Shown: positions 1-58,851, numbered from the stretch's first letter. The stretch is DNA of 58,851 bases from Actinomycetota bacterium (GCA_051744245.1 JBNJCV010000002.1:1-58851); one strand, 5' to 3'. Notes: generated by a model not told the origin, from the letters alone. Program-made: numbers and translations.

Positions 1-270
1 TATCTGTATCCCCAAAATCCTGGTATCTGTGTTTGCTTTAAGGGATAAAACTGCAGGCTTGCTTATAAAACATTTTCCAGAATCTAGGACTTGTTTTTTT
101 GAATCAGCGGTTACAACAGCCTCCCCCTTAAGTACTATGAACATAACATAGGAATCCATCCTGCATTCAGGTATTTTTCCACCTTTGGAAAGCTCTATGA
201 TCCGTGTTTTGAATTCTTCTGCCTTAAAGAAGACATTTTTATCCCTTTGGTTATAGGGGAAAGCTTTCAT
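1..270 (-). CDS. small cupin-fold-like protein, N-terminal 90 codons only (3' end lies outside the window)
   Basis: Not in the ORF track because it runs off the window edge. Minus-strand ATG at 270-268, then 90 open codons to position 1: MKAFPYNQRDKNVFFKAEEFKTRIIELSKGGKIPECRMDSYVMFIVLKGEAVVTADSKKQVLDSGKCFISKPAVLSLKANTDTRILGIQI. The 'FIVLKGEA.V......L..G' beta-strand pattern resembles small cupins. The family call is weak. Confidence 0.4.
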   Translation of the reverse strand, partial: MKAFPYNQRDKNVFFKAEEFKTRIIELSKGGKIPECRMDSYVMFIVLKGEAVVTADSKKQVLDSGKCFISKPAVLSLKANTDTRILGIQI

Positions 271-311
271 TTTATATAAGTCGAATATTTCCAAAGTTTA
301 CTCCTTTCAGG

Positions 312-878
312 TTAAGAATTTTTGTCTGTTTTAATATTTTTTTCATCAGTAAAATTTATTATTTTTTCTATCAGCAAGCCCATTATTATTATAAATATTA
401 GGGTAAGGGCCAGTCTTGCTGCGGTAAATTTAATTCCTAAAAACTGAATCTCTATTAATTCCTGGGGTAGCTTTATGCATGCCCAGGTAGAAATAAATAT
501 TATTATATTAGATATTTTTGCCCCTTTGCTTTGCAAAGCTACTGCCATGGGAAACGCTATATACAGGGGTCCTGTTGGCAGCATTCCCAGCCCGATGGAA
601 AGGAAAATACCTTTCATTCCTGATGTTTTTCCCATGTATTTTACTACCGTCTCCTTGGGCATCCATACTGAAAACAGCCCTATTATTATCAAAACTGCCG
701 GAAGAATCAAAACTAGTTCCATCATGTAATTTTTGGAAACATCAAGGACGGGGCTTGCCTTGGCTGGGAAAATTAAAAGAGCTGCTGCCGCAGCAACTAA
801 TATTGCTCCCATTATAATATAGTCCCTCAGCAAGGACTTTTTGCTTTGCTTGAATTTTTTAGTGCTGGAAGGTGTCAC
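312..878 (-). CDS. membrane permease subunit (split YraQ/ArsP-like 'two-component permease' family)
   Basis: 188-aa polytopic hydrophobic ORF. Overlaps the upstream membrane ORF by 4 nt (875-878), as expected for a co-translated two-gene permease pair. Confidence 0.6.
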   Translation of the reverse strand: MTPSSTKKFKQSKKSLLRDYIIMGAILVAAAAALLIFPAKASPVLDVSKNYMMELVLILPAVLIIIGLFSVWMPKETVVKYMGKTSGMKGIFLSIGLGMLPTGPLYIAFPMAVALQSKGAKISNIIIFISTWACIKLPQELIEIQFLGIKFTAARLALTLIFIIIMGLLIEKIINFTDEKNIKTDKNS

Positions 879-1375
879 AGTATTACCCCCATCAGAAGCG
901 CAATTATTACTGCAAATACGAAACTGAATGCATTTCTAAGTATGGTCATTTTTTTACCCAGCTCTTTTAATTCCAGAGGTAGAGTTACCACCCCAACCAT
1001 GGTAAGGGTAGTTATAAATGCGGCAACTGCCATTACTGAAGCTCCCCCGTCTAGAAGTGAAGCTGCCAGAGGAAATGATATTAGGGCTGGAATAAATAAG
1101 ACAGAACCCAGAACTGCTGTAACCATTATTCCTAAAAATCCCGCCTGCTCACCAACAATTTTAGAAATCATCTCCGGAGGCAAAAATCCTAATAAAAAAC
1201 CAATAAATACAATAATTATAATTATCAAGGGAAGAATCTTAATCAGAGTTTTAACTGCAATCTTTAGTGATTGTTTTGTTTTATCCCTATTTTTCACAAT
1301 AGAAAAAATTAGCCAGGCGAGGGCTATGGCATTTATGGTTATTGCTGTCAGGTAGCTTTTTACAAAATCAAGCAA
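875..1375 (-). CDS. membrane permease subunit (partner of 312..878)
   Basis: 166-aa ORF with several predicted TM helices. The 4-nt overlap with the downstream partner indicates one operon. Confidence 0.6.
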   Translation of the reverse strand: MLDFVKSYLTAITINAIALAWLIFSIVKNRDKTKQSLKIAVKTLIKILPLIIIIIVFIGFLLGFLPPEMISKIVGEQAGFLGIMVTAVLGSVLFIPALISFPLAASLLDGGASVMAVAAFITTLTMVGVVTLPLELKELGKKMTILRNAFSFVFAVIIALLMGVIL

Positions 1376-1431
1376 TTATAAATCCTCTTTACCTATTTTA
1401 AGCACATATATGTTTATTACATATATATGGT

Positions 1432-1460
1432 AATATAATATAAACAAATAATTTGTGCAA
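1432..1460 (-). promoter_or_regulatory. candidate sigma70-type promoter for the permease pair
   Basis: Minus strand reads TTGCAC (1460-1455), 17-nt spacer, TATATT (1437-1432), about 55 nt upstream of the 1375 start. This is a consensus match only. Confidence 0.35.
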
Positions 1461-1507
1461 CCTTTTTTTGTTAGGAATTTTTTATAGTTTTTAAAGCGGG
1501 AGAATTT

Positions 1508-1548
1508 AAAAAATAAAAGGAACCGCAGCTGTAGGCCCCGGTCCCTTT
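1508..1548 (-). terminator. rho-independent terminator after the alcohol dehydrogenase gene
   Basis: Minus-strand RNA is AAAGGGACCG-(13-nt loop)-CGGUUCCUUU followed by UAUUUUUU. It starts about 24 nt after the stop codon at 1572. Confidence 0.6.
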
Positions 1549-1571
1549 AATTGTATATATGTTTTTTATAT

Positions 1572-2741
1572 CTATTTTGCCAGTTTTAATATCTCCAAAG
1601 CATCTTCGGTTTGGATTTCTTTTAAGTCTCCGGTGGGTATCATATTCTTTGCCATTTCTTCGAATTTTTCATCACCAATGTCAACCTCGCTCAACCTTAT
1701 TGGCAACCCAAGTTCTTTACAAAATGCTTCATATCTTCTTATTCCTTCTAATACAGTCCTCTCCGGTTTATAGAAATCATAGTCCACATTCCACACCCTG
1801 GTAGCAAACTGGATAAGCTTATTGCTGCTAAATTTATATACATATTTCATCCAGGCTGGGAAAATCAGGGAAAGACTTGCCCCATGAGCTACATCATAAA
1901 CTGCCGATAATTCCATTCCAATAAAATGGGAGGCCCAATCTCCGCCTCTACCGGTATCCAGCAAATCGTTATGGGCAAGTGAACCTGCCCACATTATTTC
2001 TGCCCGTGCATCGTAATTTTTGGGCTCATTTGCTATTATGCGTCCATTATTTATTGCTGTCTTCATAACAGCTTCGCACATTCTATCTGTTAGCTCTACA
2101 TGTTTTACCTTGGTAAAATATCTTTCCATTACGTGGGCCATGATATCAATTACCCCACAAGCTGTTTGATATGGTGAAAGGCTGTAAGAAAATTCAGGGT
2201 TTAAAATAGCAAACTTAGGTCTGATTAAGGCATTGTTTTCCCATACCAGGTCTCTTTTTAAGGGATATTCACCTTCAGTATTAGTAATTACAGCATACTG
2301 GCTGGCTTCACTTCCTGCTGCCGGTATAGTTAGAACAACTCCTATAGGCAAAGCTTTTTGGGGAGTTGCTTTCTTTTCTGCAAATTCCCAAACATCGCCG
2401 CTGTGGGGAGTCCCTACTGCAATCCCTTTTGCAGTATCTATTACACTACCTCCGCCAACTGCAAGGACAATATCGATATTTTCCTGTTTGCAGATTTTAA
2501 CGCCTTCCCTTACTTTATCAAGGGTGGGGTTGGACCTAACTCCACCAAGCTCTGTCACTTGGAGGCCTGCTTCATTTAGGGAAGAGATAACTTTATCGTA
2601 AATCCCATATTTTTTTATGCTTCCTCCCCCGTAAAGTAGCAATACTTTATTGCCGTATTTTTTTACTTCATTTCCTACTTTTTTTTCGGAATCTTTGCCG
2701 AAAATTATTTTTGTACAGTTTTTAAATTCAAAGTTTTCCAT
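1572..2741 (-). CDS. iron-containing (group III) alcohol dehydrogenase, butanol dehydrogenase/YqhD-like
   Basis: 389 aa with LLLYGGGSIKK, AVGGGSVIDTAKGIA and HVMERYFT/HGASL metal-site-type motifs typical of Fe-ADH. Confidence 0.9.
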   Translation of the reverse strand: MENFEFKNCTKIIFGKDSEKKVGNEVKKYGNKVLLLYGGGSIKKYGIYDKVISSLNEAGLQVTELGGVRSNPTLDKVREGVKICKQENIDIVLAVGGGSVIDTAKGIAVGTPHSGDVWEFAEKKATPQKALPIGVVLTIPAAGSEASQYAVITNTEGEYPLKRDLVWENNALIRPKFAILNPEFSYSLSPYQTACGVIDIMAHVMERYFTKVKHVELTDRMCEAVMKTAINNGRIIANEPKNYDARAEIMWAGSLAHNDLLDTGRGGDWASHFIGMELSAVYDVAHGASLSLIFPAWMKYVYKFSSNKLIQFATRVWNVDYDFYKPERTVLEGIRRYEAFCKELGLPIRLSEVDIGDEKFEEMAKNMIPTGDLKEIQTEDALEILKLAK

Positions 2742-2844
2742 AAGCTCTCCTTTCCTTTTTATTAATATTGCACTAAAAATATAAAATACACAAACAATCC
2801 AAAATTATATTTCCTTAATTTATTGAATGTTTCCTGTTATTTTC

Positions 2845-2872
2845 TTTACATTTATTTCAACTTTTATATACT
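2845..2872 (+). promoter_or_regulatory. candidate promoter for the ior-paaK gene string
   Basis: TTTACA (2845-2850), 16-nt spacer, TATACT (2867-2872), in the AT-rich divergent intergenic region upstream of iorA. Consensus match only. Confidence 0.3.
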
Positions 2873-2926
2873 ATATTACTTAATAACTAAAATTACATAT
2901 ATTTAATAAATACTCAAAGGGTTATA

Positions 2927-4687
2927 TTGGCTGGTAAAGCAAAACTGTTGACAGGAAATGAAGCAATAGCCAGGGGCGCATGGGAAGCTGGGGTTCAAGT
3001 TGCTACGGCTTATCCTGGAACTCCTTCCACTGAAATACTTGAAAATATTGCAAAATATAAGGAGATATATTCACAGTGGTCTGTAAATGAAAAGGTTGCT
3101 TTAGAAGTTGCTTCTGGTGCCAGCATTGAAGGAGGAAGGGTGCTGGTGGCCATGAAGCATGTGGGTTTAAATGTAGCTGCTGATCCCTTTATGACTTTAT
3201 CCTATACTGGGGTTGGAGGAGGGCTGGTAATAGTTTCTGCTGACGACCCTTATATGCATAGCTCGCAAAATGAGCAGGATAACCGCTATTATGCCAAAAT
3301 GGCAAGGGTATTAATGCTTGAACCTTCTGACAGCCAGGAGGCAAAAGATTTTACTATTGAAGCATTTGAACTTAGCGAACAATTTGATTGTCCTGTGCTG
3401 CTTAGGGTTACTACTAGGATTTCACATTCAAGATCTGTAGTAGGGCTGGGACCAAGGAAAGAATCAAGCAAAAAAGATTATTTAAAAGACTGCAAAAAGT
3501 TTGTTATGGTTCCTGCATTCGGGAGGCTAAGGCATCAAGAGGTTTTAAACAGATGGGATAGACTAGTTTCCTTTTCTGAGGACTCCGATCTGGGTAGGAT
3601 ATATGACTCAGGGGAAAATAAGGATGTGGGAATAATAACTTCCAGCATAAGCTTCCAGTATACAAAAGAAGTATTCGGTGATATTGATATATTGAAGCTA
3701 GGCTTGTCACACCCGCTTCCGGAAAAGAAAATCAGAAAGTTTCTAAAAAACAGAAAGAAAGCTATTGTAATTGAAGAGCTAGAGCCTTTTATAGAGGAAC
3801 AGCTAAAGGAAATGGATTTGGGTGTAGTTATTTACGGAAAAGAATATTTTCCCCAATTTGGCGAATTGAATTTAGGTATTCTAAGGAAAGCCCGGACAAA
3901 GATTTTTGGAAAAGAAAAGCCTAAAAAAGGAGAAAATAAGTCTAAAAACATACCAAACAGGCCGCCTGTTCTTTGTGCTGGCTGTCCACACCGTCCGGTT
4001 TTTTATGTACTTAAAAAACTAAAAGTAAGGGTTATGGGAGATATTGGCTGCTATACTCTTTCTGTGCTGCCGCCACTTAATTCCCTGGATACTTGCCTGT
4101 GCATGGGTGCAGGAGTAGGCCAGACCCTGGGAATGGAGAAAGCCAATCCAGACCTTAGAGGTAAACTGGTTTCAGTTATTGGTGATTCTACTTTCTTCCA
4201 TTCCGGCATCACTCCCCTGGTTGATAATATCTACAACGGGGGGACTAACTTAATGATAATACTTGATAACAGGATAACTGCCATGACCGGGCACCAGGCA
4301 AATCCCGGAATGGGGTTGTCCCTGATGGGGAAGAAAGTCCCTGTTATATGGCCGGAAAAAATTGCTGAGTCGGTGGGGGTAAAAAATGTAAAAGTGATAG
4401 ACCCCTATAATATCCAGGAATTTGAAGAAGCAGTTAAAGAGGAGCTGGCAAGGCAGGATTTTTCAGTTATAGTGGCCAGGCGGAAATGTGTGCTTTTAGA
4501 GAAGGAAGAAGGAGATTTTACTGTATATATAGAGGAAGAAGATTGCAAGGCCTGCGGGGTTTGCTTGAAGTTTGGCTGCCCTGCAATAGAATACAGGGAA
4601 GGAAAGTACTCTATTAACGGGCTTTTATGCACAGGATGCGGAGTTTGCTTGAATATATGCAAGTTTGGGGCAATAAAGGAAAAATAA
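2927..4687 (+). CDS. iorA: indolepyruvate:ferredoxin oxidoreductase alpha subunit
   Basis: 586 aa. N-terminus LLTGNEAIARGAWEAGV..AYPGTPSTEI. TPP-domain motif GDSTFFHSG. Two C-terminal ferredoxin motifs: CKACGVCLKFGCP and CTGCGVCLNIC. TTG start. Confidence 0.9.
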   Translation: MAGKAKLLTGNEAIARGAWEAGVQVATAYPGTPSTEILENIAKYKEIYSQWSVNEKVALEVASGASIEGGRVLVAMKHVGLNVAADPFMTLSYTGVGGGLVIVSADDPYMHSSQNEQDNRYYAKMARVLMLEPSDSQEAKDFTIEAFELSEQFDCPVLLRVTTRISHSRSVVGLGPRKESSKKDYLKDCKKFVMVPAFGRLRHQEVLNRWDRLVSFSEDSDLGRIYDSGENKDVGIITSSISFQYTKEVFGDIDILKLGLSHPLPEKKIRKFLKNRKKAIVIEELEPFIEEQLKEMDLGVVIYGKEYFPQFGELNLGILRKARTKIFGKEKPKKGENKSKNIPNRPPVLCAGCPHRPVFYVLKKLKVRVMGDIGCYTLSVLPPLNSLDTCLCMGAGVGQTLGMEKANPDLRGKLVSVIGDSTFFHSGITPLVDNIYNGGTNLMIILDNRITAMTGHQANPGMGLSLMGKKVPVIWPEKIAESVGVKNVKVIDPYNIQEFEEAVKEELARQDFSVIVARRKCVLLEKEEGDFTVYIEEEDCKACGVCLKFGCPAIEYREGKYSINGLLCTGCGVCLNICKFGAIKEK

Positions 4688-4771
4688 GTTAAGGAAAACT
4701 TTTTTAAAATGGTTACCGGCAATAATTCTAAAAGTTTTTATGCCAAGTGGAAAAAACAGATAGAAAAAGGC

Positions 4772-5341
4772 ATGACCATGTCCATATTGTTTACTGGAGT
4801 TGGGGGACAGGGGATAATAAAGGCCACTACTGTTTTAGCTGAAGCTGCTATGAGTGGCGGCTTAGATGTAAAGGTTTCAGAAGTTCACGGAATGGCCCAA
4901 AGGGGAGGAAGCGTGGTCGGAAGCGTTAGGATAGGTAAAAGAGTATATTCTCCCACAATAGATAAAGCTGACATTGTCTTTTCTTTGGAAAAGCTTGAAG
5001 CCTTGAGGTATCTCAGCATGTTAAATACCGGAGGATTTCTGTTGATAAATAATTGCGAGATTGTCCCTGTGTCCTTATTTTTTAACCAGGAAGAATATCC
5101 CAAGGATATCATTTCCAGGATTTCTAAATTTACAAAAAACTACCTGATAGTAGAAGCCAATAGCATATCAAAAAAGCTTGGGGAACCCAGGGCATCCAAT
5201 ATAGTCCTTTTGGGTAAGCTGTCAAATTTTGTTCCCGTAAAGGAAGAATTTTTTATCCAGTCAATTAAAAAGAATATACCGCCAAAAGCAGTTGATATAA
5301 ATATTAGAGCCTTCAAGGAAGGCAGAAGAAATAAAAATTAA
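4772..5341 (+). CDS. iorB: indolepyruvate:ferredoxin oxidoreductase beta subunit
   Basis: MTMSILFTGVGGQGIIKATTVLAEAA...HGMAQRGGSV is a typical IorB/gamma-type domain. I prefer the ATG at 4772 (GAAAAAGG RBS 3 nt upstream) over the track start at 4709. Confidence 0.85.
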   Translation: MTMSILFTGVGGQGIIKATTVLAEAAMSGGLDVKVSEVHGMAQRGGSVVGSVRIGKRVYSPTIDKADIVFSLEKLEALRYLSMLNTGGFLLINNCEIVPVSLFFNQEEYPKDIISRISKFTKNYLIVEANSISKKLGEPRASNIVLLGKLSNFVPVKEEFFIQSIKKNIPPKAVDINIRAFKEGRRNKN

Positions 5342-5356
5342 AATAGGAGGGGTCCT

Positions 5357-5755
5357 ATGCCTGTAAAGCAAATAACTGTTTTTTTAGAAAACCAGACTGG
5401 AAGGTTGGCAGAAGTAACCAGGATATTAAAAAAAGAAGATATTAACCTGCAGGGTTTTTCTACTACTGAGGCAAGGGATTACGGCATTTTGCGCCTGGTG
5501 GTATCAGATACAGAAAGAGCCCGGGGAGCGCTAAAAGATGCCGGGTTTACTACCCATGTTGCGGATGTAATTTGCGTGAAGGTTGAAGACAAGCCCGGGG
5601 AGCTTTACAAGATACTGGAAATACTGGCAAAAGATAATATCAATGTTGATTATATTTATGTTATTGCAGGGACTAGAATCGTGTTAAGTGTTGGCGACTT
5701 GGCCAAAACCGAACAGGTCCTGACACGCAGTGGCGTTGAACTTTGCAAACAATAA
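5357..5755 (+). CDS. tandem ACT-domain protein (small-molecule binding, regulatory)
   Basis: 132 aa with two beta-alpha-beta-beta-alpha-beta repeats (ITVFLENQTGRLAEVT..., ICVKVEDKPGELYKILE...). RBS AGGAGG lies upstream. Confidence 0.8.
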   Translation: MPVKQITVFLENQTGRLAEVTRILKKEDINLQGFSTTEARDYGILRLVVSDTERARGALKDAGFTTHVADVICVKVEDKPGELYKILEILAKDNINVDYIYVIAGTRIVLSVGDLAKTEQVLTRSGVELCKQ

Positions 5756-5781
5756 GTTTAATAAAATAGAAGGGAGGATTG

Positions 5782-5886
5782 ATGTTAGGACTTGGCGGAG
5801 GGATATTTCTGGCATACCTGTTATGCATACTCAGCACGGCAGCCTGTGTTATATACGGGGCTATAATGTGGAACAAAAATGAGTAA
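5782..5886 (+). CDS. 34-aa single-TM 'symporter small accessory protein'
   Basis: Below the ORF-track length cutoff. GGGAGG RBS, then ATG at 5782: MLGLGGGIFLAYLLCILSTAACVIYGAIMWNKNE*. One TM helix ending in WNK. It sits immediately upstream of the SSS symporter, as in the known small-accessory-protein family. Confidence 0.6.
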   Translation: MLGLGGGIFLAYLLCILSTAACVIYGAIMWNKNE

Positions 5887-5919
5887 GTTTATTTTATAAT
5901 TTTTTTGAAAGGAGGATAC

Positions 5920-7524
5920 GTGAACACGGTCTTATTTAGTTTAATAGTAGTCATATATCTTTTAGTTATTGGCTTTCTTGGTTACCTGGGGTACAGGGGA
6001 ACTAAGACTGATAGGGACTTCCTGTTGGCAGGAAGCAATATACATCCCTACATTATGGCCATATCATATGGGGCCACTTTTATATCCACTTCTGCAATTG
6101 TAGGGTTTGGGGGAGCTGCCGGCGTATTTGGTATGGGTCTCCTTTGGCTTACTTTTCTAAATATTGCTCTGGGTATTGGGATTGCCTTTATATTTTTCGG
6201 CAAGAGGACCAGACAGGTAGGGCTTGAGCTTGATGCCCATACTTTTCCTGAATTCTTGGGCAAAAGGTATAATTCAAGGTTCATACAAGTACTTGGTGGA
6301 ATAGTCATTTTTGTATTTATGCCTATTTATACCGGAGTGGTTTTAATAGGAGCAGCAAGGTTTATTGAGAGTACCTTAAATATTAATTTTATCATATCGC
6401 TGTTCATATTTTCCGTAATAATTGCTGTCTATGTAATAGCGGGGGGCTTAAAGGGAGTAATGTATACTGATGCCTTACAGGGAAGTATTATGTTTCTAGG
6501 AATGGTTGCCTTGCTGATACTTACCTATGTCAGCCTGGGCGGTTTTGTAGATGCCCATCAATCCCTAACTGATCTTTTTGACAAAGTTCCGGAAGGTCTG
6601 GTGGCAGGTGGCCACCAAGGATGGACTAATATGCCAACCCTTGGGTCGCCATTGTGGTGGACATTGGTATCCACCATAATTATGGGGGTAGGTATTGGCG
6701 TGCTTGCACAGCCCCAGTTGGTGGTTAGATTCATGACGGTAAGAAGCAGTAAAGAGCTAAACCGTGCTGTACTTATCGGGGGAATATTTATCTTGTTTAT
6801 GACCGGGGTTGCTTTTGTAGTAGGCGCATTGTCTAATGCTTACTTCTTTAAGGAAACAGGCCAAATTTCTCTTGAAGCTGCTGGCGGTAATTCTGATTCA
6901 ATAATTCCAACCTATATAAATCTGGCAATGCCACCCTGGTTTGTATATGTTTTCATGCTTACCCTGCTAGCTGCAGCCATGTCTACTATAAGTTCTCAGT
7001 TCCATACTCTTGGTTCGGCTTTCTCCAGGGATATGTTAGGAATAAAGAGCAAGGAAACTCAGAATGATATAGATGAGGAAGAGATGGAACCGTCAAAAGG
7101 GCTGCTTGTTACCAAACTTGGAATAATTATAGGGATTATTGTTAGTGTGATATTGGGCTACTACCTTCCAACCAGCATTATTGCCAGGGGAACAGCCCTT
7201 TTCTTTGGAGTAGCGGCAGCTACATTCTTACCAATGTATATTTGCGGATTATACTGGCGGAGGACTACCAAAGCGGGCGCAATAAGTGGAATGGTGGTAG
7301 GTGTTGTAATCAGCGTTTTCTGGATGCTGTTTATCCATAGCGCAAATTCTGCTATGATAGGACTTTGCAATTTAATGTTTGGGAAAGAGAGTTTGGTTGG
7401 ATTTCCATGGAACTCTGTAGATCCAATACTTATAGCATTTCCCGCTTCTTTTATAGTTACAGTATTGGTCAGCTTGTTTACCAAGCCATTGCCAGAAGAA
7501 TTACTTGATAAAGTATTTAAATAA
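5920..7524 (+). CDS. sodium:solute symporter (SSS family)
   Basis: About 13 TM segments. SSS-like [14 protein letters not shown] motif. The GTG at 5920 follows AGGAGGA at ideal spacing. The track start (TTG 5905) lies inside the RBS. Confidence 0.85.
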
Positions 7525-7547
7525 TTAAAGGAAAGGAGGTCATCAAA

Positions 7548-8861
7548 ATGGCAGAAAGCTACTGGGAAAAAGAGTATGAAACCATGCCTAGGGGAAAGCT
7601 TTTAGAGCTTCAGCTTGAAAGGCTTAAAAAAACCCTAATTAATGTTTATGAGAATGTAAAATTTTATAGGGAAAGACTGGATGAGAGCGGGGTAGACCCA
7701 TATAATTTTAATAGTTTGGACGGGTTGGAAAAAATTCCCTTTACCAACAAGGATGACCTCCGCCTGAATTATCCTTTTAAGCTATTTGCGAAAACAATAT
7801 CCGAGATTGTAAGGGTACATTCATCTTCAGGGACTACTGGTAATCCCACCGTAGTCGGCTATACAAAAAATGATATATCCTTATGGGGGAATTTAATTGC
7901 CAGGGACCTTTTTTCGGTAGGAGTTGGTGAAAATGACATTATACAGAATAGCTATGGCTATGGGCTTTTTACCGGTGGGCTTGGCTTGCACTACGGCGCT
8001 GAACTTCTGGGTGCAACTGTAATTCCTGCTTCTGGTGGAAATACTGAGAGGCAGCTAAAGATTATGCAGGATTACGGGTCAACTGTAATTTGCTGTACCC
8101 CTTCATATGCCCTGTATATAGCGGAAGTGGGAAAAGAGCTTGGCTTTGATTTTTCCAAACTACCCTTGAAATTAGGGGTATTGGGTGCAGAGCCCTGGAC
8201 AGAAGAGATGAGAAAGGAAATTGAGTCCAGGTTATATATTGATGCTATAGACATATACGGACTAAGCGAAATAATAGGGCCGGGAGTTTCCTGCGAATGT
8301 ATTGAAAAGAATGGTCTGCATGTAGCTGAGGACCATTTTATTATAGAAATTGTTGACCCTAAAACAGGCAAGGCCCTTCCTCCTGGCAAAAGAGGGGAAA
8401 TGGTGTTTACCTCTATAACCAAGGAAGGGATACCGGTTATAAGGTACAGGACCAGGGACCTGTCAATACTTAATACCGGGAAGTGCAGATGCGGTAGGAC
8501 CCATGCCAGAATGGCAAAGCCAATGGGCAGGACTGATGACATGCTTATAATCCGGGGAGTAAATGTATTCCCTTCCCAGATAGAGGAAGTGCTAATGAAG
8601 GTAAAGGATGTAGAGCCCCATTACCTTATAGTTGTGGACAGGAAGAATTATCTTGATTCCATGGAGCTGTGGGTGGAAGTTTCAGAAGATGTATTTTCTG
8701 AAAAGATGAATGACCTGGAGAATTTTGAATCTTCCATTGAACATAAGCTGTATTCAGCAATTGGGATACATATAGATGTCAAGCTAAAAGAGCCCAAAAC
8801 CATACAGAGGAGCACTGGTAAGGCCAAGAGAGTTTTGGATAGGAGGAAAGGAGAGAAATAG
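7548..8861 (+). CDS. paaK: phenylacetate-CoA ligase family (aryl-acetate:CoA ligase), paralog 1
   Basis: 437 aa with [23 protein letters not shown] and [21 protein letters not shown], the PaaK hallmarks. Confidence 0.9.
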
Positions 8862-8867
8862 AAAATC

Positions 8868-10181
8868 ATGCCTGGAAAAAATTTTTGGGATGAAAAAATT
8901 GCAAAAAGCAGCAGGGAAGAGATCCAGAAACTGCAGTTGAAAAGGCTAAAAGATACTTTAGGCCATATTTACAAGGGCAATGATTTTTATAGGAAAAGGA
9001 TAGACGAAGCAGGCATTAACCCGGTAGCTGTTGACAGCTTGAAGGGTATAGAGAAGCTTCCTTTTACTTCTAAAGAGGACTTGAGGAAGAATTATCCCTT
9101 CGGCCTTTTTTGCAGTCCGGAGGATGAAATTGTAAGAGTGCATTCATCATCGGGAACTACCGGCAACCCCACTGTTGTTGGGTATACCAGGGATGATTTA
9201 GAAATATGGGCTGATGTTTTAGCCAGGATTATGTATGATGCGGGAGTAAGGAAAAATGATGTAGTCCAGATAAGCCATGGGTTTGGCTTGTTTACAGGTG
9301 GTTTTGGCTTCCAGTATGCCTCCGAGAGAATAGGTGCATTGGTTATTCCAATTTCCGGAGGAAATACTGAAAGACAGCTAAAGGTTATGAAAGATTTTGG
9401 CTCTACAGTGCTTTGTGCAACTCCTTCCTATGCTTTGTATATGTCTGAAGTTGCTTCCAAAGTTGGGGTAGACTTTAAATCCCTTAATTTAAAAGTGGGT
9501 TTTTTTGGGGCTGAGCCATGGACGGAAGCAATGAGGAGGGAGATTGAAAAGAGGCTCAACATAAAGGCGCTGGATAGCTATGGCTTAAGCGAGGTAATAG
9601 GTCCAGGAGTTTCCTGCGAATGTTTAGAGCAGAAAGGTTTGCACATAAATGAGGACCATTTTCTGGTAGAAATTATAGATCCCAGGACAGGTAAAGTACT
9701 GCCGGCTGGCCAGAAAGGGGAACTGGTGTTTACTTCCCTTACCAAAAAGGCTTTTCCGGTTATAAGGTACAGGACCAAGGATATATCATATCTGATAGAA
9801 GAAGAGTGCAGCTGCGGGAAGAAGCTGAGGAGGATGGCAAAGCCAATGGGCAGGACTGATGACATGCTTATAATCCGGGGAGTAAATGTATTCCCTTCCC
9901 AGATAGAGGAAGTGCTTATGTCTATTGATGATTTGGAGCCCCATTACCTGATAGTGCTGGATAAAAAAGATTATATGGATACAATTGAGGTATGGGTTGA
10001 AGTTTCTGAGAATATATTCCATGAAAAAATTATGGATCTGGAATTTTTTGAAAAGTCAATAGAGGACAAGCTTTATTCAACCATAGGCATTAGAATAGAT
10101 GTAAGCTTAAAAGAGCCCCAGACAATTGCCAGGAGCAAAGGTAAGGCAAAAAGGGTTTTAGACAAAAGGAAAAAAGATTAA
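8868..10181 (+). CDS. paaK: phenylacetate-CoA ligase family, paralog 2
   Basis: 437 aa, collinear with paralog 1 and carrying the same motifs. 6-nt gap after paralog 1. Confidence 0.9.
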   Translation: MPGKNFWDEKIAKSSREEIQKLQLKRLKDTLGHIYKGNDFYRKRIDEAGINPVAVDSLKGIEKLPFTSKEDLRKNYPFGLFCSPEDEIVRVHSSSGTTGNPTVVGYTRDDLEIWADVLARIMYDAGVRKNDVVQISHGFGLFTGGFGFQYASERIGALVIPISGGNTERQLKVMKDFGSTVLCATPSYALYMSEVASKVGVDFKSLNLKVGFFGAEPWTEAMRREIEKRLNIKALDSYGLSEVIGPGVSCECLEQKGLHINEDHFLVEIIDPRTGKVLPAGQKGELVFTSLTKKAFPVIRYRTKDISYLIEEECSCGKKLRRMAKPMGRTDDMLIIRGVNVFPSQIEEVLMSIDDLEPHYLIVLDKKDYMDTIEVWVEVSENIFHEKIMDLEFFEKSIEDKLYSTIGIRIDVSLKEPQTIARSKGKAKRVLDKRKKD

Positions 10182-10269
10182 CAGTAAAATTAAAAAAGAA
10201 ATATCCAGCCTCCTAAAAAAAGAATTAAAATTCATTTCGAAATTTTTCCCCTATAACTTAAACAGCAAT

Positions 10270-10977
10270 TTGGATCCAAACTTAATTTATGCCCAGGCCT
10301 TATTTGCACCTATCGGTGAATCTGCTGGTTACCGTTACCTTAAAAAAATTTCTGACCTTGCTATTGGCATAGAACTTTTAGGAGTAGGCAGCAATTTCCA
10401 CAGTTTTAACATAAATAATTTTACCCGGAAACAAGTTGATAAGAATAAGGACAAATATACCTTACACCTGCTATTTGGGGATGTTTTTTATTCGAGGGCA
10501 GTTAGCCATTTACTAAAGTTCAATGACAGCCTGGTTTTTACAGAAATATTGAATTCTTTAAAATCTGTGCACCATTCAAGGCTGCTTTTGCATAGAGAGA
10601 TGCTCAAGCTTATTGAAAACAAGGATTACTTGGCCGAAATAATGGATAAGAAAATCGGCTTACTGCTAGGTATAAATTCGCTTTTTAAAAACACCATTAT
10701 ATTAGGTTGGAGCTTAGTGCCCAAAAATTTAAAAGATGCCAGTGAGATAAATGAAATATATAAGTTGGCTAATGCCATCACTCATGCCAAGTCTTTTATA
10801 GAGCTGGAAAGATTTTTAAGGGAATTTGCCCATCATTTTAACCTGGAACTGGACATGGAGGCTCTGGCAGAAAAAAAGGCTTTTATAGAAGGCCAGTTAG
10901 ATGTTATCATATCAAAACTGAAGCAAAATTGGCTAAAAGAGAATTTTCAGGGCATAACTGGCGTTTTATTGAGGTAA
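10270..10977 (+). CDS. HepS-like / catalytically dead prenyl-synthase-like protein (putative non-catalytic subunit)
   Basis: 235 aa from the TTG start. LHLLFGDVFYSRAVSHLL resembles the L(A)GD(F/Y) helix of prenyl synthases and of HepS as I recall it. The expected Asp-rich position reads GSNFHSFNINN, with no Asp. The frame stays open upstream to 10162 and encodes helix-like SKIKKEISSLLKKELKFISKFF, so the true start is uncertain. Confidence 0.5.
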   Translation: MDPNLIYAQALFAPIGESAGYRYLKKISDLAIGIELLGVGSNFHSFNINNFTRKQVDKNKDKYTLHLLFGDVFYSRAVSHLLKFNDSLVFTEILNSLKSVHHSRLLLHREMLKLIENKDYLAEIMDKKIGLLLGINSLFKNTIILGWSLVPKNLKDASEINEIYKLANAITHAKSFIELERFLREFAHHFNLELDMEALAEKKAFIEGQLDVIISKLKQNWLKENFQGITGVLLR

Positions 10978-10981
10978 TTTA

Positions 10982-12688
10982 ATGAAGGCTGACTTAATTT
11001 TAATCCATCCCCCCAGTATTTATGATTTCAGGGAAAAAACTATCATGTTTGGGCCGGTAAGCGACTTGGTTCCCAGCACCCCAATTTTTGAGATGTATCC
11101 GATTGGCTTTTTGACTATGTCTAATTATCTTCAGAAAAGGGGCTTTAAGGTTAGGATAGTGAACCTGGCCCACAGGATGCAGGTAGATAAAAATTTTGAT
11201 GCCGGAAAGTTTCTAAAATTATTAAAAGCAGATGCTTTTGGAATAGATTTCCACTGGATGGCTCATTGCCAGGGGTCAACAGAGGTAGCAAAAATAATAA
11301 AGGAATATCATCCAGAAACCCCGGTGATTTTTGGCGGTTTTTCCTCTTCCTATTTTTTTAGCCAACTCATTAAATACCCCCAGGTTGATTACATTATAAG
11401 GGGGGATTCAGCAGAAGAACCGCTAGCTAGGCTGATGGGAGCCATAAAGCATGGAAAATACAGGTTAGAAGATATCCCTAACTTAGTTTACAAAAAGCAA
11501 GGCAGGGTTTATACAAACCCGGTGAGGTGCATTTCAAAGGATCTGGAGGAAATTGATTTTGATTACAGGATTATGTTCAAGCAGGTAACAAGGTTTTTCG
11601 ACATTGGCAGCCTCATGCCATTCAGCCAATGGTTTAGGTATCCTATAACTACTATACCTGTAGTTAGGGGCTGCAGCCATAATTGTTCGGGATGCGGAGG
11701 CTCAAAAAGTGCTTTTAAAATATTTGCAAAAAGAAAAGAGCCTGCTTTTAGGTCTCCAAAGAAGCTGGCTGAAGAAGTTAAGCTAATAAAAAAATATATA
11801 AATGCCCCTGTATTTATACTTGGAGATATAAATGAAGGGGGAAAGGAATATGTAGAGGAATTTTTCGGTTACGCCCGGGGAATAAAAGAAGGTACTCAGA
11901 TATTTTTTGAGTTTTTCAAACCGCCTCCAAAATGGTTTTTTGATGAAGCTAGCAGGCTTTTTAGCAGTGTTTTATATGAAATGTCTCCCGACTCCCATGA
12001 CACAGAGATTAGACAGAAGATGGGAAAACCTTCTTTTTCTAACAATGACTTGATAGAGGCGATTGAATATGCGCTGGGCAAAGGGGCAGTCAGGTTTGAC
12101 CTTTATTTTATGTCAGGACTGCCCGGCCAGAATAAGAGGTCCATTATGGATACAGTGGATTTTTGCGAAAGAATTTACAGAAAGATTGGTTGGGATAGAA
12201 GGTTTATGCCTTTTATTTCGCCCATGGCCCCGTTCCTAGACCCTGGCAGCAGGGCTTTTGAGAATCCATCTAAGTTTGGCTATAAGCTGACAGCTGAAAG
12301 CCTGGAGGAACATATTAAAGCTATAGTTAAGCCATCCTGGAAATATATATTAAATTATGAAAGCAGTGCTATTAGCAGGGATGATTTAGTAGAATATACT
12401 TACAAAGCTGCTGCAGGTTTAAACAGGTTAAAGGGTAGGTCCGGTGCTATAACTGAGGAGATTATGGCTGAAAATGAAAAAAGGATTTACAATGCCTTAA
12501 AGACCATTGACAAAATAGATAAAATAATGGGAAAAGGAGGGGACAGAAAGCAGGAGATGCTAACAGAATTAAAGCAAGAAACGGAAAAATACAGCATGTC
12601 TACAATATGTGAAAAAAAAGAGCTGGAGTTTCCCTTGTTTAACCGCAGGTTTAATTGGCCGAGAATAATAAAGGAATCTATCTTTTAA
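10982..12688 (+). CDS. B12-binding-domain radical SAM protein (class-B-like), function unknown
   Basis: 568 aa. The N-terminus has a Rossmann-like B12-binding-type layout (LILIHPP..., PIGFL..L...GF.V.IVNL, PVIFGGFSSSYF, VDYIIRGDSAEEPL). Radical SAM cluster motif VVRGCSHNCSGCGG (CX3CX2C). Confidence 0.85.
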   Translation: MKADLILIHPPSIYDFREKTIMFGPVSDLVPSTPIFEMYPIGFLTMSNYLQKRGFKVRIVNLAHRMQVDKNFDAGKFLKLLKADAFGIDFHWMAHCQGSTEVAKIIKEYHPETPVIFGGFSSSYFFSQLIKYPQVDYIIRGDSAEEPLARLMGAIKHGKYRLEDIPNLVYKKQGRVYTNPVRCISKDLEEIDFDYRIMFKQVTRFFDIGSLMPFSQWFRYPITTIPVVRGCSHNCSGCGGSKSAFKIFAKRKEPAFRSPKKLAEEVKLIKKYINAPVFILGDINEGGKEYVEEFFGYARGIKEGTQIFFEFFKPPPKWFFDEASRLFSSVLYEMSPDSHDTEIRQKMGKPSFSNNDLIEAIEYALGKGAVRFDLYFMSGLPGQNKRSIMDTVDFCERIYRKIGWDRRFMPFISPMAPFLDPGSRAFENPSKFGYKLTAESLEEHIKAIVKPSWKYILNYESSAISRDDLVEYTYKAAAGLNRLKGRSGAITEEIMAENEKRIYNALKTIDKIDKIMGKGGDRKQEMLTELKQETEKYSMSTICEKKELEFPLFNRRFNWPRIIKESIF

Positions 12689-12692
12689 AATT

Positions 12693-13658
12693 ATGCTAAA
12701 TGAATTTAAGGTATTTGGATTTTTAAGAAAAGATATGAGCAGGTTGGAAGGGTACCTGGAAAAATTTACAGATAGCCTTGACGGTATATTAAAAGAAGGA
12801 GTAGAAAATACCCTTCTTGCAGGGGGAAAAAGAATACGGTCAGCTTTGTTTTTTATCTGTGCCAGGAATACCGGCTATGATATTGCTTATCTGCTTCCTG
12901 CGGCTGCGTCAATTGAAATCATACATACAGCTTCCCTAATACATGACGATATAATTGACAAGTCCGAACTTAGAAGGGGAAAGAAAACAATACATAGCCT
13001 TTATGACAATGATACAGCCAAGTATATTGGCAATTACCTTTTTACACATACTTTTTCGCTTTTAAATACTTACCGGAATCCTGAAATATTAAGGGAGATG
13101 TCTAGTGCAGCTGAATACTTGGTAAGAGGTGAATTTGATCAGCTAAAGAAGCATAAAACCCTTGATCAGGATGAAAATTTTTATTTTTCCATGATTAGTA
13201 AAAAAACATCCTCCCTATTTAAGGGAAGTTGTGCTTTGGGAGGACTTCTTTCCGGAGCAGGTAGAAAAGAAACTAAAAAGTTGAGCGAGTTTGGCCGCCT
13301 TTTGGGTATTGCTTTCCAGATAAATGATGACTTGCTTGATGTTGATAAAAGCATGTCTAGGAATATTGGCAAGCCGGTGGGAAATGACATAAGACAGGGT
13401 AATATAACTCTTCCCATTATTTATGCCCTGAAGGATAAGAAAGCCAAAAAGCATTTAGAAAAAGTGTTAGGAGAAGATGATCTTTCCAATGATGATATAA
13501 GGGAGGCGCTGGAGTTGATAAACAGTACCGATGCTGTAGATGTAGCAAAAGCTAAACTTACTGCTTATTCGGGTAGGGCAAGAAAAATGGCAAGTGCTAT
13601 AGGAGAAGGGGAAAGAAGGAAAAACTTGCTCAAGGTATGTGATTATTTTAAAACATGA
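12693..13658 (+). CDS. long-chain trans-polyprenyl diphosphate synthase (HepT/IspB-like)
   Basis: 321 aa with GGKRIRS, first Asp-rich motif TASLIHDDIIDKSELRRG (small residues precede it, which indicates long-chain type) and second motif FQINDDLLD. Confidence 0.9.
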   Translation: MLNEFKVFGFLRKDMSRLEGYLEKFTDSLDGILKEGVENTLLAGGKRIRSALFFICARNTGYDIAYLLPAAASIEIIHTASLIHDDIIDKSELRRGKKTIHSLYDNDTAKYIGNYLFTHTFSLLNTYRNPEILREMSSAAEYLVRGEFDQLKKHKTLDQDENFYFSMISKKTSSLFKGSCALGGLLSGAGRKETKKLSEFGRLLGIAFQINDDLLDVDKSMSRNIGKPVGNDIRQGNITLPIIYALKDKKAKKHLEKVLGEDDLSNDDIREALELINSTDAVDVAKAKLTAYSGRARKMASAIGEGERRKNLLKVCDYFKT

Positions 13659-14605
13659 AAGATTTTTATAGCTTAGCATCAGAAGTTCTATCCATAACTG
13701 TTCCCATATTTGTGGTGGTAGCAATTGGTTATTTCATAAGGAGAAAGGGGATAGTAACAGAGAAGTCTGTGCATGGCTTAAACAAAATAGCATATAATAT
13801 TGCCTTGCCTGCCTTAATATTTATTACCATTACTAGGCATAGCCTGGCTGAAATATTTAATCCTAGCATAATCAAGGTAATTTATTCTACTTATGCTATC
13901 TATATTTTCCTGGTTTTTTTATTTGTAAATTTTACTAAATCATCCAACAAGTTCAAAAGTGCCTTTATTGTCTCTTCTTTCAGGTGCAATATGGCATTTA
14001 TTGGCTTTCCCATTGTACTTTCAGCTTATGGTGAACTGGCCCTAGCCAAGGCAAGTCTGGTAGTGGCGTTTCTGGTGCCGGTAAATATTATTGCCAGCAT
14101 ATTGATATTCAGGCTCTACAGTAAAGGAGAGGGCAAAATAATGCTCAGGAAGATGCTTTTAGGGCTTCTGGTGGACCCGCTAATACTTTCCGCTATTCTG
14201 GGAATAATAATATCTTACCTTAATTTTGATTTCCCTCAGCCTGTATTTAAGGTATTGGATATCCTTTCAGGAATGGCAATTGGAATTGCCCTTATAGCTA
14301 TTGGGGCATCATTTAGGTTTTTTCACCTGAAGGCTAATATAAAGGCATTGTCTATTATAAGCTTTTTAAAGCTAGTACTGCTTCCCCTTATTGCTCTGGG
14401 TATTTCTACTTTTGTTTTTAAGCTCGATATTATTGACAGGAATTTAATAGTTATTCTTTTCTCTATGCCGCTTGCCGTGGTTGCCTTTATAATGGGCAAG
14501 GAATATGAGTCAGACTTTAATTTTATTTCCTCCACCCTGATAACCACTACTATATTTTCATCAATTACCATATCTGGTTGGCTGCTTATACTAAAAATAA
14601 TTTGA
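13655..14605 (+). CDS. AEC (auxin efflux carrier) family transporter
   Basis: 316 aa, about 10 TM segments with a central hydrophilic loop. ATGA start/stop overlap with the prenyl synthase gene. Confidence 0.8.
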   Translation: MKDFYSLASEVLSITVPIFVVVAIGYFIRRKGIVTEKSVHGLNKIAYNIALPALIFITITRHSLAEIFNPSIIKVIYSTYAIYIFLVFLFVNFTKSSNKFKSAFIVSSFRCNMAFIGFPIVLSAYGELALAKASLVVAFLVPVNIIASILIFRLYSKGEGKIMLRKMLLGLLVDPLILSAILGIIISYLNFDFPQPVFKVLDILSGMAIGIALIAIGASFRFFHLKANIKALSIISFLKLVLLPLIALGISTFVFKLDIIDRNLIVILFSMPLAVVAFIMGKEYESDFNFISSTLITTTIFSSITISGWLLILKII

Positions 14606-14620
14606 TTTTAACGGAGCACC

Positions 14621-14906
14621 TTACAGGTTGTAGTCTGCCGGCTCAAATCCTTTGTATGTAGCTAAAGCTTTATCTTTTGCTTTTATGCATTTATGTTTTA
14701 TCCCATCGTAATTTTTATCAATGATGGATACTACATAGGGATCCAGTTTATGATCATAGGCAAGGTCCTTTAATATGGTTATCACCTTATCTTTTTTCTA
14801 TATCTGAGAGGTTTAACTCATTGGCTATATTGAGGGCAATAATTGCCACATGTTCATGGTGTTTGTTTAAGTTTTGGTTAATTAGGTCTAAAAATATTAG
14901 ATATGC
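14621..14906 (-). pseudogene. remnant of an HD / HD-GYP-type domain gene (start lost, internal deletion plus frameshift)
   Basis: My own minus-strand translation gives two fragments. One frame reads ...FLDLINQNLNKHHEHVAIIALNIANELNLSDIEKR*, which matches the HD-domain N-terminus 'H..V..lA..iA..LgLs'. One base out of frame it continues KKDKVITILKDLAYDHKLDPYVVSIIDKNYDGIKHKCIKAKDKALATYKGFEPADYNL*, a C-terminal 'fDP.vv..f' region. The catalytic core is missing and there is no start codon. Confidence 0.4.
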
Positions 14907-15065
14907 TCAAAAATAATTCTATTACTGATACTTTCCTATCTTTAGTTACCATAATTAAATTAATAATTATTTTTGACCATGATAATAATCTTGATTACAA
15001 ATGGCAATAGCTAGATATATTTTTTAGGAACTTAATGCGGTAGAAATGGAGTCTTGTATAACCTT

Positions 15066-17324
15066 TTAGTCATAAAGCATTTTATAGAGGTAATAATTTT
15101 CCATAACCACCTTTATGTAATGCTTGGTTTCACTATAAGGGATGTTTTCTACAAATTCAAAGATGTCCTTGTCTCCCCACTTGGATATCCAGCTTGACAT
15201 GGCTCCAGGGCCGCCATTGTATGCCCCAAGGGCATAAAACTTATTGTGGTTAAAATTATTAAGCTGCTGGCTTATATAATAAGAGCCCATCATTATGCTT
15301 ATTTCAGGATCATATAAGCTTTCTGTATTAAAATTTGTAATTCCTATATTTGGCGCTATAGAGCTTCCCGTTGCCGGCATTATCTGCATAAGACCTTTGG
15401 CTCCTGCATACGAGTGTGCATCACTTTTAAAATGGCTTTCCTGCCTCATTACCGCAAGGATAAATAAAGGGTCTACTCCGTATTTTGAGGCATACTTTAC
15501 TACCAGGTCCCGGTAGCCATAAGGGTAGGCGAGGTAATAATAGTAATCTTTATACAGACCCTCCAAATTATATTTTAATTCTTTTGAATTTTTTATGACT
15601 ATATTTATGCAGTTGTAATAATCCTCAGATTCTAAAAACAGGGTGGACAGGGTAAGGAAGTTTTCAATTTCATCTTTTCCAGCTTCGATCTCTATGGATG
15701 CGTTGTTAAGTAGGTCAAGCTTAAGAAGCTCCAGTGCTTTTTCTATGTGGACGCTTGTATCTATCTCTTCGATATCTTTCCTTAAAATTGAGTACACTTT
15801 AGGAAGTTTTTGTTCGATATCAGAGTTTTGGGGGTTGGCAGCTTTGTCTACCGGAGGTATACGAAGGTAGTGGTCCATTGTTTTAAGTATTTCTTTGGAG
15901 ATAAAAGTGTAATAGGAATAGGAGTTTAGGTTTACAATATTTTTATATATCTCAGTGGCTTCTTCTACCCTTCCCATGTTTTTAAGGCATTGTGCTTTCC
16001 AGAAAAGCCCCTTTTCTTCCAGAGTGGTGCTTTTAAAAGAATTGGCCATATTGGTGAATATATTCATTGCTGTCTGATAGTCCTGCAGGGTATAGTGTAT
16101 CCACCCAAGTTCCCACAATACTTCTGACAGCCTGTCGCCATTGGGGTATTTTTCAACTACCAGAGTGTATTTTTCTATTGCCTTTTCCAGGTTATCCTGA
16201 AAAAAATAAATTCGTCCGGCCCTATACAGAGAGTCGTCGCTAAAGTTGCTCTGAGGAAAATTTGCAACTAACTGGTCGTAATAGCTAAGGGCTTTTTCGT
16301 TTTCTCCCAGATTTGTTTCAGCCCTGGCTAGAAAGTAGAGGCTGTCATCAGCAAGGTCCATTCCCTGTGAGATATTATAACATTCCTGCAGGTATTCTTT
16401 TGCCTGGCTGTAGTTTCTAAGATTATAATAGGACATACCTAATTTAAAGTATGCCTGGCTTTCCAGTTCTGGAAGCAGCGTATACTCAGAAAGCAAAAAA
16501 TTTATTTCTTCTACTGCATCATTGTAATTGTAATCATCAAAAAATATTTCAGCCCTATTGTAAATCTGTTCGGCAGAAGGGATAAAAGGTTCCAGTTCAT
16601 TTTCATCAATTAAATTTTGGAGACGGGAATATGAAGTATCTGCATATTCATTTTCAGGATACTGGAGCCATATTTTCTTGTAATTTTCATAAGCCTGGTC
16701 TATCTTATTTGTTTTTTCATTGCATATTGAAAGCTGGAATAGGCTGTAGGGAATATGAGAGGAATTGCCGAAATTTTGGATAAAATTCTGGTACAGGCCC
16801 TCTGCTGTTATGTAATCTTCTTGTAGGTAATAAAGGTCTGCATATTCTAGAGTTGCTTTTTCTATCCACACACTATCAGGAAAAGTTTCAATGAGCAAAG
16901 AGTAGTACTTGCCTGCAAGCTGGTATTTTTCCTGCATCAAGAGGCTTTTTGCAAGATAGTAAAATGTATAGTCCTGCAGTATTTTGTATTTGTCCTTAAT
17001 TTTGTTAAGGTAGTATTCTGTTGCCAGGTAGTTTCCCTCTTCAAAGTAGGTTAAAGCACTTGTAAAATATTCCCTCTGGGCCTCAATGTCTAGCTCTTGT
17101 TCTTGGTTTTGCACTGTTTCAGTGGTTATGCCGGGAGAATCATTTGGGCTGCCAGCAGGATCTTGCTCTGTTTCTTCTTCTGGGCTGCTTTGTTCTTTTT
17201 CTGGCGTCTCTAGCGGGGGTGTGGTGCTTGTTTCTTCTGACAGGGGAGATGTGCAGGACATTATAAAGAAGGGTATTATTAAAATTAATGCAATTGCGGT
17301 ATTGAAATATTTTTTTATAGCCAT
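15066..17324 (-). CDS. TPR-repeat lytic murein transglycosylase (SLT domain) lipoprotein
   Basis: 752 aa. Signal peptide with lipobox FFIMSC, a Pro/Glu/Ser-rich linker and many TPR-like repeats. C-terminal SLT motifs MRQESHF...AKGLMQIMP...AYNGGPG. Confidence 0.85.
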   Translation of the reverse strand: MAIKKYFNTAIALILIIPFFIMSCTSPLSEETSTTPPLETPEKEQSSPEEETEQDPAGSPNDSPGITTETVQNQEQELDIEAQREYFTSALTYFEEGNYLATEYYLNKIKDKYKILQDYTFYYLAKSLLMQEKYQLAGKYYSLLIETFPDSVWIEKATLEYADLYYLQEDYITAEGLYQNFIQNFGNSSHIPYSLFQLSICNEKTNKIDQAYENYKKIWLQYPENEYADTSYSRLQNLIDENELEPFIPSAEQIYNRAEIFFDDYNYNDAVEEINFLLSEYTLLPELESQAYFKLGMSYYNLRNYSQAKEYLQECYNISQGMDLADDSLYFLARAETNLGENEKALSYYDQLVANFPQSNFSDDSLYRAGRIYFFQDNLEKAIEKYTLVVEKYPNGDRLSEVLWELGWIHYTLQDYQTAMNIFTNMANSFKSTTLEEKGLFWKAQCLKNMGRVEEATEIYKNIVNLNSYSYYTFISKEILKTMDHYLRIPPVDKAANPQNSDIEQKLPKVYSILRKDIEEIDTSVHIEKALELLKLDLLNNASIEIEAGKDEIENFLTLSTLFLESEDYYNCINIVIKNSKELKYNLEGLYKDYYYYLAYPYGYRDLVVKYASKYGVDPLFILAVMRQESHFKSDAHSYAGAKGLMQIMPATGSSIAPNIGITNFNTESLYDPEISIMMGSYYISQQLNNFNHNKFYALGAYNGGPGAMSSWISKWGDKDIFEFVENIPYSETKHYIKVVMENYYLYKMLYD

Positions 17325-17427
17325 ATTTAATTTAAACCTCTACCAGGTAATTTTATAATTAAAATAATATATAAAGCAAATTTTTAAATGTCCAATATTT
17401 TTTAATAACTATGATAAAATAAAAAAC

Positions 17428-19587
17428 ATGGTTGCAAAAAGTAAAATAAAAGAATTCAGGGATATATCCCTATTTGAAGAGGCAATGCTAAATAATACAA
17501 GTATTTTGGTATACATTGCCGATAATGATTTTAACCTAATATTCTGGAATAAGGCAGCAGAGATTGTTAGTGGATACAAAAGGAAAGAGGTATTAGGAGA
17601 TTGTTTGGTCTGGGAGTGGCTTTACCCCGATAATAATTATAGACAAAAGGTATTTAGGAAAATGGAGGTCTTTAGTGCAAAAAATAAAGATGTAGGGCGG
17701 TTTGATACCAGGATATCTCCAAAAGAAGGAGAGGAGAAATGCATATCCTGGAGCCCAATCGGATTGCATGAAGATGGCAAGAGAGTTGGTTTTCTAACCT
17801 TTGGCATTGATATAACTGAGAGGGGTAAGATCCAGGAAGCCCTAAAAGAGAGTGAGGAAAGGTTTAAGCTTTTTTCCAGGTACTTTCCGGGAGCTGCTTA
17901 TATTAAGGATGAAAGCGGGAAATACATTTTCTATAATGATTTTTTTGTAGAAGAATTCGGCTGGGAGAAGGAAATTTACCTGGGCAATACAGATTATGAT
18001 TTGTGGTCAAAAGAAGTGGCAAAAAAATTCAGGGAAAGTGACAGGAAAGTGCTGGAGATTAAGGCTCCCATAAAAGATGAGGAAAAAGTGGTAATAGATG
18101 GTAAGGATAAGGTTTTCTTTTCCTATAAATTCCCCATATTCAGTAAAGAGCAAATGCTTATAGGAGGGATTTCTGTTGATATAACTGACAGGAAAAGAAT
18201 GGAAAGTAAGCTAAAGGAAAGTGAAAGGCGGTATAGGGGTTTATTTAATAATTCCAGGGATGGAATATATATAAGCACTTTGGATGGATGGTACATAGAT
18301 GCAAATCCTGCCCTGGTTGAGATGCTGGGCTATGACAGCAAAGAGGATCTCCTAAGGATAAATATTGAAAAAGACCTGTATGTAAAAAAAGATTACAGGC
18401 CCCTGCCTCAAGAGAGGGGGGAACCTTTTGAAGCTCAGTTAAGGAAAAAAGATGGGACGGTATTCTGGGCAGAAATAAGTTCAAAAGTGGTATACATTGA
18501 AGGTAAGCCTGCTTATTATGAAGGTATAGTAAGGGATATAACCAAAAGAAAAAGGTATGAGCAGGAGCTACATTACCGGTCCTTCCATGACAGCCTGACC
18601 GGGTTATACAACAGGGCTTATTTTGAAGAAGAGCTGGAAAGGTTAAATAAAAAGAGGCAGCTGCCCTTGAGCATAATAATGTGCGATATAAATAATTTAA
18701 AGCTAGTAAATGATGCCTTTGGCCACTACAAGGGGGATAAGCTTATTAAAAGCGCAGCAAATATTTTAAGAGAAGCATGCAGGACTGAAGATATTATAGC
18801 AAGATGGGGTGGTGATGAATTCGTAATTCTTTTGCCCCAGACAGGAGAAAAGATTTTAATGGATATTGTGGGGAGGATTAACAGCATCACCAAAAAAACC
18901 TATAGCGAAGAGATCCCTGTAAGCATTTCCATTGGGGTGTCTACTAAAAAGGAGCTAGCCCGGGACATAAAAAAAATCTTAAACCAGGCTGAAAACAATA
19001 TGTACAAACAGAAAATGCTAAACAGGAAAAGCATATTGGGTTCAGTTATTTCCTCAATGGAGAAAAATCTGGTTAAAAGAAATATTGAGCCGGAAGGACA
19101 TATAGAAAGGGTAAAACAGCTGGCAGTACAGTTAGGAAAAGAAGCAAAATTGCCCAAAGGTAAATTAGAAAACCTGGAACTGGCTGCTAGATTGCATGAT
19201 ATTGGCAAAATTTCCTTGCCAGATAGGATTTTAAAGAAATCAGATAACTTAACTGATGGAGAATGGGAAAAGGTAAAGCTACATCCCGAGGTCGGCTATA
19301 ATATTACTGAGTCTTCACCTATACTGTCTCATATATCAGAAGCAATACTTTCACACCATGAGTGGTGGGATGGAACTGGATATCCTCAGGGCCTATCGGG
19401 CAATAGCATCCCCATTATTTCAAGGATACTAGCTATTGCTGAGTCTTTTGATGTTATGGTTTATGGTGGCGCTTATAAGAAGCCCATTCCAAAAAAGCAG
19501 GCATTAGATAAAATAAGGGAAAATGCCGGAAGCCAGTTCGATCCTTTTCTGGTGGATAAGTTTATTGAAATTGTAGAAGGAAAATAG
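17428..19587 (+). CDS. PAS-PAS-PAS / GGDEF / HD-GYP c-di-GMP signalling protein
   Basis: 719 aa with three PAS-like modules. GGDEF domain: NDAFGHYKGD, RTED I-site 5 residues before RWGGDEF. HD-GYP domain: ARLHDIGKI, HHEWWDGTGYPQGL. Confidence 0.9.
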   Translation: MVAKSKIKEFRDISLFEEAMLNNTSILVYIADNDFNLIFWNKAAEIVSGYKRKEVLGDCLVWEWLYPDNNYRQKVFRKMEVFSAKNKDVGRFDTRISPKEGEEKCISWSPIGLHEDGKRVGFLTFGIDITERGKIQEALKESEERFKLFSRYFPGAAYIKDESGKYIFYNDFFVEEFGWEKEIYLGNTDYDLWSKEVAKKFRESDRKVLEIKAPIKDEEKVVIDGKDKVFFSYKFPIFSKEQMLIGGISVDITDRKRMESKLKESERRYRGLFNNSRDGIYISTLDGWYIDANPALVEMLGYDSKEDLLRINIEKDLYVKKDYRPLPQERGEPFEAQLRKKDGTVFWAEISSKVVYIEGKPAYYEGIVRDITKRKRYEQELHYRSFHDSLTGLYNRAYFEEELERLNKKRQLPLSIIMCDINNLKLVNDAFGHYKGDKLIKSAANILREACRTEDIIARWGGDEFVILLPQTGEKILMDIVGRINSITKKTYSEEIPVSISIGVSTKKELARDIKKILNQAENNMYKQKMLNRKSILGSVISSMEKNLVKRNIEPEGHIERVKQLAVQLGKEAKLPKGKLENLELAARLHDIGKISLPDRILKKSDNLTDGEWEKVKLHPEVGYNITESSPILSHISEAILSHHEWWDGTGYPQGLSGNSIPIISRILAIAESFDVMVYGGAYKKPIPKKQALDKIRENAGSQFDPFLVDKFIEIVEGK

Positions 19588-19589
19588 AA

Positions 19590-20465
19590 ATGGTTGACAG
19601 CAAAAAAAAGATTGGCATTGCATTAAGCGGAGGTGCTGCCAGGGGATTGTCCCATATCGGTGTCTTAAAGGTGCTAGAAGATTTAGGGCTGGAAATATAT
19701 GCTATTAGCGGTACCAGCATGGGTGCTATTATCGGCTCTTTTTACTGCTCGGGTACCAGCTTACAAACTATAGAAGATTATGTAAATTCCATGGACTGGC
19801 GTAGCTTGCTAATGTTCTCTGATATTACCTTGCCAAGGATGGGAATAATTAATGGTAGGAGAGTAGAAAAGATACTTGATGAGTTTCTTGGGGAAAAGGA
19901 ATTCAGGCAGTGCACAAAAAAGTTCTGTTGTGTGGCCGTGGATGTAATTAGCCAAAAAAAAGTAATACTGTCTTCAGGGAAGTTAAAAAAGGCAGTTAGA
20001 GCCTCTATTTCTATTCCGGGCCTTTTCTCTCCTGTTTTCTATGATGATAAGATTCTTGTAGATGGTGGAGTAATAGAGCCGTTTCCCACGGAAGCCATAA
20101 AGATTTTTGACCTGGATTTTGTAATAGGTATAACTATTTCAGCGGAAAGGAAAAAAGATGTGAGGAATTATTACCAGAACATAACAAAACAGGAAAAAGA
20201 TAATGCAGTAGAAAAGTTTAGGCACTTCTTTATAAGGGATGGGGAAAATAAAATTACCACCTATGAAATACTGAATACCAGCTTTAATATAATACAGAGG
20301 GAAATGACCAAGATGTACTACAAGTATGCTGATATAGTTATAATGCCTGAAGTAGGAGATTACGGTTTTTTTGATTTCCCCAACGGTAAAAAGATAATTG
20401 AAGAAGGTGTCATTGCAGCCAGGAAGAAGTTGCCTGAATTAAAAAAGGCGCTAGGGATAAAGTAA
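19590..20465 (+). CDS. patatin-like phospholipase (RssA/NTE family)
   Basis: 291 aa with oxyanion motif SGGAARG, nucleophile elbow GTSMG and catalytic Asp in VDGGV. The start lies 2 nt after the upstream stop. Confidence 0.85.
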   Translation: MVDSKKKIGIALSGGAARGLSHIGVLKVLEDLGLEIYAISGTSMGAIIGSFYCSGTSLQTIEDYVNSMDWRSLLMFSDITLPRMGIINGRRVEKILDEFLGEKEFRQCTKKFCCVAVDVISQKKVILSSGKLKKAVRASISIPGLFSPVFYDDKILVDGGVIEPFPTEAIKIFDLDFVIGITISAERKKDVRNYYQNITKQEKDNAVEKFRHFFIRDGENKITTYEILNTSFNIIQREMTKMYYKYADIVIMPEVGDYGFFDFPNGKKIIEEGVIAARKKLPELKKALGIK

Positions 20466-21326
20466 TCATTTAAATTCCATTGAAAAGTCAACAGCTTCAG
20501 CTGAATGGGTTATATAGCCGCTGGAAATTAGGTCTACATTTGTAGCACATATTGCTTCCAAATTTTTTAGGGTAACATTACCGGACACTTCTATTATGGT
20601 TCCTTTTCTGGCTTTTTCCCTTACCCTGCTAGTTGCTTCGCTTATTTGATCTTTATCCATGTTATCAAGCATTATTATGTCCGCTTTTGACTCTATTGCT
20701 TCATCCAGCTGCCTGAAATTCTGTACTTCCACTTCTATCTTTAGGGTATGGGGTATTTTCCTCCTTATTTTCTCTACTGCTTTAGCTAGACCCCCAGCTG
20801 CCCGGATGTGGTTATCCTTTAGCATTATCCCGTCAAAAAGCCCAAAACGGTGGTTGTATCCCCCGCCGCATCTTACTGCGTATTTTTCTATTTTCCTTAA
20901 TCCCGGTTTTGTTTTTCTGGTGTCAACTATTTTTATGCCATATTTTGATGCTATACTGGAAAACTTGCTGGTTAAGGTGGCTATCCCAGAGAGGTGCTGG
21001 AGAAAATTTAAGGCTGGCCTTTCTGCTTTAAGCAGTGATGCAGTTGGACCCTTAATAGCTATGACCTTATCGCCGGTATTTATTTTCTCTGCATCATCCT
21101 TTAATTTTTCAACCTTTATTTTGGTGTCAACTTCTGTTAATAAGTATGATGCTATATCAATGCCGCAAAGGACAGCACTGCCTTTTTGCTTGCATATAAT
21201 ATAGGCAGAAGAGGTGTGGCCTTCGGGCAATAGGTATTTTGTAGTTATATCTCCATATCCTGCCAGGTCTTCCCTTAGGGCTAAATTAATTAATTCTATT
21301 ATTTCTTCTTTCTTTATTTCTTCCAA
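20466..21326 (-). CDS. nadC: nicotinate-nucleotide pyrophosphorylase (carboxylating)
   Basis: 286 aa with ERPALNFLQHLSGIAT, TRKT.PGLR and MLDNM motifs. Immediately follows nadB. Confidence 0.9.
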   Translation of the reverse strand: MEEIKKEEIIELINLALREDLAGYGDITTKYLLPEGHTSSAYIICKQKGSAVLCGIDIASYLLTEVDTKIKVEKLKDDAEKINTGDKVIAIKGPTASLLKAERPALNFLQHLSGIATLTSKFSSIASKYGIKIVDTRKTKPGLRKIEKYAVRCGGGYNHRFGLFDGIMLKDNHIRAAGGLAKAVEKIRRKIPHTLKIEVEVQNFRQLDEAIESKADIIMLDNMDKDQISEATSRVREKARKGTIIEVSGNVTLKNLEAICATNVDLISSGYITHSAEAVDFSMEFK

Positions 21327-22973
21327 TTATTCAACCTCTTTGAAAAATATTTTATCTTTTTTCTGTATTATATGCCTTCTCCAGTTTTTGTCATCTTTTT
21401 CCGGGTAGTCATTCCTCTGGTGGGTACCCCGGCTTTCCTTTCTGATGCTGGCTGCATTTACAATGAGCTTGGCCACTGTCAGCATGTTAAGTAGCTCCAG
21501 GGCTTTCTTATCCTGTTTGTTGTACAGTCTTTGGTTTAAAATATAGCTGTCAATGAATTTGCTGGCTTCCTGCAAACCCTGTCCTTCCCGCAATATCCCT
21601 ACTTTTTCACTCATCATTTTCCTGAATTTTGAAATAGTATCATCAATGTTTTCTATTTTATCTCCGTTTAAATTGCTGCTGTAGCTTTTAGCTAAAATTG
21701 TATCTATGTTTTCTTTTATTTGCTGGGAGTTGCCATTACTATCCTTTAATTTTTTATGTATTCCATTATATATTTTCCAGCCATATACCAGGCCTTCTAT
21801 TAGGGAATTGCTGGCAAGGCGGTTGGCTCCATGGGCTCCTGTGGCTGCTACTTCCCCGCAGGAATAAAGCCTCCTTATATCAGTCAGCCCGTTGTAATCT
21901 GTTTTAATCCCGCCATTCATGTAATGGGCTGCTGGGGATACCTTAATTAGGTCTTTATTTAAGTTAAGCCCGTTTTCCTTAAGCTTTGAAATTATATTGG
22001 GAAACCTAACTTTAAGCATGCTTTTGGGCAGATGGGTAGCATCGAGGTATACATAACCACAGTTGCTTTTATTCATGACCCTAACCATTTCCTTTACCAC
22101 TATGTCTCTGGGGGCAAGCTCGGCTTTAGGGTGTTTGTTAAGCATGAATCTTTGCCCTTGGCAATCCCTAAGGTATGCGCCTTCTCCCCTTAAGGCTTCG
22201 CTTATAAGGAAAAGTTTTCCATCTTTGGTTTTAAAAACAGTAGGGTGGAACTGTATGAATTCCAGATCCATAATGCTTGCTCCTGCCCTATATGCCATTG
22301 CTACTCCGTCTCCGGTAGAAATATCCGGGTTAGTGCTAAGCTCATATAACTGGCCGATACCCCCACTAGCAAGAATTATGTAGGAGCAGGGGTGTATCTC
22401 CAGCTGGTTTTTGTCAAGGTCCAGGCCCAGTACACCTATACATTTATGGTTATAGGTTAATATATCGGTTACAAAATACTTGGTGCGAAATTCTATATTG
22501 CTAGACTCTTTTGCGCTCCTTACCAACTTTCTTTCTATTTCTTCTCCGGTTGCATCGCCTCCTGCATGCAGGACCCTGGGGAAACTATGCCCGCCTTCAG
22601 TGGTCAGGCTTATTTCCCCTCCGGAGATATCAAAATTTATTCCTAGCTCTATAAGTTTTTCAATCATTTTGGGGGCGTTTTTTACTAGTATTTTAACTGC
22701 CTTGCTGTCACATAATCCCTGGCCAGCTTCTATGGTGTCCTGGTAATGGTTTTTCCAGAAATCGGGTTTCTTAATAGCAGCAGCAATGCCTCCCTGGGCG
22801 TACCAGGTGGTTGATTCAGGTAAAAGGCTTTTGGTGAGGATCTTAACCTTGTAGTGTCTGGATAGCCTTATCGCAGTGGACAATCCTGCAATTCCGCTGC
22901 CTATTACTATGCAGCTGCAATAGCTAGAGATTTTCTGGTAACCTTTAGGATTTAAAATATATCTGGGCAACAT
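21327..22973 (-). CDS. nadB: L-aspartate oxidase
   Basis: 548 aa with FAD motif VIGSGIAGLS, QGGIAAA, HPT and GANRLASNSL. Confidence 0.9.
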   Translation of the reverse strand: MLPRYILNPKGYQKISSYCSCIVIGSGIAGLSTAIRLSRHYKVKILTKSLLPESTTWYAQGGIAAAIKKPDFWKNHYQDTIEAGQGLCDSKAVKILVKNAPKMIEKLIELGINFDISGGEISLTTEGGHSFPRVLHAGGDATGEEIERKLVRSAKESSNIEFRTKYFVTDILTYNHKCIGVLGLDLDKNQLEIHPCSYIILASGGIGQLYELSTNPDISTGDGVAMAYRAGASIMDLEFIQFHPTVFKTKDGKLFLISEALRGEGAYLRDCQGQRFMLNKHPKAELAPRDIVVKEMVRVMNKSNCGYVYLDATHLPKSMLKVRFPNIISKLKENGLNLNKDLIKVSPAAHYMNGGIKTDYNGLTDIRRLYSCGEVAATGAHGANRLASNSLIEGLVYGWKIYNGIHKKLKDSNGNSQQIKENIDTILAKSYSSNLNGDKIENIDDTISKFRKMMSEKVGILREGQGLQEASKFIDSYILNQRLYNKQDKKALELLNMLTVAKLIVNAASIRKESRGTHQRNDYPEKDDKNWRRHIIQKKDKIFFKEVE

Positions 22974-22975
22974 GT

Positions 22976-23890
22976 CTATTTGCTTAAAGCCATCATTTTA
23001 TCAATGGCTTTTTTGGCTTTATTTATTATTTCCTCTGGCAGGGTAATTTCATATTTTTCTTCTTCTAAGGCCCACAGGATCTTTTCTAAATTTATTAATT
23101 TCATATTGGGGCAAATAGCTTGCTTGCTAGCAGGCATAAAAATTTTATTGGGGTTTTCTTTTTTAAGACGGTGAATCAGTCCAGTTTCTGTACCAATTAT
23201 AAATCTTTTTTCCTTTGATTTGCTTGCGTACTTCAACATTCCTCCGGTGCTGGCAACCACATCTGCAACCTCTATAACATCAGGAGGGGATTCAGGATGA
23301 ACCAGCACTACCGCGTCTAAAAATTCTTTTTTTAATTTAACTATTTGCTTTGCGCTTATTACCACATGGGTGGGGCAGTATCCATTCCAGAGTATCATTT
23401 CCCTTCCTGTCTGGCTTTGAATATAGCTGCCCAGGTATTTGTCTGGTATAAATATTATTTCCTTATCCTTGGGTATTGAATTAACTACGTCTATTGCATT
23501 GGAGGAAGTGCAGCAAATATCGCTAAGGGCTTTGACTTCTGCAGTAGAGTTTACATAACATACTACTACTGCTCCCGGGTACTTGTCTTTGAGCTCTTTT
23601 AATTGCTTTGGGCTGATCATATCTGCCATGGGACAGGTGCTTGAATTGTCTGGCATAAGCACTTTCCGGTCCGGGGAAAGTATTTTTGCGGTTTCTGCCA
23701 TAAAGTTTACACCGCAGAATACAATTATGCTGTTTTTTGCTTTGGAAGCCTGGATGCTTAACTGAAGTGAGTCTCCCACAAAATCTGCAATATCCTGGAC
23801 CTCACCAATTTGGTAATTATGGGCAAGAATTACAGCGTCTTTTTGCTGTTTAAGTTTAGTTATTCTAGATGCTAATTCTATGTTACTCAT
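22976..23890 (-). CDS. nadA: quinolinate synthase
   Basis: 304 aa with ILAHNYQ, GDSL.L, VFCGV.FMAE and CPNM motifs. First gene of the nadA-nadB-nadC operon. Confidence 0.9.
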   Translation of the reverse strand: MSNIELASRITKLKQQKDAVILAHNYQIGEVQDIADFVGDSLQLSIQASKAKNSIIVFCGVNFMAETAKILSPDRKVLMPDNSSTCPMADMISPKQLKELKDKYPGAVVVCYVNSTAEVKALSDICCTSSNAIDVVNSIPKDKEIIFIPDKYLGSYIQSQTGREMILWNGYCPTHVVISAKQIVKLKKEFLDAVVLVHPESPPDVIEVADVVASTGGMLKYASKSKEKRFIIGTETGLIHRLKKENPNKIFMPASKQAICPNMKLINLEKILWALEEEKYEITLPEEIINKAKKAIDKMMALSK

Positions 23891-24367
23891 GTTTAAAGAT
23901 TTTTGTAAACAATACTAGTTATTTTAAAACATCATTAATAAAATTAAAACAAATAATTATATTTTCAGGGCAATAGTTATAATTGCAACAAAAGGCCTTA
24001 AAACGGAAGAATTACTTAATATCACCAAGTATGGCATGTCAGTAGCAATAGTTAATAACTGGCTTTTTTGGAGGGGGAATAAGGCCATGCTGCTACAATA
24101 ACTTTCAGGCAAAGATTTTTATTGCCTTAGGCTAAAGTGGGCATATAAAAGCAAAAGCTAGTCCTAATGGATAGGACTATTTTGGGATAGAGTCAAGAAG
24201 CTGATGCCAGATGGCTGTTTCCCTTAACCTTTATAATGGGCAATATAATAATGGGCTAGAGCTTAATTTTTAAATAAAAATCCATAAATTTAGGAATATG
24301 GGTTTTGATTTTTTCTTTTTTAATGATATTATTTCAAATTCAAGAGATTATTTTATGGAGTGGTAAA

Positions 24368-26440
24368 TTGAAATTAATTATAAGTGAAAAAGAAATAGCA
24401 GCTAAAAGAATAGCCAAGATACTCTCAGGCAATGGCCTAAAGGAGAAAAAAGTATATGGGGTGCCCACCTATACCTTCAACCATGAAGGCACTGATTACC
24501 AGGTTATAGGGCTAAAGGGCCATATCCTAAAAGTTGATTATCCTAAAAAATATGCCAACTGGTTCAAAATTGACCCTGTTGATTTGATAGATGCAGAAAT
24601 TGAAAAATTTCCTATCCAGAAGAAAATAATAAGGGCATTAAAGAAGATTTCCGAGGAAGCAGATGAAATAATAATTGCTACCGACTATGACCGGGAAGGC
24701 GAGCTTATAGGCTATGATGCCTTGAATGTAGTAAAGGAAGTAAATAAAATAGTTTCTTCCAGGAGGGCAAAATTTTCCTCTATTACTGCCAGGGATTTAA
24801 ATAAGTCTTTTTCCAAGCTGGAAAAGCTTGACACTAACCTTGCTTTTGCTGGGAGGGCAAGACAGGACATAGACTTGGTGTGGGGGGCTACCCTTACCCG
24901 GTTTATTTCTCTTGCGGCATTCCAAATTAAAGATAAATACCTGTCAGTGGGGAGGGTGCAAACTCCTACCCTGGCCCTGATTGTAGAAAGGGAGGAAGAG
25001 ATAAAGAATTTTGTTCCCATCCCTTACTGGGTCATAAAGGTTATGCTGAAAACCGGCAAGGGTGAAGAATTTGAGGCCAGGCATAAAAGGAAAAAGTTTA
25101 CTAAAAGGGAGCAGGCTGAAAAAGTCTATAATGATATAGGAAAAAATGGCAAAGTAATTGAGGTAAAGGAAAGAAACCGGAAAGTAAAGCCTCCTCCTCC
25201 TTTTAACACTACCGGGCTGATAGTTGCAGCAAACGCGTTTGGGTTTACTGCCAGCAGGACTATAAACATTGCAGAAAGTCTTTACATGAACGGCTATATA
25301 AGCTATCCGAGGACAGACAATACAGTCTATCCTTCTTCGCTGGATATTCCCAATGTTTTAAAAGAGTTGGGCAAGTCGCAATACTTTAAGAATATGTGCA
25401 GTCACGTGCTTTCCCAAAAAAAGATAAAAGCCTCAAGGGGTAAAAAAAGATCAACCGACCATCCCCCAATTTATCCTACCTCGCCGGCGGGGGAAAGCGA
25501 GCTATCTAAAGATGAATGGAAGATTTATGAATTGGTGGTAAGGAGGTTTATTGCCACTCTGCTTCCTGCAGCAATCCTTAAAAGTATTTCTACTAAAATA
25601 GATATAGGGGGGCATACTTTTGTGGCTACCGGATCCCATATGGTTGAAAAAAACTGGACCCAGTTTTATCCGTATTATAAGCATAAAGACTTGTATATAC
25701 CTCACCTGCAAGAGCAGGATATCCTTGATGTTATTGGCAAAAAAATTCTGGATAAGGAAACCAAGCCCCCGCCCAGATACACCCAGGGCAAGCTGGTTGA
25801 AAAAATGGAGGAGCTGGGATTGGGTACTAAGGCAACCCGGCACTCTATAATACAGAATTTAATAAGCAGGGGGTATTTGAAAGGCAATCCCATTGAACCT
25901 TACCAGAAGGCAATTTCTGTAATTAAGATGCTAAAGAAGCATGCCCAGAAAATATCTTCCCCGGATATGACCTCGGAACTGGAGATGGATATGGACGGAA
26001 TTGCAGCCGGGGATGAGACCAGGGAAGAAGTAGTAGAAAAATCCAGGGAGATGCTAAAGGATGTAATGATTAACCTGAAGAAGGAAAAAGATGAAATTGC
26101 CAGGGAAATAAAAAATGGCATAAAAGAGGATTTAAAAGTTGGAAAGTGTACTGCGGAAGGTTGTGATGGGGAATTGGTAATCAGGAAATCCAGGAAGACC
26201 AAGAAAAGGTTTATAGGGTGCAATGCTTATCCCAAATGCAGGAACACTTTTTCCCTTCCTCAGAGGGGGCTTATAATTACTACCGAGGATAAGTGCAAGC
26301 ATTGCGGTTATCCTAAAATTAAAGTAATTAACAAGGGAAGAAGGCCATGGAATCTTTGTATAAATCCTGAATGTCCTGGAAAAGATGAAAAATATAGAAA
26401 TTACAAAAATAAAAGAAAAAATAAAGCAGCTCATAGTTAA
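24368..26440 (+). CDS. topA: type IA DNA topoisomerase with C-terminal zinc ribbons
   Basis: Toprim motifs KLIISEKEIAAKRIA and IIATDYDREGELIG. Active-site motif ISYPRTDN. Two C-terminal Cys4-type ribbons (CTAEGCDG...CNAYPKC; CKHCGY...CINPEC). The TTG at 24368 follows GGAGTGG. The track start at 24305 would add an implausible hydrophobic extension. Confidence 0.85.
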   Translation: MKLIISEKEIAAKRIAKILSGNGLKEKKVYGVPTYTFNHEGTDYQVIGLKGHILKVDYPKKYANWFKIDPVDLIDAEIEKFPIQKKIIRALKKISEEADEIIIATDYDREGELIGYDALNVVKEVNKIVSSRRAKFSSITARDLNKSFSKLEKLDTNLAFAGRARQDIDLVWGATLTRFISLAAFQIKDKYLSVGRVQTPTLALIVEREEEIKNFVPIPYWVIKVMLKTGKGEEFEARHKRKKFTKREQAEKVYNDIGKNGKVIEVKERNRKVKPPPPFNTTGLIVAANAFGFTASRTINIAESLYMNGYISYPRTDNTVYPSSLDIPNVLKELGKSQYFKNMCSHVLSQKKIKASRGKKRSTDHPPIYPTSPAGESELSKDEWKIYELVVRRFIATLLPAAILKSISTKIDIGGHTFVATGSHMVEKNWTQFYPYYKHKDLYIPHLQEQDILDVIGKKILDKETKPPPRYTQGKLVEKMEELGLGTKATRHSIIQNLISRGYLKGNPIEPYQKAISVIKMLKKHAQKISSPDMTSELEMDMDGIAAGDETREEVVEKSREMLKDVMINLKKEKDEIAREIKNGIKEDLKVGKCTAEGCDGELVIRKSRKTKKRFIGCNAYPKCRNTFSLPQRGLIITTEDKCKHCGYPKIKVINKGRRPWNLCINPECPGKDEKYRNYKNKRKNKAAHS

Positions 26441-27239
26441 AGCAAGCTTTAATCTCCCGGAAGACATAAGAGAGGCATTAGAGGAAGCTTATAATACTGA
26501 GCCCAATACCACTGCCAGGAAGATCCTTTATTATATTCTGGAAAATGAAAAAATATCCAGAAAAGAAAGCTTGCCTCTTTGCCAGGATTGCGGCTCTGTA
26601 TATATAAATATATTGGTTGGAAAAAACATCTGCATCCAGGGGGATAATTTAAACCGGATGGCAAATGAAGCAATTGCCGAAGTTTACAGTGAATATTACC
26701 TCAGAAAATCCATAGTAGACGACCCTCTTTATTTGAGGGAAAACACGGGGAATAATAATCCGGCTATACTGGATATAGGCTATTTTGATGGTGATGGCAT
26801 TGATATAGAAGTTTGTCTGAAGGGTGGGGGCAGTGAAAATTGCTCTTATCTTTTTATGCTTAATCCCTCAACTACAGAGGCAGAAATTGTAGAGGTAATT
26901 TGCAGGATGGTTAAAGAAAATGTTAGCAAGTGCTGCCCTCCTGTTATTATGGGAATTGGATTGGGCTCAACTGCTTCAGGGGTTGTAAAACTGGCAAGGA
27001 AAGCTAGTTTTAGGAATGTGAGGGAAAGAAATAAAAACAGGGATTACAAAAAGCTTGAGAAAAAGATTTTAGATAGGGTAAACCAGCTGGACATTGGTCC
27101 TCAGGGATTGGGGGGCAAGACTACTGCCCTGGCCTGCAATATTGAGTATGCACCTTGTCATATGGCTACGCTGCCCATGGCCTTATTTCTGGGTTGTCAT
27201 TCTTTGAGGCGTGCATGTTCAAAGATATCGCCGCCATAA
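26385..27239 (+). CDS. class I (Fe-S) fumarate hydratase / tartrate dehydratase, alpha (N-terminal-domain) subunit
   Basis: 284 aa with PLCQDCG, KGGGSENCS and PPVIMGIGLGST motifs. The only plausible start (ATG 26385) overlaps the topoisomerase 3' end by 56 nt. Confidence 0.8.
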   Translation: MKNIEITKIKEKIKQLIVKASFNLPEDIREALEEAYNTEPNTTARKILYYILENEKISRKESLPLCQDCGSVYINILVGKNICIQGDNLNRMANEAIAEVYSEYYLRKSIVDDPLYLRENTGNNNPAILDIGYFDGDGIDIEVCLKGGGSENCSYLFMLNPSTTEAEIVEVICRMVKENVSKCCPPVIMGIGLGSTASGVVKLARKASFRNVRERNKNRDYKKLEKKILDRVNQLDIGPQGLGGKTTALACNIEYAPCHMATLPMALFLGCHSLRRACSKISPP

Positions 27240-27736
27240 ATATCATAAGCTACAAATAATGGAAATTTATCCAATTCAATCCTATAGATGGCTTCTGCCT
27301 CAAGGTCGCTGTAGGCTATCTTTTTAATTTCTTTTACTTTAGTTGAAAGGTAGGCTGCTATCCCCCCGATAGCTACTAGATACACTGCCTTGTATTTCTC
27401 CAGAAGTTTTCTGAATTTTTTAGTCCTGGCGCCTTTTCCTATGGTGGCCTTAACCCCTTTTTTTAGTAATGGTTCAGTTAAGTTGTCCATCCTTATGCTG
27501 GTAGTGGGTCCGAGTGACCCGCTATTTTTGCCTGGCGGGGTGGGAGCCGGCCCCACATAAAAAATAGTACTTCCCCTTAGGTCTATTGGCAATTCTTTGT
27601 TATTGTTTATTGCAGACACTAGTCTCTGGTGGGCCATATCCCTTGCACCGTAAACTGTCCCGCTTAAAAGCACAATGTCTCCTGCTCTTAGCTCCTTTAT
27701 TTTTTCTTCCGTTAGTGGCAGGTTAATAGTCATCAT
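27197..27736 (-). CDS. class I fumarate hydratase / tartrate dehydratase, beta (C-terminal-domain) subunit
   Basis: 179 aa with GTVYGARDMAHQRL, GPTTSIRMD and IGKG motifs. Convergent with the alpha-subunit gene, with a 43-nt 3' overlap. Confidence 0.8.
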   Translation of the reverse strand: MMTINLPLTEEKIKELRAGDIVLLSGTVYGARDMAHQRLVSAINNNKELPIDLRGSTIFYVGPAPTPPGKNSGSLGPTTSIRMDNLTEPLLKKGVKATIGKGARTKKFRKLLEKYKAVYLVAIGGIAAYLSTKVKEIKKIAYSDLEAEAIYRIELDKFPLFVAYDIYGGDIFEHARLKE

Positions 27737-28568
27737 TTATCTTGTCCTGTTTGAAATAGTTGTCATAAGTATGTATAGATTTTCTTTTAGATTTTATCCT
27801 CCTGCTTCTCCTGGAGCTAAATATGAGGGCAAATACTATAAATAGCACAAAAAGCCCTATAATGCCTAATATGACTACCAGGAAGTAGGAAAGGAATTTT
27901 GTTTTTTTACCTTCAATATTTATAATTTTTTGCTGACCGTATTTTATGTTCCATATGGCGATATTGTTGTCTCCAATTTTGTCTGCATTGGAATCAACAA
28001 TGTTTACCGGAAACTTTATCTGGTAAGTGATGCTCAGCAAGTTGGGGTCTGCAGACATAAGGTCATCAAATCTCCTGTAATCTGAATTCATCTCAGAGGT
28101 CTGGATTAGCTTATCGTCTAGCTTCATGTCAATATAGTCAGTAAAAAAGTAGTCACTGTTAAAAAAGTACTCGTCCTTTTCCATTTTTGCATAGAATCTT
28201 TCAGGAGGATTTTCAGAAAAATTATCAATTGATACATGCTTTAAAAAATTTACGTCGTTGAATTTAACTGTAGATTTAAAATGAGTGTAATTTTCTTCTT
28301 CAAAAGTTTCTATCTCCCCTTCGGGGAGAAGGGAAATCAGCCTTTGGTGAAGTGTCTGGCTGTCTACCAACACCACTTCACCTCTTTGGAGGTATTCGGT
28401 TTTTATGGCCAGCTCTACGGTTCTTGTTCCAGAATAGTCTGTGTTTAATTGAGTGTAAATATCAATTAAAGTTTGGTCGCAGCCAGAAATAAATAAAAGA
28501 AGTAAACTTAAAATGGCCAGAATTATTTTAAGGATTATGGCTTTCTTCATTTGAAATAATTTTATCAT
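27723..28568 (-). CDS. hypothetical lipoprotein-signal protein with a C-terminal TM anchor
   Basis: 281 aa. N-terminal signal with lipobox LFISGC. An acidic/aromatic-rich ectodomain. C-terminal TM helix (FLSYFLVVILGIIGLFVLFIVFALIF) followed by a basic tail. I recognise no family. Confidence 0.5.
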   Translation of the reverse strand: MIKLFQMKKAIILKIILAILSLLLLFISGCDQTLIDIYTQLNTDYSGTRTVELAIKTEYLQRGEVVLVDSQTLHQRLISLLPEGEIETFEEENYTHFKSTVKFNDVNFLKHVSIDNFSENPPERFYAKMEKDEYFFNSDYFFTDYIDMKLDDKLIQTSEMNSDYRRFDDLMSADPNLLSITYQIKFPVNIVDSNADKIGDNNIAIWNIKYGQQKIINIEGKKTKFLSYFLVVILGIIGLFVLFIVFALIFSSRRSRRIKSKRKSIHTYDNYFKQDKINDDY

Positions 28569-28602
28569 ATTAAATATGTATATGATAGAAAAAAGTTGGC
28601 CT

Positions 28603-29385
28603 TTAGATTCCTAAAAATTTTTCAATTGCTTCTGCTAGGCCGTCGTTTTCATTGTCTGAAACGGTGTAATCTGAGGCCATTTTTATTTCTTCTGAAGCAT
28701 TGCCCATGGCTACCCCAATCCTGGCTAATTTAATCATTCCCAGGTCATTCTCCCCGTCACCTACAGCCATGAATTCATCGGTGGTTATGCCCAATTTTTT
28801 TATTACTTTTTTTATGGCATAGGTTTTCCCGGCATTCTTATTTATAAAATTTGTAAAATTGGGGCCTGCATTCCTTATCTTTATATCATCCCCAAGGTTA
28901 AATCCTTTGCAGTCAACATACTTGCTGTCTTCAGTTATAATTGTGCATAGGAGTACTTTGCCTAAGATGTCTTCAGAAAGCAGATCTGCTACCTTTAAGC
29001 TATTTTCTTTTTCCAGTTCATTTTCCAGTCCGAGGTAGTCTTTTTCAAATAACATGTAACCATCCAGGGTGGCTACAACTAGTTGTTCTTTTAGCTTTCT
29101 GGAAAGCTCTACGATTTTTCTGTAACTACCCTTTTTAAGGGTCAGGTGTTCCACCCTATTCAGGTTTTCGTCAACTATCAATGTACCGTTGGAAAGAACA
29201 TGGTAGTTTTTTAATCCCAGTTCGCCTATTATTTTTTTTGCAGAAAAAATGCCCCTGCCGGTAGAAAGCATAACTTTTATTCCTTTATCCAGGCATTTTT
29301 TTATGGCCCTCTTGTTTTTACGGCTAATTTTATCATCCCTATTATACAGGGTGCCATCTACATCTGTTGCCAGTAATTTAATCAC
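28603..29385 (-). CDS. Cof-type HAD-IIB phosphatase
   Basis: 260 aa with DVDGTL, LSTGR and GDGENDLGM motifs. Confidence 0.85.
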   Translation of the reverse strand: MIKLLATDVDGTLYNRDDKISRKNKRAIKKCLDKGIKVMLSTGRGIFSAKKIIGELGLKNYHVLSNGTLIVDENLNRVEHLTLKKGSYRKIVELSRKLKEQLVVATLDGYMLFEKDYLGLENELEKENSLKVADLLSEDILGKVLLCTIITEDSKYVDCKGFNLGDDIKIRNAGPNFTNFINKNAGKTYAIKKVIKKLGITTDEFMAVGDGENDLGMIKLARIGVAMGNASEEIKMASDYTVSDNENDGLAEAIEKFLGI

Positions 29386-29449
29386 TTTATCCCCTTAAGA
29401 AATTGGCTAACTTTTTAATTGCATAGCTTATATTATTAAAAAATAAAGT

Positions 29450-29690
29450 CAAATATTAAAGTAGTTAAATAGGACTAGTTGTAGTAGTTGGCTTCCTTTG
29501 AAAGTTTTAAAATGCTTGTCGGAACTGGCTATATAGTTTATTTCATAGTAGAGCATAGTTAAAAAAATGGATGCAGTCCCTTGAGGTTATACCTTTATTA
29601 TGGTTTCTTTCCAATATTAATCTTGCAGATTCTGTTATTTTATAATTTATGGAAAAGACTTCAACCATTCCGTAAAAACCTCAACTTACC
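29450..29690 (-). pseudogene. PIN-domain (VapC-like) toxin remnant, N-terminally truncated and frameshifted
   Basis: My own translation of the minus strand gives ...TESARLILERNHNKGITSRDCIHFFNYALL* in one frame. A shifted frame continues MLYYEINYIASSDKHFKTFKG.... These match the PIN-domain 'S.rDa.H.a.A' and '.i.s.DkdF..i.g' regions. No intact ORF of 60 aa or more. Directly downstream of the RHH remnant. Confidence 0.35.
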
Positions 29691-29691
29691 C

Positions 29692-29933
29692 CTAATCAAG
29701 CACCCCTTCTATTATCTCCTCTTCCAGGTCTTCATATTTTTGGGGAACTTCACATTCCAGCTCTAGCAGTTTTTCCATTGCCTTGTTCTTATCCTGCTTA
29801 GTTTTAATCCCGTAATAATTACTAACAGCTTCTCTTACCATTTCTCCAATGGAGACATTATTTAGTTTTGATTTTTGTTTAATATTTCGTAGACATCTTT
29901 TTCTAAAAGCAAGGTTATTTTCCTTAAAGCCAT
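29692..29933 (-). pseudogene. ribbon-helix-helix (CopG/VapB-like) antitoxin gene with a frameshift in an A-run
   Basis: The minus-strand ATG at 29933 gives MALRKITLLLEKDVYEILNKNQN*. Shifting one base within AAACAAAAATCAAAAC continues ...KSKLNNVSIGEMVREAVSNYYGIKTKQDKNKAMEKLLELECEVPQKYEDLEEEIIEGVLD*, stopping at 29692. Together these form a typical RHH antitoxin. Confidence 0.5.
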
Positions 29934-30149
29934 TTAAATCACCTGTTATATATATTGGACCATATATATAATATAATTTTTTTATTAATAGCCAAAATTA
30001 GGAAGGGAAGCCCTGTCAAAAACTTAAGGTTTTTATCCTTAATTAATGCAACTGTTAAAGCAAATTTGTTATAATACCCCTAAATAGTTAAGGAAAAATA
30101 ATGTACTGGTGGTACTGTTTTTTTTAAGGTTATCTGCTTTTTGGGTATA

Positions 30150-30178
30150 TTGACGTATGCAACCAATATTGTTAGCAT
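30150..30178 (+). promoter_or_regulatory. candidate sigma70-type promoter for the 1421-aa gene
   Basis: TTGACG (30150-30155), 17-nt spacer, TAGCAT (30173-30178), about 35 nt upstream of the ATG at 30214. Consensus match only. Confidence 0.3.
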
Positions 30179-30213
30179 AACATAATCATTTTATATTAAC
30201 TCATGAGGAAAAG

Positions 30214-33200
30214 ATGAAATTATATATTGGCTATGACATAGGATCGATAAGCCTAAATAGGGCAATAGTTAGCCAGGATAAAGAAATTGTAGATATCCTT
30301 CCTTATACCAGGCATCACGGCGAGCCTTTGAAGGCATTAATCAGGGACTTGAAGGAAATAGCCAAAAAATATGGTGGTCAGGATTTAGGTGGAGTTTCTT
30401 TTACTGGAATAAGCGCGAAAAACATTGCAGGGGCAGCGGGTTGCCCGTTTATAAATGAGATAGAGGCACTGATGAATTCAGCCCGGAGTTTCTATCCCCA
30501 AGCTTCAACTGTAGTTGAGATAGGGGGCCAGGATTCCAAATTCATAGACCTGGCAATCGGGGATTATGCAATGAATGAGCTGTGTGCGGCTGGGACCGGG
30601 TCCTTTCTAGACCAGCAGGCTACCAGATTCGGGTTGGGCATAGAAGAGTTTGCTGACTTGGCTTTAAAATCAAAAAGCCCGGAAGCCATAGCAGGAAGGT
30701 GCAGCGTATTTGCCAAAACGGACATGATACACCTGCAGCAGGAAGCTGCCAAGGATGAGGATATAATATTGGGGCTGTGCTATGCCATGGCCAGAAGCTT
30801 TAAATCAGGTATTGTAAAGGGCAAGAAGTTTAACCCCCCCATTATATTCTGTGGCGGGGTTTCATATAACCGGGCCATGGTAAAGGCTTTTTCCGATATT
30901 TTAAGGGAAGAATTAATAATACCGGAACATAATGCATCTATGGGGGCTATGGGAGCGGCTATCAGTATTGCGGGAAAAAAGCAGGCAACTGACATAGGTA
31001 AAATAATAGATTCTATTGAAAACTATATTTCCAGCTTCAAATATGAAAGGGAAACTTTTAAGCCTCTGGTTTTAGAAAAATCTGTTCTCCCAGAACAGGG
31101 TGGGAATGGTTATGAATTCGCAGATAAGAAAATAGATGCTTATATAGGAATAGATGTGGGTTCAATTAGCACTAATGTTGTGGCCATAGACAAGGATAAA
31201 AAACTTATTGCCAAATGTTACCTGAGGACTTCCGGCAGGCCCATAGAGGCTGTAAGGAAGGGAATCAAGATAATAGGCGGCAAGGTGGGATCCAGAATCA
31301 ATGTAAAGGGAGTAGGCACAACAGGTTCTGGGAGATACCTTATAGGGGACTTTGTGGGGGCTGATGGCGTAATTAATGAAATAACTGCACAGGCCACTGC
31401 AGCGGCTGCAATTGACAAGTCGGTAGACACTATTTTTGAGATAGGGGGCCAGGATTCCAAATTCATATCTTTAGAAGATGGAGTAGTGGTTGATTTTGAA
31501 ATGAATAAAGTATGTGCTGCCGGCACAGGATCTTTTCTGGAAGAGCAAGCCGAAAGGTTTGACCTGGAGATTGAGGACTTTGCTGACATTGCACTGAAGG
31601 CCAAAAACCCTCTGGACCTTGGTGAGAGGTGTACTGTTTTTATGGAGACCAATGTTTATTCACATTACCAGAAGGGGGCCAAGGTTGATAATATTTTGGC
31701 TGGTCTCTCCTATTCTATAGTAATGAACTATATAAACAGGGTAGTGGGAAGAAAAAAGATTGGTAAGAAAATATTTTTCCAGGGGGCGGTAGCTTTTAAC
31801 CATTCAGTGGTAGCAGCTTTTGAAAACTACCTGGGCAAGGAAATAATAGTTCCTCCTGACCACGAAGTAACCGGTGCTATAGGTACTGCAATTGTGGCCC
31901 TGGAAAAGGTTAAGGACAATACTAAATTCAGGGGATTTGAGCAAATCGCAAAAGCGGGCTATTCCCAAAAATCTTTTGAATGTAAGGGATGCGCCAACCG
32001 GTGTGACATAAAAAGGGTCTCAATTGAAGGAGAGGCTCCTTTGTATTATGGGGGAAGGTGTGAAAAATATGAAAAATCTGAGGCAAAGAAAAGCAGCCTT
32101 CCTGATTACTTCGAAGAAAGGGAAAAAATACTTCTGGGTTCATCCAAACTTAAGGGAAATCCGGGGGCTAAAAAGGTGGGCATACCTTTTACCATGTTAA
32201 CCTATGAATTTTACCCTTTCTGGAGCACATTTTTTGACCGCCTTGGTTTTGAGGTGGTTCTATCAGACAAGACCAACAAGAAAATTACCCAGGAAGGTTT
32301 GCAGTCTGTAATTGCGGAAACCTGTTTTCCCATGAAGGCAATGCTGGGGCATGTCCATAATCTAATGGAAAAAGGTGTTGACTACCTGTTTCTGCCCACT
32401 ATTAGGGATATGCCAGGAAAGGAACATGCAATTAAGGGAGACAGGACTGGAAGCTACCCCTGTCCCTTTGTGCAGGGAATGCCCTGCATAGTTAGGGCTG
32501 CTGTAGACCTGGAAGGGGTTGAAGTATTAGACCCGATAATTAATTTTAGCTATGAAGGATATGTAAAAGAAAAGCAGCTAAAAAACCTGGGCAAAGACCT
32601 GGGGGCTGGAACCCGGAGCATAAAAGAAGCCGTAAGCAGTGCTTACCAGGCTCAGCATAATTTTTATAGCCTGTTAAAGGAAAAGGGAGCAGAAGTACTT
32701 GACGGCTTGGGGAAAGACGAGTCAGCAATTGTAGTGGTTTCAAGATCCTATAATAGCTGTGATAGAAGCATAAGCATGGATATACCCAAGAAGCTGAGGG
32801 AGACCGGGATGAAAGTTATTCCCCTGGATTTTTTGCCCTTGGATTCGGTGGATATTTCCAAAGAGTGGCCTAACCTTTATTGGGAGTTTGGTGACAGGAT
32901 TATTAGTGGGGCTAAAATAATAAAGGGGGACAAAAGGCTTTACGGGGCTTATTTGACCAATTTTGGGTGTGGCCCGGATTCATTTATTCTTCAGTATTTT
33001 GAGAGGGAAATGAATAAGCCATTTTTAAAGATAGAAATAGATGAGCATACAGGCGGGGCAGGAGTGGTTACAAGATGTGAGGCTTTTGTAGATTCCTTGC
33101 GGAATATAAGGGGGAGGAAGGATTTTAAGCCCACCACGGTTAAAAGTGCGCATCCGGTGTTTAAGAAAGAGCAGAAAAGGACCATATATATTCCCTATAT

Positions 33201-34479
33201 GAGTGACAGCCCTTATGCAATTAGAGCTGCATTCAGGAATGAAGGAATAAGTGCCGAGGTAATGGAGTCAGATGATGAGACTCTGGAGCTTGGCAGGAGG
33301 TACACTCTGGGAAAAGAATGCTACCCTTTTATTATAACTACCGGGGATATTTTAAAAACTTTAAAATATAATGATCCCAAGACCTGTGCATTCCTTATGC
33401 CCCTAACTTATGGGCCTTGCAGGTTTGGACAGTATAACAAACTACAAAACATTATAATCGGGGAACTGGGCCATGACCATGTTCCCATAATTTCACCCGG
33501 CGCTCCAGAAAGTGGGAACTTCTATAAAGAGTATGACATGGATGGAAGAAGGGGCTTTAAGCTGCTTTTAAGGACCTTGCAGGGTGTATTTACAATGGAT
33601 AATATCTATAAGATGCTGAGACATACCAAGGCTTATGAAATAAAGAAAGGTTCTGCAGAAAAGGCATACAAAGAGTATATTGCCAGGGTGTTAAAATTGG
33701 TAGAAGAAGAGGAATATGGAAGCCTGTTTAAAAAGCTTCTGCAAACCTTAAAGGAGGCAAGAAAAGATTTTGAGGGTATAGAAGTAAACAGGGCCCAGAG
33801 GAAGCCTCTTATTGGAATCGTAGGAGAGATTTATGTAAGGAACCATCCTTATAGCAATAATGAAATTGTTAAGAGCGTGGAAAGGCTGGGAGGAGAAGTT
33901 GAGATACCCAATATTTCTGAATGGTTTAGCCACACTACTGCCACCAGCAAGCTGGATAACTATGTGAAGAAAAATGACCTGTTGTTTAAGATGCTAAACT
34001 CGTTTAGCTTTAATGGTAACAGGTATAAGGGAAGTGATAGCTTGGGAGGTTTAGCTACAGATTATTTAAGGTCTGTAAGGTTCTTTATTTCAAACAGGAT
34101 AAACTACAGGATAATAAACGGTTATTTAAAAAAACTTGACGCTCCCCTACAGGGATTTATAAGAGAAGAGGACTATGATATTTATAATACCTGGGATAAT
34201 GCTTCCCCTTATATCATAAAATGGTTTGGGGAAGCGGCATTGAGTGTAGGGAAATCTGTTACCTGGATTGAAGAGGGGTGCGATGGCATTATAAATGTGA
34301 TGCCTTTTACCTGCATGCCCGGCACCATTGTTACCGCAACTTCCAAAAGGATAAGGGAAAAATACAAGGTTCCATGGCTGAACCTAGCTTTTGATGGGCT
34401 GGAGCAGGGTACAACTGAAACCCGGCTGGAAGCATTCATGTACCAGGCTAAGTTGTATATGGAAAATAAGGAGAAATAA
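30214..34479 (+). CDS. fused 2x BcrAD/BadFG-type ATPase plus BCR/HAD-family (DUF2229/Hgd-like) protein; PlsA-PlsR/Ger-like candidate ester-to-ether lipid reductase
   Basis: 1421 aa. Two actin-fold activase modules: (i) YIGYDIGSISLN, EIGGQDSKFI, CAAGTGSFLDQQA, RCSVFAKTD; (ii) YIGIDVGSISTN, EIGGQDSKFI, CAAGTGSFLEEQA, RCTVFMET. A Cys cluster follows (CKGCANRCD...GGRCEKYE). The long C-terminal region has conserved Cys/acidic patches (ETCFPMK, YPCPFVQG, NFGCGPDSF, CYPFIITTGD, GPCRFGQY, PFTCMPG). Confidence 0.8.
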   Translation: MKLYIGYDIGSISLNRAIVSQDKEIVDILPYTRHHGEPLKALIRDLKEIAKKYGGQDLGGVSFTGISAKNIAGAAGCPFINEIEALMNSARSFYPQASTVVEIGGQDSKFIDLAIGDYAMNELCAAGTGSFLDQQATRFGLGIEEFADLALKSKSPEAIAGRCSVFAKTDMIHLQQEAAKDEDIILGLCYAMARSFKSGIVKGKKFNPPIIFCGGVSYNRAMVKAFSDILREELIIPEHNASMGAMGAAISIAGKKQATDIGKIIDSIENYISSFKYERETFKPLVLEKSVLPEQGGNGYEFADKKIDAYIGIDVGSISTNVVAIDKDKKLIAKCYLRTSGRPIEAVRKGIKIIGGKVGSRINVKGVGTTGSGRYLIGDFVGADGVINEITAQATAAAAIDKSVDTIFEIGGQDSKFISLEDGVVVDFEMNKVCAAGTGSFLEEQAERFDLEIEDFADIALKAKNPLDLGERCTVFMETNVYSHYQKGAKVDNILAGLSYSIVMNYINRVVGRKKIGKKIFFQGAVAFNHSVVAAFENYLGKEIIVPPDHEVTGAIGTAIVALEKVKDNTKFRGFEQIAKAGYSQKSFECKGCANRCDIKRVSIEGEAPLYYGGRCEKYEKSEAKKSSLPDYFEEREKILLGSSKLKGNPGAKKVGIPFTMLTYEFYPFWSTFFDRLGFEVVLSDKTNKKITQEGLQSVIAETCFPMKAMLGHVHNLMEKGVDYLFLPTIRDMPGKEHAIKGDRTGSYPCPFVQGMPCIVRAAVDLEGVEVLDPIINFSYEGYVKEKQLKNLGKDLGAGTRSIKEAVSSAYQAQHNFYSLLKEKGAEVLDGLGKDESAIVVVSRSYNSCDRSISMDIPKKLRETGMKVIPLDFLPLDSVDISKEWPNLYWEFGDRIISGAKIIKGDKRLYGAYLTNFGCGPDSFILQYFEREMNKPFLKIEIDEHTGGAGVVTRCEAFVDSLRNIRGRKDFKPTTVKSAHPVFKKEQKRTIYIPYMSDSPYAIRAAFRNEGISAEVMESDDETLELGRRYTLGKECYPFIITTGDILKTLKYNDPKTCAFLMPLTYGPCRFGQYNKLQNIIIGELGHDHVPIISPGAPESGNFYKEYDMDGRRGFKLLLRTLQGVFTMDNIYKMLRHTKAYEIKKGSAEKAYKEYIARVLKLVEEEEYGSLFKKLLQTLKEARKDFEGIEVNRAQRKPLIGIVGEIYVRNHPYSNNEIVKSVERLGGEVEIPNISEWFSHTTATSKLDNYVKKNDLLFKMLNSFSFNGNRYKGSDSLGGLATDYLRSVRFFISNRINYRIINGYLKKLDAPLQGFIREEDYDIYNTWDNASPYIIKWFGEAALSVGKSVTWIEEGCDGIINVMPFTCMPGTIVTATSKRIREKYKVPWLNLAFDGLEQGTTETRLEAFMYQAKLYMENKEK

Positions 34480-34541
34480 GGTTGCCCTTTTAGTGTTTTT
34501 CCCATGGTAGAATAATGTAAATATAATCTTTATATTTTAAA

Positions 34542-35165
34542 GTGAAGGGTCTATTTATAACATTTGAAGGACTTGATGGTTCGGGTAAAACAACCCAGAT
34601 AAAGCTATTGTGCAGCTATCTTAAGGGAAAAGGCCATGATGTTATTTCCACTATTGAGCCGGGGGGAACTGAGGTTGGGCAAAAGATAAGAAAGATACTG
34701 CTAAATACTGAAGGTTTGAATATTACTCCTAAAGCCGAAACTTTCTTGTTTCTGGCTTCCAGGGCTGAGCTAGTTTCCAAAGTTATCAATCCTGCCATGG
34801 ATGAGGGGAAAATTATAATTTGTGACCGGTTTTTTGATTCTACTATTGTGTATCAGGGGATAGCAAGAAATCTTGGAAAAAAGAAGATACTGGATATGAG
34901 CTTATGGGCAACTGGCAGCTTAGTTCCGGATATTACTTTCCTGCTTTCAGTCAGGGCAGATGAGGGGGAGATAAGGAAAAAAGGCATGGAGGCAGACAGG
35001 ATGGAAAAAGAGGAATCTGAATTTAAGAAAAAAGTTTATGAAGGTTACCTGGAACTGGCAAGGGATTTTCCTGAAAGGTTTGTGGTAATAGACGGGGAAA
35101 AAGATATAGAAAGCATATTTGGGATAATAAAAGATAGGGTAGAAAAAGAGTTAAAGGACAGATGA
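34542..35165 (+). CDS. tmk: thymidylate kinase
   Basis: 207 aa with FITFEGLDGSGKTTQ and DRF..S..VYQG motifs. GTG start. Confidence 0.9.
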   Translation: MKGLFITFEGLDGSGKTTQIKLLCSYLKGKGHDVISTIEPGGTEVGQKIRKILLNTEGLNITPKAETFLFLASRAELVSKVINPAMDEGKIIICDRFFDSTIVYQGIARNLGKKKILDMSLWATGSLVPDITFLLSVRADEGEIRKKGMEADRMEKEESEFKKKVYEGYLELARDFPERFVVIDGEKDIESIFGIIKDRVEKELKDR

Positions 35166-36196
35166 GCACATTAGACAATCTGGATTTTTTAAAAGATGAT
35201 AAGAAAAATTATTCGCAGCTAAAGCTTCTAAAGGAAAACATAAAAAGTGGAAACCTGTCCCACGCATTCCTCTTTTCGGGCAGCAGCCATGGCTACTTGT
35301 TCAGCCTTGCTTTAAATTTTGCTGCTGCTGTCAATTGCCAAAATGGAGGGTGTGGCGAGTGCACGGTTTGCAAAAATACCCTCAAGGGCATTTACTCCAA
35401 CTTGTTTATTGCAGAAGCAGAGGGAAATATACTGACTGTAGATAAAATAAAACAAATACAGAATTTTTCTTCACTTTCTTCCTACCAGAAGGGAAAGAAA
35501 ATAATAATTGTAAAAGAGGCTGAAACCATGAATGAAGAAGCCTCAAATAAGCTGTTAAAAACCCTGGAAGACCCCCCTGATGAGGATTGCCTTTTTGTGC
35601 TGCTAACCGGGGATAAGGCAAAACTTCTTTCCACCATAATTTCAAGGTGCAGTGGGTACAGTTGGAATTTTATAGAAGATGAATCTGTAAGACAAATAGA
35701 CTTCAGGCCATTGGAAGAAGCTCTGGGAGGAGGTTTGGGGGAAATGCTTTTGGGAAATAAGGCGGCCCCGCTGGATGTTACGGTTAAGGTAAATGAATTT
35801 ATATCCAGGCTTGAAAAGGAGTTAAAGCATGAAATGGCTGAAGAGTTAAAAAGGGTAAAAAAAAGCGGAGAATCAGATAGCTATATTAAGATTATTGAAG
35901 CCAGGCAAAAAAGAAATATAAGCAGGCTAAAAAAGAAAGTAATACAAAGGGCATTTAATTATCTTTCCAACTGGTTAGAAGATATAGTATCTATTAGCTG
36001 CGGGGCTAGCAAGAGTGCTTTAAATAATGAGGAAAATTACACTTTCTTTAAAAAAAATGTAAATGATCCCGATATATTAAAAATTTTTAAAATGCTAGAA
36101 TTAATCGAAAAAAACAGGCGGTACCTGGATAGCTCTATAAATTACGAGCTGGCACTGGATAATATTCTATTAAAATTAAAAAATGTTTTGATGTAA
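35162..36196 (+). CDS. holB: DNA polymerase III delta' subunit
   Basis: 344 aa with HAFLFSG, zinc module CQNGGCGECTVCKN, KLLKTLEDPP and SRC sensor. 4-nt overlap with tmk, which is the conserved tmk-holB order. Confidence 0.85.
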   Translation: MSTLDNLDFLKDDKKNYSQLKLLKENIKSGNLSHAFLFSGSSHGYLFSLALNFAAAVNCQNGGCGECTVCKNTLKGIYSNLFIAEAEGNILTVDKIKQIQNFSSLSSYQKGKKIIIVKEAETMNEEASNKLLKTLEDPPDEDCLFVLLTGDKAKLLSTIISRCSGYSWNFIEDESVRQIDFRPLEEALGGGLGEMLLGNKAAPLDVTVKVNEFISRLEKELKHEMAEELKRVKKSGESDSYIKIIEARQKRNISRLKKKVIQRAFNYLSNWLEDIVSISCGASKSALNNEENYTFFKKNVNDPDILKIFKMLELIEKNRRYLDSSINYELALDNILLKLKNVLM

Positions 36197-36334
36197 ATTC
36201 CTTATATCAATATCCCGCCTACGGAAAAAGTCCATGTTGGTTCCGGCTTGTTAACACCCTTTAGGTTATAGAAAAGCTAGAGCAGGCTTTGGCCACCCTG
36301 CCTAAATTTAGGCAAGGTAGCACTGTTTCTTATA

Positions 36335-36607
36335 TTAGTAACTCATGTAACTAATTCCAATAACTATTACCAGGATGATTAGCACTATCTGGATAATAAT
36401 GCCAACTGCCCCGGTTATTATTCCGGCTACATCCATTCTTTTCCCTTTTTTGCTGGATGTCCCTTTCTTTATGCGGTTTAAGTCAATGGCTCCGCAAACA
36501 ATTCCTGCAATTCCTAAGGGTATGCCCGCTACGAAGGATATTATTGAAAGGATGCCTGTAACCAGTGAAGCGATTGCAAGCCCGTGAGGTTTGTCATTGC
36601 CAGCCAT
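36335..36607 (-). CDS. small DUF4190-like membrane protein
   Basis: 90 aa with two Gly/Ile-rich TM hairpins flanking a basic loop (KKGTSSKKGKR). Confidence 0.6.
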   Translation of the reverse strand: MAGNDKPHGLAIASLVTGILSIISFVAGIPLGIAGIVCGAIDLNRIKKGTSSKKGKRMDVAGIITGAVGIIIQIVLIILVIVIGISYMSY

Positions 36608-36822
36608 GTTGCCTCCCTTAATATATTAAATATTTGTTATATATTTTAATAAGAATCTTTATTTTTTAAAATAGAAATATTTTTAGCCAAATTCTAAGAA
36701 AAAATGCTTTCATGGCTACTCCTATAAATTAGGTATGATGTGAGTTTTTTGATATAATAATTTTTTTATTAGAAAATAAAATTTGTGATAAGATTGCAGG
36801 CGTTTTTGCGAGGTGGATATAT

Positions 36823-37641
36823 ATGAGACTTTGTGTAGGTGTAATATTTAGGGAAAATGGAAGAATACATTATTATGACAGCAACAATATTTCTGTAAAA
36901 GTAGGAGATAAAGTAATATGCCATTTGGAAGATTCCCTGGAAATTGGGGAAGTGGTGGCTCCTCCCCAGGATATAGATGAAGAGGGAATTTCAACCCCTT
37001 TAAGCAAGGTGATAAGGAAGGCTACCCATTATGACTTGTCAGTGGATGAGATTAATAAAAATAAGGAAAAAGATGGAGTAAAAAAGTTTGAAAAATTGGC
37101 CGATAAATACAATTTGCCCATGAAACTTGTTGAGGTCCATGTTTTATTTGACAAAAGCAAGATGATTTTTTATTTCACTTCAGAAAAAAGGGTAGACTTT
37201 AGGGAAATGGTAAAAGAGCTTGCTTCAACCTTTAAAATGAGAATAGAGCTGAGACAGATCGGGGTCAGGGATGAGGCAAAAATTATAGGCGGCTTGGGCC
37301 CTTGTGGAAGGAAATTGTGCTGCAAGAGCTTTTTAAAGGACTTTGACTCTATTTCAATTAAAATGGCTAAGGACCAGAACCTTCCATTAAACCCTTTGAA
37401 AATATCAGGGATTTGCGGCCGGTTAATGTGCTGCCTGAAATATGAATATGAAGACTACAAGAAGTTCATGAGGGAGGTGCCGGAACTGGGCACCAGGGTG
37501 AAAACCAGTGTAGGGGCAGGAACCATATGTAATTATGAGCCCCTTAAAAATTGTGTAATAGTTGAGCTTGAAACTGAGACCAAAAAGGCAGTCCCGCTAG
37601 ATGATATAGAAGTTACGGGCCCGAAAAAAACTAAAGAGTGA
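36823..37641 (+). CDS. ricT: PSP1-domain protein RicT/YaaT (stage 0 sporulation protein-like)
   Basis: 272 aa with MRIELRQIGVRDEAK..GG.G.CGR.LCC and GICGRLMCCL motifs. Conserved position after holB. Confidence 0.85.
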   Translation: MRLCVGVIFRENGRIHYYDSNNISVKVGDKVICHLEDSLEIGEVVAPPQDIDEEGISTPLSKVIRKATHYDLSVDEINKNKEKDGVKKFEKLADKYNLPMKLVEVHVLFDKSKMIFYFTSEKRVDFREMVKELASTFKMRIELRQIGVRDEAKIIGGLGPCGRKLCCKSFLKDFDSISIKMAKDQNLPLNPLKISGICGRLMCCLKYEYEDYKKFMREVPELGTRVKTSVGAGTICNYEPLKNCVIVELETETKKAVPLDDIEVTGPKKTKE

Positions 37642-37656
37642 GAAGTTAAATAAATT

Positions 37657-37732
37657 GCCGATGTAGCTCAATTGGCAGAGCGGCTCATTCGTAATGAGCA
37701 GGCTACCGGTTCAAGTCCGGTCATCGGCTCCA
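37657..37732 (+). tRNA. tRNA-Thr (anticodon CGU)
   Basis: Cloverleaf read by eye. Acceptor GCCGATG/CATCGGC. D arm GCTC-AATTGGCA-GAGC. Anticodon arm GCTCA-TTCGTAA-TGAGC (anticodon CGT). Variable loop AGGCT. T arm ACCGG-TTCAAGT-CCGGT. Discriminator T plus encoded CCA. Confidence 0.9.
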
Positions 37733-37744
37733 GGAGGGAACATA

Positions 37745-39418
37745 TTGATAATAAATGATCTAAAAGCCAGGCTGATTAAATATATAAATACCTTATCAGA
37801 TGATATTGGGAATAATATAGTCAAGGGTGTAACCTTAAGTGAACCCAATAACAGGAAATTTGGGGATCTTTCTACTAATGCTGCCCTGGTACTGGCCAAG
37901 CCCCTGAGGAAAAACCCCTTAGAAATTGCCGGAAGTATAAAAGAAGTCATGGAGGATTGGGATGAGATTGGGGATGTTAATGTGGCAAAACCGGGGTTTG
38001 TTAATTTTAACCTAAGGGAGAAATTTATCTTATCCAGCCTTGCTGGTGTAAAAGATAAGGATTATGGCAAGAATAATTCAGGCAGGGGGATGGAGGTTAA
38101 TCTTGAATATGTCAGTTCTAATCCCACAGGAAGTTTGCACATTGGCCATGGAAGATGGGGCGTGCTGGGAGACGTACTGGCAAATCTTTATGAGGCTAGT
38201 GGCTATAATGTAGAAAGAGAATATTATGTCAATGATTATGGGACCCAGGTAAAAAAATTCAGTCAATGTGTCAGATGTCTGTACCTGGGCAATTTTAGCG
38301 TTGATTTGGCTTACCCCAGAGATGGATACCCCAGGGCTACTGTGGGAAAAGTGGTTGAAAAGATAATAGAAAAGCATGGAAAAGATTTTCTGGTAAGGAT
38401 AGATGGAGGATTGGATGCTGATTTAGCAAAGCTAGAGAGGGCTTCTGTTAATATTATGGTGTCATCCATCAAGGATACTTTATCCTCGGTGGGGGTTGAA
38501 TTTGATACCTGGTTTAGGGAAAGCACCCTATATGGGGAAGGTAATTTTGAAAAAGTTATTGAGAGACTGAAAAAAGAAGGGTTGGCATACAAAAAGGAAG
38601 GCGCATTATGGTTTAAGTCAGGGCAGTATGGTGATGATAAGGACAGGGTAATAATTAGAAAAGATGGGCTGCCCACTTATTTTGCTTCAGATATTATGTA
38701 CTTGATAAATAAGGCTGGGAGGGACTTTGATGCCTTGTTCTATATATTAGGGGCTGACCACCACGGCTATGTTAAAAGGCTAGAGGCTACTGCAGAGGCA
38801 TTAGGCATTGGCAAAGAAAACCTGGTTATAATAATAGGGCAGCTGGTAAGGATTATTAAAGGTGGAAAAGTACTTAAGATGTCCAGGAGAAAGGGCAAGG
38901 TTTATACCTTAAGGGATCTAATTGAAGAAGTAGGGAAAGATGCAGTAAGGTATTTTTTTTCCATGAATTCATTTGATACCCCCATGGATTTTGATATTGA
39001 CTTAGCCAAGCAAAAATCAAACCAGAATCCTGTTTATTATGTCCAGTATGCCCATGCAAGAATAGAAAGCATACTCAAAAACATAAGTGAGAACACCAAT
39101 TTTGATATTGATAATTTTTCACTGGCAGATATCAGTGCAGATAGCTTGAAATTTACCACTGAAACTGAAAGAAATATGGCCAAGCTTCTGGTTTATTTTC
39201 CAGATGAAGTTTATAGCGGGTGTGTAAATAATTCTCCCTATTTTATAACCCAGTACCTTTACAGGCTGGCTTCTGAATTCCATTATTTTTATAACCATTA
39301 CCGGGTAGTTAACAAAACCGGCATTAACATGGACAGGCTGGCTCTTATACTGCTGGTAAAGCAGGTTTTATTAAAAGGTTTTAAATTAATTGGCATAAGC
39401 GCTCCAAAGAAAATGTAG
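37745..39418 (+). CDS. argS: arginine-tRNA ligase
   Basis: SSNPTGSLHIGHGR (HIGH) and KMSRRKG (KMSK-type) motifs, with a C-terminal DALR-like anticodon-binding region. The track start at 37694 lies inside the tRNA. The TTG at 37745 follows AGGAGGG at 6-nt spacing. Confidence 0.9.
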   Translation: MIINDLKARLIKYINTLSDDIGNNIVKGVTLSEPNNRKFGDLSTNAALVLAKPLRKNPLEIAGSIKEVMEDWDEIGDVNVAKPGFVNFNLREKFILSSLAGVKDKDYGKNNSGRGMEVNLEYVSSNPTGSLHIGHGRWGVLGDVLANLYEASGYNVEREYYVNDYGTQVKKFSQCVRCLYLGNFSVDLAYPRDGYPRATVGKVVEKIIEKHGKDFLVRIDGGLDADLAKLERASVNIMVSSIKDTLSSVGVEFDTWFRESTLYGEGNFEKVIERLKKEGLAYKKEGALWFKSGQYGDDKDRVIIRKDGLPTYFASDIMYLINKAGRDFDALFYILGADHHGYVKRLEATAEALGIGKENLVIIIGQLVRIIKGGKVLKMSRRKGKVYTLRDLIEEVGKDAVRYFFSMNSFDTPMDFDIDLAKQKSNQNPVYYVQYAHARIESILKNISENTNFDIDNFSLADISADSLKFTTETERNMAKLLVYFPDEVYSGCVNNSPYFITQYLYRLASEFHYFYNHYRVVNKTGINMDRLALILLVKQVLLKGFKLIGISAPKKM

Positions 39419-39437
39419 GCAAAAGAAAGGTTAAGCT

Positions 39438-40748
39438 ATGTTATTTCCTATTACTAAACAGATCAAAAAAGACGGCAATCTAAATATTGGGGGCTTAAGT
39501 GCTTCCTGGCTGAAGGAAAAGTATGGCACCCCGCTGTATGTGATGGATATTGCTACCATCAAAAAGCAGTGCAGGGATTACCTGGAAAGTTTCAGTTTTG
39601 GCGATATTGCTAGCGAGATAATTTATGCTTCAAAGGCTTTTTCCTGCAAGGCCATGTGCCAGCTTATAGAGCGGGAAGGCTTAAGCATAGATGTATCTAC
39701 TGGCGGGGAATTGTTTATGGCATTGGAGGCTGGTTTTCCACCGGAAAGGATTTATTTCCATGGCAATAATAAATCGGAAGAAGAAATAAGATATGGCCTG
39801 GAAAATAATGTGGGCTGCTTTATAGTGGATAATTTTGATGAACTTAAGGTTTTGGGAAAGCTGGCAACAGATTCCGGAAAAAAGCAGGATATAATGTTGA
39901 GAATTACCCCGGGTATTAAGGCTTCTACCCATAAGTATATACAGACAGGAATGATTAAGTCTAAATTCGGTTTTGGCATCCATAAGTCTATTGCCCTGGA
40001 TGCAGTTAAGGAAGCGGAAAATATTGCAAGCTTAAACTTGATCGGGTTGCATAGCCATATCGGATCCCAGATATTTAACTTGAGCTCTTATGGGAGGCTG
40101 GTTGAAGTTATGTCCAAGTTTATTAAGGAAGCCGGAAGCAAGCTGGGGGTAAGGATAAGCCGCCTAAATATTGGCGGGGGTTTGGGTATACAATACACCA
40201 AGGAGGATAAGCCTCCCACAATTTCAGATTTTTCTAAGTTTATTTCTGAAGCGGTTGGCAAAAGCCAGAAAAAATATGGCATAGACATTGAAAAAATATA
40301 TGTTGAGCCGGGAAGGTCTATAGTGGGAAATGCGGGAATAACCCTGTATGAGGTAGGAGTTATAAAGGAAATTCCCGGCATTGTAAATTATGCTGCCGTT
40401 GACGGGGGGATGTCTGATAATATAAGGGCTATATTATACCAGGCAAAATATGAGGCTTTTATTGCAGATAGGATGGATGCAAAGGGCGAACAAAGAAATT
40501 ATACAATTGTGGGCAAGCATTGTGAAAGCGGGGATGTCCTAATTGATGATATAACGTTGCCAATATTGGCTAAAGGTGATTTAATTGCAGTTACAGCAAC
40601 CGGCGCTTATTGTTTTGCTATGGCCAGTAATTATAATGGGCAGACTAAAAGTGCTGTGGTGGCTGTTGAAGACGGAAAAAGCTGGGTATGGGTACAAAGG
40701 GAAAATTACAAAGATTTAATAACAGGGAATAGTGGTTTGTATGAATGA
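39438..40748 (+). CDS. lysA: diaminopimelate decarboxylase
   Basis: 436 aa with YASKAF (PLP Lys), HSHIGSQ, GGGLGI, EPGR and CESGD motifs. Confidence 0.9.
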   Translation: MLFPITKQIKKDGNLNIGGLSASWLKEKYGTPLYVMDIATIKKQCRDYLESFSFGDIASEIIYASKAFSCKAMCQLIEREGLSIDVSTGGELFMALEAGFPPERIYFHGNNKSEEEIRYGLENNVGCFIVDNFDELKVLGKLATDSGKKQDIMLRITPGIKASTHKYIQTGMIKSKFGFGIHKSIALDAVKEAENIASLNLIGLHSHIGSQIFNLSSYGRLVEVMSKFIKEAGSKLGVRISRLNIGGGLGIQYTKEDKPPTISDFSKFISEAVGKSQKKYGIDIEKIYVEPGRSIVGNAGITLYEVGVIKEIPGIVNYAAVDGGMSDNIRAILYQAKYEAFIADRMDAKGEQRNYTIVGKHCESGDVLIDDITLPILAKGDLIAVTATGAYCFAMASNYNGQTKSAVVAVEDGKSWVWVQRENYKDLITGNSGLYE

Positions 40749-42051
40749 CAATGGAAATATAAATATAGGATTAATCGGCTATGGCTATATAGCCAGTGGA
40801 GTTTATTCGCTTTTGGATAAACAGAAGGACTATATTGCAAGGAAAATAAAGAAAAGGCTGAACATAACCAAGGTGGTTGAAAAAGACCTGAGCAAGGTAA
40901 AGGCTCTAAGGAAAAGGTCTGATGTCCAGGTTAGCAATAATGCTTTAGATATTATAGAAGATGAAAACATCGATATTGTGGTTGAGCTGGTGGGGGGTAT
41001 TGTGCCCGCTTATGATTTTGTAAGCAAGGCATTGGCCAATGGAAAATATGTGGTGACTGCCAACAAGGATCTTATTGCAAATAAGGGACAGAAGCTCTTT
41101 GAGTTGGCGGATAAAAACAATGTCGACATATTATTTGAAGCCAGTGTATGCGGGGGCATACCTATAATTGGACCCCTGAAGTCTTCCCTGGCCTCAAATA
41201 ATATAACTAAAATTGTGGGCATAGTAAATGGGACCACTAATTATATACTGACCAGGATGGAAAAGGACAATCTTTCTTTTGAGGAAGCACTTAAAATGGC
41301 CCAGGATTTAGGCTATGCCGAAAAGGCAAATCCTTCTGCAGATATCGAGGGCTATGATGCTGCTTGCAAGCTGGCGATACTTTCTTCAATTGCCTTTAAT
41401 TCGAGGGTGGTTCTTGAAGATGTATACAGGGAAGGAATTACCAGGATAACCAGGGACGATATAGGGAATGCAAATGAATTGGGTTATAAGATAAAGCTGC
41501 TGGCAATTGGGATAGAACAGGATGGCCAAATTATTGTTAAGGTACATCCTGCACTGGTCCCCAAGGAGCATATACTGGCTTCTATTGTTGATACCTATAA
41601 TGCCATTTATGTTTACGGAAATTATGTAGACCAGGTAATGAGTTATGGCCGGGGAGCAGGAGATAAGCCTACAGCCAGCTCAATTGTAGGAGATATCATA
41701 AAAATTGCCAGGAATTACAACCGGCAGGAAAAGGGCAAAATATATGGCTGCAGCTGTTTCGAAAAGAAGCAAATAAAGCCTACCGAAGAGGATATCAGCA
41801 AGTTTTATATACTCATGGATGTAGTTGACAAGCCTGGAGTTCTGGCAAAAATTGCCCAGGTTTTTGGTGATAATTCAGTCAGCATAAAATCAATGATTCA
41901 AAAACAATCAGCAAGAGAAGGCATAGCCAGGCTCATCTTTATAACCCATGAAGTGGTAAACAAGAATTTCTACAAGGCTATTGATGAAGCGGGAAACCTT
42001 GACGTGGTAATTAATGTGCTTAATTCTATAAGGGCTGAGGACCTGGGCTAA
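40741..42051 (+). CDS. hom: homoserine dehydrogenase with C-terminal ACT domain
   Basis: IGLIGYGYI NAD motif, GIVNGTTNYIL, and a C-terminal ACT region (FYILMDVVDKPGVLAKI). The ATG at 40741 overlaps the lysA stop (ATGAATGA). The track start at 40732 is also possible. Confidence 0.9.
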   Translation: MNDNGNINIGLIGYGYIASGVYSLLDKQKDYIARKIKKRLNITKVVEKDLSKVKALRKRSDVQVSNNALDIIEDENIDIVVELVGGIVPAYDFVSKALANGKYVVTANKDLIANKGQKLFELADKNNVDILFEASVCGGIPIIGPLKSSLASNNITKIVGIVNGTTNYILTRMEKDNLSFEEALKMAQDLGYAEKANPSADIEGYDAACKLAILSSIAFNSRVVLEDVYREGITRITRDDIGNANELGYKIKLLAIGIEQDGQIIVKVHPALVPKEHILASIVDTYNAIYVYGNYVDQVMSYGRGAGDKPTASSIVGDIIKIARNYNRQEKGKIYGCSCFEKKQIKPTEEDISKFYILMDVVDKPGVLAKIAQVFGDNSVSIKSMIQKQSAREGIARLIFITHEVVNKNFYKAIDEAGNLDVVINVLNSIRAEDLG

Positions 42052-43541
42052 TGGCAGTTTATTATAAAAGTACCAGGGACACACATAAAGAGAAGAATTC
42101 ATGTTTTGCCATTGTAAATGGAATTGCTGAAGATGGCGGCCTGTATGTGCCTACGGTTTTTCCAGCACTGGATAGGCCGTGGGAAGAGCTTGCAGGGTTA
42201 AGTTACCGGGAGCTTGCTTTTCATGTTATGTCAAAGTTTCTGCCTGACTTTTCAGAAAAAGAATTAAGGGATGCTTTAGCTAAAGCTTATGATAATAAAT
42301 TTAGCAGCAGCCGAATTGCTCCCCTGGTAAAGAAAAAAAACTTTTATTTTCTGGAATTATTCCACGGGCCCACTCTTGCTTTTAAAGATATGGCATTGTC
42401 AGTTTTGCCTCATTTGCTAAAAATTTCAGCAAAGAAGCTTGGTATAGATAAAAAAATTGTCATCCTTACCGCAACTTCCGGGGATACAGGAAAAGCAGCC
42501 CTGGAAGGATTTTCGGAAGTTATGGGAACTGAAATACTAGTATTTTACCCCAGAGAGGGGGTAAGCAAAATCCAGGAAAGGCAGATGGTAACCCAGGAAG
42601 GGGAAAATACTCATGTTCTTGCCATTGAAGGAAATTTTGATGATGCCCAGAATAAGGTAAAAGAAGTATTTGGAGACAGAAGCTTCAGGGAAGAATTAGC
42701 GGAGCAGGGGTATATGTTTTCTTCTGCCAATTCCATAAATATTGGCAGGCTGGTTCCCCAGGTTGCCTATTATGTTTATGCTTATGGGATGCTTTTAAAG
42801 CGGGGAGAAATAAGGGAAGGTGAGGAAATTAATTTTACTGTCCCCACGGGCAATTTTGGAAATATCCTTGCCGCTTATTATGCCAGGAAAATTGGGGTGC
42901 CAATAGGTAAGCTTATTTGTGCTTCAAACATAAATAATGTGCTCTATGATTTTATAAATACCGGAATATATGATAGGAACAGGGATTTGGTTTTAACTTC
43001 ATCCCCCTCTATGGATATATTGGTGTCCAGCAATCTGGAGAGGCTGCTGTATGATATAAGTGGCCATGATTCCTCTATGGTTAGAAATTTAATAGATAGC
43101 TTAAATAGCAGGGGAAGATATGAAATTAGCCAGAAAATGAAGGAAGGGCTTTCCTGTTTCTATGGCGGCTATTCTACCGAAGAGGATACTTTAAAGGCCA
43201 TAAGGTCTGCATACTTTGATCTGGATTACCTTATTGATACCCATACTGCAGTAGGCTTTGATGTATACCGTAAGTACTTGGATGAGACTGGTGATAGGAG
43301 GAAAAATGTAATTGTGGCTACTGCCAGTCCTTTTAAGTTTCCTGCAGCTGTGATAAAGGCTATTGGGGGAAAGGTTGAGGGCAAAGACGAAATAGCCTTA
43401 ATTGACGAGCTGTCCAGGCTAACCGGGAGAGGTATCCCTGCCAGGATAGAAGGGATTGGCCAAAAGAAAGTATTGCATAGGCAGGTAATAGAAAAAGATA
43501 GGATGAGGCAGGCTATTAAAAATATTTTAAACATCAGTTAG
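42051..43541 (+). CDS. thrC: threonine synthase (long form)
   Basis: 496 aa with ELFHGPTLAFKDMA (PLP Lys), TSGDTG and SANSINIGR motifs. The start overlaps the hom stop. Confidence 0.9.
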   Translation: MAVYYKSTRDTHKEKNSCFAIVNGIAEDGGLYVPTVFPALDRPWEELAGLSYRELAFHVMSKFLPDFSEKELRDALAKAYDNKFSSSRIAPLVKKKNFYFLELFHGPTLAFKDMALSVLPHLLKISAKKLGIDKKIVILTATSGDTGKAALEGFSEVMGTEILVFYPREGVSKIQERQMVTQEGENTHVLAIEGNFDDAQNKVKEVFGDRSFREELAEQGYMFSSANSINIGRLVPQVAYYVYAYGMLLKRGEIREGEEINFTVPTGNFGNILAAYYARKIGVPIGKLICASNINNVLYDFINTGIYDRNRDLVLTSSPSMDILVSSNLERLLYDISGHDSSMVRNLIDSLNSRGRYEISQKMKEGLSCFYGGYSTEEDTLKAIRSAYFDLDYLIDTHTAVGFDVYRKYLDETGDRRKNVIVATASPFKFPAAVIKAIGGKVEGKDEIALIDELSRLTGRGIPARIEGIGQKKVLHRQVIEKDRMRQAIKNILNIS

Positions 43542-43547
43542 GCATAA

Positions 43548-44759
43548 ATGAAATACTTAGTATTCCTTGTGGATGGAGCGGCAGATTACAAAATAAAAAG
43601 TTTAGGCAACAAAACACCCCTTCAAGTGGCAAATAAGCCCAATATTGATTTTCTTGCGGCCCACGGGGAAGTGGGCATGGTAAATACTATTCCTGCAGGA
43701 ATGCCTGCGGGAAGTGATGTGGCAAACCTTTCTGTAATGGGCTATGACCCTGCCAGATACCATACTGGAAGGTCCCCGCTGGAAGCGGTTAGCATGGGGG
43801 TTGAGCTGCAGTCTTCAGATGTTACTTTTAGATGTAACCTGGTTAATTTATCCGGAGGGCCAAGCTATAGTCAGAGGGTAATGGTGGACCATAGTGCTGG
43901 CGAGATTACAACCGGGGAAGCAAGGGAAATTATAAGGTCGGTTGCTAAAAAGCTTGGCACTGAATCTATCAGGTTTTATCCTGGGATGAGTTATAGGCAT
44001 ATAATGGTTTGGCAAAATGGCCCGGATAATTTTAGGCTTACTCCTCCCCATGACATCTTGGGAAAGAAGATATCTAGCTATTTGCCTAAAGGTGAAAATG
44101 CCAGTATTTTAAAAGATTTAATGCATGAAAGCATTGAAATATTGGAAGGGCATCCCGTAAATAAGAAAAGGAAGCAGCAAGGGTTGAGGGAGGCAAATTC
44201 CATATGGATATGGGGGCAGGGAAGACTTCCCCGGCTGGAACCCTTTTATGAAAAATTTGGGATCCACGGTTCGGTTATATCTGCAGTGGACTTAATTAAG
44301 GGCATTGGAATTTGTGCTGGGTTAAAGCCTATAGATGTTGAGGGAGCTACCGGAAATATTAATACCAATTTTTCAGGCAAAGCTGAAGCTGCCATGGAAG
44401 GGTTAAAAAAGACAGATTTTTTGTATTTACATGTGGAAGCTCCGGATGAATGCAGCCACCAGGGCAATGTTGGGTGCAAGATAAAGGCAATTGAAATTAT
44501 TGACCGGGAAATCATAGGGCCAGTATTTAGGTTTTTAAAAAATTTAGGCCAGGATTTTAAAATAATGGTATTGCCGGACCACCCTACCCCAATTTCAGCG
44601 AGAACCCATAGCCGGGATCCGGTGCCTTTCTTAATTTATAGTGGCGGGGATATAAAAGATAGCCCAGCTAATGTTTTTGATGAATTTTATCCCCAAAAAA
44701 ATGGAAAAATTGTTGAAAAAGGCTATACTTTATTAAATTATTTTTTAGCTGGATCTTGA
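43548..44759 (+). CDS. cofactor-independent phosphoglycerate mutase family (ApgM/COG3635) protein; possible homoserine kinase analog
   Basis: 403 aa with FLVDGAAD, metalloenzyme-superfamily motifs HVEAPDECSHQG and LPDHPTP. 6 nt downstream of thrC. Confidence 0.8.
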   Translation: MKYLVFLVDGAADYKIKSLGNKTPLQVANKPNIDFLAAHGEVGMVNTIPAGMPAGSDVANLSVMGYDPARYHTGRSPLEAVSMGVELQSSDVTFRCNLVNLSGGPSYSQRVMVDHSAGEITTGEAREIIRSVAKKLGTESIRFYPGMSYRHIMVWQNGPDNFRLTPPHDILGKKISSYLPKGENASILKDLMHESIEILEGHPVNKKRKQQGLREANSIWIWGQGRLPRLEPFYEKFGIHGSVISAVDLIKGIGICAGLKPIDVEGATGNINTNFSGKAEAAMEGLKKTDFLYLHVEAPDECSHQGNVGCKIKAIEIIDREIIGPVFRFLKNLGQDFKIMVLPDHPTPISARTHSRDPVPFLIYSGGDIKDSPANVFDEFYPQKNGKIVEKGYTLLNYFLAGS

Positions 44760-45097
44760 TTATTTAGCTAAGACAAAGGTATTTGCAGCAGAGCTTGCAG
44801 TGGATTTGTCATTATGCTCCAAGTAAAAGGTTTAGGAAATAAAGTTAGAAAAAATATAGGGATAATGTTTTTGATACCAGAAGCAGTTACTGAAAACGCC
44901 AGTAAAATTTTAAAAACAGTTTTGCCTGTTTATGGTACTTTCTAAAAAATGCAGCATATTTCGGTTTGGGATGTGCTAAAGGGTTAAATTTAGGCTGGAT
45001 CCTTTCAGTTTGTTAATAAGTTTATTAACCAATATAATATATTCAATAAGTTGGTATATACAGGTAAAAACAGTATCTAAAGTCATTTTCTATAAAA

Positions 45098-46027
45098 ATG
45101 GATATAATTGAAGCAAAAAAAATAACTAAAAAGTTTAACAGCTTTACTGCAGTTGACAATATAAGTTTTGCAGTAAAAGAAGGGGAAATTTTTGGTTTTC
45201 TTGGCCCAAATGGTGCGGGGAAAACTACCACTATAAGGGTGCTTACAGGGGTTTTATTACCAGACAGTGGCCGCGCTATTATTGGTGGTGTTGATATGGT
45301 TAAAAATCCAATTGAAGCAAAATGCAAAATTGGGGTTATCCCAGAGATTGGCAATACCTATCTTGACCTATCAGCTATTCAGAATATATTGCTAGCCGGG
45401 AAATTTTATGGAATAAAGCAAATTGAGCTGAAGAAGAGGGCTTCGGAGTTGTTAGAAAAATTAGGGCTGTATGAAAGAAGAAGCCAGCCGGTGAAGAGTT
45501 TTTCAAAGGGCCAGAAACAAAGGATAAGTATTGCATCTGCGATTGTGCACAGGCCAAAAATACTTTTTCTAGATGAGCCCACTTCTGGTCTGGATGTACA
45601 AAGCCAGAGACTTATAAGGGACATAATCAAGGAAATGAATGACCTGGGGACCACAATTTTTCTTACCACCCATAATATAGAAGAAGCAAATATATTGTGT
45701 GACCAGGTCTGCATAATAAATAACGGCAGAATTGCAGCTATTGATAAGCCTGAAGCCCTAAGAAGCACCATAGAGAAAACAAAGTCTGTACAGGTTTCTT
45801 TTAATAAGAAGGTGGAAGATGGGTTTTTAAGGAAGAAAGAATTTATAAGCAAAATAGATAGATACGGGGATAAATTGAGATTATATACAGAAGATCCAGA
45901 TAAAACAGTAAAGTTTTTAGCAGACTATGCAGAAGATAAGGGTTTGCAAATTCTAACTCTGGAGATACTTAAAGCAAGCCTGGAAGATGCCTTTATCAAA
46001 TTTGTAAAGGAAAAGAAACATGGGTAA
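45098..46027 (+). CDS. ABC transporter ATP-binding protein (ABC-2/DrrA-like)
   Basis: 309 aa with Walker A GPNGAGKTT, signature FSKGQKQR and Walker B ILFLDEPTSGLD. Confidence 0.85.
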   Translation: MDIIEAKKITKKFNSFTAVDNISFAVKEGEIFGFLGPNGAGKTTTIRVLTGVLLPDSGRAIIGGVDMVKNPIEAKCKIGVIPEIGNTYLDLSAIQNILLAGKFYGIKQIELKKRASELLEKLGLYERRSQPVKSFSKGQKQRISIASAIVHRPKILFLDEPTSGLDVQSQRLIRDIIKEMNDLGTTIFLTTHNIEEANILCDQVCIINNGRIAAIDKPEALRSTIEKTKSVQVSFNKKVEDGFLRKKEFISKIDRYGDKLRLYTEDPDKTVKFLADYAEDKGLQILTLEILKASLEDAFIKFVKEKKHG

Positions 46028-46766
46028 GATCTTACAATCTGTTAGAAGCATATCGGTGGTTACTGAAAAGAATATAAGGATTTATTATTCAAAGCCTCCG
46101 GTGATTATATTCGGGCTGCTTTTCCCTTTCTTTATGTTTCTAGCATTTCTTTTGGGAAGGCAGGTTGACTTATATAATTTCTTTCCGGGATTTATAGCTA
46201 TGTCTTTATTTTTTACTTCCTCCTCGGTTGGACCTTTAATTACGCCGTGGGAAAAGACAGCCGGTACTTATGAGAGGCTGCTGTCTTTTCCGGTAACTAT
46301 AAGTACCATGATACTTGGCGATACTATTGCCGGAATGATTTTTGGGATCGGCTTAAATGCCATCCTTGTAACTGTAGGCATTTTTGCCCTGGGTTATAGT
46401 GTTAATATTTTAATTTTGATTTTAGGAATAATAGTTTCTGCTTTCGTGTTTTCCTGCCTGGGTGTTTTTCTGGCTTCACCTTCTTCAAAAAATCCTTCAA
46501 ACATAATGATGCTTTCCAGCATAATACGTTTCCCCCTTATATTTATAAGCGGTATATTTATACCTTTAGAACAGCTGCCATTGGCTGGCAGAATCTTATC
46601 TTATTTCTCCCCCATAACTTATCTTGTAGATATTTTTAACTACAGCCTGAAAGGGACGCATAATATTAACCTGGGAATAGATTTTCTGGCATTAATTGCT
46701 TTTGCGGCTGTATTTTTAATCTTTGCCAATATTTTCCACAAGAAAAATTTGCTCAAAGGCTTGTAA
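46020..46766 (+). CDS. ABC-2 type transporter permease
   Basis: 248 aa with 6 TM segments. 8-nt overlap with the ATPase gene. Confidence 0.8.
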   Translation: MGKILQSVRSISVVTEKNIRIYYSKPPVIIFGLLFPFFMFLAFLLGRQVDLYNFFPGFIAMSLFFTSSSVGPLITPWEKTAGTYERLLSFPVTISTMILGDTIAGMIFGIGLNAILVTVGIFALGYSVNILILILGIIVSAFVFSCLGVFLASPSSKNPSNIMMLSSIIRFPLIFISGIFIPLEQLPLAGRILSYFSPITYLVDIFNYSLKGTHNINLGIDFLALIAFAAVFLIFANIFHKKNLLKGL

Positions 46767-46838
46767 TTATTTTCTGAAGGATATCAAACTTGTTTTTTGC
46801 TAATATAGTAGGTGGTAAATTAAAGGTTGGGAGAAAAT

Positions 46839-47750
46839 ATGGCAGAAAAAAAAATGAGCACTGGTAAAATAATAGGAATAATTATAGGAGGCCTAGCCCT
46901 TTTGTTTGTTTTTTCGGGGGGTTGTTTTGTTTTGGGCCTTCTAAGCGGGAGTTTATCAGATACTTCCGGATACAGGCAAGGCAATATTTATGAGATAAAT
47001 ATAGAAGGTGTTATTACTGGTACTGAGCAAAGTGGTATTTTGGGTGGAGGCGCTACCACTCCCAAGGAAGTAATAGCACAGCTGGATATTGCTGAAAAAA
47101 GCAATAATATAAAGGCAATACTTCTAAGGGTTAATAGTCCCGGAGGAAGCCCTGCAGCTTCCCAGGAGATATACCAGGAACTGAAAAAGGCTGAAAAGCC
47201 AGTAGTGGTATCTGTCAGTGACACTTGTGCCTCAGGGGCATATTATATCTCATGTGCTGCAGATAGAATAATTGCCAATCCTGCTTCATCTGTGGGAAGC
47301 ATAGGAGTGGTCATGCAAGTCCCGAACCTGGAAGGGTTATATGACAAACTCGGTATTGAGTATACAACCATAAAGCAGGGAAAGTATAAGGATATGGGGA
47401 ATACAAGCAGGGAAATAACCGGGGAAGAAAAAAAGCTTTTAGAGGAGCAGACAAAAAAGATATATGAGCAATTTATCTCTGATGTGGCAGAAAGCAGGGA
47501 GATTAGCAAAGATAAGGTGAAAGAACTTGCCACCGGCTGGGTCTATTTGGGTAGCGAAGCAGTTGGTTTGGAGCTGATAGATGAGCTGGGAACTTACAAG
47601 GATGCTATTAATGTGGCGGCTGAACTTGGAGACGTAGTTGGTGAGCCAATGGTGGTTTCTGCCCAGGAATTTTCTTTTTATGATATTTTACTGCAATATT
47701 ATCTGGGTGGCATATTAAGTAGGCTAAAATTATTTAATTACTTATACTAG
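46839..47750 (+). CDS. sppA: signal peptide peptidase SppA, 36K type
   Basis: N-terminal TM segment, LRVNSPGGS, ASGAYYIS and KQGKYKD (catalytic Ser/Lys regions). The ATG at 46839 follows GGGAG. The track TTG at 46827 is less likely. Confidence 0.85.
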   Translation: MAEKKMSTGKIIGIIIGGLALLFVFSGGCFVLGLLSGSLSDTSGYRQGNIYEINIEGVITGTEQSGILGGGATTPKEVIAQLDIAEKSNNIKAILLRVNSPGGSPAASQEIYQELKKAEKPVVVSVSDTCASGAYYISCAADRIIANPASSVGSIGVVMQVPNLEGLYDKLGIEYTTIKQGKYKDMGNTSREITGEEKKLLEEQTKKIYEQFISDVAESREISKDKVKELATGWVYLGSEAVGLELIDELGTYKDAINVAAELGDVVGEPMVVSAQEFSFYDILLQYYLGGILSRLKLFNYLY

Positions 47751-47939
47751 GCACCAGCGCCCTTGAAAAGGGGGAATTAGTTAGTTAAAATAATAATTGC
47801 TTAACAGGCGGCCTATGATGGTTCACTCACGTGGACCATCAGGCTGAAGAAATCGGCAGATAGTTAGACAAATTTGTTACAATATGCTACTATTCTTATT
47901 CTGAAGAAGTTTTGAAAATTTAATATTGCCATTAAAGCC

Positions 47940-48210
47940 TTTGAACAGGAATAGTAAGTGCTAAGCAGCATACAGAGAACCGCTAGCAGGTGAGAATGCG
48001 GTTGCAAGGCTGGTAACTGAATGGGCCTGGGAGGTGCTTGGCTGAAATCTTATTGAAAGTATGCTGAGACGGTTTCCACCGTTAACGTGGGATAGGATAT
48101 CATGGGTATCTGAAAGAGAGTATAGGAGAAGGTTCTCCTATAAAATAGAGTGGCACCGCGGGAATTTACCTCTCGTCTCTATAGAATATTAGAGATTGAG
48201 AGGTTTTTTT
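47940..48210 (+). promoter_or_regulatory. T-box leader (tRNA-sensing riboswitch), probable Trp specifier, with terminator
   Basis: Stem I elements are AGAGA (47973-47977) and a GGUGAGA distal region. Candidate specifier is GAA-UGG-G at 48019-48025. The T-box sequence AGAGUGGCACCGCGGG (48146-48161) compares with consensus AGGGUGGNACCGCG. The terminator is CCUCUCGUCUCU...AGAGAUUGAGAGG (48169-48202) plus U7 (48203-48209). The leader ends 33 nt before trpB2. Confidence 0.8.
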
Positions 48211-48242
48211 ATTTTTAAATATTTTAAGAAAGGAGAAAGCAA

Positions 48243-49595
48243 ATGAATGATAGAAAAATAATATTATCAGAAAGTGAGATGCCTAGGGAATGGTACAATG
48301 TAAACCCTGACCTACCTAAGCCATTGGATCCGCCCTTGCATCCAAAAACAGGAAAGCCCCTTACACCTGATGATCTTTCCATTATGTTTCCCATGGAACT
48401 GATCATGCAGGAAATGAGCCAGGAGAGGTTTATTAAAATTCCAGAAGAGCTTTTAGAGATTTACGCTATTTGGAGGCCTACTCCCCTGGTAAGGGCTAAA
48501 AACCTGGAAGAGTATTTGGGGACGCCTGCAAAAATATTTTATAAAAATGAAAGCGTCAGCCCTGCGGGAAGCCATAAACCTAATACTGCTGTAGCTCAGG
48601 CTTACTATAATAAAAAAGAGGGGGTTAAAAAGTTAACTACCGAAACCGGGGCAGGCCAATGGGGAAGTGCCCTGGCATTTGCAACCAATATTCTGGATTT
48701 GGATTTGACTGTTTACATGGTAAGAATAAGCTACAATCAGAAGCCATACAGGAAGACCATGATGAGAGTATGGGGAGCAGATGTACATGCTTCACCGTCT
48801 GATAGGACTGAATCCGGAAGAAATATACTGGCAAAAGATCCAGATTCTTCAGGGAGCCTGGGGATTGCAATTAGTGAAGCAGTTGAAGAGGCTGTAAAGT
48901 CTGACGATACCAATTATTCACTGGGAAGCGTTCTAAACCATGTCCTGATGCACCAGTCAATAATTGGTCTGGAGACAAAGAAGCAATTTGAAAAGGCAGG
49001 CCTTTATCCAGATGTTTTAGTAGGTTGCGTGGGAGGGGGAAGTAATTTTGCAGGCTTTGCTTTTCCGTTTTTGCCTGATAAGTTTGGAGGCAAAGATATT
49101 AAAATATTAGCTGTTGAACCTATAGCCTGTCCAACCCTTACCAAGGGCCCTTATGCTTATGATTACGGCGATACAGCAAAAATGGCTCCAATTGCAAAGA
49201 TGTATACCTTGGGCCATGATTTCATCCCGGCTCCCATACATTCAGGGGGTTTGAGGTATCATGGAATGGCTCCCCAGATAAGCCTGCTTTGCAATGAGAA
49301 GGTTATTGAGGCAGCAGCACTAATGCAAAATCCTGTTTTTGAAGCGGCAGTAACTTTTTCAAAAACAGAAGGTATAATACCTGCCCCCGAAACCGCACAT
49401 GCAATCAGGGCTACTATTGATGAAGCCCTGAAGTGCAAACAGACAGGGGAAGAAAAAGTAATTGCATTTAATTTTAGCGGGCACGGTCATTTTGATTTAA
49501 GTGCTTATGAGAGTTACCTGGATGGAAAACTAGAGGATTACGAGTATCCGGATGAGAAGATAAAAGAATCACTAGAGCAACTTCCTAAGGTCTAA
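48243..49595 (+). CDS. trpB: TrpB2-type tryptophan synthase beta-like PLP enzyme (stand-alone)
   Basis: 450 aa, with the N-terminal extension and length typical of TrpB2. Motifs: [12 protein letters not shown] (PLP Lys), [14 protein letters not shown]. No trpA is adjacent. Confidence 0.9.
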
Positions 49596-49901
49596 AAGCC
49601 TTCTAGCTCTTGCCAGGGCAGTGTGTCTCTTCCATTGCCCTGGCAAAAAACTACTTGATTTTTTAACAATTTACATATATCATCATTACTACAATTTGAA
49701 CAAGTAAAATAAACAATGAATTTTCTTCATAGGTTTTTCAAAAAAAGTGGTGATAAAGTGGTGCGATTATTGCAAATGCCTTTGCTTTTGTCTAATTAGT
49801 CCCTTTTTCACTTTTGCTGTCCAATAAGTCGTGGATAAGCAGATTTACAAATATATTTGAAAGAATCTAGCTTGTATTTTAGATGAAAGGTATGTTTTAT
49901 A

Positions 49902-51290
49902 ATGAATGAAATGAACAAAGAAATATTAACTGATAAAAAATTAGGAGAACTGAAGGAAATAGCTAAAGAATTGGATATTTCCGGTTTTTCCAAGCTGAAA
50001 AAAGATGAACTGATACAAAGAATAATAGAGACAGTCTCAGATAATGGAGAAGACCCCAAAACAGAGGAAAAGGAAACTGTTCATAAGAAGATGAAAAATG
50101 GAATGGTAGTTGAGAAAAAAATAATAAAGAATGACGGAAAGACTAAAGAACTAGAAGTATATGAAAAAAATATGAAAGGGATACTGGATATACTAAGTGA
50201 TGGTTATGGATTCCTTAGGGTTGACGGATATCTTCCAGGCTCTAATGATATATATGTATCCCAGTCCCAGATCAGGAGATTCAGATTGAGACAGGGGGAC
50301 GAAGTTTACGGCCAGGTAAGGCCGCCAAAAGATAATGAAAAATACAATGCCTTAATAAGGATTGAAAAGGTAAATAACGGGGATCCTGAATATATTAGGA
50401 AAAGATCTCCATTTGAATCCTTAACTCCCATATATCCGCTGGACAGGCTGAGACTGGAGACAAAGCCTGATAATGTTGCTCCTAGGGTAATAGACTTGGT
50501 TGCTCCCATAGGTAAGGGGCAGAGGGGGTTAATTGTTTCGCCGCCAAAGGCAGGAAAGACTACTATACTAAAAGAGCTTGCCAATAGCGTGGCTACAAAT
50601 AATTCTGAAGTCCATATAATTGTCCTCCTGGTCGATGAAAGGCCTGAAGAGGTAACTGATATGGAAAGATCGGTAAGGGGCGAAGTAATAAGCTCTACTT
50701 TTGATCAGCCTTCCGAGAATCATATTCAGGTTTCAGAGCTTGTATTGCAAAGGGCAAAAAGGCTGGTGGAGCATGGGAATGATGTATTGATACTGTTAGA
50801 CAGTATCACTAGGCTAGCCAGGGCTTATAACCTAACCATTCCTGCAAGTGGAAGGGTCCTTTCAGGTGGTGTTGATTCTACAGCACTGTTCCCTCCTAAA
50901 AGCTTTTTTGGGGCAGCTAGAAATATTGAGCATGGTGGTAGTTTAACTATACTTGCTACTGCCCTTATTGAAACGGGAAGCAGAATGGACGATGTAATTT
51001 TTGAAGAATTTAAAGGAACCGGAAACATGGAACTGAAACTTGACCGGTCATTGGCAGATAAGAGGATTTTTCCTGCAATTGATGTTAATAAGTCAGGGAC
51101 CAGAAAAGAAGAGCTGCTGATGGACAAGGAAGAAGCTTCACTGGTGTGGAGGCTTAGGAGGATTATCCATGAAAAAGAGCCAGAAGTAGCTATTGAGCAA
51201 TTAATAGATTATGTCAAGAAAACCAAAACCAATAAAGATTTCCTCAATGCCTTAAAAGCAAGTTTCCAGAATAACAAAAAGACCCTTTAG
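49902..51290 (+). CDS. rho: transcription termination factor Rho
   Basis: 462 aa. N-terminal Rho_N ([25 protein letters not shown]), an inserted Lys/Glu-rich segment, the RNA-binding GYGFLR, Walker A PPKAGKTT and [10 protein letters not shown]. Confidence 0.95.
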
Positions 51291-51374
51291 AACATTTATT
51301 AGTTGTTATTTACTGTTATATGCATTTATGGTATCATTTTCCACTTGAGTATTAATGATAAGAGGTGTTTAGTG

Positions 51375-51581
51375 ATGAAAAAAGATATACATCCGGATTA
51401 TATGGAATGTACTGTTACTTGTTCATGCGGGAATAGCTTTAAAACAAGATCTACCCAGGAAAATTTAAAGGTAGAAATTTGTTCTAATTGCCACCCTTTT
51501 TATACAGGTAAGCAGAAATTAGTTGACTCTGGAGGAAGAGTAGAAAGATTTAAGAAAAGGCTTAATAAAAAAAAGAAATAA
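51375..51581 (+). CDS. rpmE: 50S ribosomal protein L31 (Zn-ribbon type A)
   Basis: MKKDIHPDY...CSCG...[12 protein letters not shown]. The ATG at 51375 follows AGAGG. The track start at 51303 adds a spurious leader. Confidence 0.95.
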
Positions 51582-51584
51582 GGG

Positions 51585-52271
51585 ATGAAAGTAAAATTAC
51601 TGAGGCATACCAGTGAGCCGGAAAAAATGGTGGCTTTAGCTGCTAGGCTTTGTTATTCCCCAGTGGGAATTGAGCAACTCAGCGGGGAAATGGATGCAGA
51701 GGAAATTGATAAGCTGGTAAAGTTTGTCATAAAAAGCGGACATCTTTCTACTACTGAGCATATTAGCTTTACTTTTGCTATTGAAGGAGTTTCCAGGGCT
51801 TTAACCCATCAACTGGTTAGGCATAGACTGGCCTCCTATAACCAACAATCACAAAGGTATGTTGAGTTTAAAGACAGGCTTGATTATGTAACTCCTGCTT
51901 CAATTAAAAATGAAGAGAAGCTTAATAAAAAATACGAGGATATGCTTGATAATATACATGCTTTCTATAAGCAGATGCTCCAGTCGGGAATAGAGGCAGA
52001 GGATGCCAGATATATTTTTCCCAATGCAGCTGAAACTAAAATTATTGTTACCATGAACGGCCGGGAACTTCTACATTTCTTTACTGTGAGGTGCTGCAAT
52101 AGGGCACAATGGGAAATAAGGGACCTTGCTACTAAAATGCTTAAGCTGGTTAAAAAGGTAAGTCCAGTGGTTTTCTTAAATGCAGGTCCCAATTGCCTTA
52201 GGGATCCTTGTCCTGAAGGCAAATTTACCTGCGGGAATCCCCCAAAGGCAAGTGATTTTAATGGGCAATAA
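51585..52271 (+). CDS. thyX: flavin-dependent thymidylate synthase
   Basis: 228 aa with the ThyX motif RHRLASYNQQSQRY and flanking TEH/HQLVRH. Confidence 0.9.
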   Translation: MKVKLLRHTSEPEKMVALAARLCYSPVGIEQLSGEMDAEEIDKLVKFVIKSGHLSTTEHISFTFAIEGVSRALTHQLVRHRLASYNQQSQRYVEFKDRLDYVTPASIKNEEKLNKKYEDMLDNIHAFYKQMLQSGIEAEDARYIFPNAAETKIIVTMNGRELLHFFTVRCCNRAQWEIRDLATKMLKLVKKVSPVVFLNAGPNCLRDPCPEGKFTCGNPPKASDFNGQ

Positions 52272-53148
52272 TAAGTTTCAGGTGGGAGGCCAGGCTGTAA
52301 TTGAGGGCGTAATGATGAAAAGTAAGCATTATTGGTCTTTAGCAGTTAGAAAGCCTGATTCCGACATTTCAGCAAAAGTATACAAGGCGAAGCCCTTAGC
52401 AGAAAAATATCCAATTTTAGGTTATATATTTATAAGGGGAGTTGTTTCTCTTGTAGAAACCATGGCTTTAGGTTTTAGGGCTTTAAGTTATTCAGTAAAT
52501 GAAGCTACTGATGAAGATATCCAGTTTACTAAGAAGGAAATGTCTATCTCCATAATTATTGCCGTACTGTTTGCAGTTGGAGTCTTCTTTGTATTACCCA
52601 CTCTTATTGGGAGAAGTTTTAGCGGTTTTTTCCCCAATGCTTTTGTTTACAATCTCTTGGAAGGGCTGGTAAGGATAGGGTTCTTTTTAGTCTATATTGC
52701 CATTATTTCTTCCATTAAGGATATAAGGAGGATATTCCAGTACCACGGGGCAGAGCATAAAACCATACAGGCATATGAGAACGGTGAAGAACTGGTGCCG
52801 GAGAAGGTGAAAAAATATAGGAGGCTCCATGTGCGGTGTGGCACAAGTTTTCTGCTTATAGTAATGTTTGTGGCAATATTTGTATTTGCCCTTTTGGGAA
52901 AACCTCCTCTTATCTGGCGTATTGTCTCAAGAATCTTGCTTATACCGGTTATTGCCGGTATCTCTTATGAGCTAATAAAGGTTGCAGGGAAATTTAATAA
53001 GTATAAAATTGTAAATGTGATTTTTTACCCTGGGCTGCTTTTGCAGAGGATGACCACCAGGGAGCCTGATGAAGGACAGCTGGAAGTTGCAATAAAGTCT
53101 TTTGAAAAGGTAATTGAGGCTGAAAAAAATTTTGAGAAGGCGGGTTAA
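52261..53148 (+). CDS. DUF1385 membrane protein (prfA/prmC-associated)
   Basis: MGNNKFQVGGQAVIEGVMM..., YHGAEHK and RCGTSF motifs. The ATG at 52261 overlaps the thyX end by 11 nt. The track start at 52180 lies within thyX. Confidence 0.8.
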   Translation: MGNNKFQVGGQAVIEGVMMKSKHYWSLAVRKPDSDISAKVYKAKPLAEKYPILGYIFIRGVVSLVETMALGFRALSYSVNEATDEDIQFTKKEMSISIIIAVLFAVGVFFVLPTLIGRSFSGFFPNAFVYNLLEGLVRIGFFLVYIAIISSIKDIRRIFQYHGAEHKTIQAYENGEELVPEKVKKYRRLHVRCGTSFLLIVMFVAIFVFALLGKPPLIWRIVSRILLIPVIAGISYELIKVAGKFNKYKIVNVIFYPGLLLQRMTTREPDEGQLEVAIKSFEKVIEAEKNFEKAG

Positions 53149-53151
53149 AAA

Positions 53152-54231
53152 ATGGCAGACTTATTAGAAAAGCTAAAAATTTATGAAGATAAATACAAGG
53201 AAGTAATGCAAAAATTATCGGATTCCGGGATAACCCAGAATCCTGAGAAAATAAAGGAATATGGAAAAATGGCTTCCGAACTTGAGGAGTTGGTTAAGGC
53301 TGCCAAAAAATACAGGAAGCTAATAAGTTCTATTGGGGATGCAAACGAGATGCTATCCTCTGAAGAAGATGAGGAGATGGCAGAATTCCTGCAAGAAGAG
53401 CTTGAGAAGAACCAAAAAGAAAAAAAGAATTTAGAGAAAAAAATAAAGATGCTTATGACTCCAAAAGACCCTAATGATAAAAAGAATGCAATTATAGAAA
53501 TAAGGGCTGGCGCTGGGGGAGATGAGGCAGCCCTATTTGCTGAGGATCTCTACAGGATGTATACAAAATTTGCAGACAGCAGGGGCTGGAGACATGATGT
53601 GCTGAGCTCAAACAGCTTGGGGATAGGCGGTTTTAAGGAAATAATTTTTAGTGTTGAAGGAAAAAATGTCTATGGAATAATGAAGTATGAATCAGGAGTG
53701 CACCGGGTGCAAAGAATCCCGGTTACCGAGTCCGGGGGAAGGATACACACTTCTACTGCTACAGTAGCTGTGTTGCCTGAAGCTGAGGATGTTGAGGTAA
53801 ATATTTCACCTCAGGATGTAAGAGTTGATGTATTTAGGTCAAGCGGCCCAGGGGGCCAGTCGGTTAATACAACTGATTCTGCGGTTAGGCTTACCCATGT
53901 CCCTACAGGCATAATGGTTAGTTGCCAAGATGAAAAATCACAGCTCCAGAACAAAGAGAAGGCTTTTAGAATTTTAAGGACCCGGATTAAAGAGATGGAA
54001 GAGCAGAAGCAGATGGATGAACAGACTGAAAACAGGAGGATGCAAATTGGTAGTGGAGATAGAAGCGAAAGGATAAGAACCTATAATTATCCCCAGGGCA
54101 GGATTACAGATCACCGGATAAATTTAACTTTATATAAACTGGAAAATGTCTTGGAGGGCAACCTGGAAGAGCTCATAAGTGAATTACGCACAGAGGACGA
54201 GGAAAAGAAAATTGAAAAACTAGGGGTATAG
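53152..54231 (+). CDS. prfA: peptide chain release factor 1
   Basis: 359 aa with the PVT tripeptide (RIPVTES, RF1-type PxT) and GGQSVN (GGQ). Confidence 0.95.
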   Translation: MADLLEKLKIYEDKYKEVMQKLSDSGITQNPEKIKEYGKMASELEELVKAAKKYRKLISSIGDANEMLSSEEDEEMAEFLQEELEKNQKEKKNLEKKIKMLMTPKDPNDKKNAIIEIRAGAGGDEAALFAEDLYRMYTKFADSRGWRHDVLSSNSLGIGGFKEIIFSVEGKNVYGIMKYESGVHRVQRIPVTESGGRIHTSTATVAVLPEAEDVEVNISPQDVRVDVFRSSGPGGQSVNTTDSAVRLTHVPTGIMVSCQDEKSQLQNKEKAFRILRTRIKEMEEQKQMDEQTENRRMQIGSGDRSERIRTYNYPQGRITDHRINLTLYKLENVLEGNLEELISELRTEDEEKKIEKLGV

Positions 54232-54234
54232 GTT

Positions 54235-55113
54235 TTGCAGACCTGGACCGTTAAAAAGTTATTAGATTGGTCGATAAATTATTTTAAGGAAAAAAGTGTA
54301 TCCCAGGCAAGGCTGTCATCAGAATTACTCCTTGGTTCTGCTTTAGGTTTTTCAAGAATGCAGCTTTACCTGAATTACAATTACGCTCCTACCCAAAAGG
54401 AGCTGGACAAATTCAAGAAATACATATTAAAAAGACTTCAAGGTGTTCCTATCCAATATATTTTGAAGGAAGCTCATTTTAGAAAAATAAAGTTGTATGT
54501 AGATGAGAATGTATTAATACCCAGGCCCGAAACCGAGCTTGTTGTGGAGAAAGCGGTTGAGGCTATTGGCAGATTAGCAAAAAATAGGGATAAAGTTGAA
54601 ATTTTGGAAGTAGGAGTGGGCAGCGGGGCAATATCCTTAAGTATTTTATTTGAACTTAAAGGCTTAAATTACAATATTTTAGCTACTGACAACAGTGAAC
54701 AGGCAATAAGGGTGGCTCAAAAAAATGCAGACAATATACTGGACAAAGAAGAATTGGAAAGAATAAAATTTAGCCTTTGCGACATTTTACCGGAGGAATC
54801 TGGTAAATTTGACTTGGTAATTTCTAACCCCCCTTATATAACGGTTAATGATTATGAAGGTCTGCCCAAAGAAGTAAAAGATTATGAGCCAAAGCATGCC
54901 CTACTAGCCGGGGAGACCGGAAGGGAAGTCTATGGCCAAATAATGGATAAGGCTGGGGTTGAAATAAATAGCGGTGGCTATATGATTTTTGAAATTGACC
55001 CTGGTTTAGCTAAGAGCTTGCGCAAGTTAGCCGAGGACAGGCTTTCTGCTAAAAACATAAGTGTTTACCAAGACTACAATGGCAGAGACAGAATACTGAC
55101 CATAGAAGTATAG
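54235..55113 (+). CDS. prmC: release factor glutamine N5-methyltransferase
   Basis: 292 aa with LIPRPETE, SAM motif LEVGVGSGAIS and the NPPY catalytic motif (ISNPPYI). TTG start. Confidence 0.9.
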   Translation: MQTWTVKKLLDWSINYFKEKSVSQARLSSELLLGSALGFSRMQLYLNYNYAPTQKELDKFKKYILKRLQGVPIQYILKEAHFRKIKLYVDENVLIPRPETELVVEKAVEAIGRLAKNRDKVEILEVGVGSGAISLSILFELKGLNYNILATDNSEQAIRVAQKNADNILDKEELERIKFSLCDILPEESGKFDLVISNPPYITVNDYEGLPKEVKDYEPKHALLAGETGREVYGQIMDKAGVEINSGGYMIFEIDPGLAKSLRKLAEDRLSAKNISVYQDYNGRDRILTIEV

Positions 55114-55184
55114 CATTACATTTGATTTTTTTAAAAAGCGTAATTTGTTGAATGGATTTTTTTATTGGGCTGTAAACTCTGTTA

Positions 55185-56127
55185 TTGGAGAGGTCAAGCT
55201 TGGATAGTGCTGCCATTGTAGCAATCGTTATATTTGCTTTAACTTACATTACCATTGCCACCGGGAAGGTAAACAGGACCGTAATAGTATTTATTGGCGG
55301 ACTGCTTTTATTGCTGTTTGGAGTGTTTGATATTAAAACGGCGGTAAGTTTTATTAGCTGGGAAACAATAGGGCTTCTTTCCGGCATGTTTATAATGGTA
55401 GCATTGCTTTCAGATCCGGTGTTTTTTAGTTTCCTGGTTTTAAAGGGGGCTAAGTTTTAAAGTATTCCCCAACCAAGATATTTTTATTTTTTTCCGTACT
55501 TACCGGCTTTTTTATTGACTTTTATGGATAGTATTACGGTTATGCTATTTTCCGCCTGCTTCAATTTATTATGCAGGATGATAAAGATAGGTCCTGCTCC
55601 TTTAGCGGTAACCGAAGTAATAATGGCAAATATCGGAGGCTCTGCTACTTTAGTTGGTGATTCACCTAATGTAGTACTGGGACTTAGGCTTGGCTTTTAT
55701 TTTAATGATTTTGTGATCAAAAACGGACTAATTTCTCTAGTGGCTGGGGCTGCAGCCTTATTTGTTTATATATTGCATAATCAAATGGGACAGTATTGCA
55801 CAAGGAATTCCCCAGTATTGCAGAGCAAAATTCCCCACTTTTGCAAGAGAGGCTATTGAAGATATGCGGCAACTGAAAATATCATAAAGCTTGTGGGAGT
55901 TCCACCTTTATCAATTATGGTGTGGCTGTATCCCTGGAAGCTGATATTGGAAAAAATTTTACCCCTATTGGAGCTTCTGTCAATGTAGTGGCTTACACTA
56001 CTATGGAGAAAAGGGGTAGAAGCATCGGCTGGGGTTGTAGCTTAAGCTAACAGTGCCTGCAACATTAATTGCCATAGCTATTTCGAACTTGGGAATATAT
56101 ATTAAATATATAACAGGTTTTTATTGA
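55185..56127 (+). pseudogene. ArsB/NhaD-superfamily permease pseudogene (multiple frameshifts and deletions)
   Basis: Fragments lie in different frames. 55185-55460: ...IATGKVNRTVIVFIGG...ISWETIGLLSGMFIMVA. 55515-55859: DSITVMLFS...ANIGGSATLVGDSPNVVLG. About 55920-56050: GKNFTPIGASVNVVAYTTMEKRGRSIGW. About 56040-56127: LKLTVPATLIAIAISNLGIYIKYI. The total of about 940 nt compares with about 1.3 kb for intact family members. Confidence 0.6.
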
Positions 56128-57410
56128 TCAAAATTTTGGTAAATGGGAAACTCTTCCATTAATTTGCTTACTTTTTTCTTTGCTTCCTTTAATTTTTTCT
56201 TATTGTCTCTATTGTGGAGGGCAAAAGAAATTATCTCGCCTATCCTGTACATTTCATCAGTACCCATGCCCTGAGTGGTAACAGCGGCAGTTCCTATCCT
56301 TATACCACTGGTAACGGTGGGGCTTTTTTGGTCATGGGGTATAAGATTTTTGTTTATAACTATACCACAGGATCCAAGTGTGCCTGTTGCTTCAAATCCG
56401 GTTAGCCCTTTATTGGTAAGATCGATTAAAAATAGGTGGTTGTCTGTTCCGCCTGATACAATTCTAAATCCTTCGTCTTTTAAAGAGCTGCATAAAGCCT
56501 TGCAATTTTTTACTATATTTTTAGCATAATCTTTGAATGAATCCTGCAGTGCTTCTCTGAAGCAAACTGCTTTTGCAGCAATTACATGCATTAATGGGCC
56601 GCCTTGTGATCCAGGAAAAATTGCCTGGTTAAGCAGGTCCTTGTATTTCTTGTCAGCTATTATTAATCCCCCTCTTGGCCCCCTTAGGGTTTTGTGGGTG
56701 GTTCCTGTAGTAAAGTCTGCAATATTTACTGAGGTAGGGTGCACTCCTCCTACAATAAGGCCGGCAATGTGGGCAATATCAGCCATAAGGTATGCCCCAA
56801 CTTCATCTGCTATTTCCCTGAATTTTTTAAAATCTATGGTTCTCGAATAAGAGCTAGCCCCTGCAATTATTAATTTAGGCCTTACTTTCTTGGCAAGTTT
56901 TCTTACGTTTTCATAATCGATCCGTTCTGTTTCCTTATCAACATTATAGCTATGTATGTCAAAATATTTGCCTGACAAGTTGTGGATTTGTCCGTGGGAA
57001 AGATGGCCACCGTCTGTTAGGCTCATGCTTAGTATTTTGTCATATGGCTTGAGCACAGCTACATAAATTGCGGTATTGGCATTTACTCCGCTATGGGGCT
57101 GGACATTGCTAAAGCTTGAGCCAAAAAGCTTATTTGCCCTATTAATTGCAATACTTTCAACTTCATCTACATATTCACACCCACCATAATACCTTTGATG
57201 GGGATAGCCTTCTGCATACTTGTTAGTAAGCACGGTTCCCATGGTTTTAATAACTTCCTGGGAAGTGTAATTTTCAGATGCTATAAGCAGCAGTTTGCTT
57301 CTTTGCCTGTCAAGCTCCTTGCTTATTATTTTCTGAACTTCTATATCCTTTTCTTTATTTAAGGTATGGTTTTTTGTTTTAGTAGCCACGTTTACAAATC
57401 CTTTCTTCAA
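56121..57410 (-). CDS. glyA: serine hydroxymethyltransferase
   Basis: LIASENYTS, GYPHQRYYGG and TTHKTLRGPRGG (PLP Lys) motifs. The track start is TTG 57410. The GTG at 57389, preceded by AAAGGA, is a more plausible start and overlaps the rpiB end by only about 11 nt. Confidence 0.95.
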   Translation of the reverse strand: MKKGFVNVATKTKNHTLNKEKDIEVQKIISKELDRQRSKLLLIASENYTSQEVIKTMGTVLTNKYAEGYPHQRYYGGCEYVDEVESIAINRANKLFGSSFSNVQPHSGVNANTAIYVAVLKPYDKILSMSLTDGGHLSHGQIHNLSGKYFDIHSYNVDKETERIDYENVRKLAKKVRPKLIIAGASSYSRTIDFKKFREIADEVGAYLMADIAHIAGLIVGGVHPTSVNIADFTTGTTHKTLRGPRGGLIIADKKYKDLLNQAIFPGSQGGPLMHVIAAKAVCFREALQDSFKDYAKNIVKNCKALCSSLKDEGFRIVSGGTDNHLFLIDLTNKGLTGFEATGTLGSCGIVINKNLIPHDQKSPTVTSGIRIGTAAVTTQGMGTDEMYRIGEIISFALHNRDNKKKLKEAKKKVSKLMEEFPIYQNFDQ

Positions 57411-57840
57411 TACCTTTTATTTTTTGGACTCTTCTTAAGTGCCGTTCTTCTTTACTTTTTGGGGTATCAATAAAAGCTTTTGCTATTTTAGCACATTCTT
57501 CTTTATTTAAGAATCTGGCACCTAAACACAAAATATTAGCGTCATTGTGTTGCTTGGTTAAGGCTGCAATTTCAGGCTTATGGCATACTGCCGCCCTTAT
57601 TCCTGGAAACTTATTTGCAGTTAAACTCATTCCAATGCCTGTGCCACAAATTAGTATGCCCAGCTCTGCCTTTTTTTGCAGTAACCCTTCAGCTCCCTTT
57701 ATTCCAATATCTGGATAGTCTATGCTTTGGGGGCTGTTTGTACCTATATCGGTTACCTGGTGGCCAAGCGAGGACAGGTATTTAATAAGGTATGATTTAT
57801 GACTTATGCCTGCATGGTCTGAGCCAATTATTATATTCAT
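57379..57840 (-). CDS. rpiB: ribose-5-phosphate isomerase B
   Basis: 153 aa with IIIGSDHAG, ICGTGIGMS and ANILCLGARF motifs. Confidence 0.9.
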   Translation of the reverse strand: MNIIIGSDHAGISHKSYLIKYLSSLGHQVTDIGTNSPQSIDYPDIGIKGAEGLLQKKAELGILICGTGIGMSLTANKFPGIRAAVCHKPEIAALTKQHNDANILCLGARFLNKEECAKIAKAFIDTPKSKEERHLRRVQKIKGIEERICKRGY

Positions 57841-57855
57841 TAAACTTTTCTAGTA

Positions 57856-58497
57856 TTATGTGAAATTATTATCAAAAAGGTAATTAAAAATAGTTATTAT
57901 ATTATCTTTAATTTTTTTTGCAATACCCAGGTAGTCTTCCAGGTCCATCCCGTGGGGATCAATAATATCCAGCTCTTCTGTGGTTACCAGTACATCCCTG
58001 TTTATATTTTTTAGTGTATATATTTTATTTTTAACAAATTCCAGGTTGAGTTCCCGCACTTTTTTAACATAATTTTTGGGCTTTCTCCTATAAATTCTTT
58101 CAGACTGGAGATATAGTATTATGTTTGACAGTTCAAGCAGGGTAAAGATCTTTTTTTGGTCTATATCGTTGAAATTTTTAATTATAGCGTTACGGTGATT
58201 GTCTGCCATGGTCAGGACCAGGTCTGAATATTTTATTATATTATGGCTGATTTGAGTGGGCTTTGAGGTTATGGTAGGAACGTTTATGCTTTTAAGGGTT
58301 AGATAAGAATTCCTGGGAACGCTTCTGGTGATAACATATATCCCAGAACTTATTATATTTATTTTATTCCTTAAAATTTTATTCTTTTTTAAATAATTAT
58401 TGTCCAGCAGGTATTTGCCAATAGCTTCTGCTATATAGCTTCTTCCGGTGTTACCGCTGCAAACAAAACTAATATTTATAATGTCTTCTAAAGTCAT
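57856..58497 (-). CDS. low-molecular-weight phosphatase, YwlE-like (possible protein-arginine phosphatase) with a large insertion
   Basis: 213 aa with P-loop FVCSGNTGRS (CX5R-S, Thr at the +4 position) and Asp loop IIDPHG. The position upstream of rpiB-glyA mirrors B. subtilis ywlE-ywlF(rpiB)-...-glyA. Confidence 0.7.
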   Translation of the reverse strand: MTLEDIINISFVCSGNTGRSYIAEAIGKYLLDNNYLKKNKILRNKINIISSGIYVITRSVPRNSYLTLKSINVPTITSKPTQISHNIIKYSDLVLTMADNHRNAIIKNFNDIDQKKIFTLLELSNIILYLQSERIYRRKPKNYVKKVRELNLEFVKNKIYTLKNINRDVLVTTEELDIIDPHGMDLEDYLGIAKKIKDNIITIFNYLFDNNFT

Positions 58498-58851
58498 AAT
58501 AACTAATTTACCAGTTTTATATATATTAATATATATTTTATAATACCTTCCCTTATTATGGTAGGGGGCTGCCTATAGTATCTATACCTGCAAGTTAGGA
58601 GCCAATCTATCTCCATATTCTACCACTAAATTTATTTTTTTTAAGACGTTATTTGGACCTTTTTTTAAATAAATCTGCTAGGCAGGCTTTGGCCTTAAAT
58701 GGGTAATGATGAGGATCTATAAAGGGTGTACAGGAACCAGTTTTTATTCCAATAACCGAAAAAGCTCTGGTTAAAAGACCTAAGCCATAAAGACGGAAAC
58801 GGGTAAAAACAAAAAATCAGAGTATGTTTATATTACCCTAATTTCCCGTAT

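What the first reader, a model, noticed from the sequence alone, without database searches (positions are those of the whole stretch)
10162..14605. hepS-like / B12-radical-SAM / hepT-like / AEC-transporter cassette: a radical SAM enzyme in the slot where Bacillus carries menH
Four + strand genes are packed for translational coupling: gaps of 4 and 4 nt, then an ATGA overlap at 13655-13658. The gene at 12693-13658 is an intact long-chain trans-prenyl diphosphate synthase, with both Asp-rich motifs and small residues before the first one. The gene at 10270-10977 looks like a non-catalytic partner. It keeps an LLFGDVFYSRAV helix, but the expected first Asp-rich site reads GSNFHSFNINN. From memory it also shares short motifs with HepS, component I of heptaprenyl-PP synthase, for example FAHHFNL. 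Between these two genes sits a 568-aa protein with a B12-binding-type N-domain and a CX3CX2C radical SAM site. In B. subtilis, hepS and hepT flank menH, a UbiE-type methyltransferase. Here a class-B-like rSAM enzyme occupies the same position, and a membrane exporter is appended. Class-B rSAM enzymes methylate or rearrange unactivated carbons. Hypothesis: this cassette makes and exports, or inserts into the membrane, a modified long-chain isoprenoid or quinone side chain (C-methylated, cyclised or coupled). I cannot name a characterised system with this architecture.
Basis: partly seen in the sequence, partly recalled or inferred. Interest (0 to 1): 0.75.

Follow-up and report, generated by a model that had tools for sequence, protein, structure and literature searches.

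The report
Menaquinone-linked B12 radical SAM cassette
An uncultured anaerobic actinobacterium carries a tightly packed operon in which an uncharacterised vitamin-B12-dependent radical enzyme sits between the two subunits of a long-chain prenyl synthase, and relatives in several other phyla keep the same enzyme next to menaquinone (vitamin K2) genes, which suggests an undescribed step in making or modifying the respiratory quinone of anaerobes.

Summary
The four genes, their 4-nt gaps and the ATGA overlap are real.

- **rSAM (568 aa):** it is a full member of NCBIfam TIGR04190 (615 bits, cutoff 500). This family is catalogued, but I found no assigned function.
- **Context:** in 31 of 80 related loci, a TIGR04190 gene lies beside menaquinone late-step genes, in four different layouts:
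  - partner–rSAM–IPPS–AEC (this clade);
  - short IPPS-like–rSAM–MenG–HepT-like IPPS–amidohydrolase;
  - rSAM–MenG–amidohydrolase;
  - MenA–IPPS–small rSAM–rSAM.
- **menH slot:** the rSAM is therefore an addition to a hepS/menG/hepT-type operon. It does not replace menH.
- **235-aa protein:** it is not a HepS-family member (no Pfam hit). It is a decayed prenyl-synthase-fold protein without Asp-rich motifs.
- **321-aa enzyme:** its closest solved relative is B. subtilis HepT.

Best reading: a two-subunit quinone side-chain synthase plus a cobalamin-dependent rSAM that acts on menaquinone or its prenyl tail. C-methylation is the most likely chemistry but is unproven. The AEC transporter's role is unresolved. 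No other men/mqn gene lies in the window. Interest is moderate to high: it is a testable lead on an uncharacterised, widespread enzyme family.

The parts
10177..10977 (+). 'p235': non-catalytic, degenerate trans-prenyl-synthase-fold protein, the putative partner subunit. It is annotated from TTG 10270. The probable real start is the non-canonical ATT at 10177 (AAGGA at 10166-10170), which overlaps the PaaK stop as ATTAA.
   Evidence: **Family and homology**
- No Pfam or NCBIfam family.
- The family is closed: 53 clusters among 1.84e9 representatives.
- hhalign to real IPPS gives E=2.3e-4, in register with the first Asp-rich motif (FARM) and the next helix. hhalign to the short IPPS-like ORFs of sister clades gives E=1.6e-4.
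- tblastn of the L016 short IPPS hits 10333-10836 at E=6e-4.

**Structure**
- AF2 pLDDT 72. All 50 top Foldseek PDB hits are trans-IPPS, with TM up to 0.64.
- No DDxxD motif in the sequence.

**Start codon**.
10982..12688 (+). TIGR04190-family cobalamin-binding radical SAM enzyme (568 aa).
- B12-binding domain: nt 11087-11413.
- Radical SAM core: nt 11654-12166.
- CX3CX2C: nt 11672-11695.
- Invariant C543: nt 12608-12610.
   Evidence: **Family membership**
- TIGR04190 at 615 bits against a cutoff of 500. PF02310 and PF04055 both hit.
- The next-best families are far below their cutoffs: BchE 61 of 481, HpnR 57 of 650.
- 88 residues are >=97% conserved in 80 members.

**Structure**
- AF2 pLDDT 82.
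- Nearest solved structures are TsrM, MgmA, TokK, CysS, OxsB and AprD4.
- No PDB relative by sequence.
12693..13658 (+). Catalytic long-chain trans-prenyl diphosphate synthase (HepT-like). First Asp-rich motif (FARM) DDIID at nt 12945-12959. Second Asp-rich motif (SARM) DDLLD at nt 13326-13340.
   Evidence: - PF00348 at 226 bits.
- Best NCBIfam is HepT TIGR02748 at 258 bits, below its equivalog cutoff of 456.
- Best solved relative is B. subtilis heptaprenyl-PP synthase component 2, 9kp1_B, E=4e-56.
- A80/S81 lie at positions -5/-4 of the first Asp-rich motif (sequence).
13655..14605 (+). AEC-family (Mem_trans) membrane transporter, translationally coupled to the synthase by an ATGA overlap. 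Substrate unknown.
   Evidence: - PF03547 at 128 bits. TIGR00946 at 103 bits, below its cutoff of 246.
- The 4-nt IPPS/AEC overlap recurs in L001-L004, L006, L007 and L081.
- The gene is present only in the Humimicrobiia-like clade.
2927..10181 (+). Upstream same-strand genes, probably co-transcribed: IorA, IorB, an ACT protein, a sodium:solute symporter and two PaaK-type aryl-CoA ligases. This is context, not part of the prenyl/rSAM module.
   Evidence: - NCBIfam identifications.
- Gaps between genes are 6-23 nt, apart from ~150 nt between the ACT gene and the symporter, where L081 has a small 34-aa gene call.
- No terminator between PaaK2 and p235 above chance.
- Same order in L001-L004, L008, L044 and L081.

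Best explanation
The cassette is the side-chain branch of menaquinone (or a closely related prenylquinone) biogenesis in a Ca. Humimicrobiia actinobacterium.

**How it works**
- The 321-aa HepT-like enzyme makes a long (about C30-C40) all-trans prenyl diphosphate. It probably acts as a heteromer with the upstream protein, which has a prenyl-synthase fold but no Asp-rich motifs. This would be analogous to HepS/HepT or HexA/HexB.
- The TIGR04190 enzyme between them is a cobalamin-dependent radical SAM enzyme. It acts on the quinone or its prenyl tail.
- Its [4Fe-4S] cluster (C231/C235/C238) cleaves SAM. The cobalamin domain most probably delivers a methyl group, giving a C-methylated, lower-potential quinone for anaerobic electron transport.
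- The AEC transporter is a lineage-specific add-on of unknown substrate.

**Shown:** gene content, family membership, folds, and conserved linkage to MenG, MenA and IPPS in several phyla.

**Inferred:** heteromer formation, quinone as the substrate, and methylation as the chemistry.
For: **Family identity**
- The window rSAM scores 615 bits on TIGR04190. Members from every context class score 617-683 bits against a cutoff of 500.

**Gene neighbourhood, 31 of 80 loci in four non-homologous layouts**
- (a) partner-rSAM-IPPS-AEC: 11 loci.
- (b) short IPPS-like-rSAM-(MenG)-IPPS-amidohydrolase: 5 loci.
- (c) rSAM-MenG-amidohydrolase: 11 loci.
- (d) MenA-IPPS-small rSAM-rSAM: 4 loci in Planctomycetota, Lentisphaerales and Aerophobetes.
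- Sources. MenG scores 262 bits on TIGR01934 (cutoff 158). MenA scores 134 bits on TIGR00751 (cutoff 102).

**Other respiratory neighbours**
- NuoA lies divergently adjacent in 3 loci.
- Ccm cytochrome c maturation genes and multihaem cytochromes also occur nearby.

**Phylogeny**
- Linked members span all Actinomycetota subclades and the PVC/Aerophobetes subclade of the family tree.

**Synthase and partner**
- The IPPS is closest to HepT.
- The partner is IPPS-like by profile, by tblastn and by fold.
- Partners in the same slot in sister clades are clearly IPPS-derived: 99.4% hhalign probability, and best PDB match HepT at E=3e-19.

**Chemistry**
- The four nearest solved enzyme families (TsrM, MgmA, TokK, CysS) are all Cbl-dependent methyltransferases.

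**Chance expectation (inference)**
- Chance adjacency to three single-copy genes within about 12 kb is roughly 1%.
Against: - 49 of 80 loci (Anaerolineae, Thermodesulfobacteriota and others) have only housekeeping neighbours.
- The window's 58.8 kb holds no MenA, MenG, Mqn, UbiA or UbiD gene. I could not check whether this organism makes menaquinone at all.
- Conservation inside the Humimicrobiia-like clade is ordinary synteny, from PaaK to the lytic transglycosylase. It is not independent evidence.
- Class B rSAM enzymes also cyclise, desaturate, oxidise and form C-S bonds. Methylation is therefore only the prior expectation.
- Ring methylation of menaquinone is already explained elsewhere by class C enzymes.
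- The p235-to-IPPS profile match is weak (E about 2e-4, probability 45-50%), and the p235 model is of moderate confidence.
Confidence: 0.55

Rival explanations
1. The rSAM modifies a non-quinone isoprenoid: the free polyprenyl (di)phosphate or a derived membrane lipid. The chemistry could be methylation, cyclisation or desaturation, as HpnR, Grs, Gmm and Ted do on hopanoids and archaeal tetraethers. The AEC protein would handle a related small molecule.
For: - In the window's clade the only partners are a prenyl synthase pair and a transporter. No quinone head-group gene is nearby.
- B12-rSAM enzymes acting on inert isoprenoid carbons are well documented.
- HpnR is among the next-best NCBIfam hits.
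Against: - In other clades the neighbours are the head-group enzymes MenG and MenA, not only IPPS.
- HpnR scores 57 bits against a cutoff of 650.
- In bacteria, long-chain trans-IPPS products are, to my knowledge, used mainly for quinone side chains (established knowledge).
Confidence: 0.15
2. The rSAM is a core, non-canonical biosynthetic step of menaquinone in anaerobes, rather than a tailoring step. For example, it could replace a late futalosine-pathway step, or the C2 methylation in lineages whose operon lacks MenG.
For: - It co-occurs with an amidohydrolase of the TRZ/ATZ type, the group that includes aminofutalosine deaminase (187 bits on NF006269, below its cutoff).
- The window's cassette lacks MenG while sister clades have it.
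- A second unknown small rSAM accompanies it next to MenA in PVC and Aerophobetes loci.
Against: - Most menaquinone producers lack this family. The canonical pathways are complete without it (established knowledge).
- It coexists with MenG in 13 loci, so it is not a general MenG substitute.
Confidence: 0.12
3. The linkage is not functional for quinones. TIGR04190 acts on another cofactor of anaerobic respiration, for example a tetrapyrrole or haem in the manner of BchE. It merely travels with respiratory-chain biogenesis genes.
For: - BchE is the second-best NCBIfam hit (61 bits).
- Ccm haem-lyase genes, multihaem cytochromes and a NirJ/AhbC-like small rSAM occur in some neighbourhoods.
- Most loci have no quinone gene nearby.
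Against: - MenG, IPPS and MenA are far more frequent, and more immediately adjacent, than any haem gene.
- BchE similarity covers only the shared N-terminal B12/rSAM core and is far below its cutoff of 481.
Confidence: 0.1

Closest known systems
Bacillus subtilis hepS-menH(ubiE)-hepT (gerC) operon; heteromeric heptaprenyl diphosphate synthase HepS/HepT (PDB 9kp1)
   Same: - A two-gene long-chain prenyl synthase brackets a quinone-tailoring enzyme.
- The catalytic subunit here is most similar to HepT.
- A sister clade has partner-rSAM-MenG-IPPS, which is the Bacillus order with one extra gene.
   Different: - The partner is not in the HepS family: PF07307 gives no hit for p235 and only E=3e-4 for the sister-clade partners.
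- The sister-clade partners look like truncated HepT paralogues.
- An rSAM gene is inserted.
- MenG is absent from the window's version, and an AEC transporter is appended.
MqnK / MenK / MenK2 menaquinone C-methyltransferases (class C, HemN-like radical SAM)
   Same: They are radical SAM enzymes that tailor menaquinone in anaerobes. This is the functional model for what TIGR04190 may do.
   Different: - They belong to a different rSAM class: no cobalamin domain and a HemN-like fold.
- HemN appears only as a weak generic rSAM-core match in the fold search (rank 44).
- No activity is known for TIGR04190.
Cobalamin-dependent rSAM enzymes acting on isoprenoid lipids: HpnR/HpnP (hopanoid methylases), GrsA/B (GDGT ring synthases), Gmm and GDGT methylases, Ted (tetraether desaturase)
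   Same: - Same domain architecture: an N-terminal Rossmann B12 domain plus a partial TIM-barrel rSAM core.
- They act on unactivated carbons of membrane isoprenoids.
   Different: - TIGR04190 is a separate family (HpnR 57 bits against 650).
- Its C-terminal ~280 residues and its invariant N-terminal loop are specific to the family.
- Its neighbours are quinone genes, not hopanoid or tetraether genes.
Heteromeric prenyl synthases with a catalytically dead paralogous subunit (M. luteus HexA/HexB 3aqb; plant GPPS small subunit 3kra; rice GGPPS-recruiting protein 5xn6)
   Same: An IPPS-fold partner without Asp-rich motifs is encoded beside, or works with, an active IPPS. Entries from all three heteromeric systems appear among the fold hits of p235.
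   Different: The p235 family is a closed, lineage-restricted family of 53 clusters with no detectable HMM link to these proteins. Complex formation is untested.

Membership tests
NCBIfam TIGR04190 (B12_SAM_Ta0216) | Full-length HMM score at or above the curated cutoff of 500 bits | tested here: met
   615.2 bits, aa 4-535 of 568. Members from the other context classes score 617-683 bits.
Class B (cobalamin-dependent) radical SAM enzymes | N-terminal B12-binding Rossmann domain plus a radical SAM core with CX3CX2C | tested here: met
   - PF02310 at 42.6 bits (GA 32.1). PF04055 at 51.3 bits (GA 29.5).
- C231/C235/C238 are invariant.
- The fold matches TsrM, TokK, CysS, MgmA and OxsB.
Class B radical SAM methyltransferases | Methyl transfer from methylcobalamin to the substrate | not testable with these tools
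   Only structural neighbours suggest it. Non-methylating class B enzymes exist.
HepS, heptaprenyl-PP synthase component I (Pfam PF07307 HEPPP_synt_1) | Match to the HEPPP_synt_1 profile | tested here: not met
   - p235 has no hit at E<=1.
- The p235 family profile finds no HepS or IPPS chain in the PDB at E<=10.
- Sister-clade partners reach only E=3e-4, or 20.7 bits against GA 30.
Non-catalytic partner subunit of a heteromeric trans-prenyl synthase (functional class) | IPPS fold without Asp-rich motifs, encoded next to an active IPPS | tested here: met
   - All 50 top Foldseek hits are trans-IPPS.
- hhalign to IPPS gives E=2.3e-4, in register with the first Asp-rich motif.
- No DDxxD in the sequence.
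- The gene lies upstream of rSAM-IPPS in 9 loci.
Non-catalytic partner subunit of a heteromeric trans-prenyl synthase (functional class) | Physical complex with the catalytic subunit, and dependence of activity on it | not testable with these tools
   No multimer prediction or assay was available.
HepT, heptaprenyl-PP synthase component II (TIGR02748 equivalog) | HMM score at or above the cutoff of 456.55 bits | tested here: not met
   258.4 bits. It is the best-scoring family but is below the cutoff. The best PDB relative is HepT 9kp1_B.
Long-chain trans-isoprenyl diphosphate synthases (PF00348) | Both DDxxD motifs, and small residues at -4/-5 of the first | tested here: met
   PF00348 at 225.8 bits. 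D85, D86, D89, D212, D213 and D216 are invariant in the alignment. A80/S81 are in the sequence.
MqnK/MenK/MenK2 menaquinone methyltransferases | Class C HemN-like radical SAM architecture | tested here: not met
   No HemN-like, MenK or MqnK family appears among the NCBIfam or Pfam hits. A B12 domain is present instead.
AEC / auxin efflux carrier family (PF03547) | Match to the Mem_trans profile | tested here: met
   127.6 bits against GA 25.7. The TIGR00946 subfamily scores 102.9, below its cutoff of 246.

The most novel reading that the evidence does not exclude
TIGR04190 catalyses a so-far undescribed cobalamin-dependent step on menaquinone. In some lineages it would act together with further B12-rSAM paralogues or a small PTO1314-like rSAM. 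The step could be a new ring or side-chain methylation, a cyclisation or an oxidation. It would be used by strict anaerobes across at least six bacterial phyla and Thermoplasmata, and would yield a new quinone species with altered redox potential and biomarker value. The Humimicrobiia cassette would then be a compact module of side-chain synthase, tailoring enzyme and transporter.
Probability: 0.35. Interest if true: 0.75.

Novelty: new variant of a known kind. Interest (0 to 1): 0.6.

Why it matters
Menaquinone is the main, and probably ancestral, respiratory quinone of anaerobes, and methylated derivatives tune its redox potential. The only known menaquinone-tailoring rSAM enzymes are class C.

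A widespread class B family would add a new enzyme to quinone biochemistry if it is wired into menaquinone operons. This family has 591 or more species genomes in the scan and more than 4,000 proteins in metagenomes. It would also assign a function to a large 'domain-only' family. It could explain unassigned quinone variants in uncultured Actinomycetota, Coriobacteriia, PVC bacteria and Thermoplasmata.

The hypothesis is directly testable by anaerobic heterologous expression and LC-MS.

Tried and rejected
**Rejected on evidence**
- *HepS membership of p235.* Rejected: no PF07307 hit, no PDB sequence hit, and the recalled motif FAHHFNL is not conserved.
- *'rSAM replaces menH'.* Rejected: rSAM and MenG are adjacent in 13 loci.
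- *TIGR04190 as a GDGT ring synthase or archaeal-lipid enzyme.* I considered this because the founding member is from Thermoplasma. It is unlikely, because the family is mostly bacterial with quinone neighbours and no such NCBIfam hit. I could not compare directly with Grs sequences.

**Uninformative**
- Promoter and terminator scans were at shuffle level.
- Neighbours in Anaerolineae (MoxR, DUF58), Thermodesulfobacteriota (SelA, SelB, LysR; GidB, ParB, GyrB) and Acidobacteriota (SecDF) are housekeeping genes.
- P0169, a 1190-aa protein with 12 matches to the p235 profile, is a repetitive artefact.
- An exact-sequence lookup of the window rSAM found nothing on record.

**Literature**
- TIGR04190 and Ta0216 each return 0 papers.
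- A search on menaquinone, radical SAM, B12-binding and futalosine found nothing that links a B12-rSAM to menaquinone. The one suggestive hit is speculation about the unrelated Slr0320.
- Later searches failed with tool time-outs. Literature coverage is therefore incomplete.

Full report
**Observation**

The region holds four + strand ORFs: 10270-10977 (235 aa, TTG), 10982-12688 (568 aa), 12693-13658 (321 aa) and 13655-14605 (316 aa). The junctions are exactly as described: TAA-TTTA-ATG, TAA-AATT-ATG and an ATGA overlap. Profile searches give the following.

| Protein | Result |
|---|---|
| 568 aa | PF02310 B12-binding + PF04055 Radical_SAM |
| 321 aa | PF00348 polyprenyl_synt, 226 bits; best NCBIfam HepT, 258 bits, below the equivalog cutoff of 456 |
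| 316 aa | PF03547 Mem_trans, 128 bits |
| 235 aa | no family at all, and in particular no HEPPP_synt_1 and no polyprenyl_synt |

**Organism**

The 235-aa sequence is on record as a hypothetical protein of a 'Candidatus Humimicrobiaceae bacterium' MAG. That places it in Actinomycetota, class Ca. Humimicrobiia. The remaining 58.8 kb encodes housekeeping and fermentative genes (IorAB, two PaaK, NadABC, TopA, fumarase, ArgS, SHMT, ThyX, Rho and others). It holds no men, mqn, UbiA or UbiD gene.

**The radical SAM enzyme**

- It scores 615 bits on NCBIfam TIGR04190 'B12_SAM_Ta0216' (cutoff 500). Every other family is far below its cutoff: BchE 61 of 481, HpnR 57 of 650, PhpK 47 of 600.
- The family name carries no function. 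Searches for TIGR04190 and Ta0216 found no paper.
- The family is large. There are 4,494 proteins at E<=1e-10 among the candidates scored. At least 591 relatives occur in one-genome-per-species contigs.
- Across 80 members, 88 positions are >=97% conserved. These include C231/C235/C238, a fourth invariant Cys (C543) in a C-terminal T-x-C-x3-E motif, and a very conserved N-terminal loop at residues 9-43. AlphaFold cannot place that loop.
- The model (pLDDT 82) has the class B architecture. The nearest solved structures are TsrM, MgmA, TokK and CysS, which are all Cbl-dependent methyltransferases, followed by OxsB and AprD4.

**Synteny test**

I fetched 80 loci, mapped the window's proteins onto them, clustered all flanking ORFs and annotated the recurrent neighbours. 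Four different layouts link TIGR04190 to menaquinone late-step genes.

| Layout | Gene order | Loci | Lineage |
|---|---|---|---|
| a | p235-rSAM-IPPS-AEC | L001-L010, L044 (11) | relatives of the window |
| b | short IPPS-like-rSAM-(MenG)-HepT-like IPPS-amidohydrolase | L011-L013, L016, L048 (5) | Geothermocultor / Subteraquimicrobium-type Actinomycetota |
| c | rSAM-MenG-amidohydrolase | 11 loci | Coriobacteriia-type |
| d | MenA-IPPS-small rSAM-rSAM | L039, L061, L067, L031 (4; L031 has no IPPS) | Planctomycetota, Lentisphaerales, Aerophobetes |

- MenG is above its cutoff (TIGR01934, 262 bits against 158). So is MenA (TIGR00751, 134 bits against 102).
- The amidohydrolase belongs to the TRZ/ATZ group that includes aminofutalosine deaminase. 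It scores 187 bits on NF006269, below that cutoff.
- In total 31 of 80 loci carry such a neighbour.
- Three further loci have NuoA divergently adjacent.
- L031 has cytochrome c maturation genes directly upstream.
- rSAM proteins from every context class are bona fide TIGR04190 members at 617-683 bits.
- On a neighbour-joining tree, the linked members cover all Actinomycetota subclades and the PVC/Aerophobetes subclade. Thermodesulfobacteriota and Anaerolineae members are unlinked and sit among housekeeping genes.
- Inside clade (a) the whole stretch from PaaK to the lytic transglycosylase is syntenic. Conservation there is not independent evidence. The independent evidence is that the quinone link persists through four rearranged layouts.

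**Consequence for the 'menH slot' idea**

Layout (b) is the Bacillus order hepS-menH-hepT with the rSAM added between partner and MenG. Layout (c) keeps rSAM and MenG adjacent. The rSAM therefore accompanies the UbiE/MenG methyltransferase rather than substituting for it. The window's clade has simply lost MenG from the operon, or keeps it elsewhere.

**The 235-aa protein**

- It is not a HepS-family member. The recalled motif FAHHFNL lies in a variable segment.
- It is nevertheless prenyl-synthase-like by several tests:
  - Profile-profile comparison aligns residues 20-154 to IPPS residues 60-191. The alignment is in register with the first Asp-rich motif and the following helix (E=2.3e-4, probability 45%).
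  - It matches the short IPPS-like ORFs that occupy the same slot in clade (b) (E=1.6e-4).
  - One of those ORFs hits it directly by tblastn (E=6e-4).
  - Its AlphaFold model (pLDDT 72) retrieves only trans-prenyl synthases among the top 50 PDB matches, with TM up to 0.64. These include entries from the heteromeric HexPPS, HepPPS, GPPS and GGPPS systems.
- The clade (b) partners are unambiguously IPPS-derived (hhalign 99.4%). They are closest to HepT itself (E=3e-19).
- The partner therefore looks like a decayed paralogue of the catalytic subunit. This is directly supported for the clade (b) partners and only weakly, by profile and fold, for p235. Functionally it is analogous to HepS but is not a member of that family.
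- The p235 family is closed and lineage-restricted: 53 clusters in 1.84 billion representatives.

**The catalytic subunit**

Its best solved relative is B. subtilis HepT in the HepS/HepT heterodimer (9kp1_B, E=4e-56). Both DDxxD motifs are present, with Ala/Ser at -5/-4 of the first. That fits a medium or long-chain product.

**Start codon**

- The p235 frame is open from 10162 and encodes KKELKFISKFFPYNL. This matches the conserved N-termini of homologs.
- No ATG, GTG or TTG occurs before 10270.
- In the closest relative (L081, rSAM 94% identical) the frame is intact, but the TTG is TTA. The first canonical start there would delete about 100 conserved residues.
- A non-canonical start is therefore likely. 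ATT at 10177 lies 6 nt after AAGGA and overlaps the PaaK stop as ATTAA.
- This would couple the cassette translationally to the upstream Ior/PaaK operon.

**Mechanistic reading**

- *Shown:* family memberships, folds, and conserved adjacency to MenG, MenA and IPPS.
- *Inferred:* p235 and the 321-aa enzyme form a heteromeric long-chain prenyl diphosphate synthase that supplies a quinone side chain. TIGR04190 acts on menaquinone, demethylmenaquinone or the prenyl tail. Methylation is the most probable chemistry, based on the structural neighbours and on what most characterised class B enzymes do.
- *Caveats:* known menaquinone ring methylases are class C enzymes. Class B enzymes that work on isoprenoids also cyclise and desaturate.
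- *AEC transporter:* it is constant in clade (a), and its 4-nt overlap with IPPS is conserved. It is absent from all other clades. It may equally serve the upstream arylacetate-forming Ior/PaaK module.

**Limits**

- I could not test whether this genome has a menaquinone pathway.
- I could not model the p235-IPPS complex.
- I could not compare TIGR04190 with Grs, Gmm or Ted sequences.
- I could not complete the literature survey, because the search tool failed from then on.

**Verdict**

I rate it a new variant of a known kind, namely rSAM tailoring of isoprenoid quinones or lipids. It is a good, directly testable lead.

Noticed in passing
window 10162-10269 (and L081 5181-5290): The p235 reading frame extends about 100 nt upstream of the annotated TTG and encodes a motif conserved in homologs. 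It contains no ATG, GTG or TTG. In the closest relative the TTG is TTA. A likely non-canonical start is ATT at 10177, after AAGGA, overlapping the PaaK stop (ATTAA).
   Followed up: yes
L011 455-3517; L012 458-3333; L013 3212-4588; L048 82-1473: Sister-clade operons carry one or two further B12-rSAM genes upstream of the partner-TIGR04190-MenG-IPPS block. One is BchE-like (400 bits, below the cutoff of 481). One is MJ_1487-like (72 bits). A conserved 127-aa ORF with no family also occurs there. This suggests several radical tailoring steps.
   Followed up: partly
L031 5058-5990; L061 3713-4687; L067 3337-4242; L039 ~3090-3965: A small radical SAM protein of about 310 aa is conserved between MenA/IPPS and TIGR04190 in Planctomycetota, Lentisphaerales and Aerophobetes. 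Its best match is the uncharacterised PTO1314 family (124-135 bits, below the cutoff of 306), with weaker NirJ, AhbC and HpnH similarity.
   Followed up: partly
window 2927-10181: IorA, IorB, an ACT protein, a sodium:solute symporter and two tandem PaaK-type ligases form a tight same-strand block that runs straight into the cassette. The terminal AEC ('auxin efflux carrier' family) transporter could plausibly export arylacetates such as indoleacetate made by this module.
   Followed up: partly
window 10982-12688, protein residues 9-43 and 541-547: Two parts of the TIGR04190 family are strikingly conserved yet modelled with low confidence. One is the N-terminal loop HPPS-YDFR...GP-SD-PS...F-MYP-G. 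The other is a C-terminal T-x-C-x3-E motif with an invariant fourth cysteine (C543).
   Followed up: partly
L032 320-691, L056 5491-5862, L076 5445-5927: NuoA (complex I subunit 3) lies divergently next to the TIGR04190 gene in two Chloroflexota MAGs and one Thermoplasmata MAG.
   Followed up: partly
window 47932-48183: A T-box leader (134 bits) lies upstream of the 450-aa ORF at 48243-49595. Its amino-acid specificity was not determined.
   Followed up: no
window 26385-27736: The alpha (26385-27239, +) and beta (27197-27736, -) subunits of a class I Fe-S fumarate hydratase are encoded on opposite strands. They converge and overlap by 43 nt. This is unusual for a two-subunit enzyme.
   Followed up: no
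window 37657-37729: A tRNA gene overlaps the mechanically called start (37694) of the arginyl-tRNA synthetase ORF. The real ArgS start must lie further downstream.
   Followed up: no
P0169: A 1190-aa highly repetitive predicted protein matched the p235 profile in 12 stretches. It looks like a tandem-repeat translation artefact rather than a relative.
   Followed up: partly
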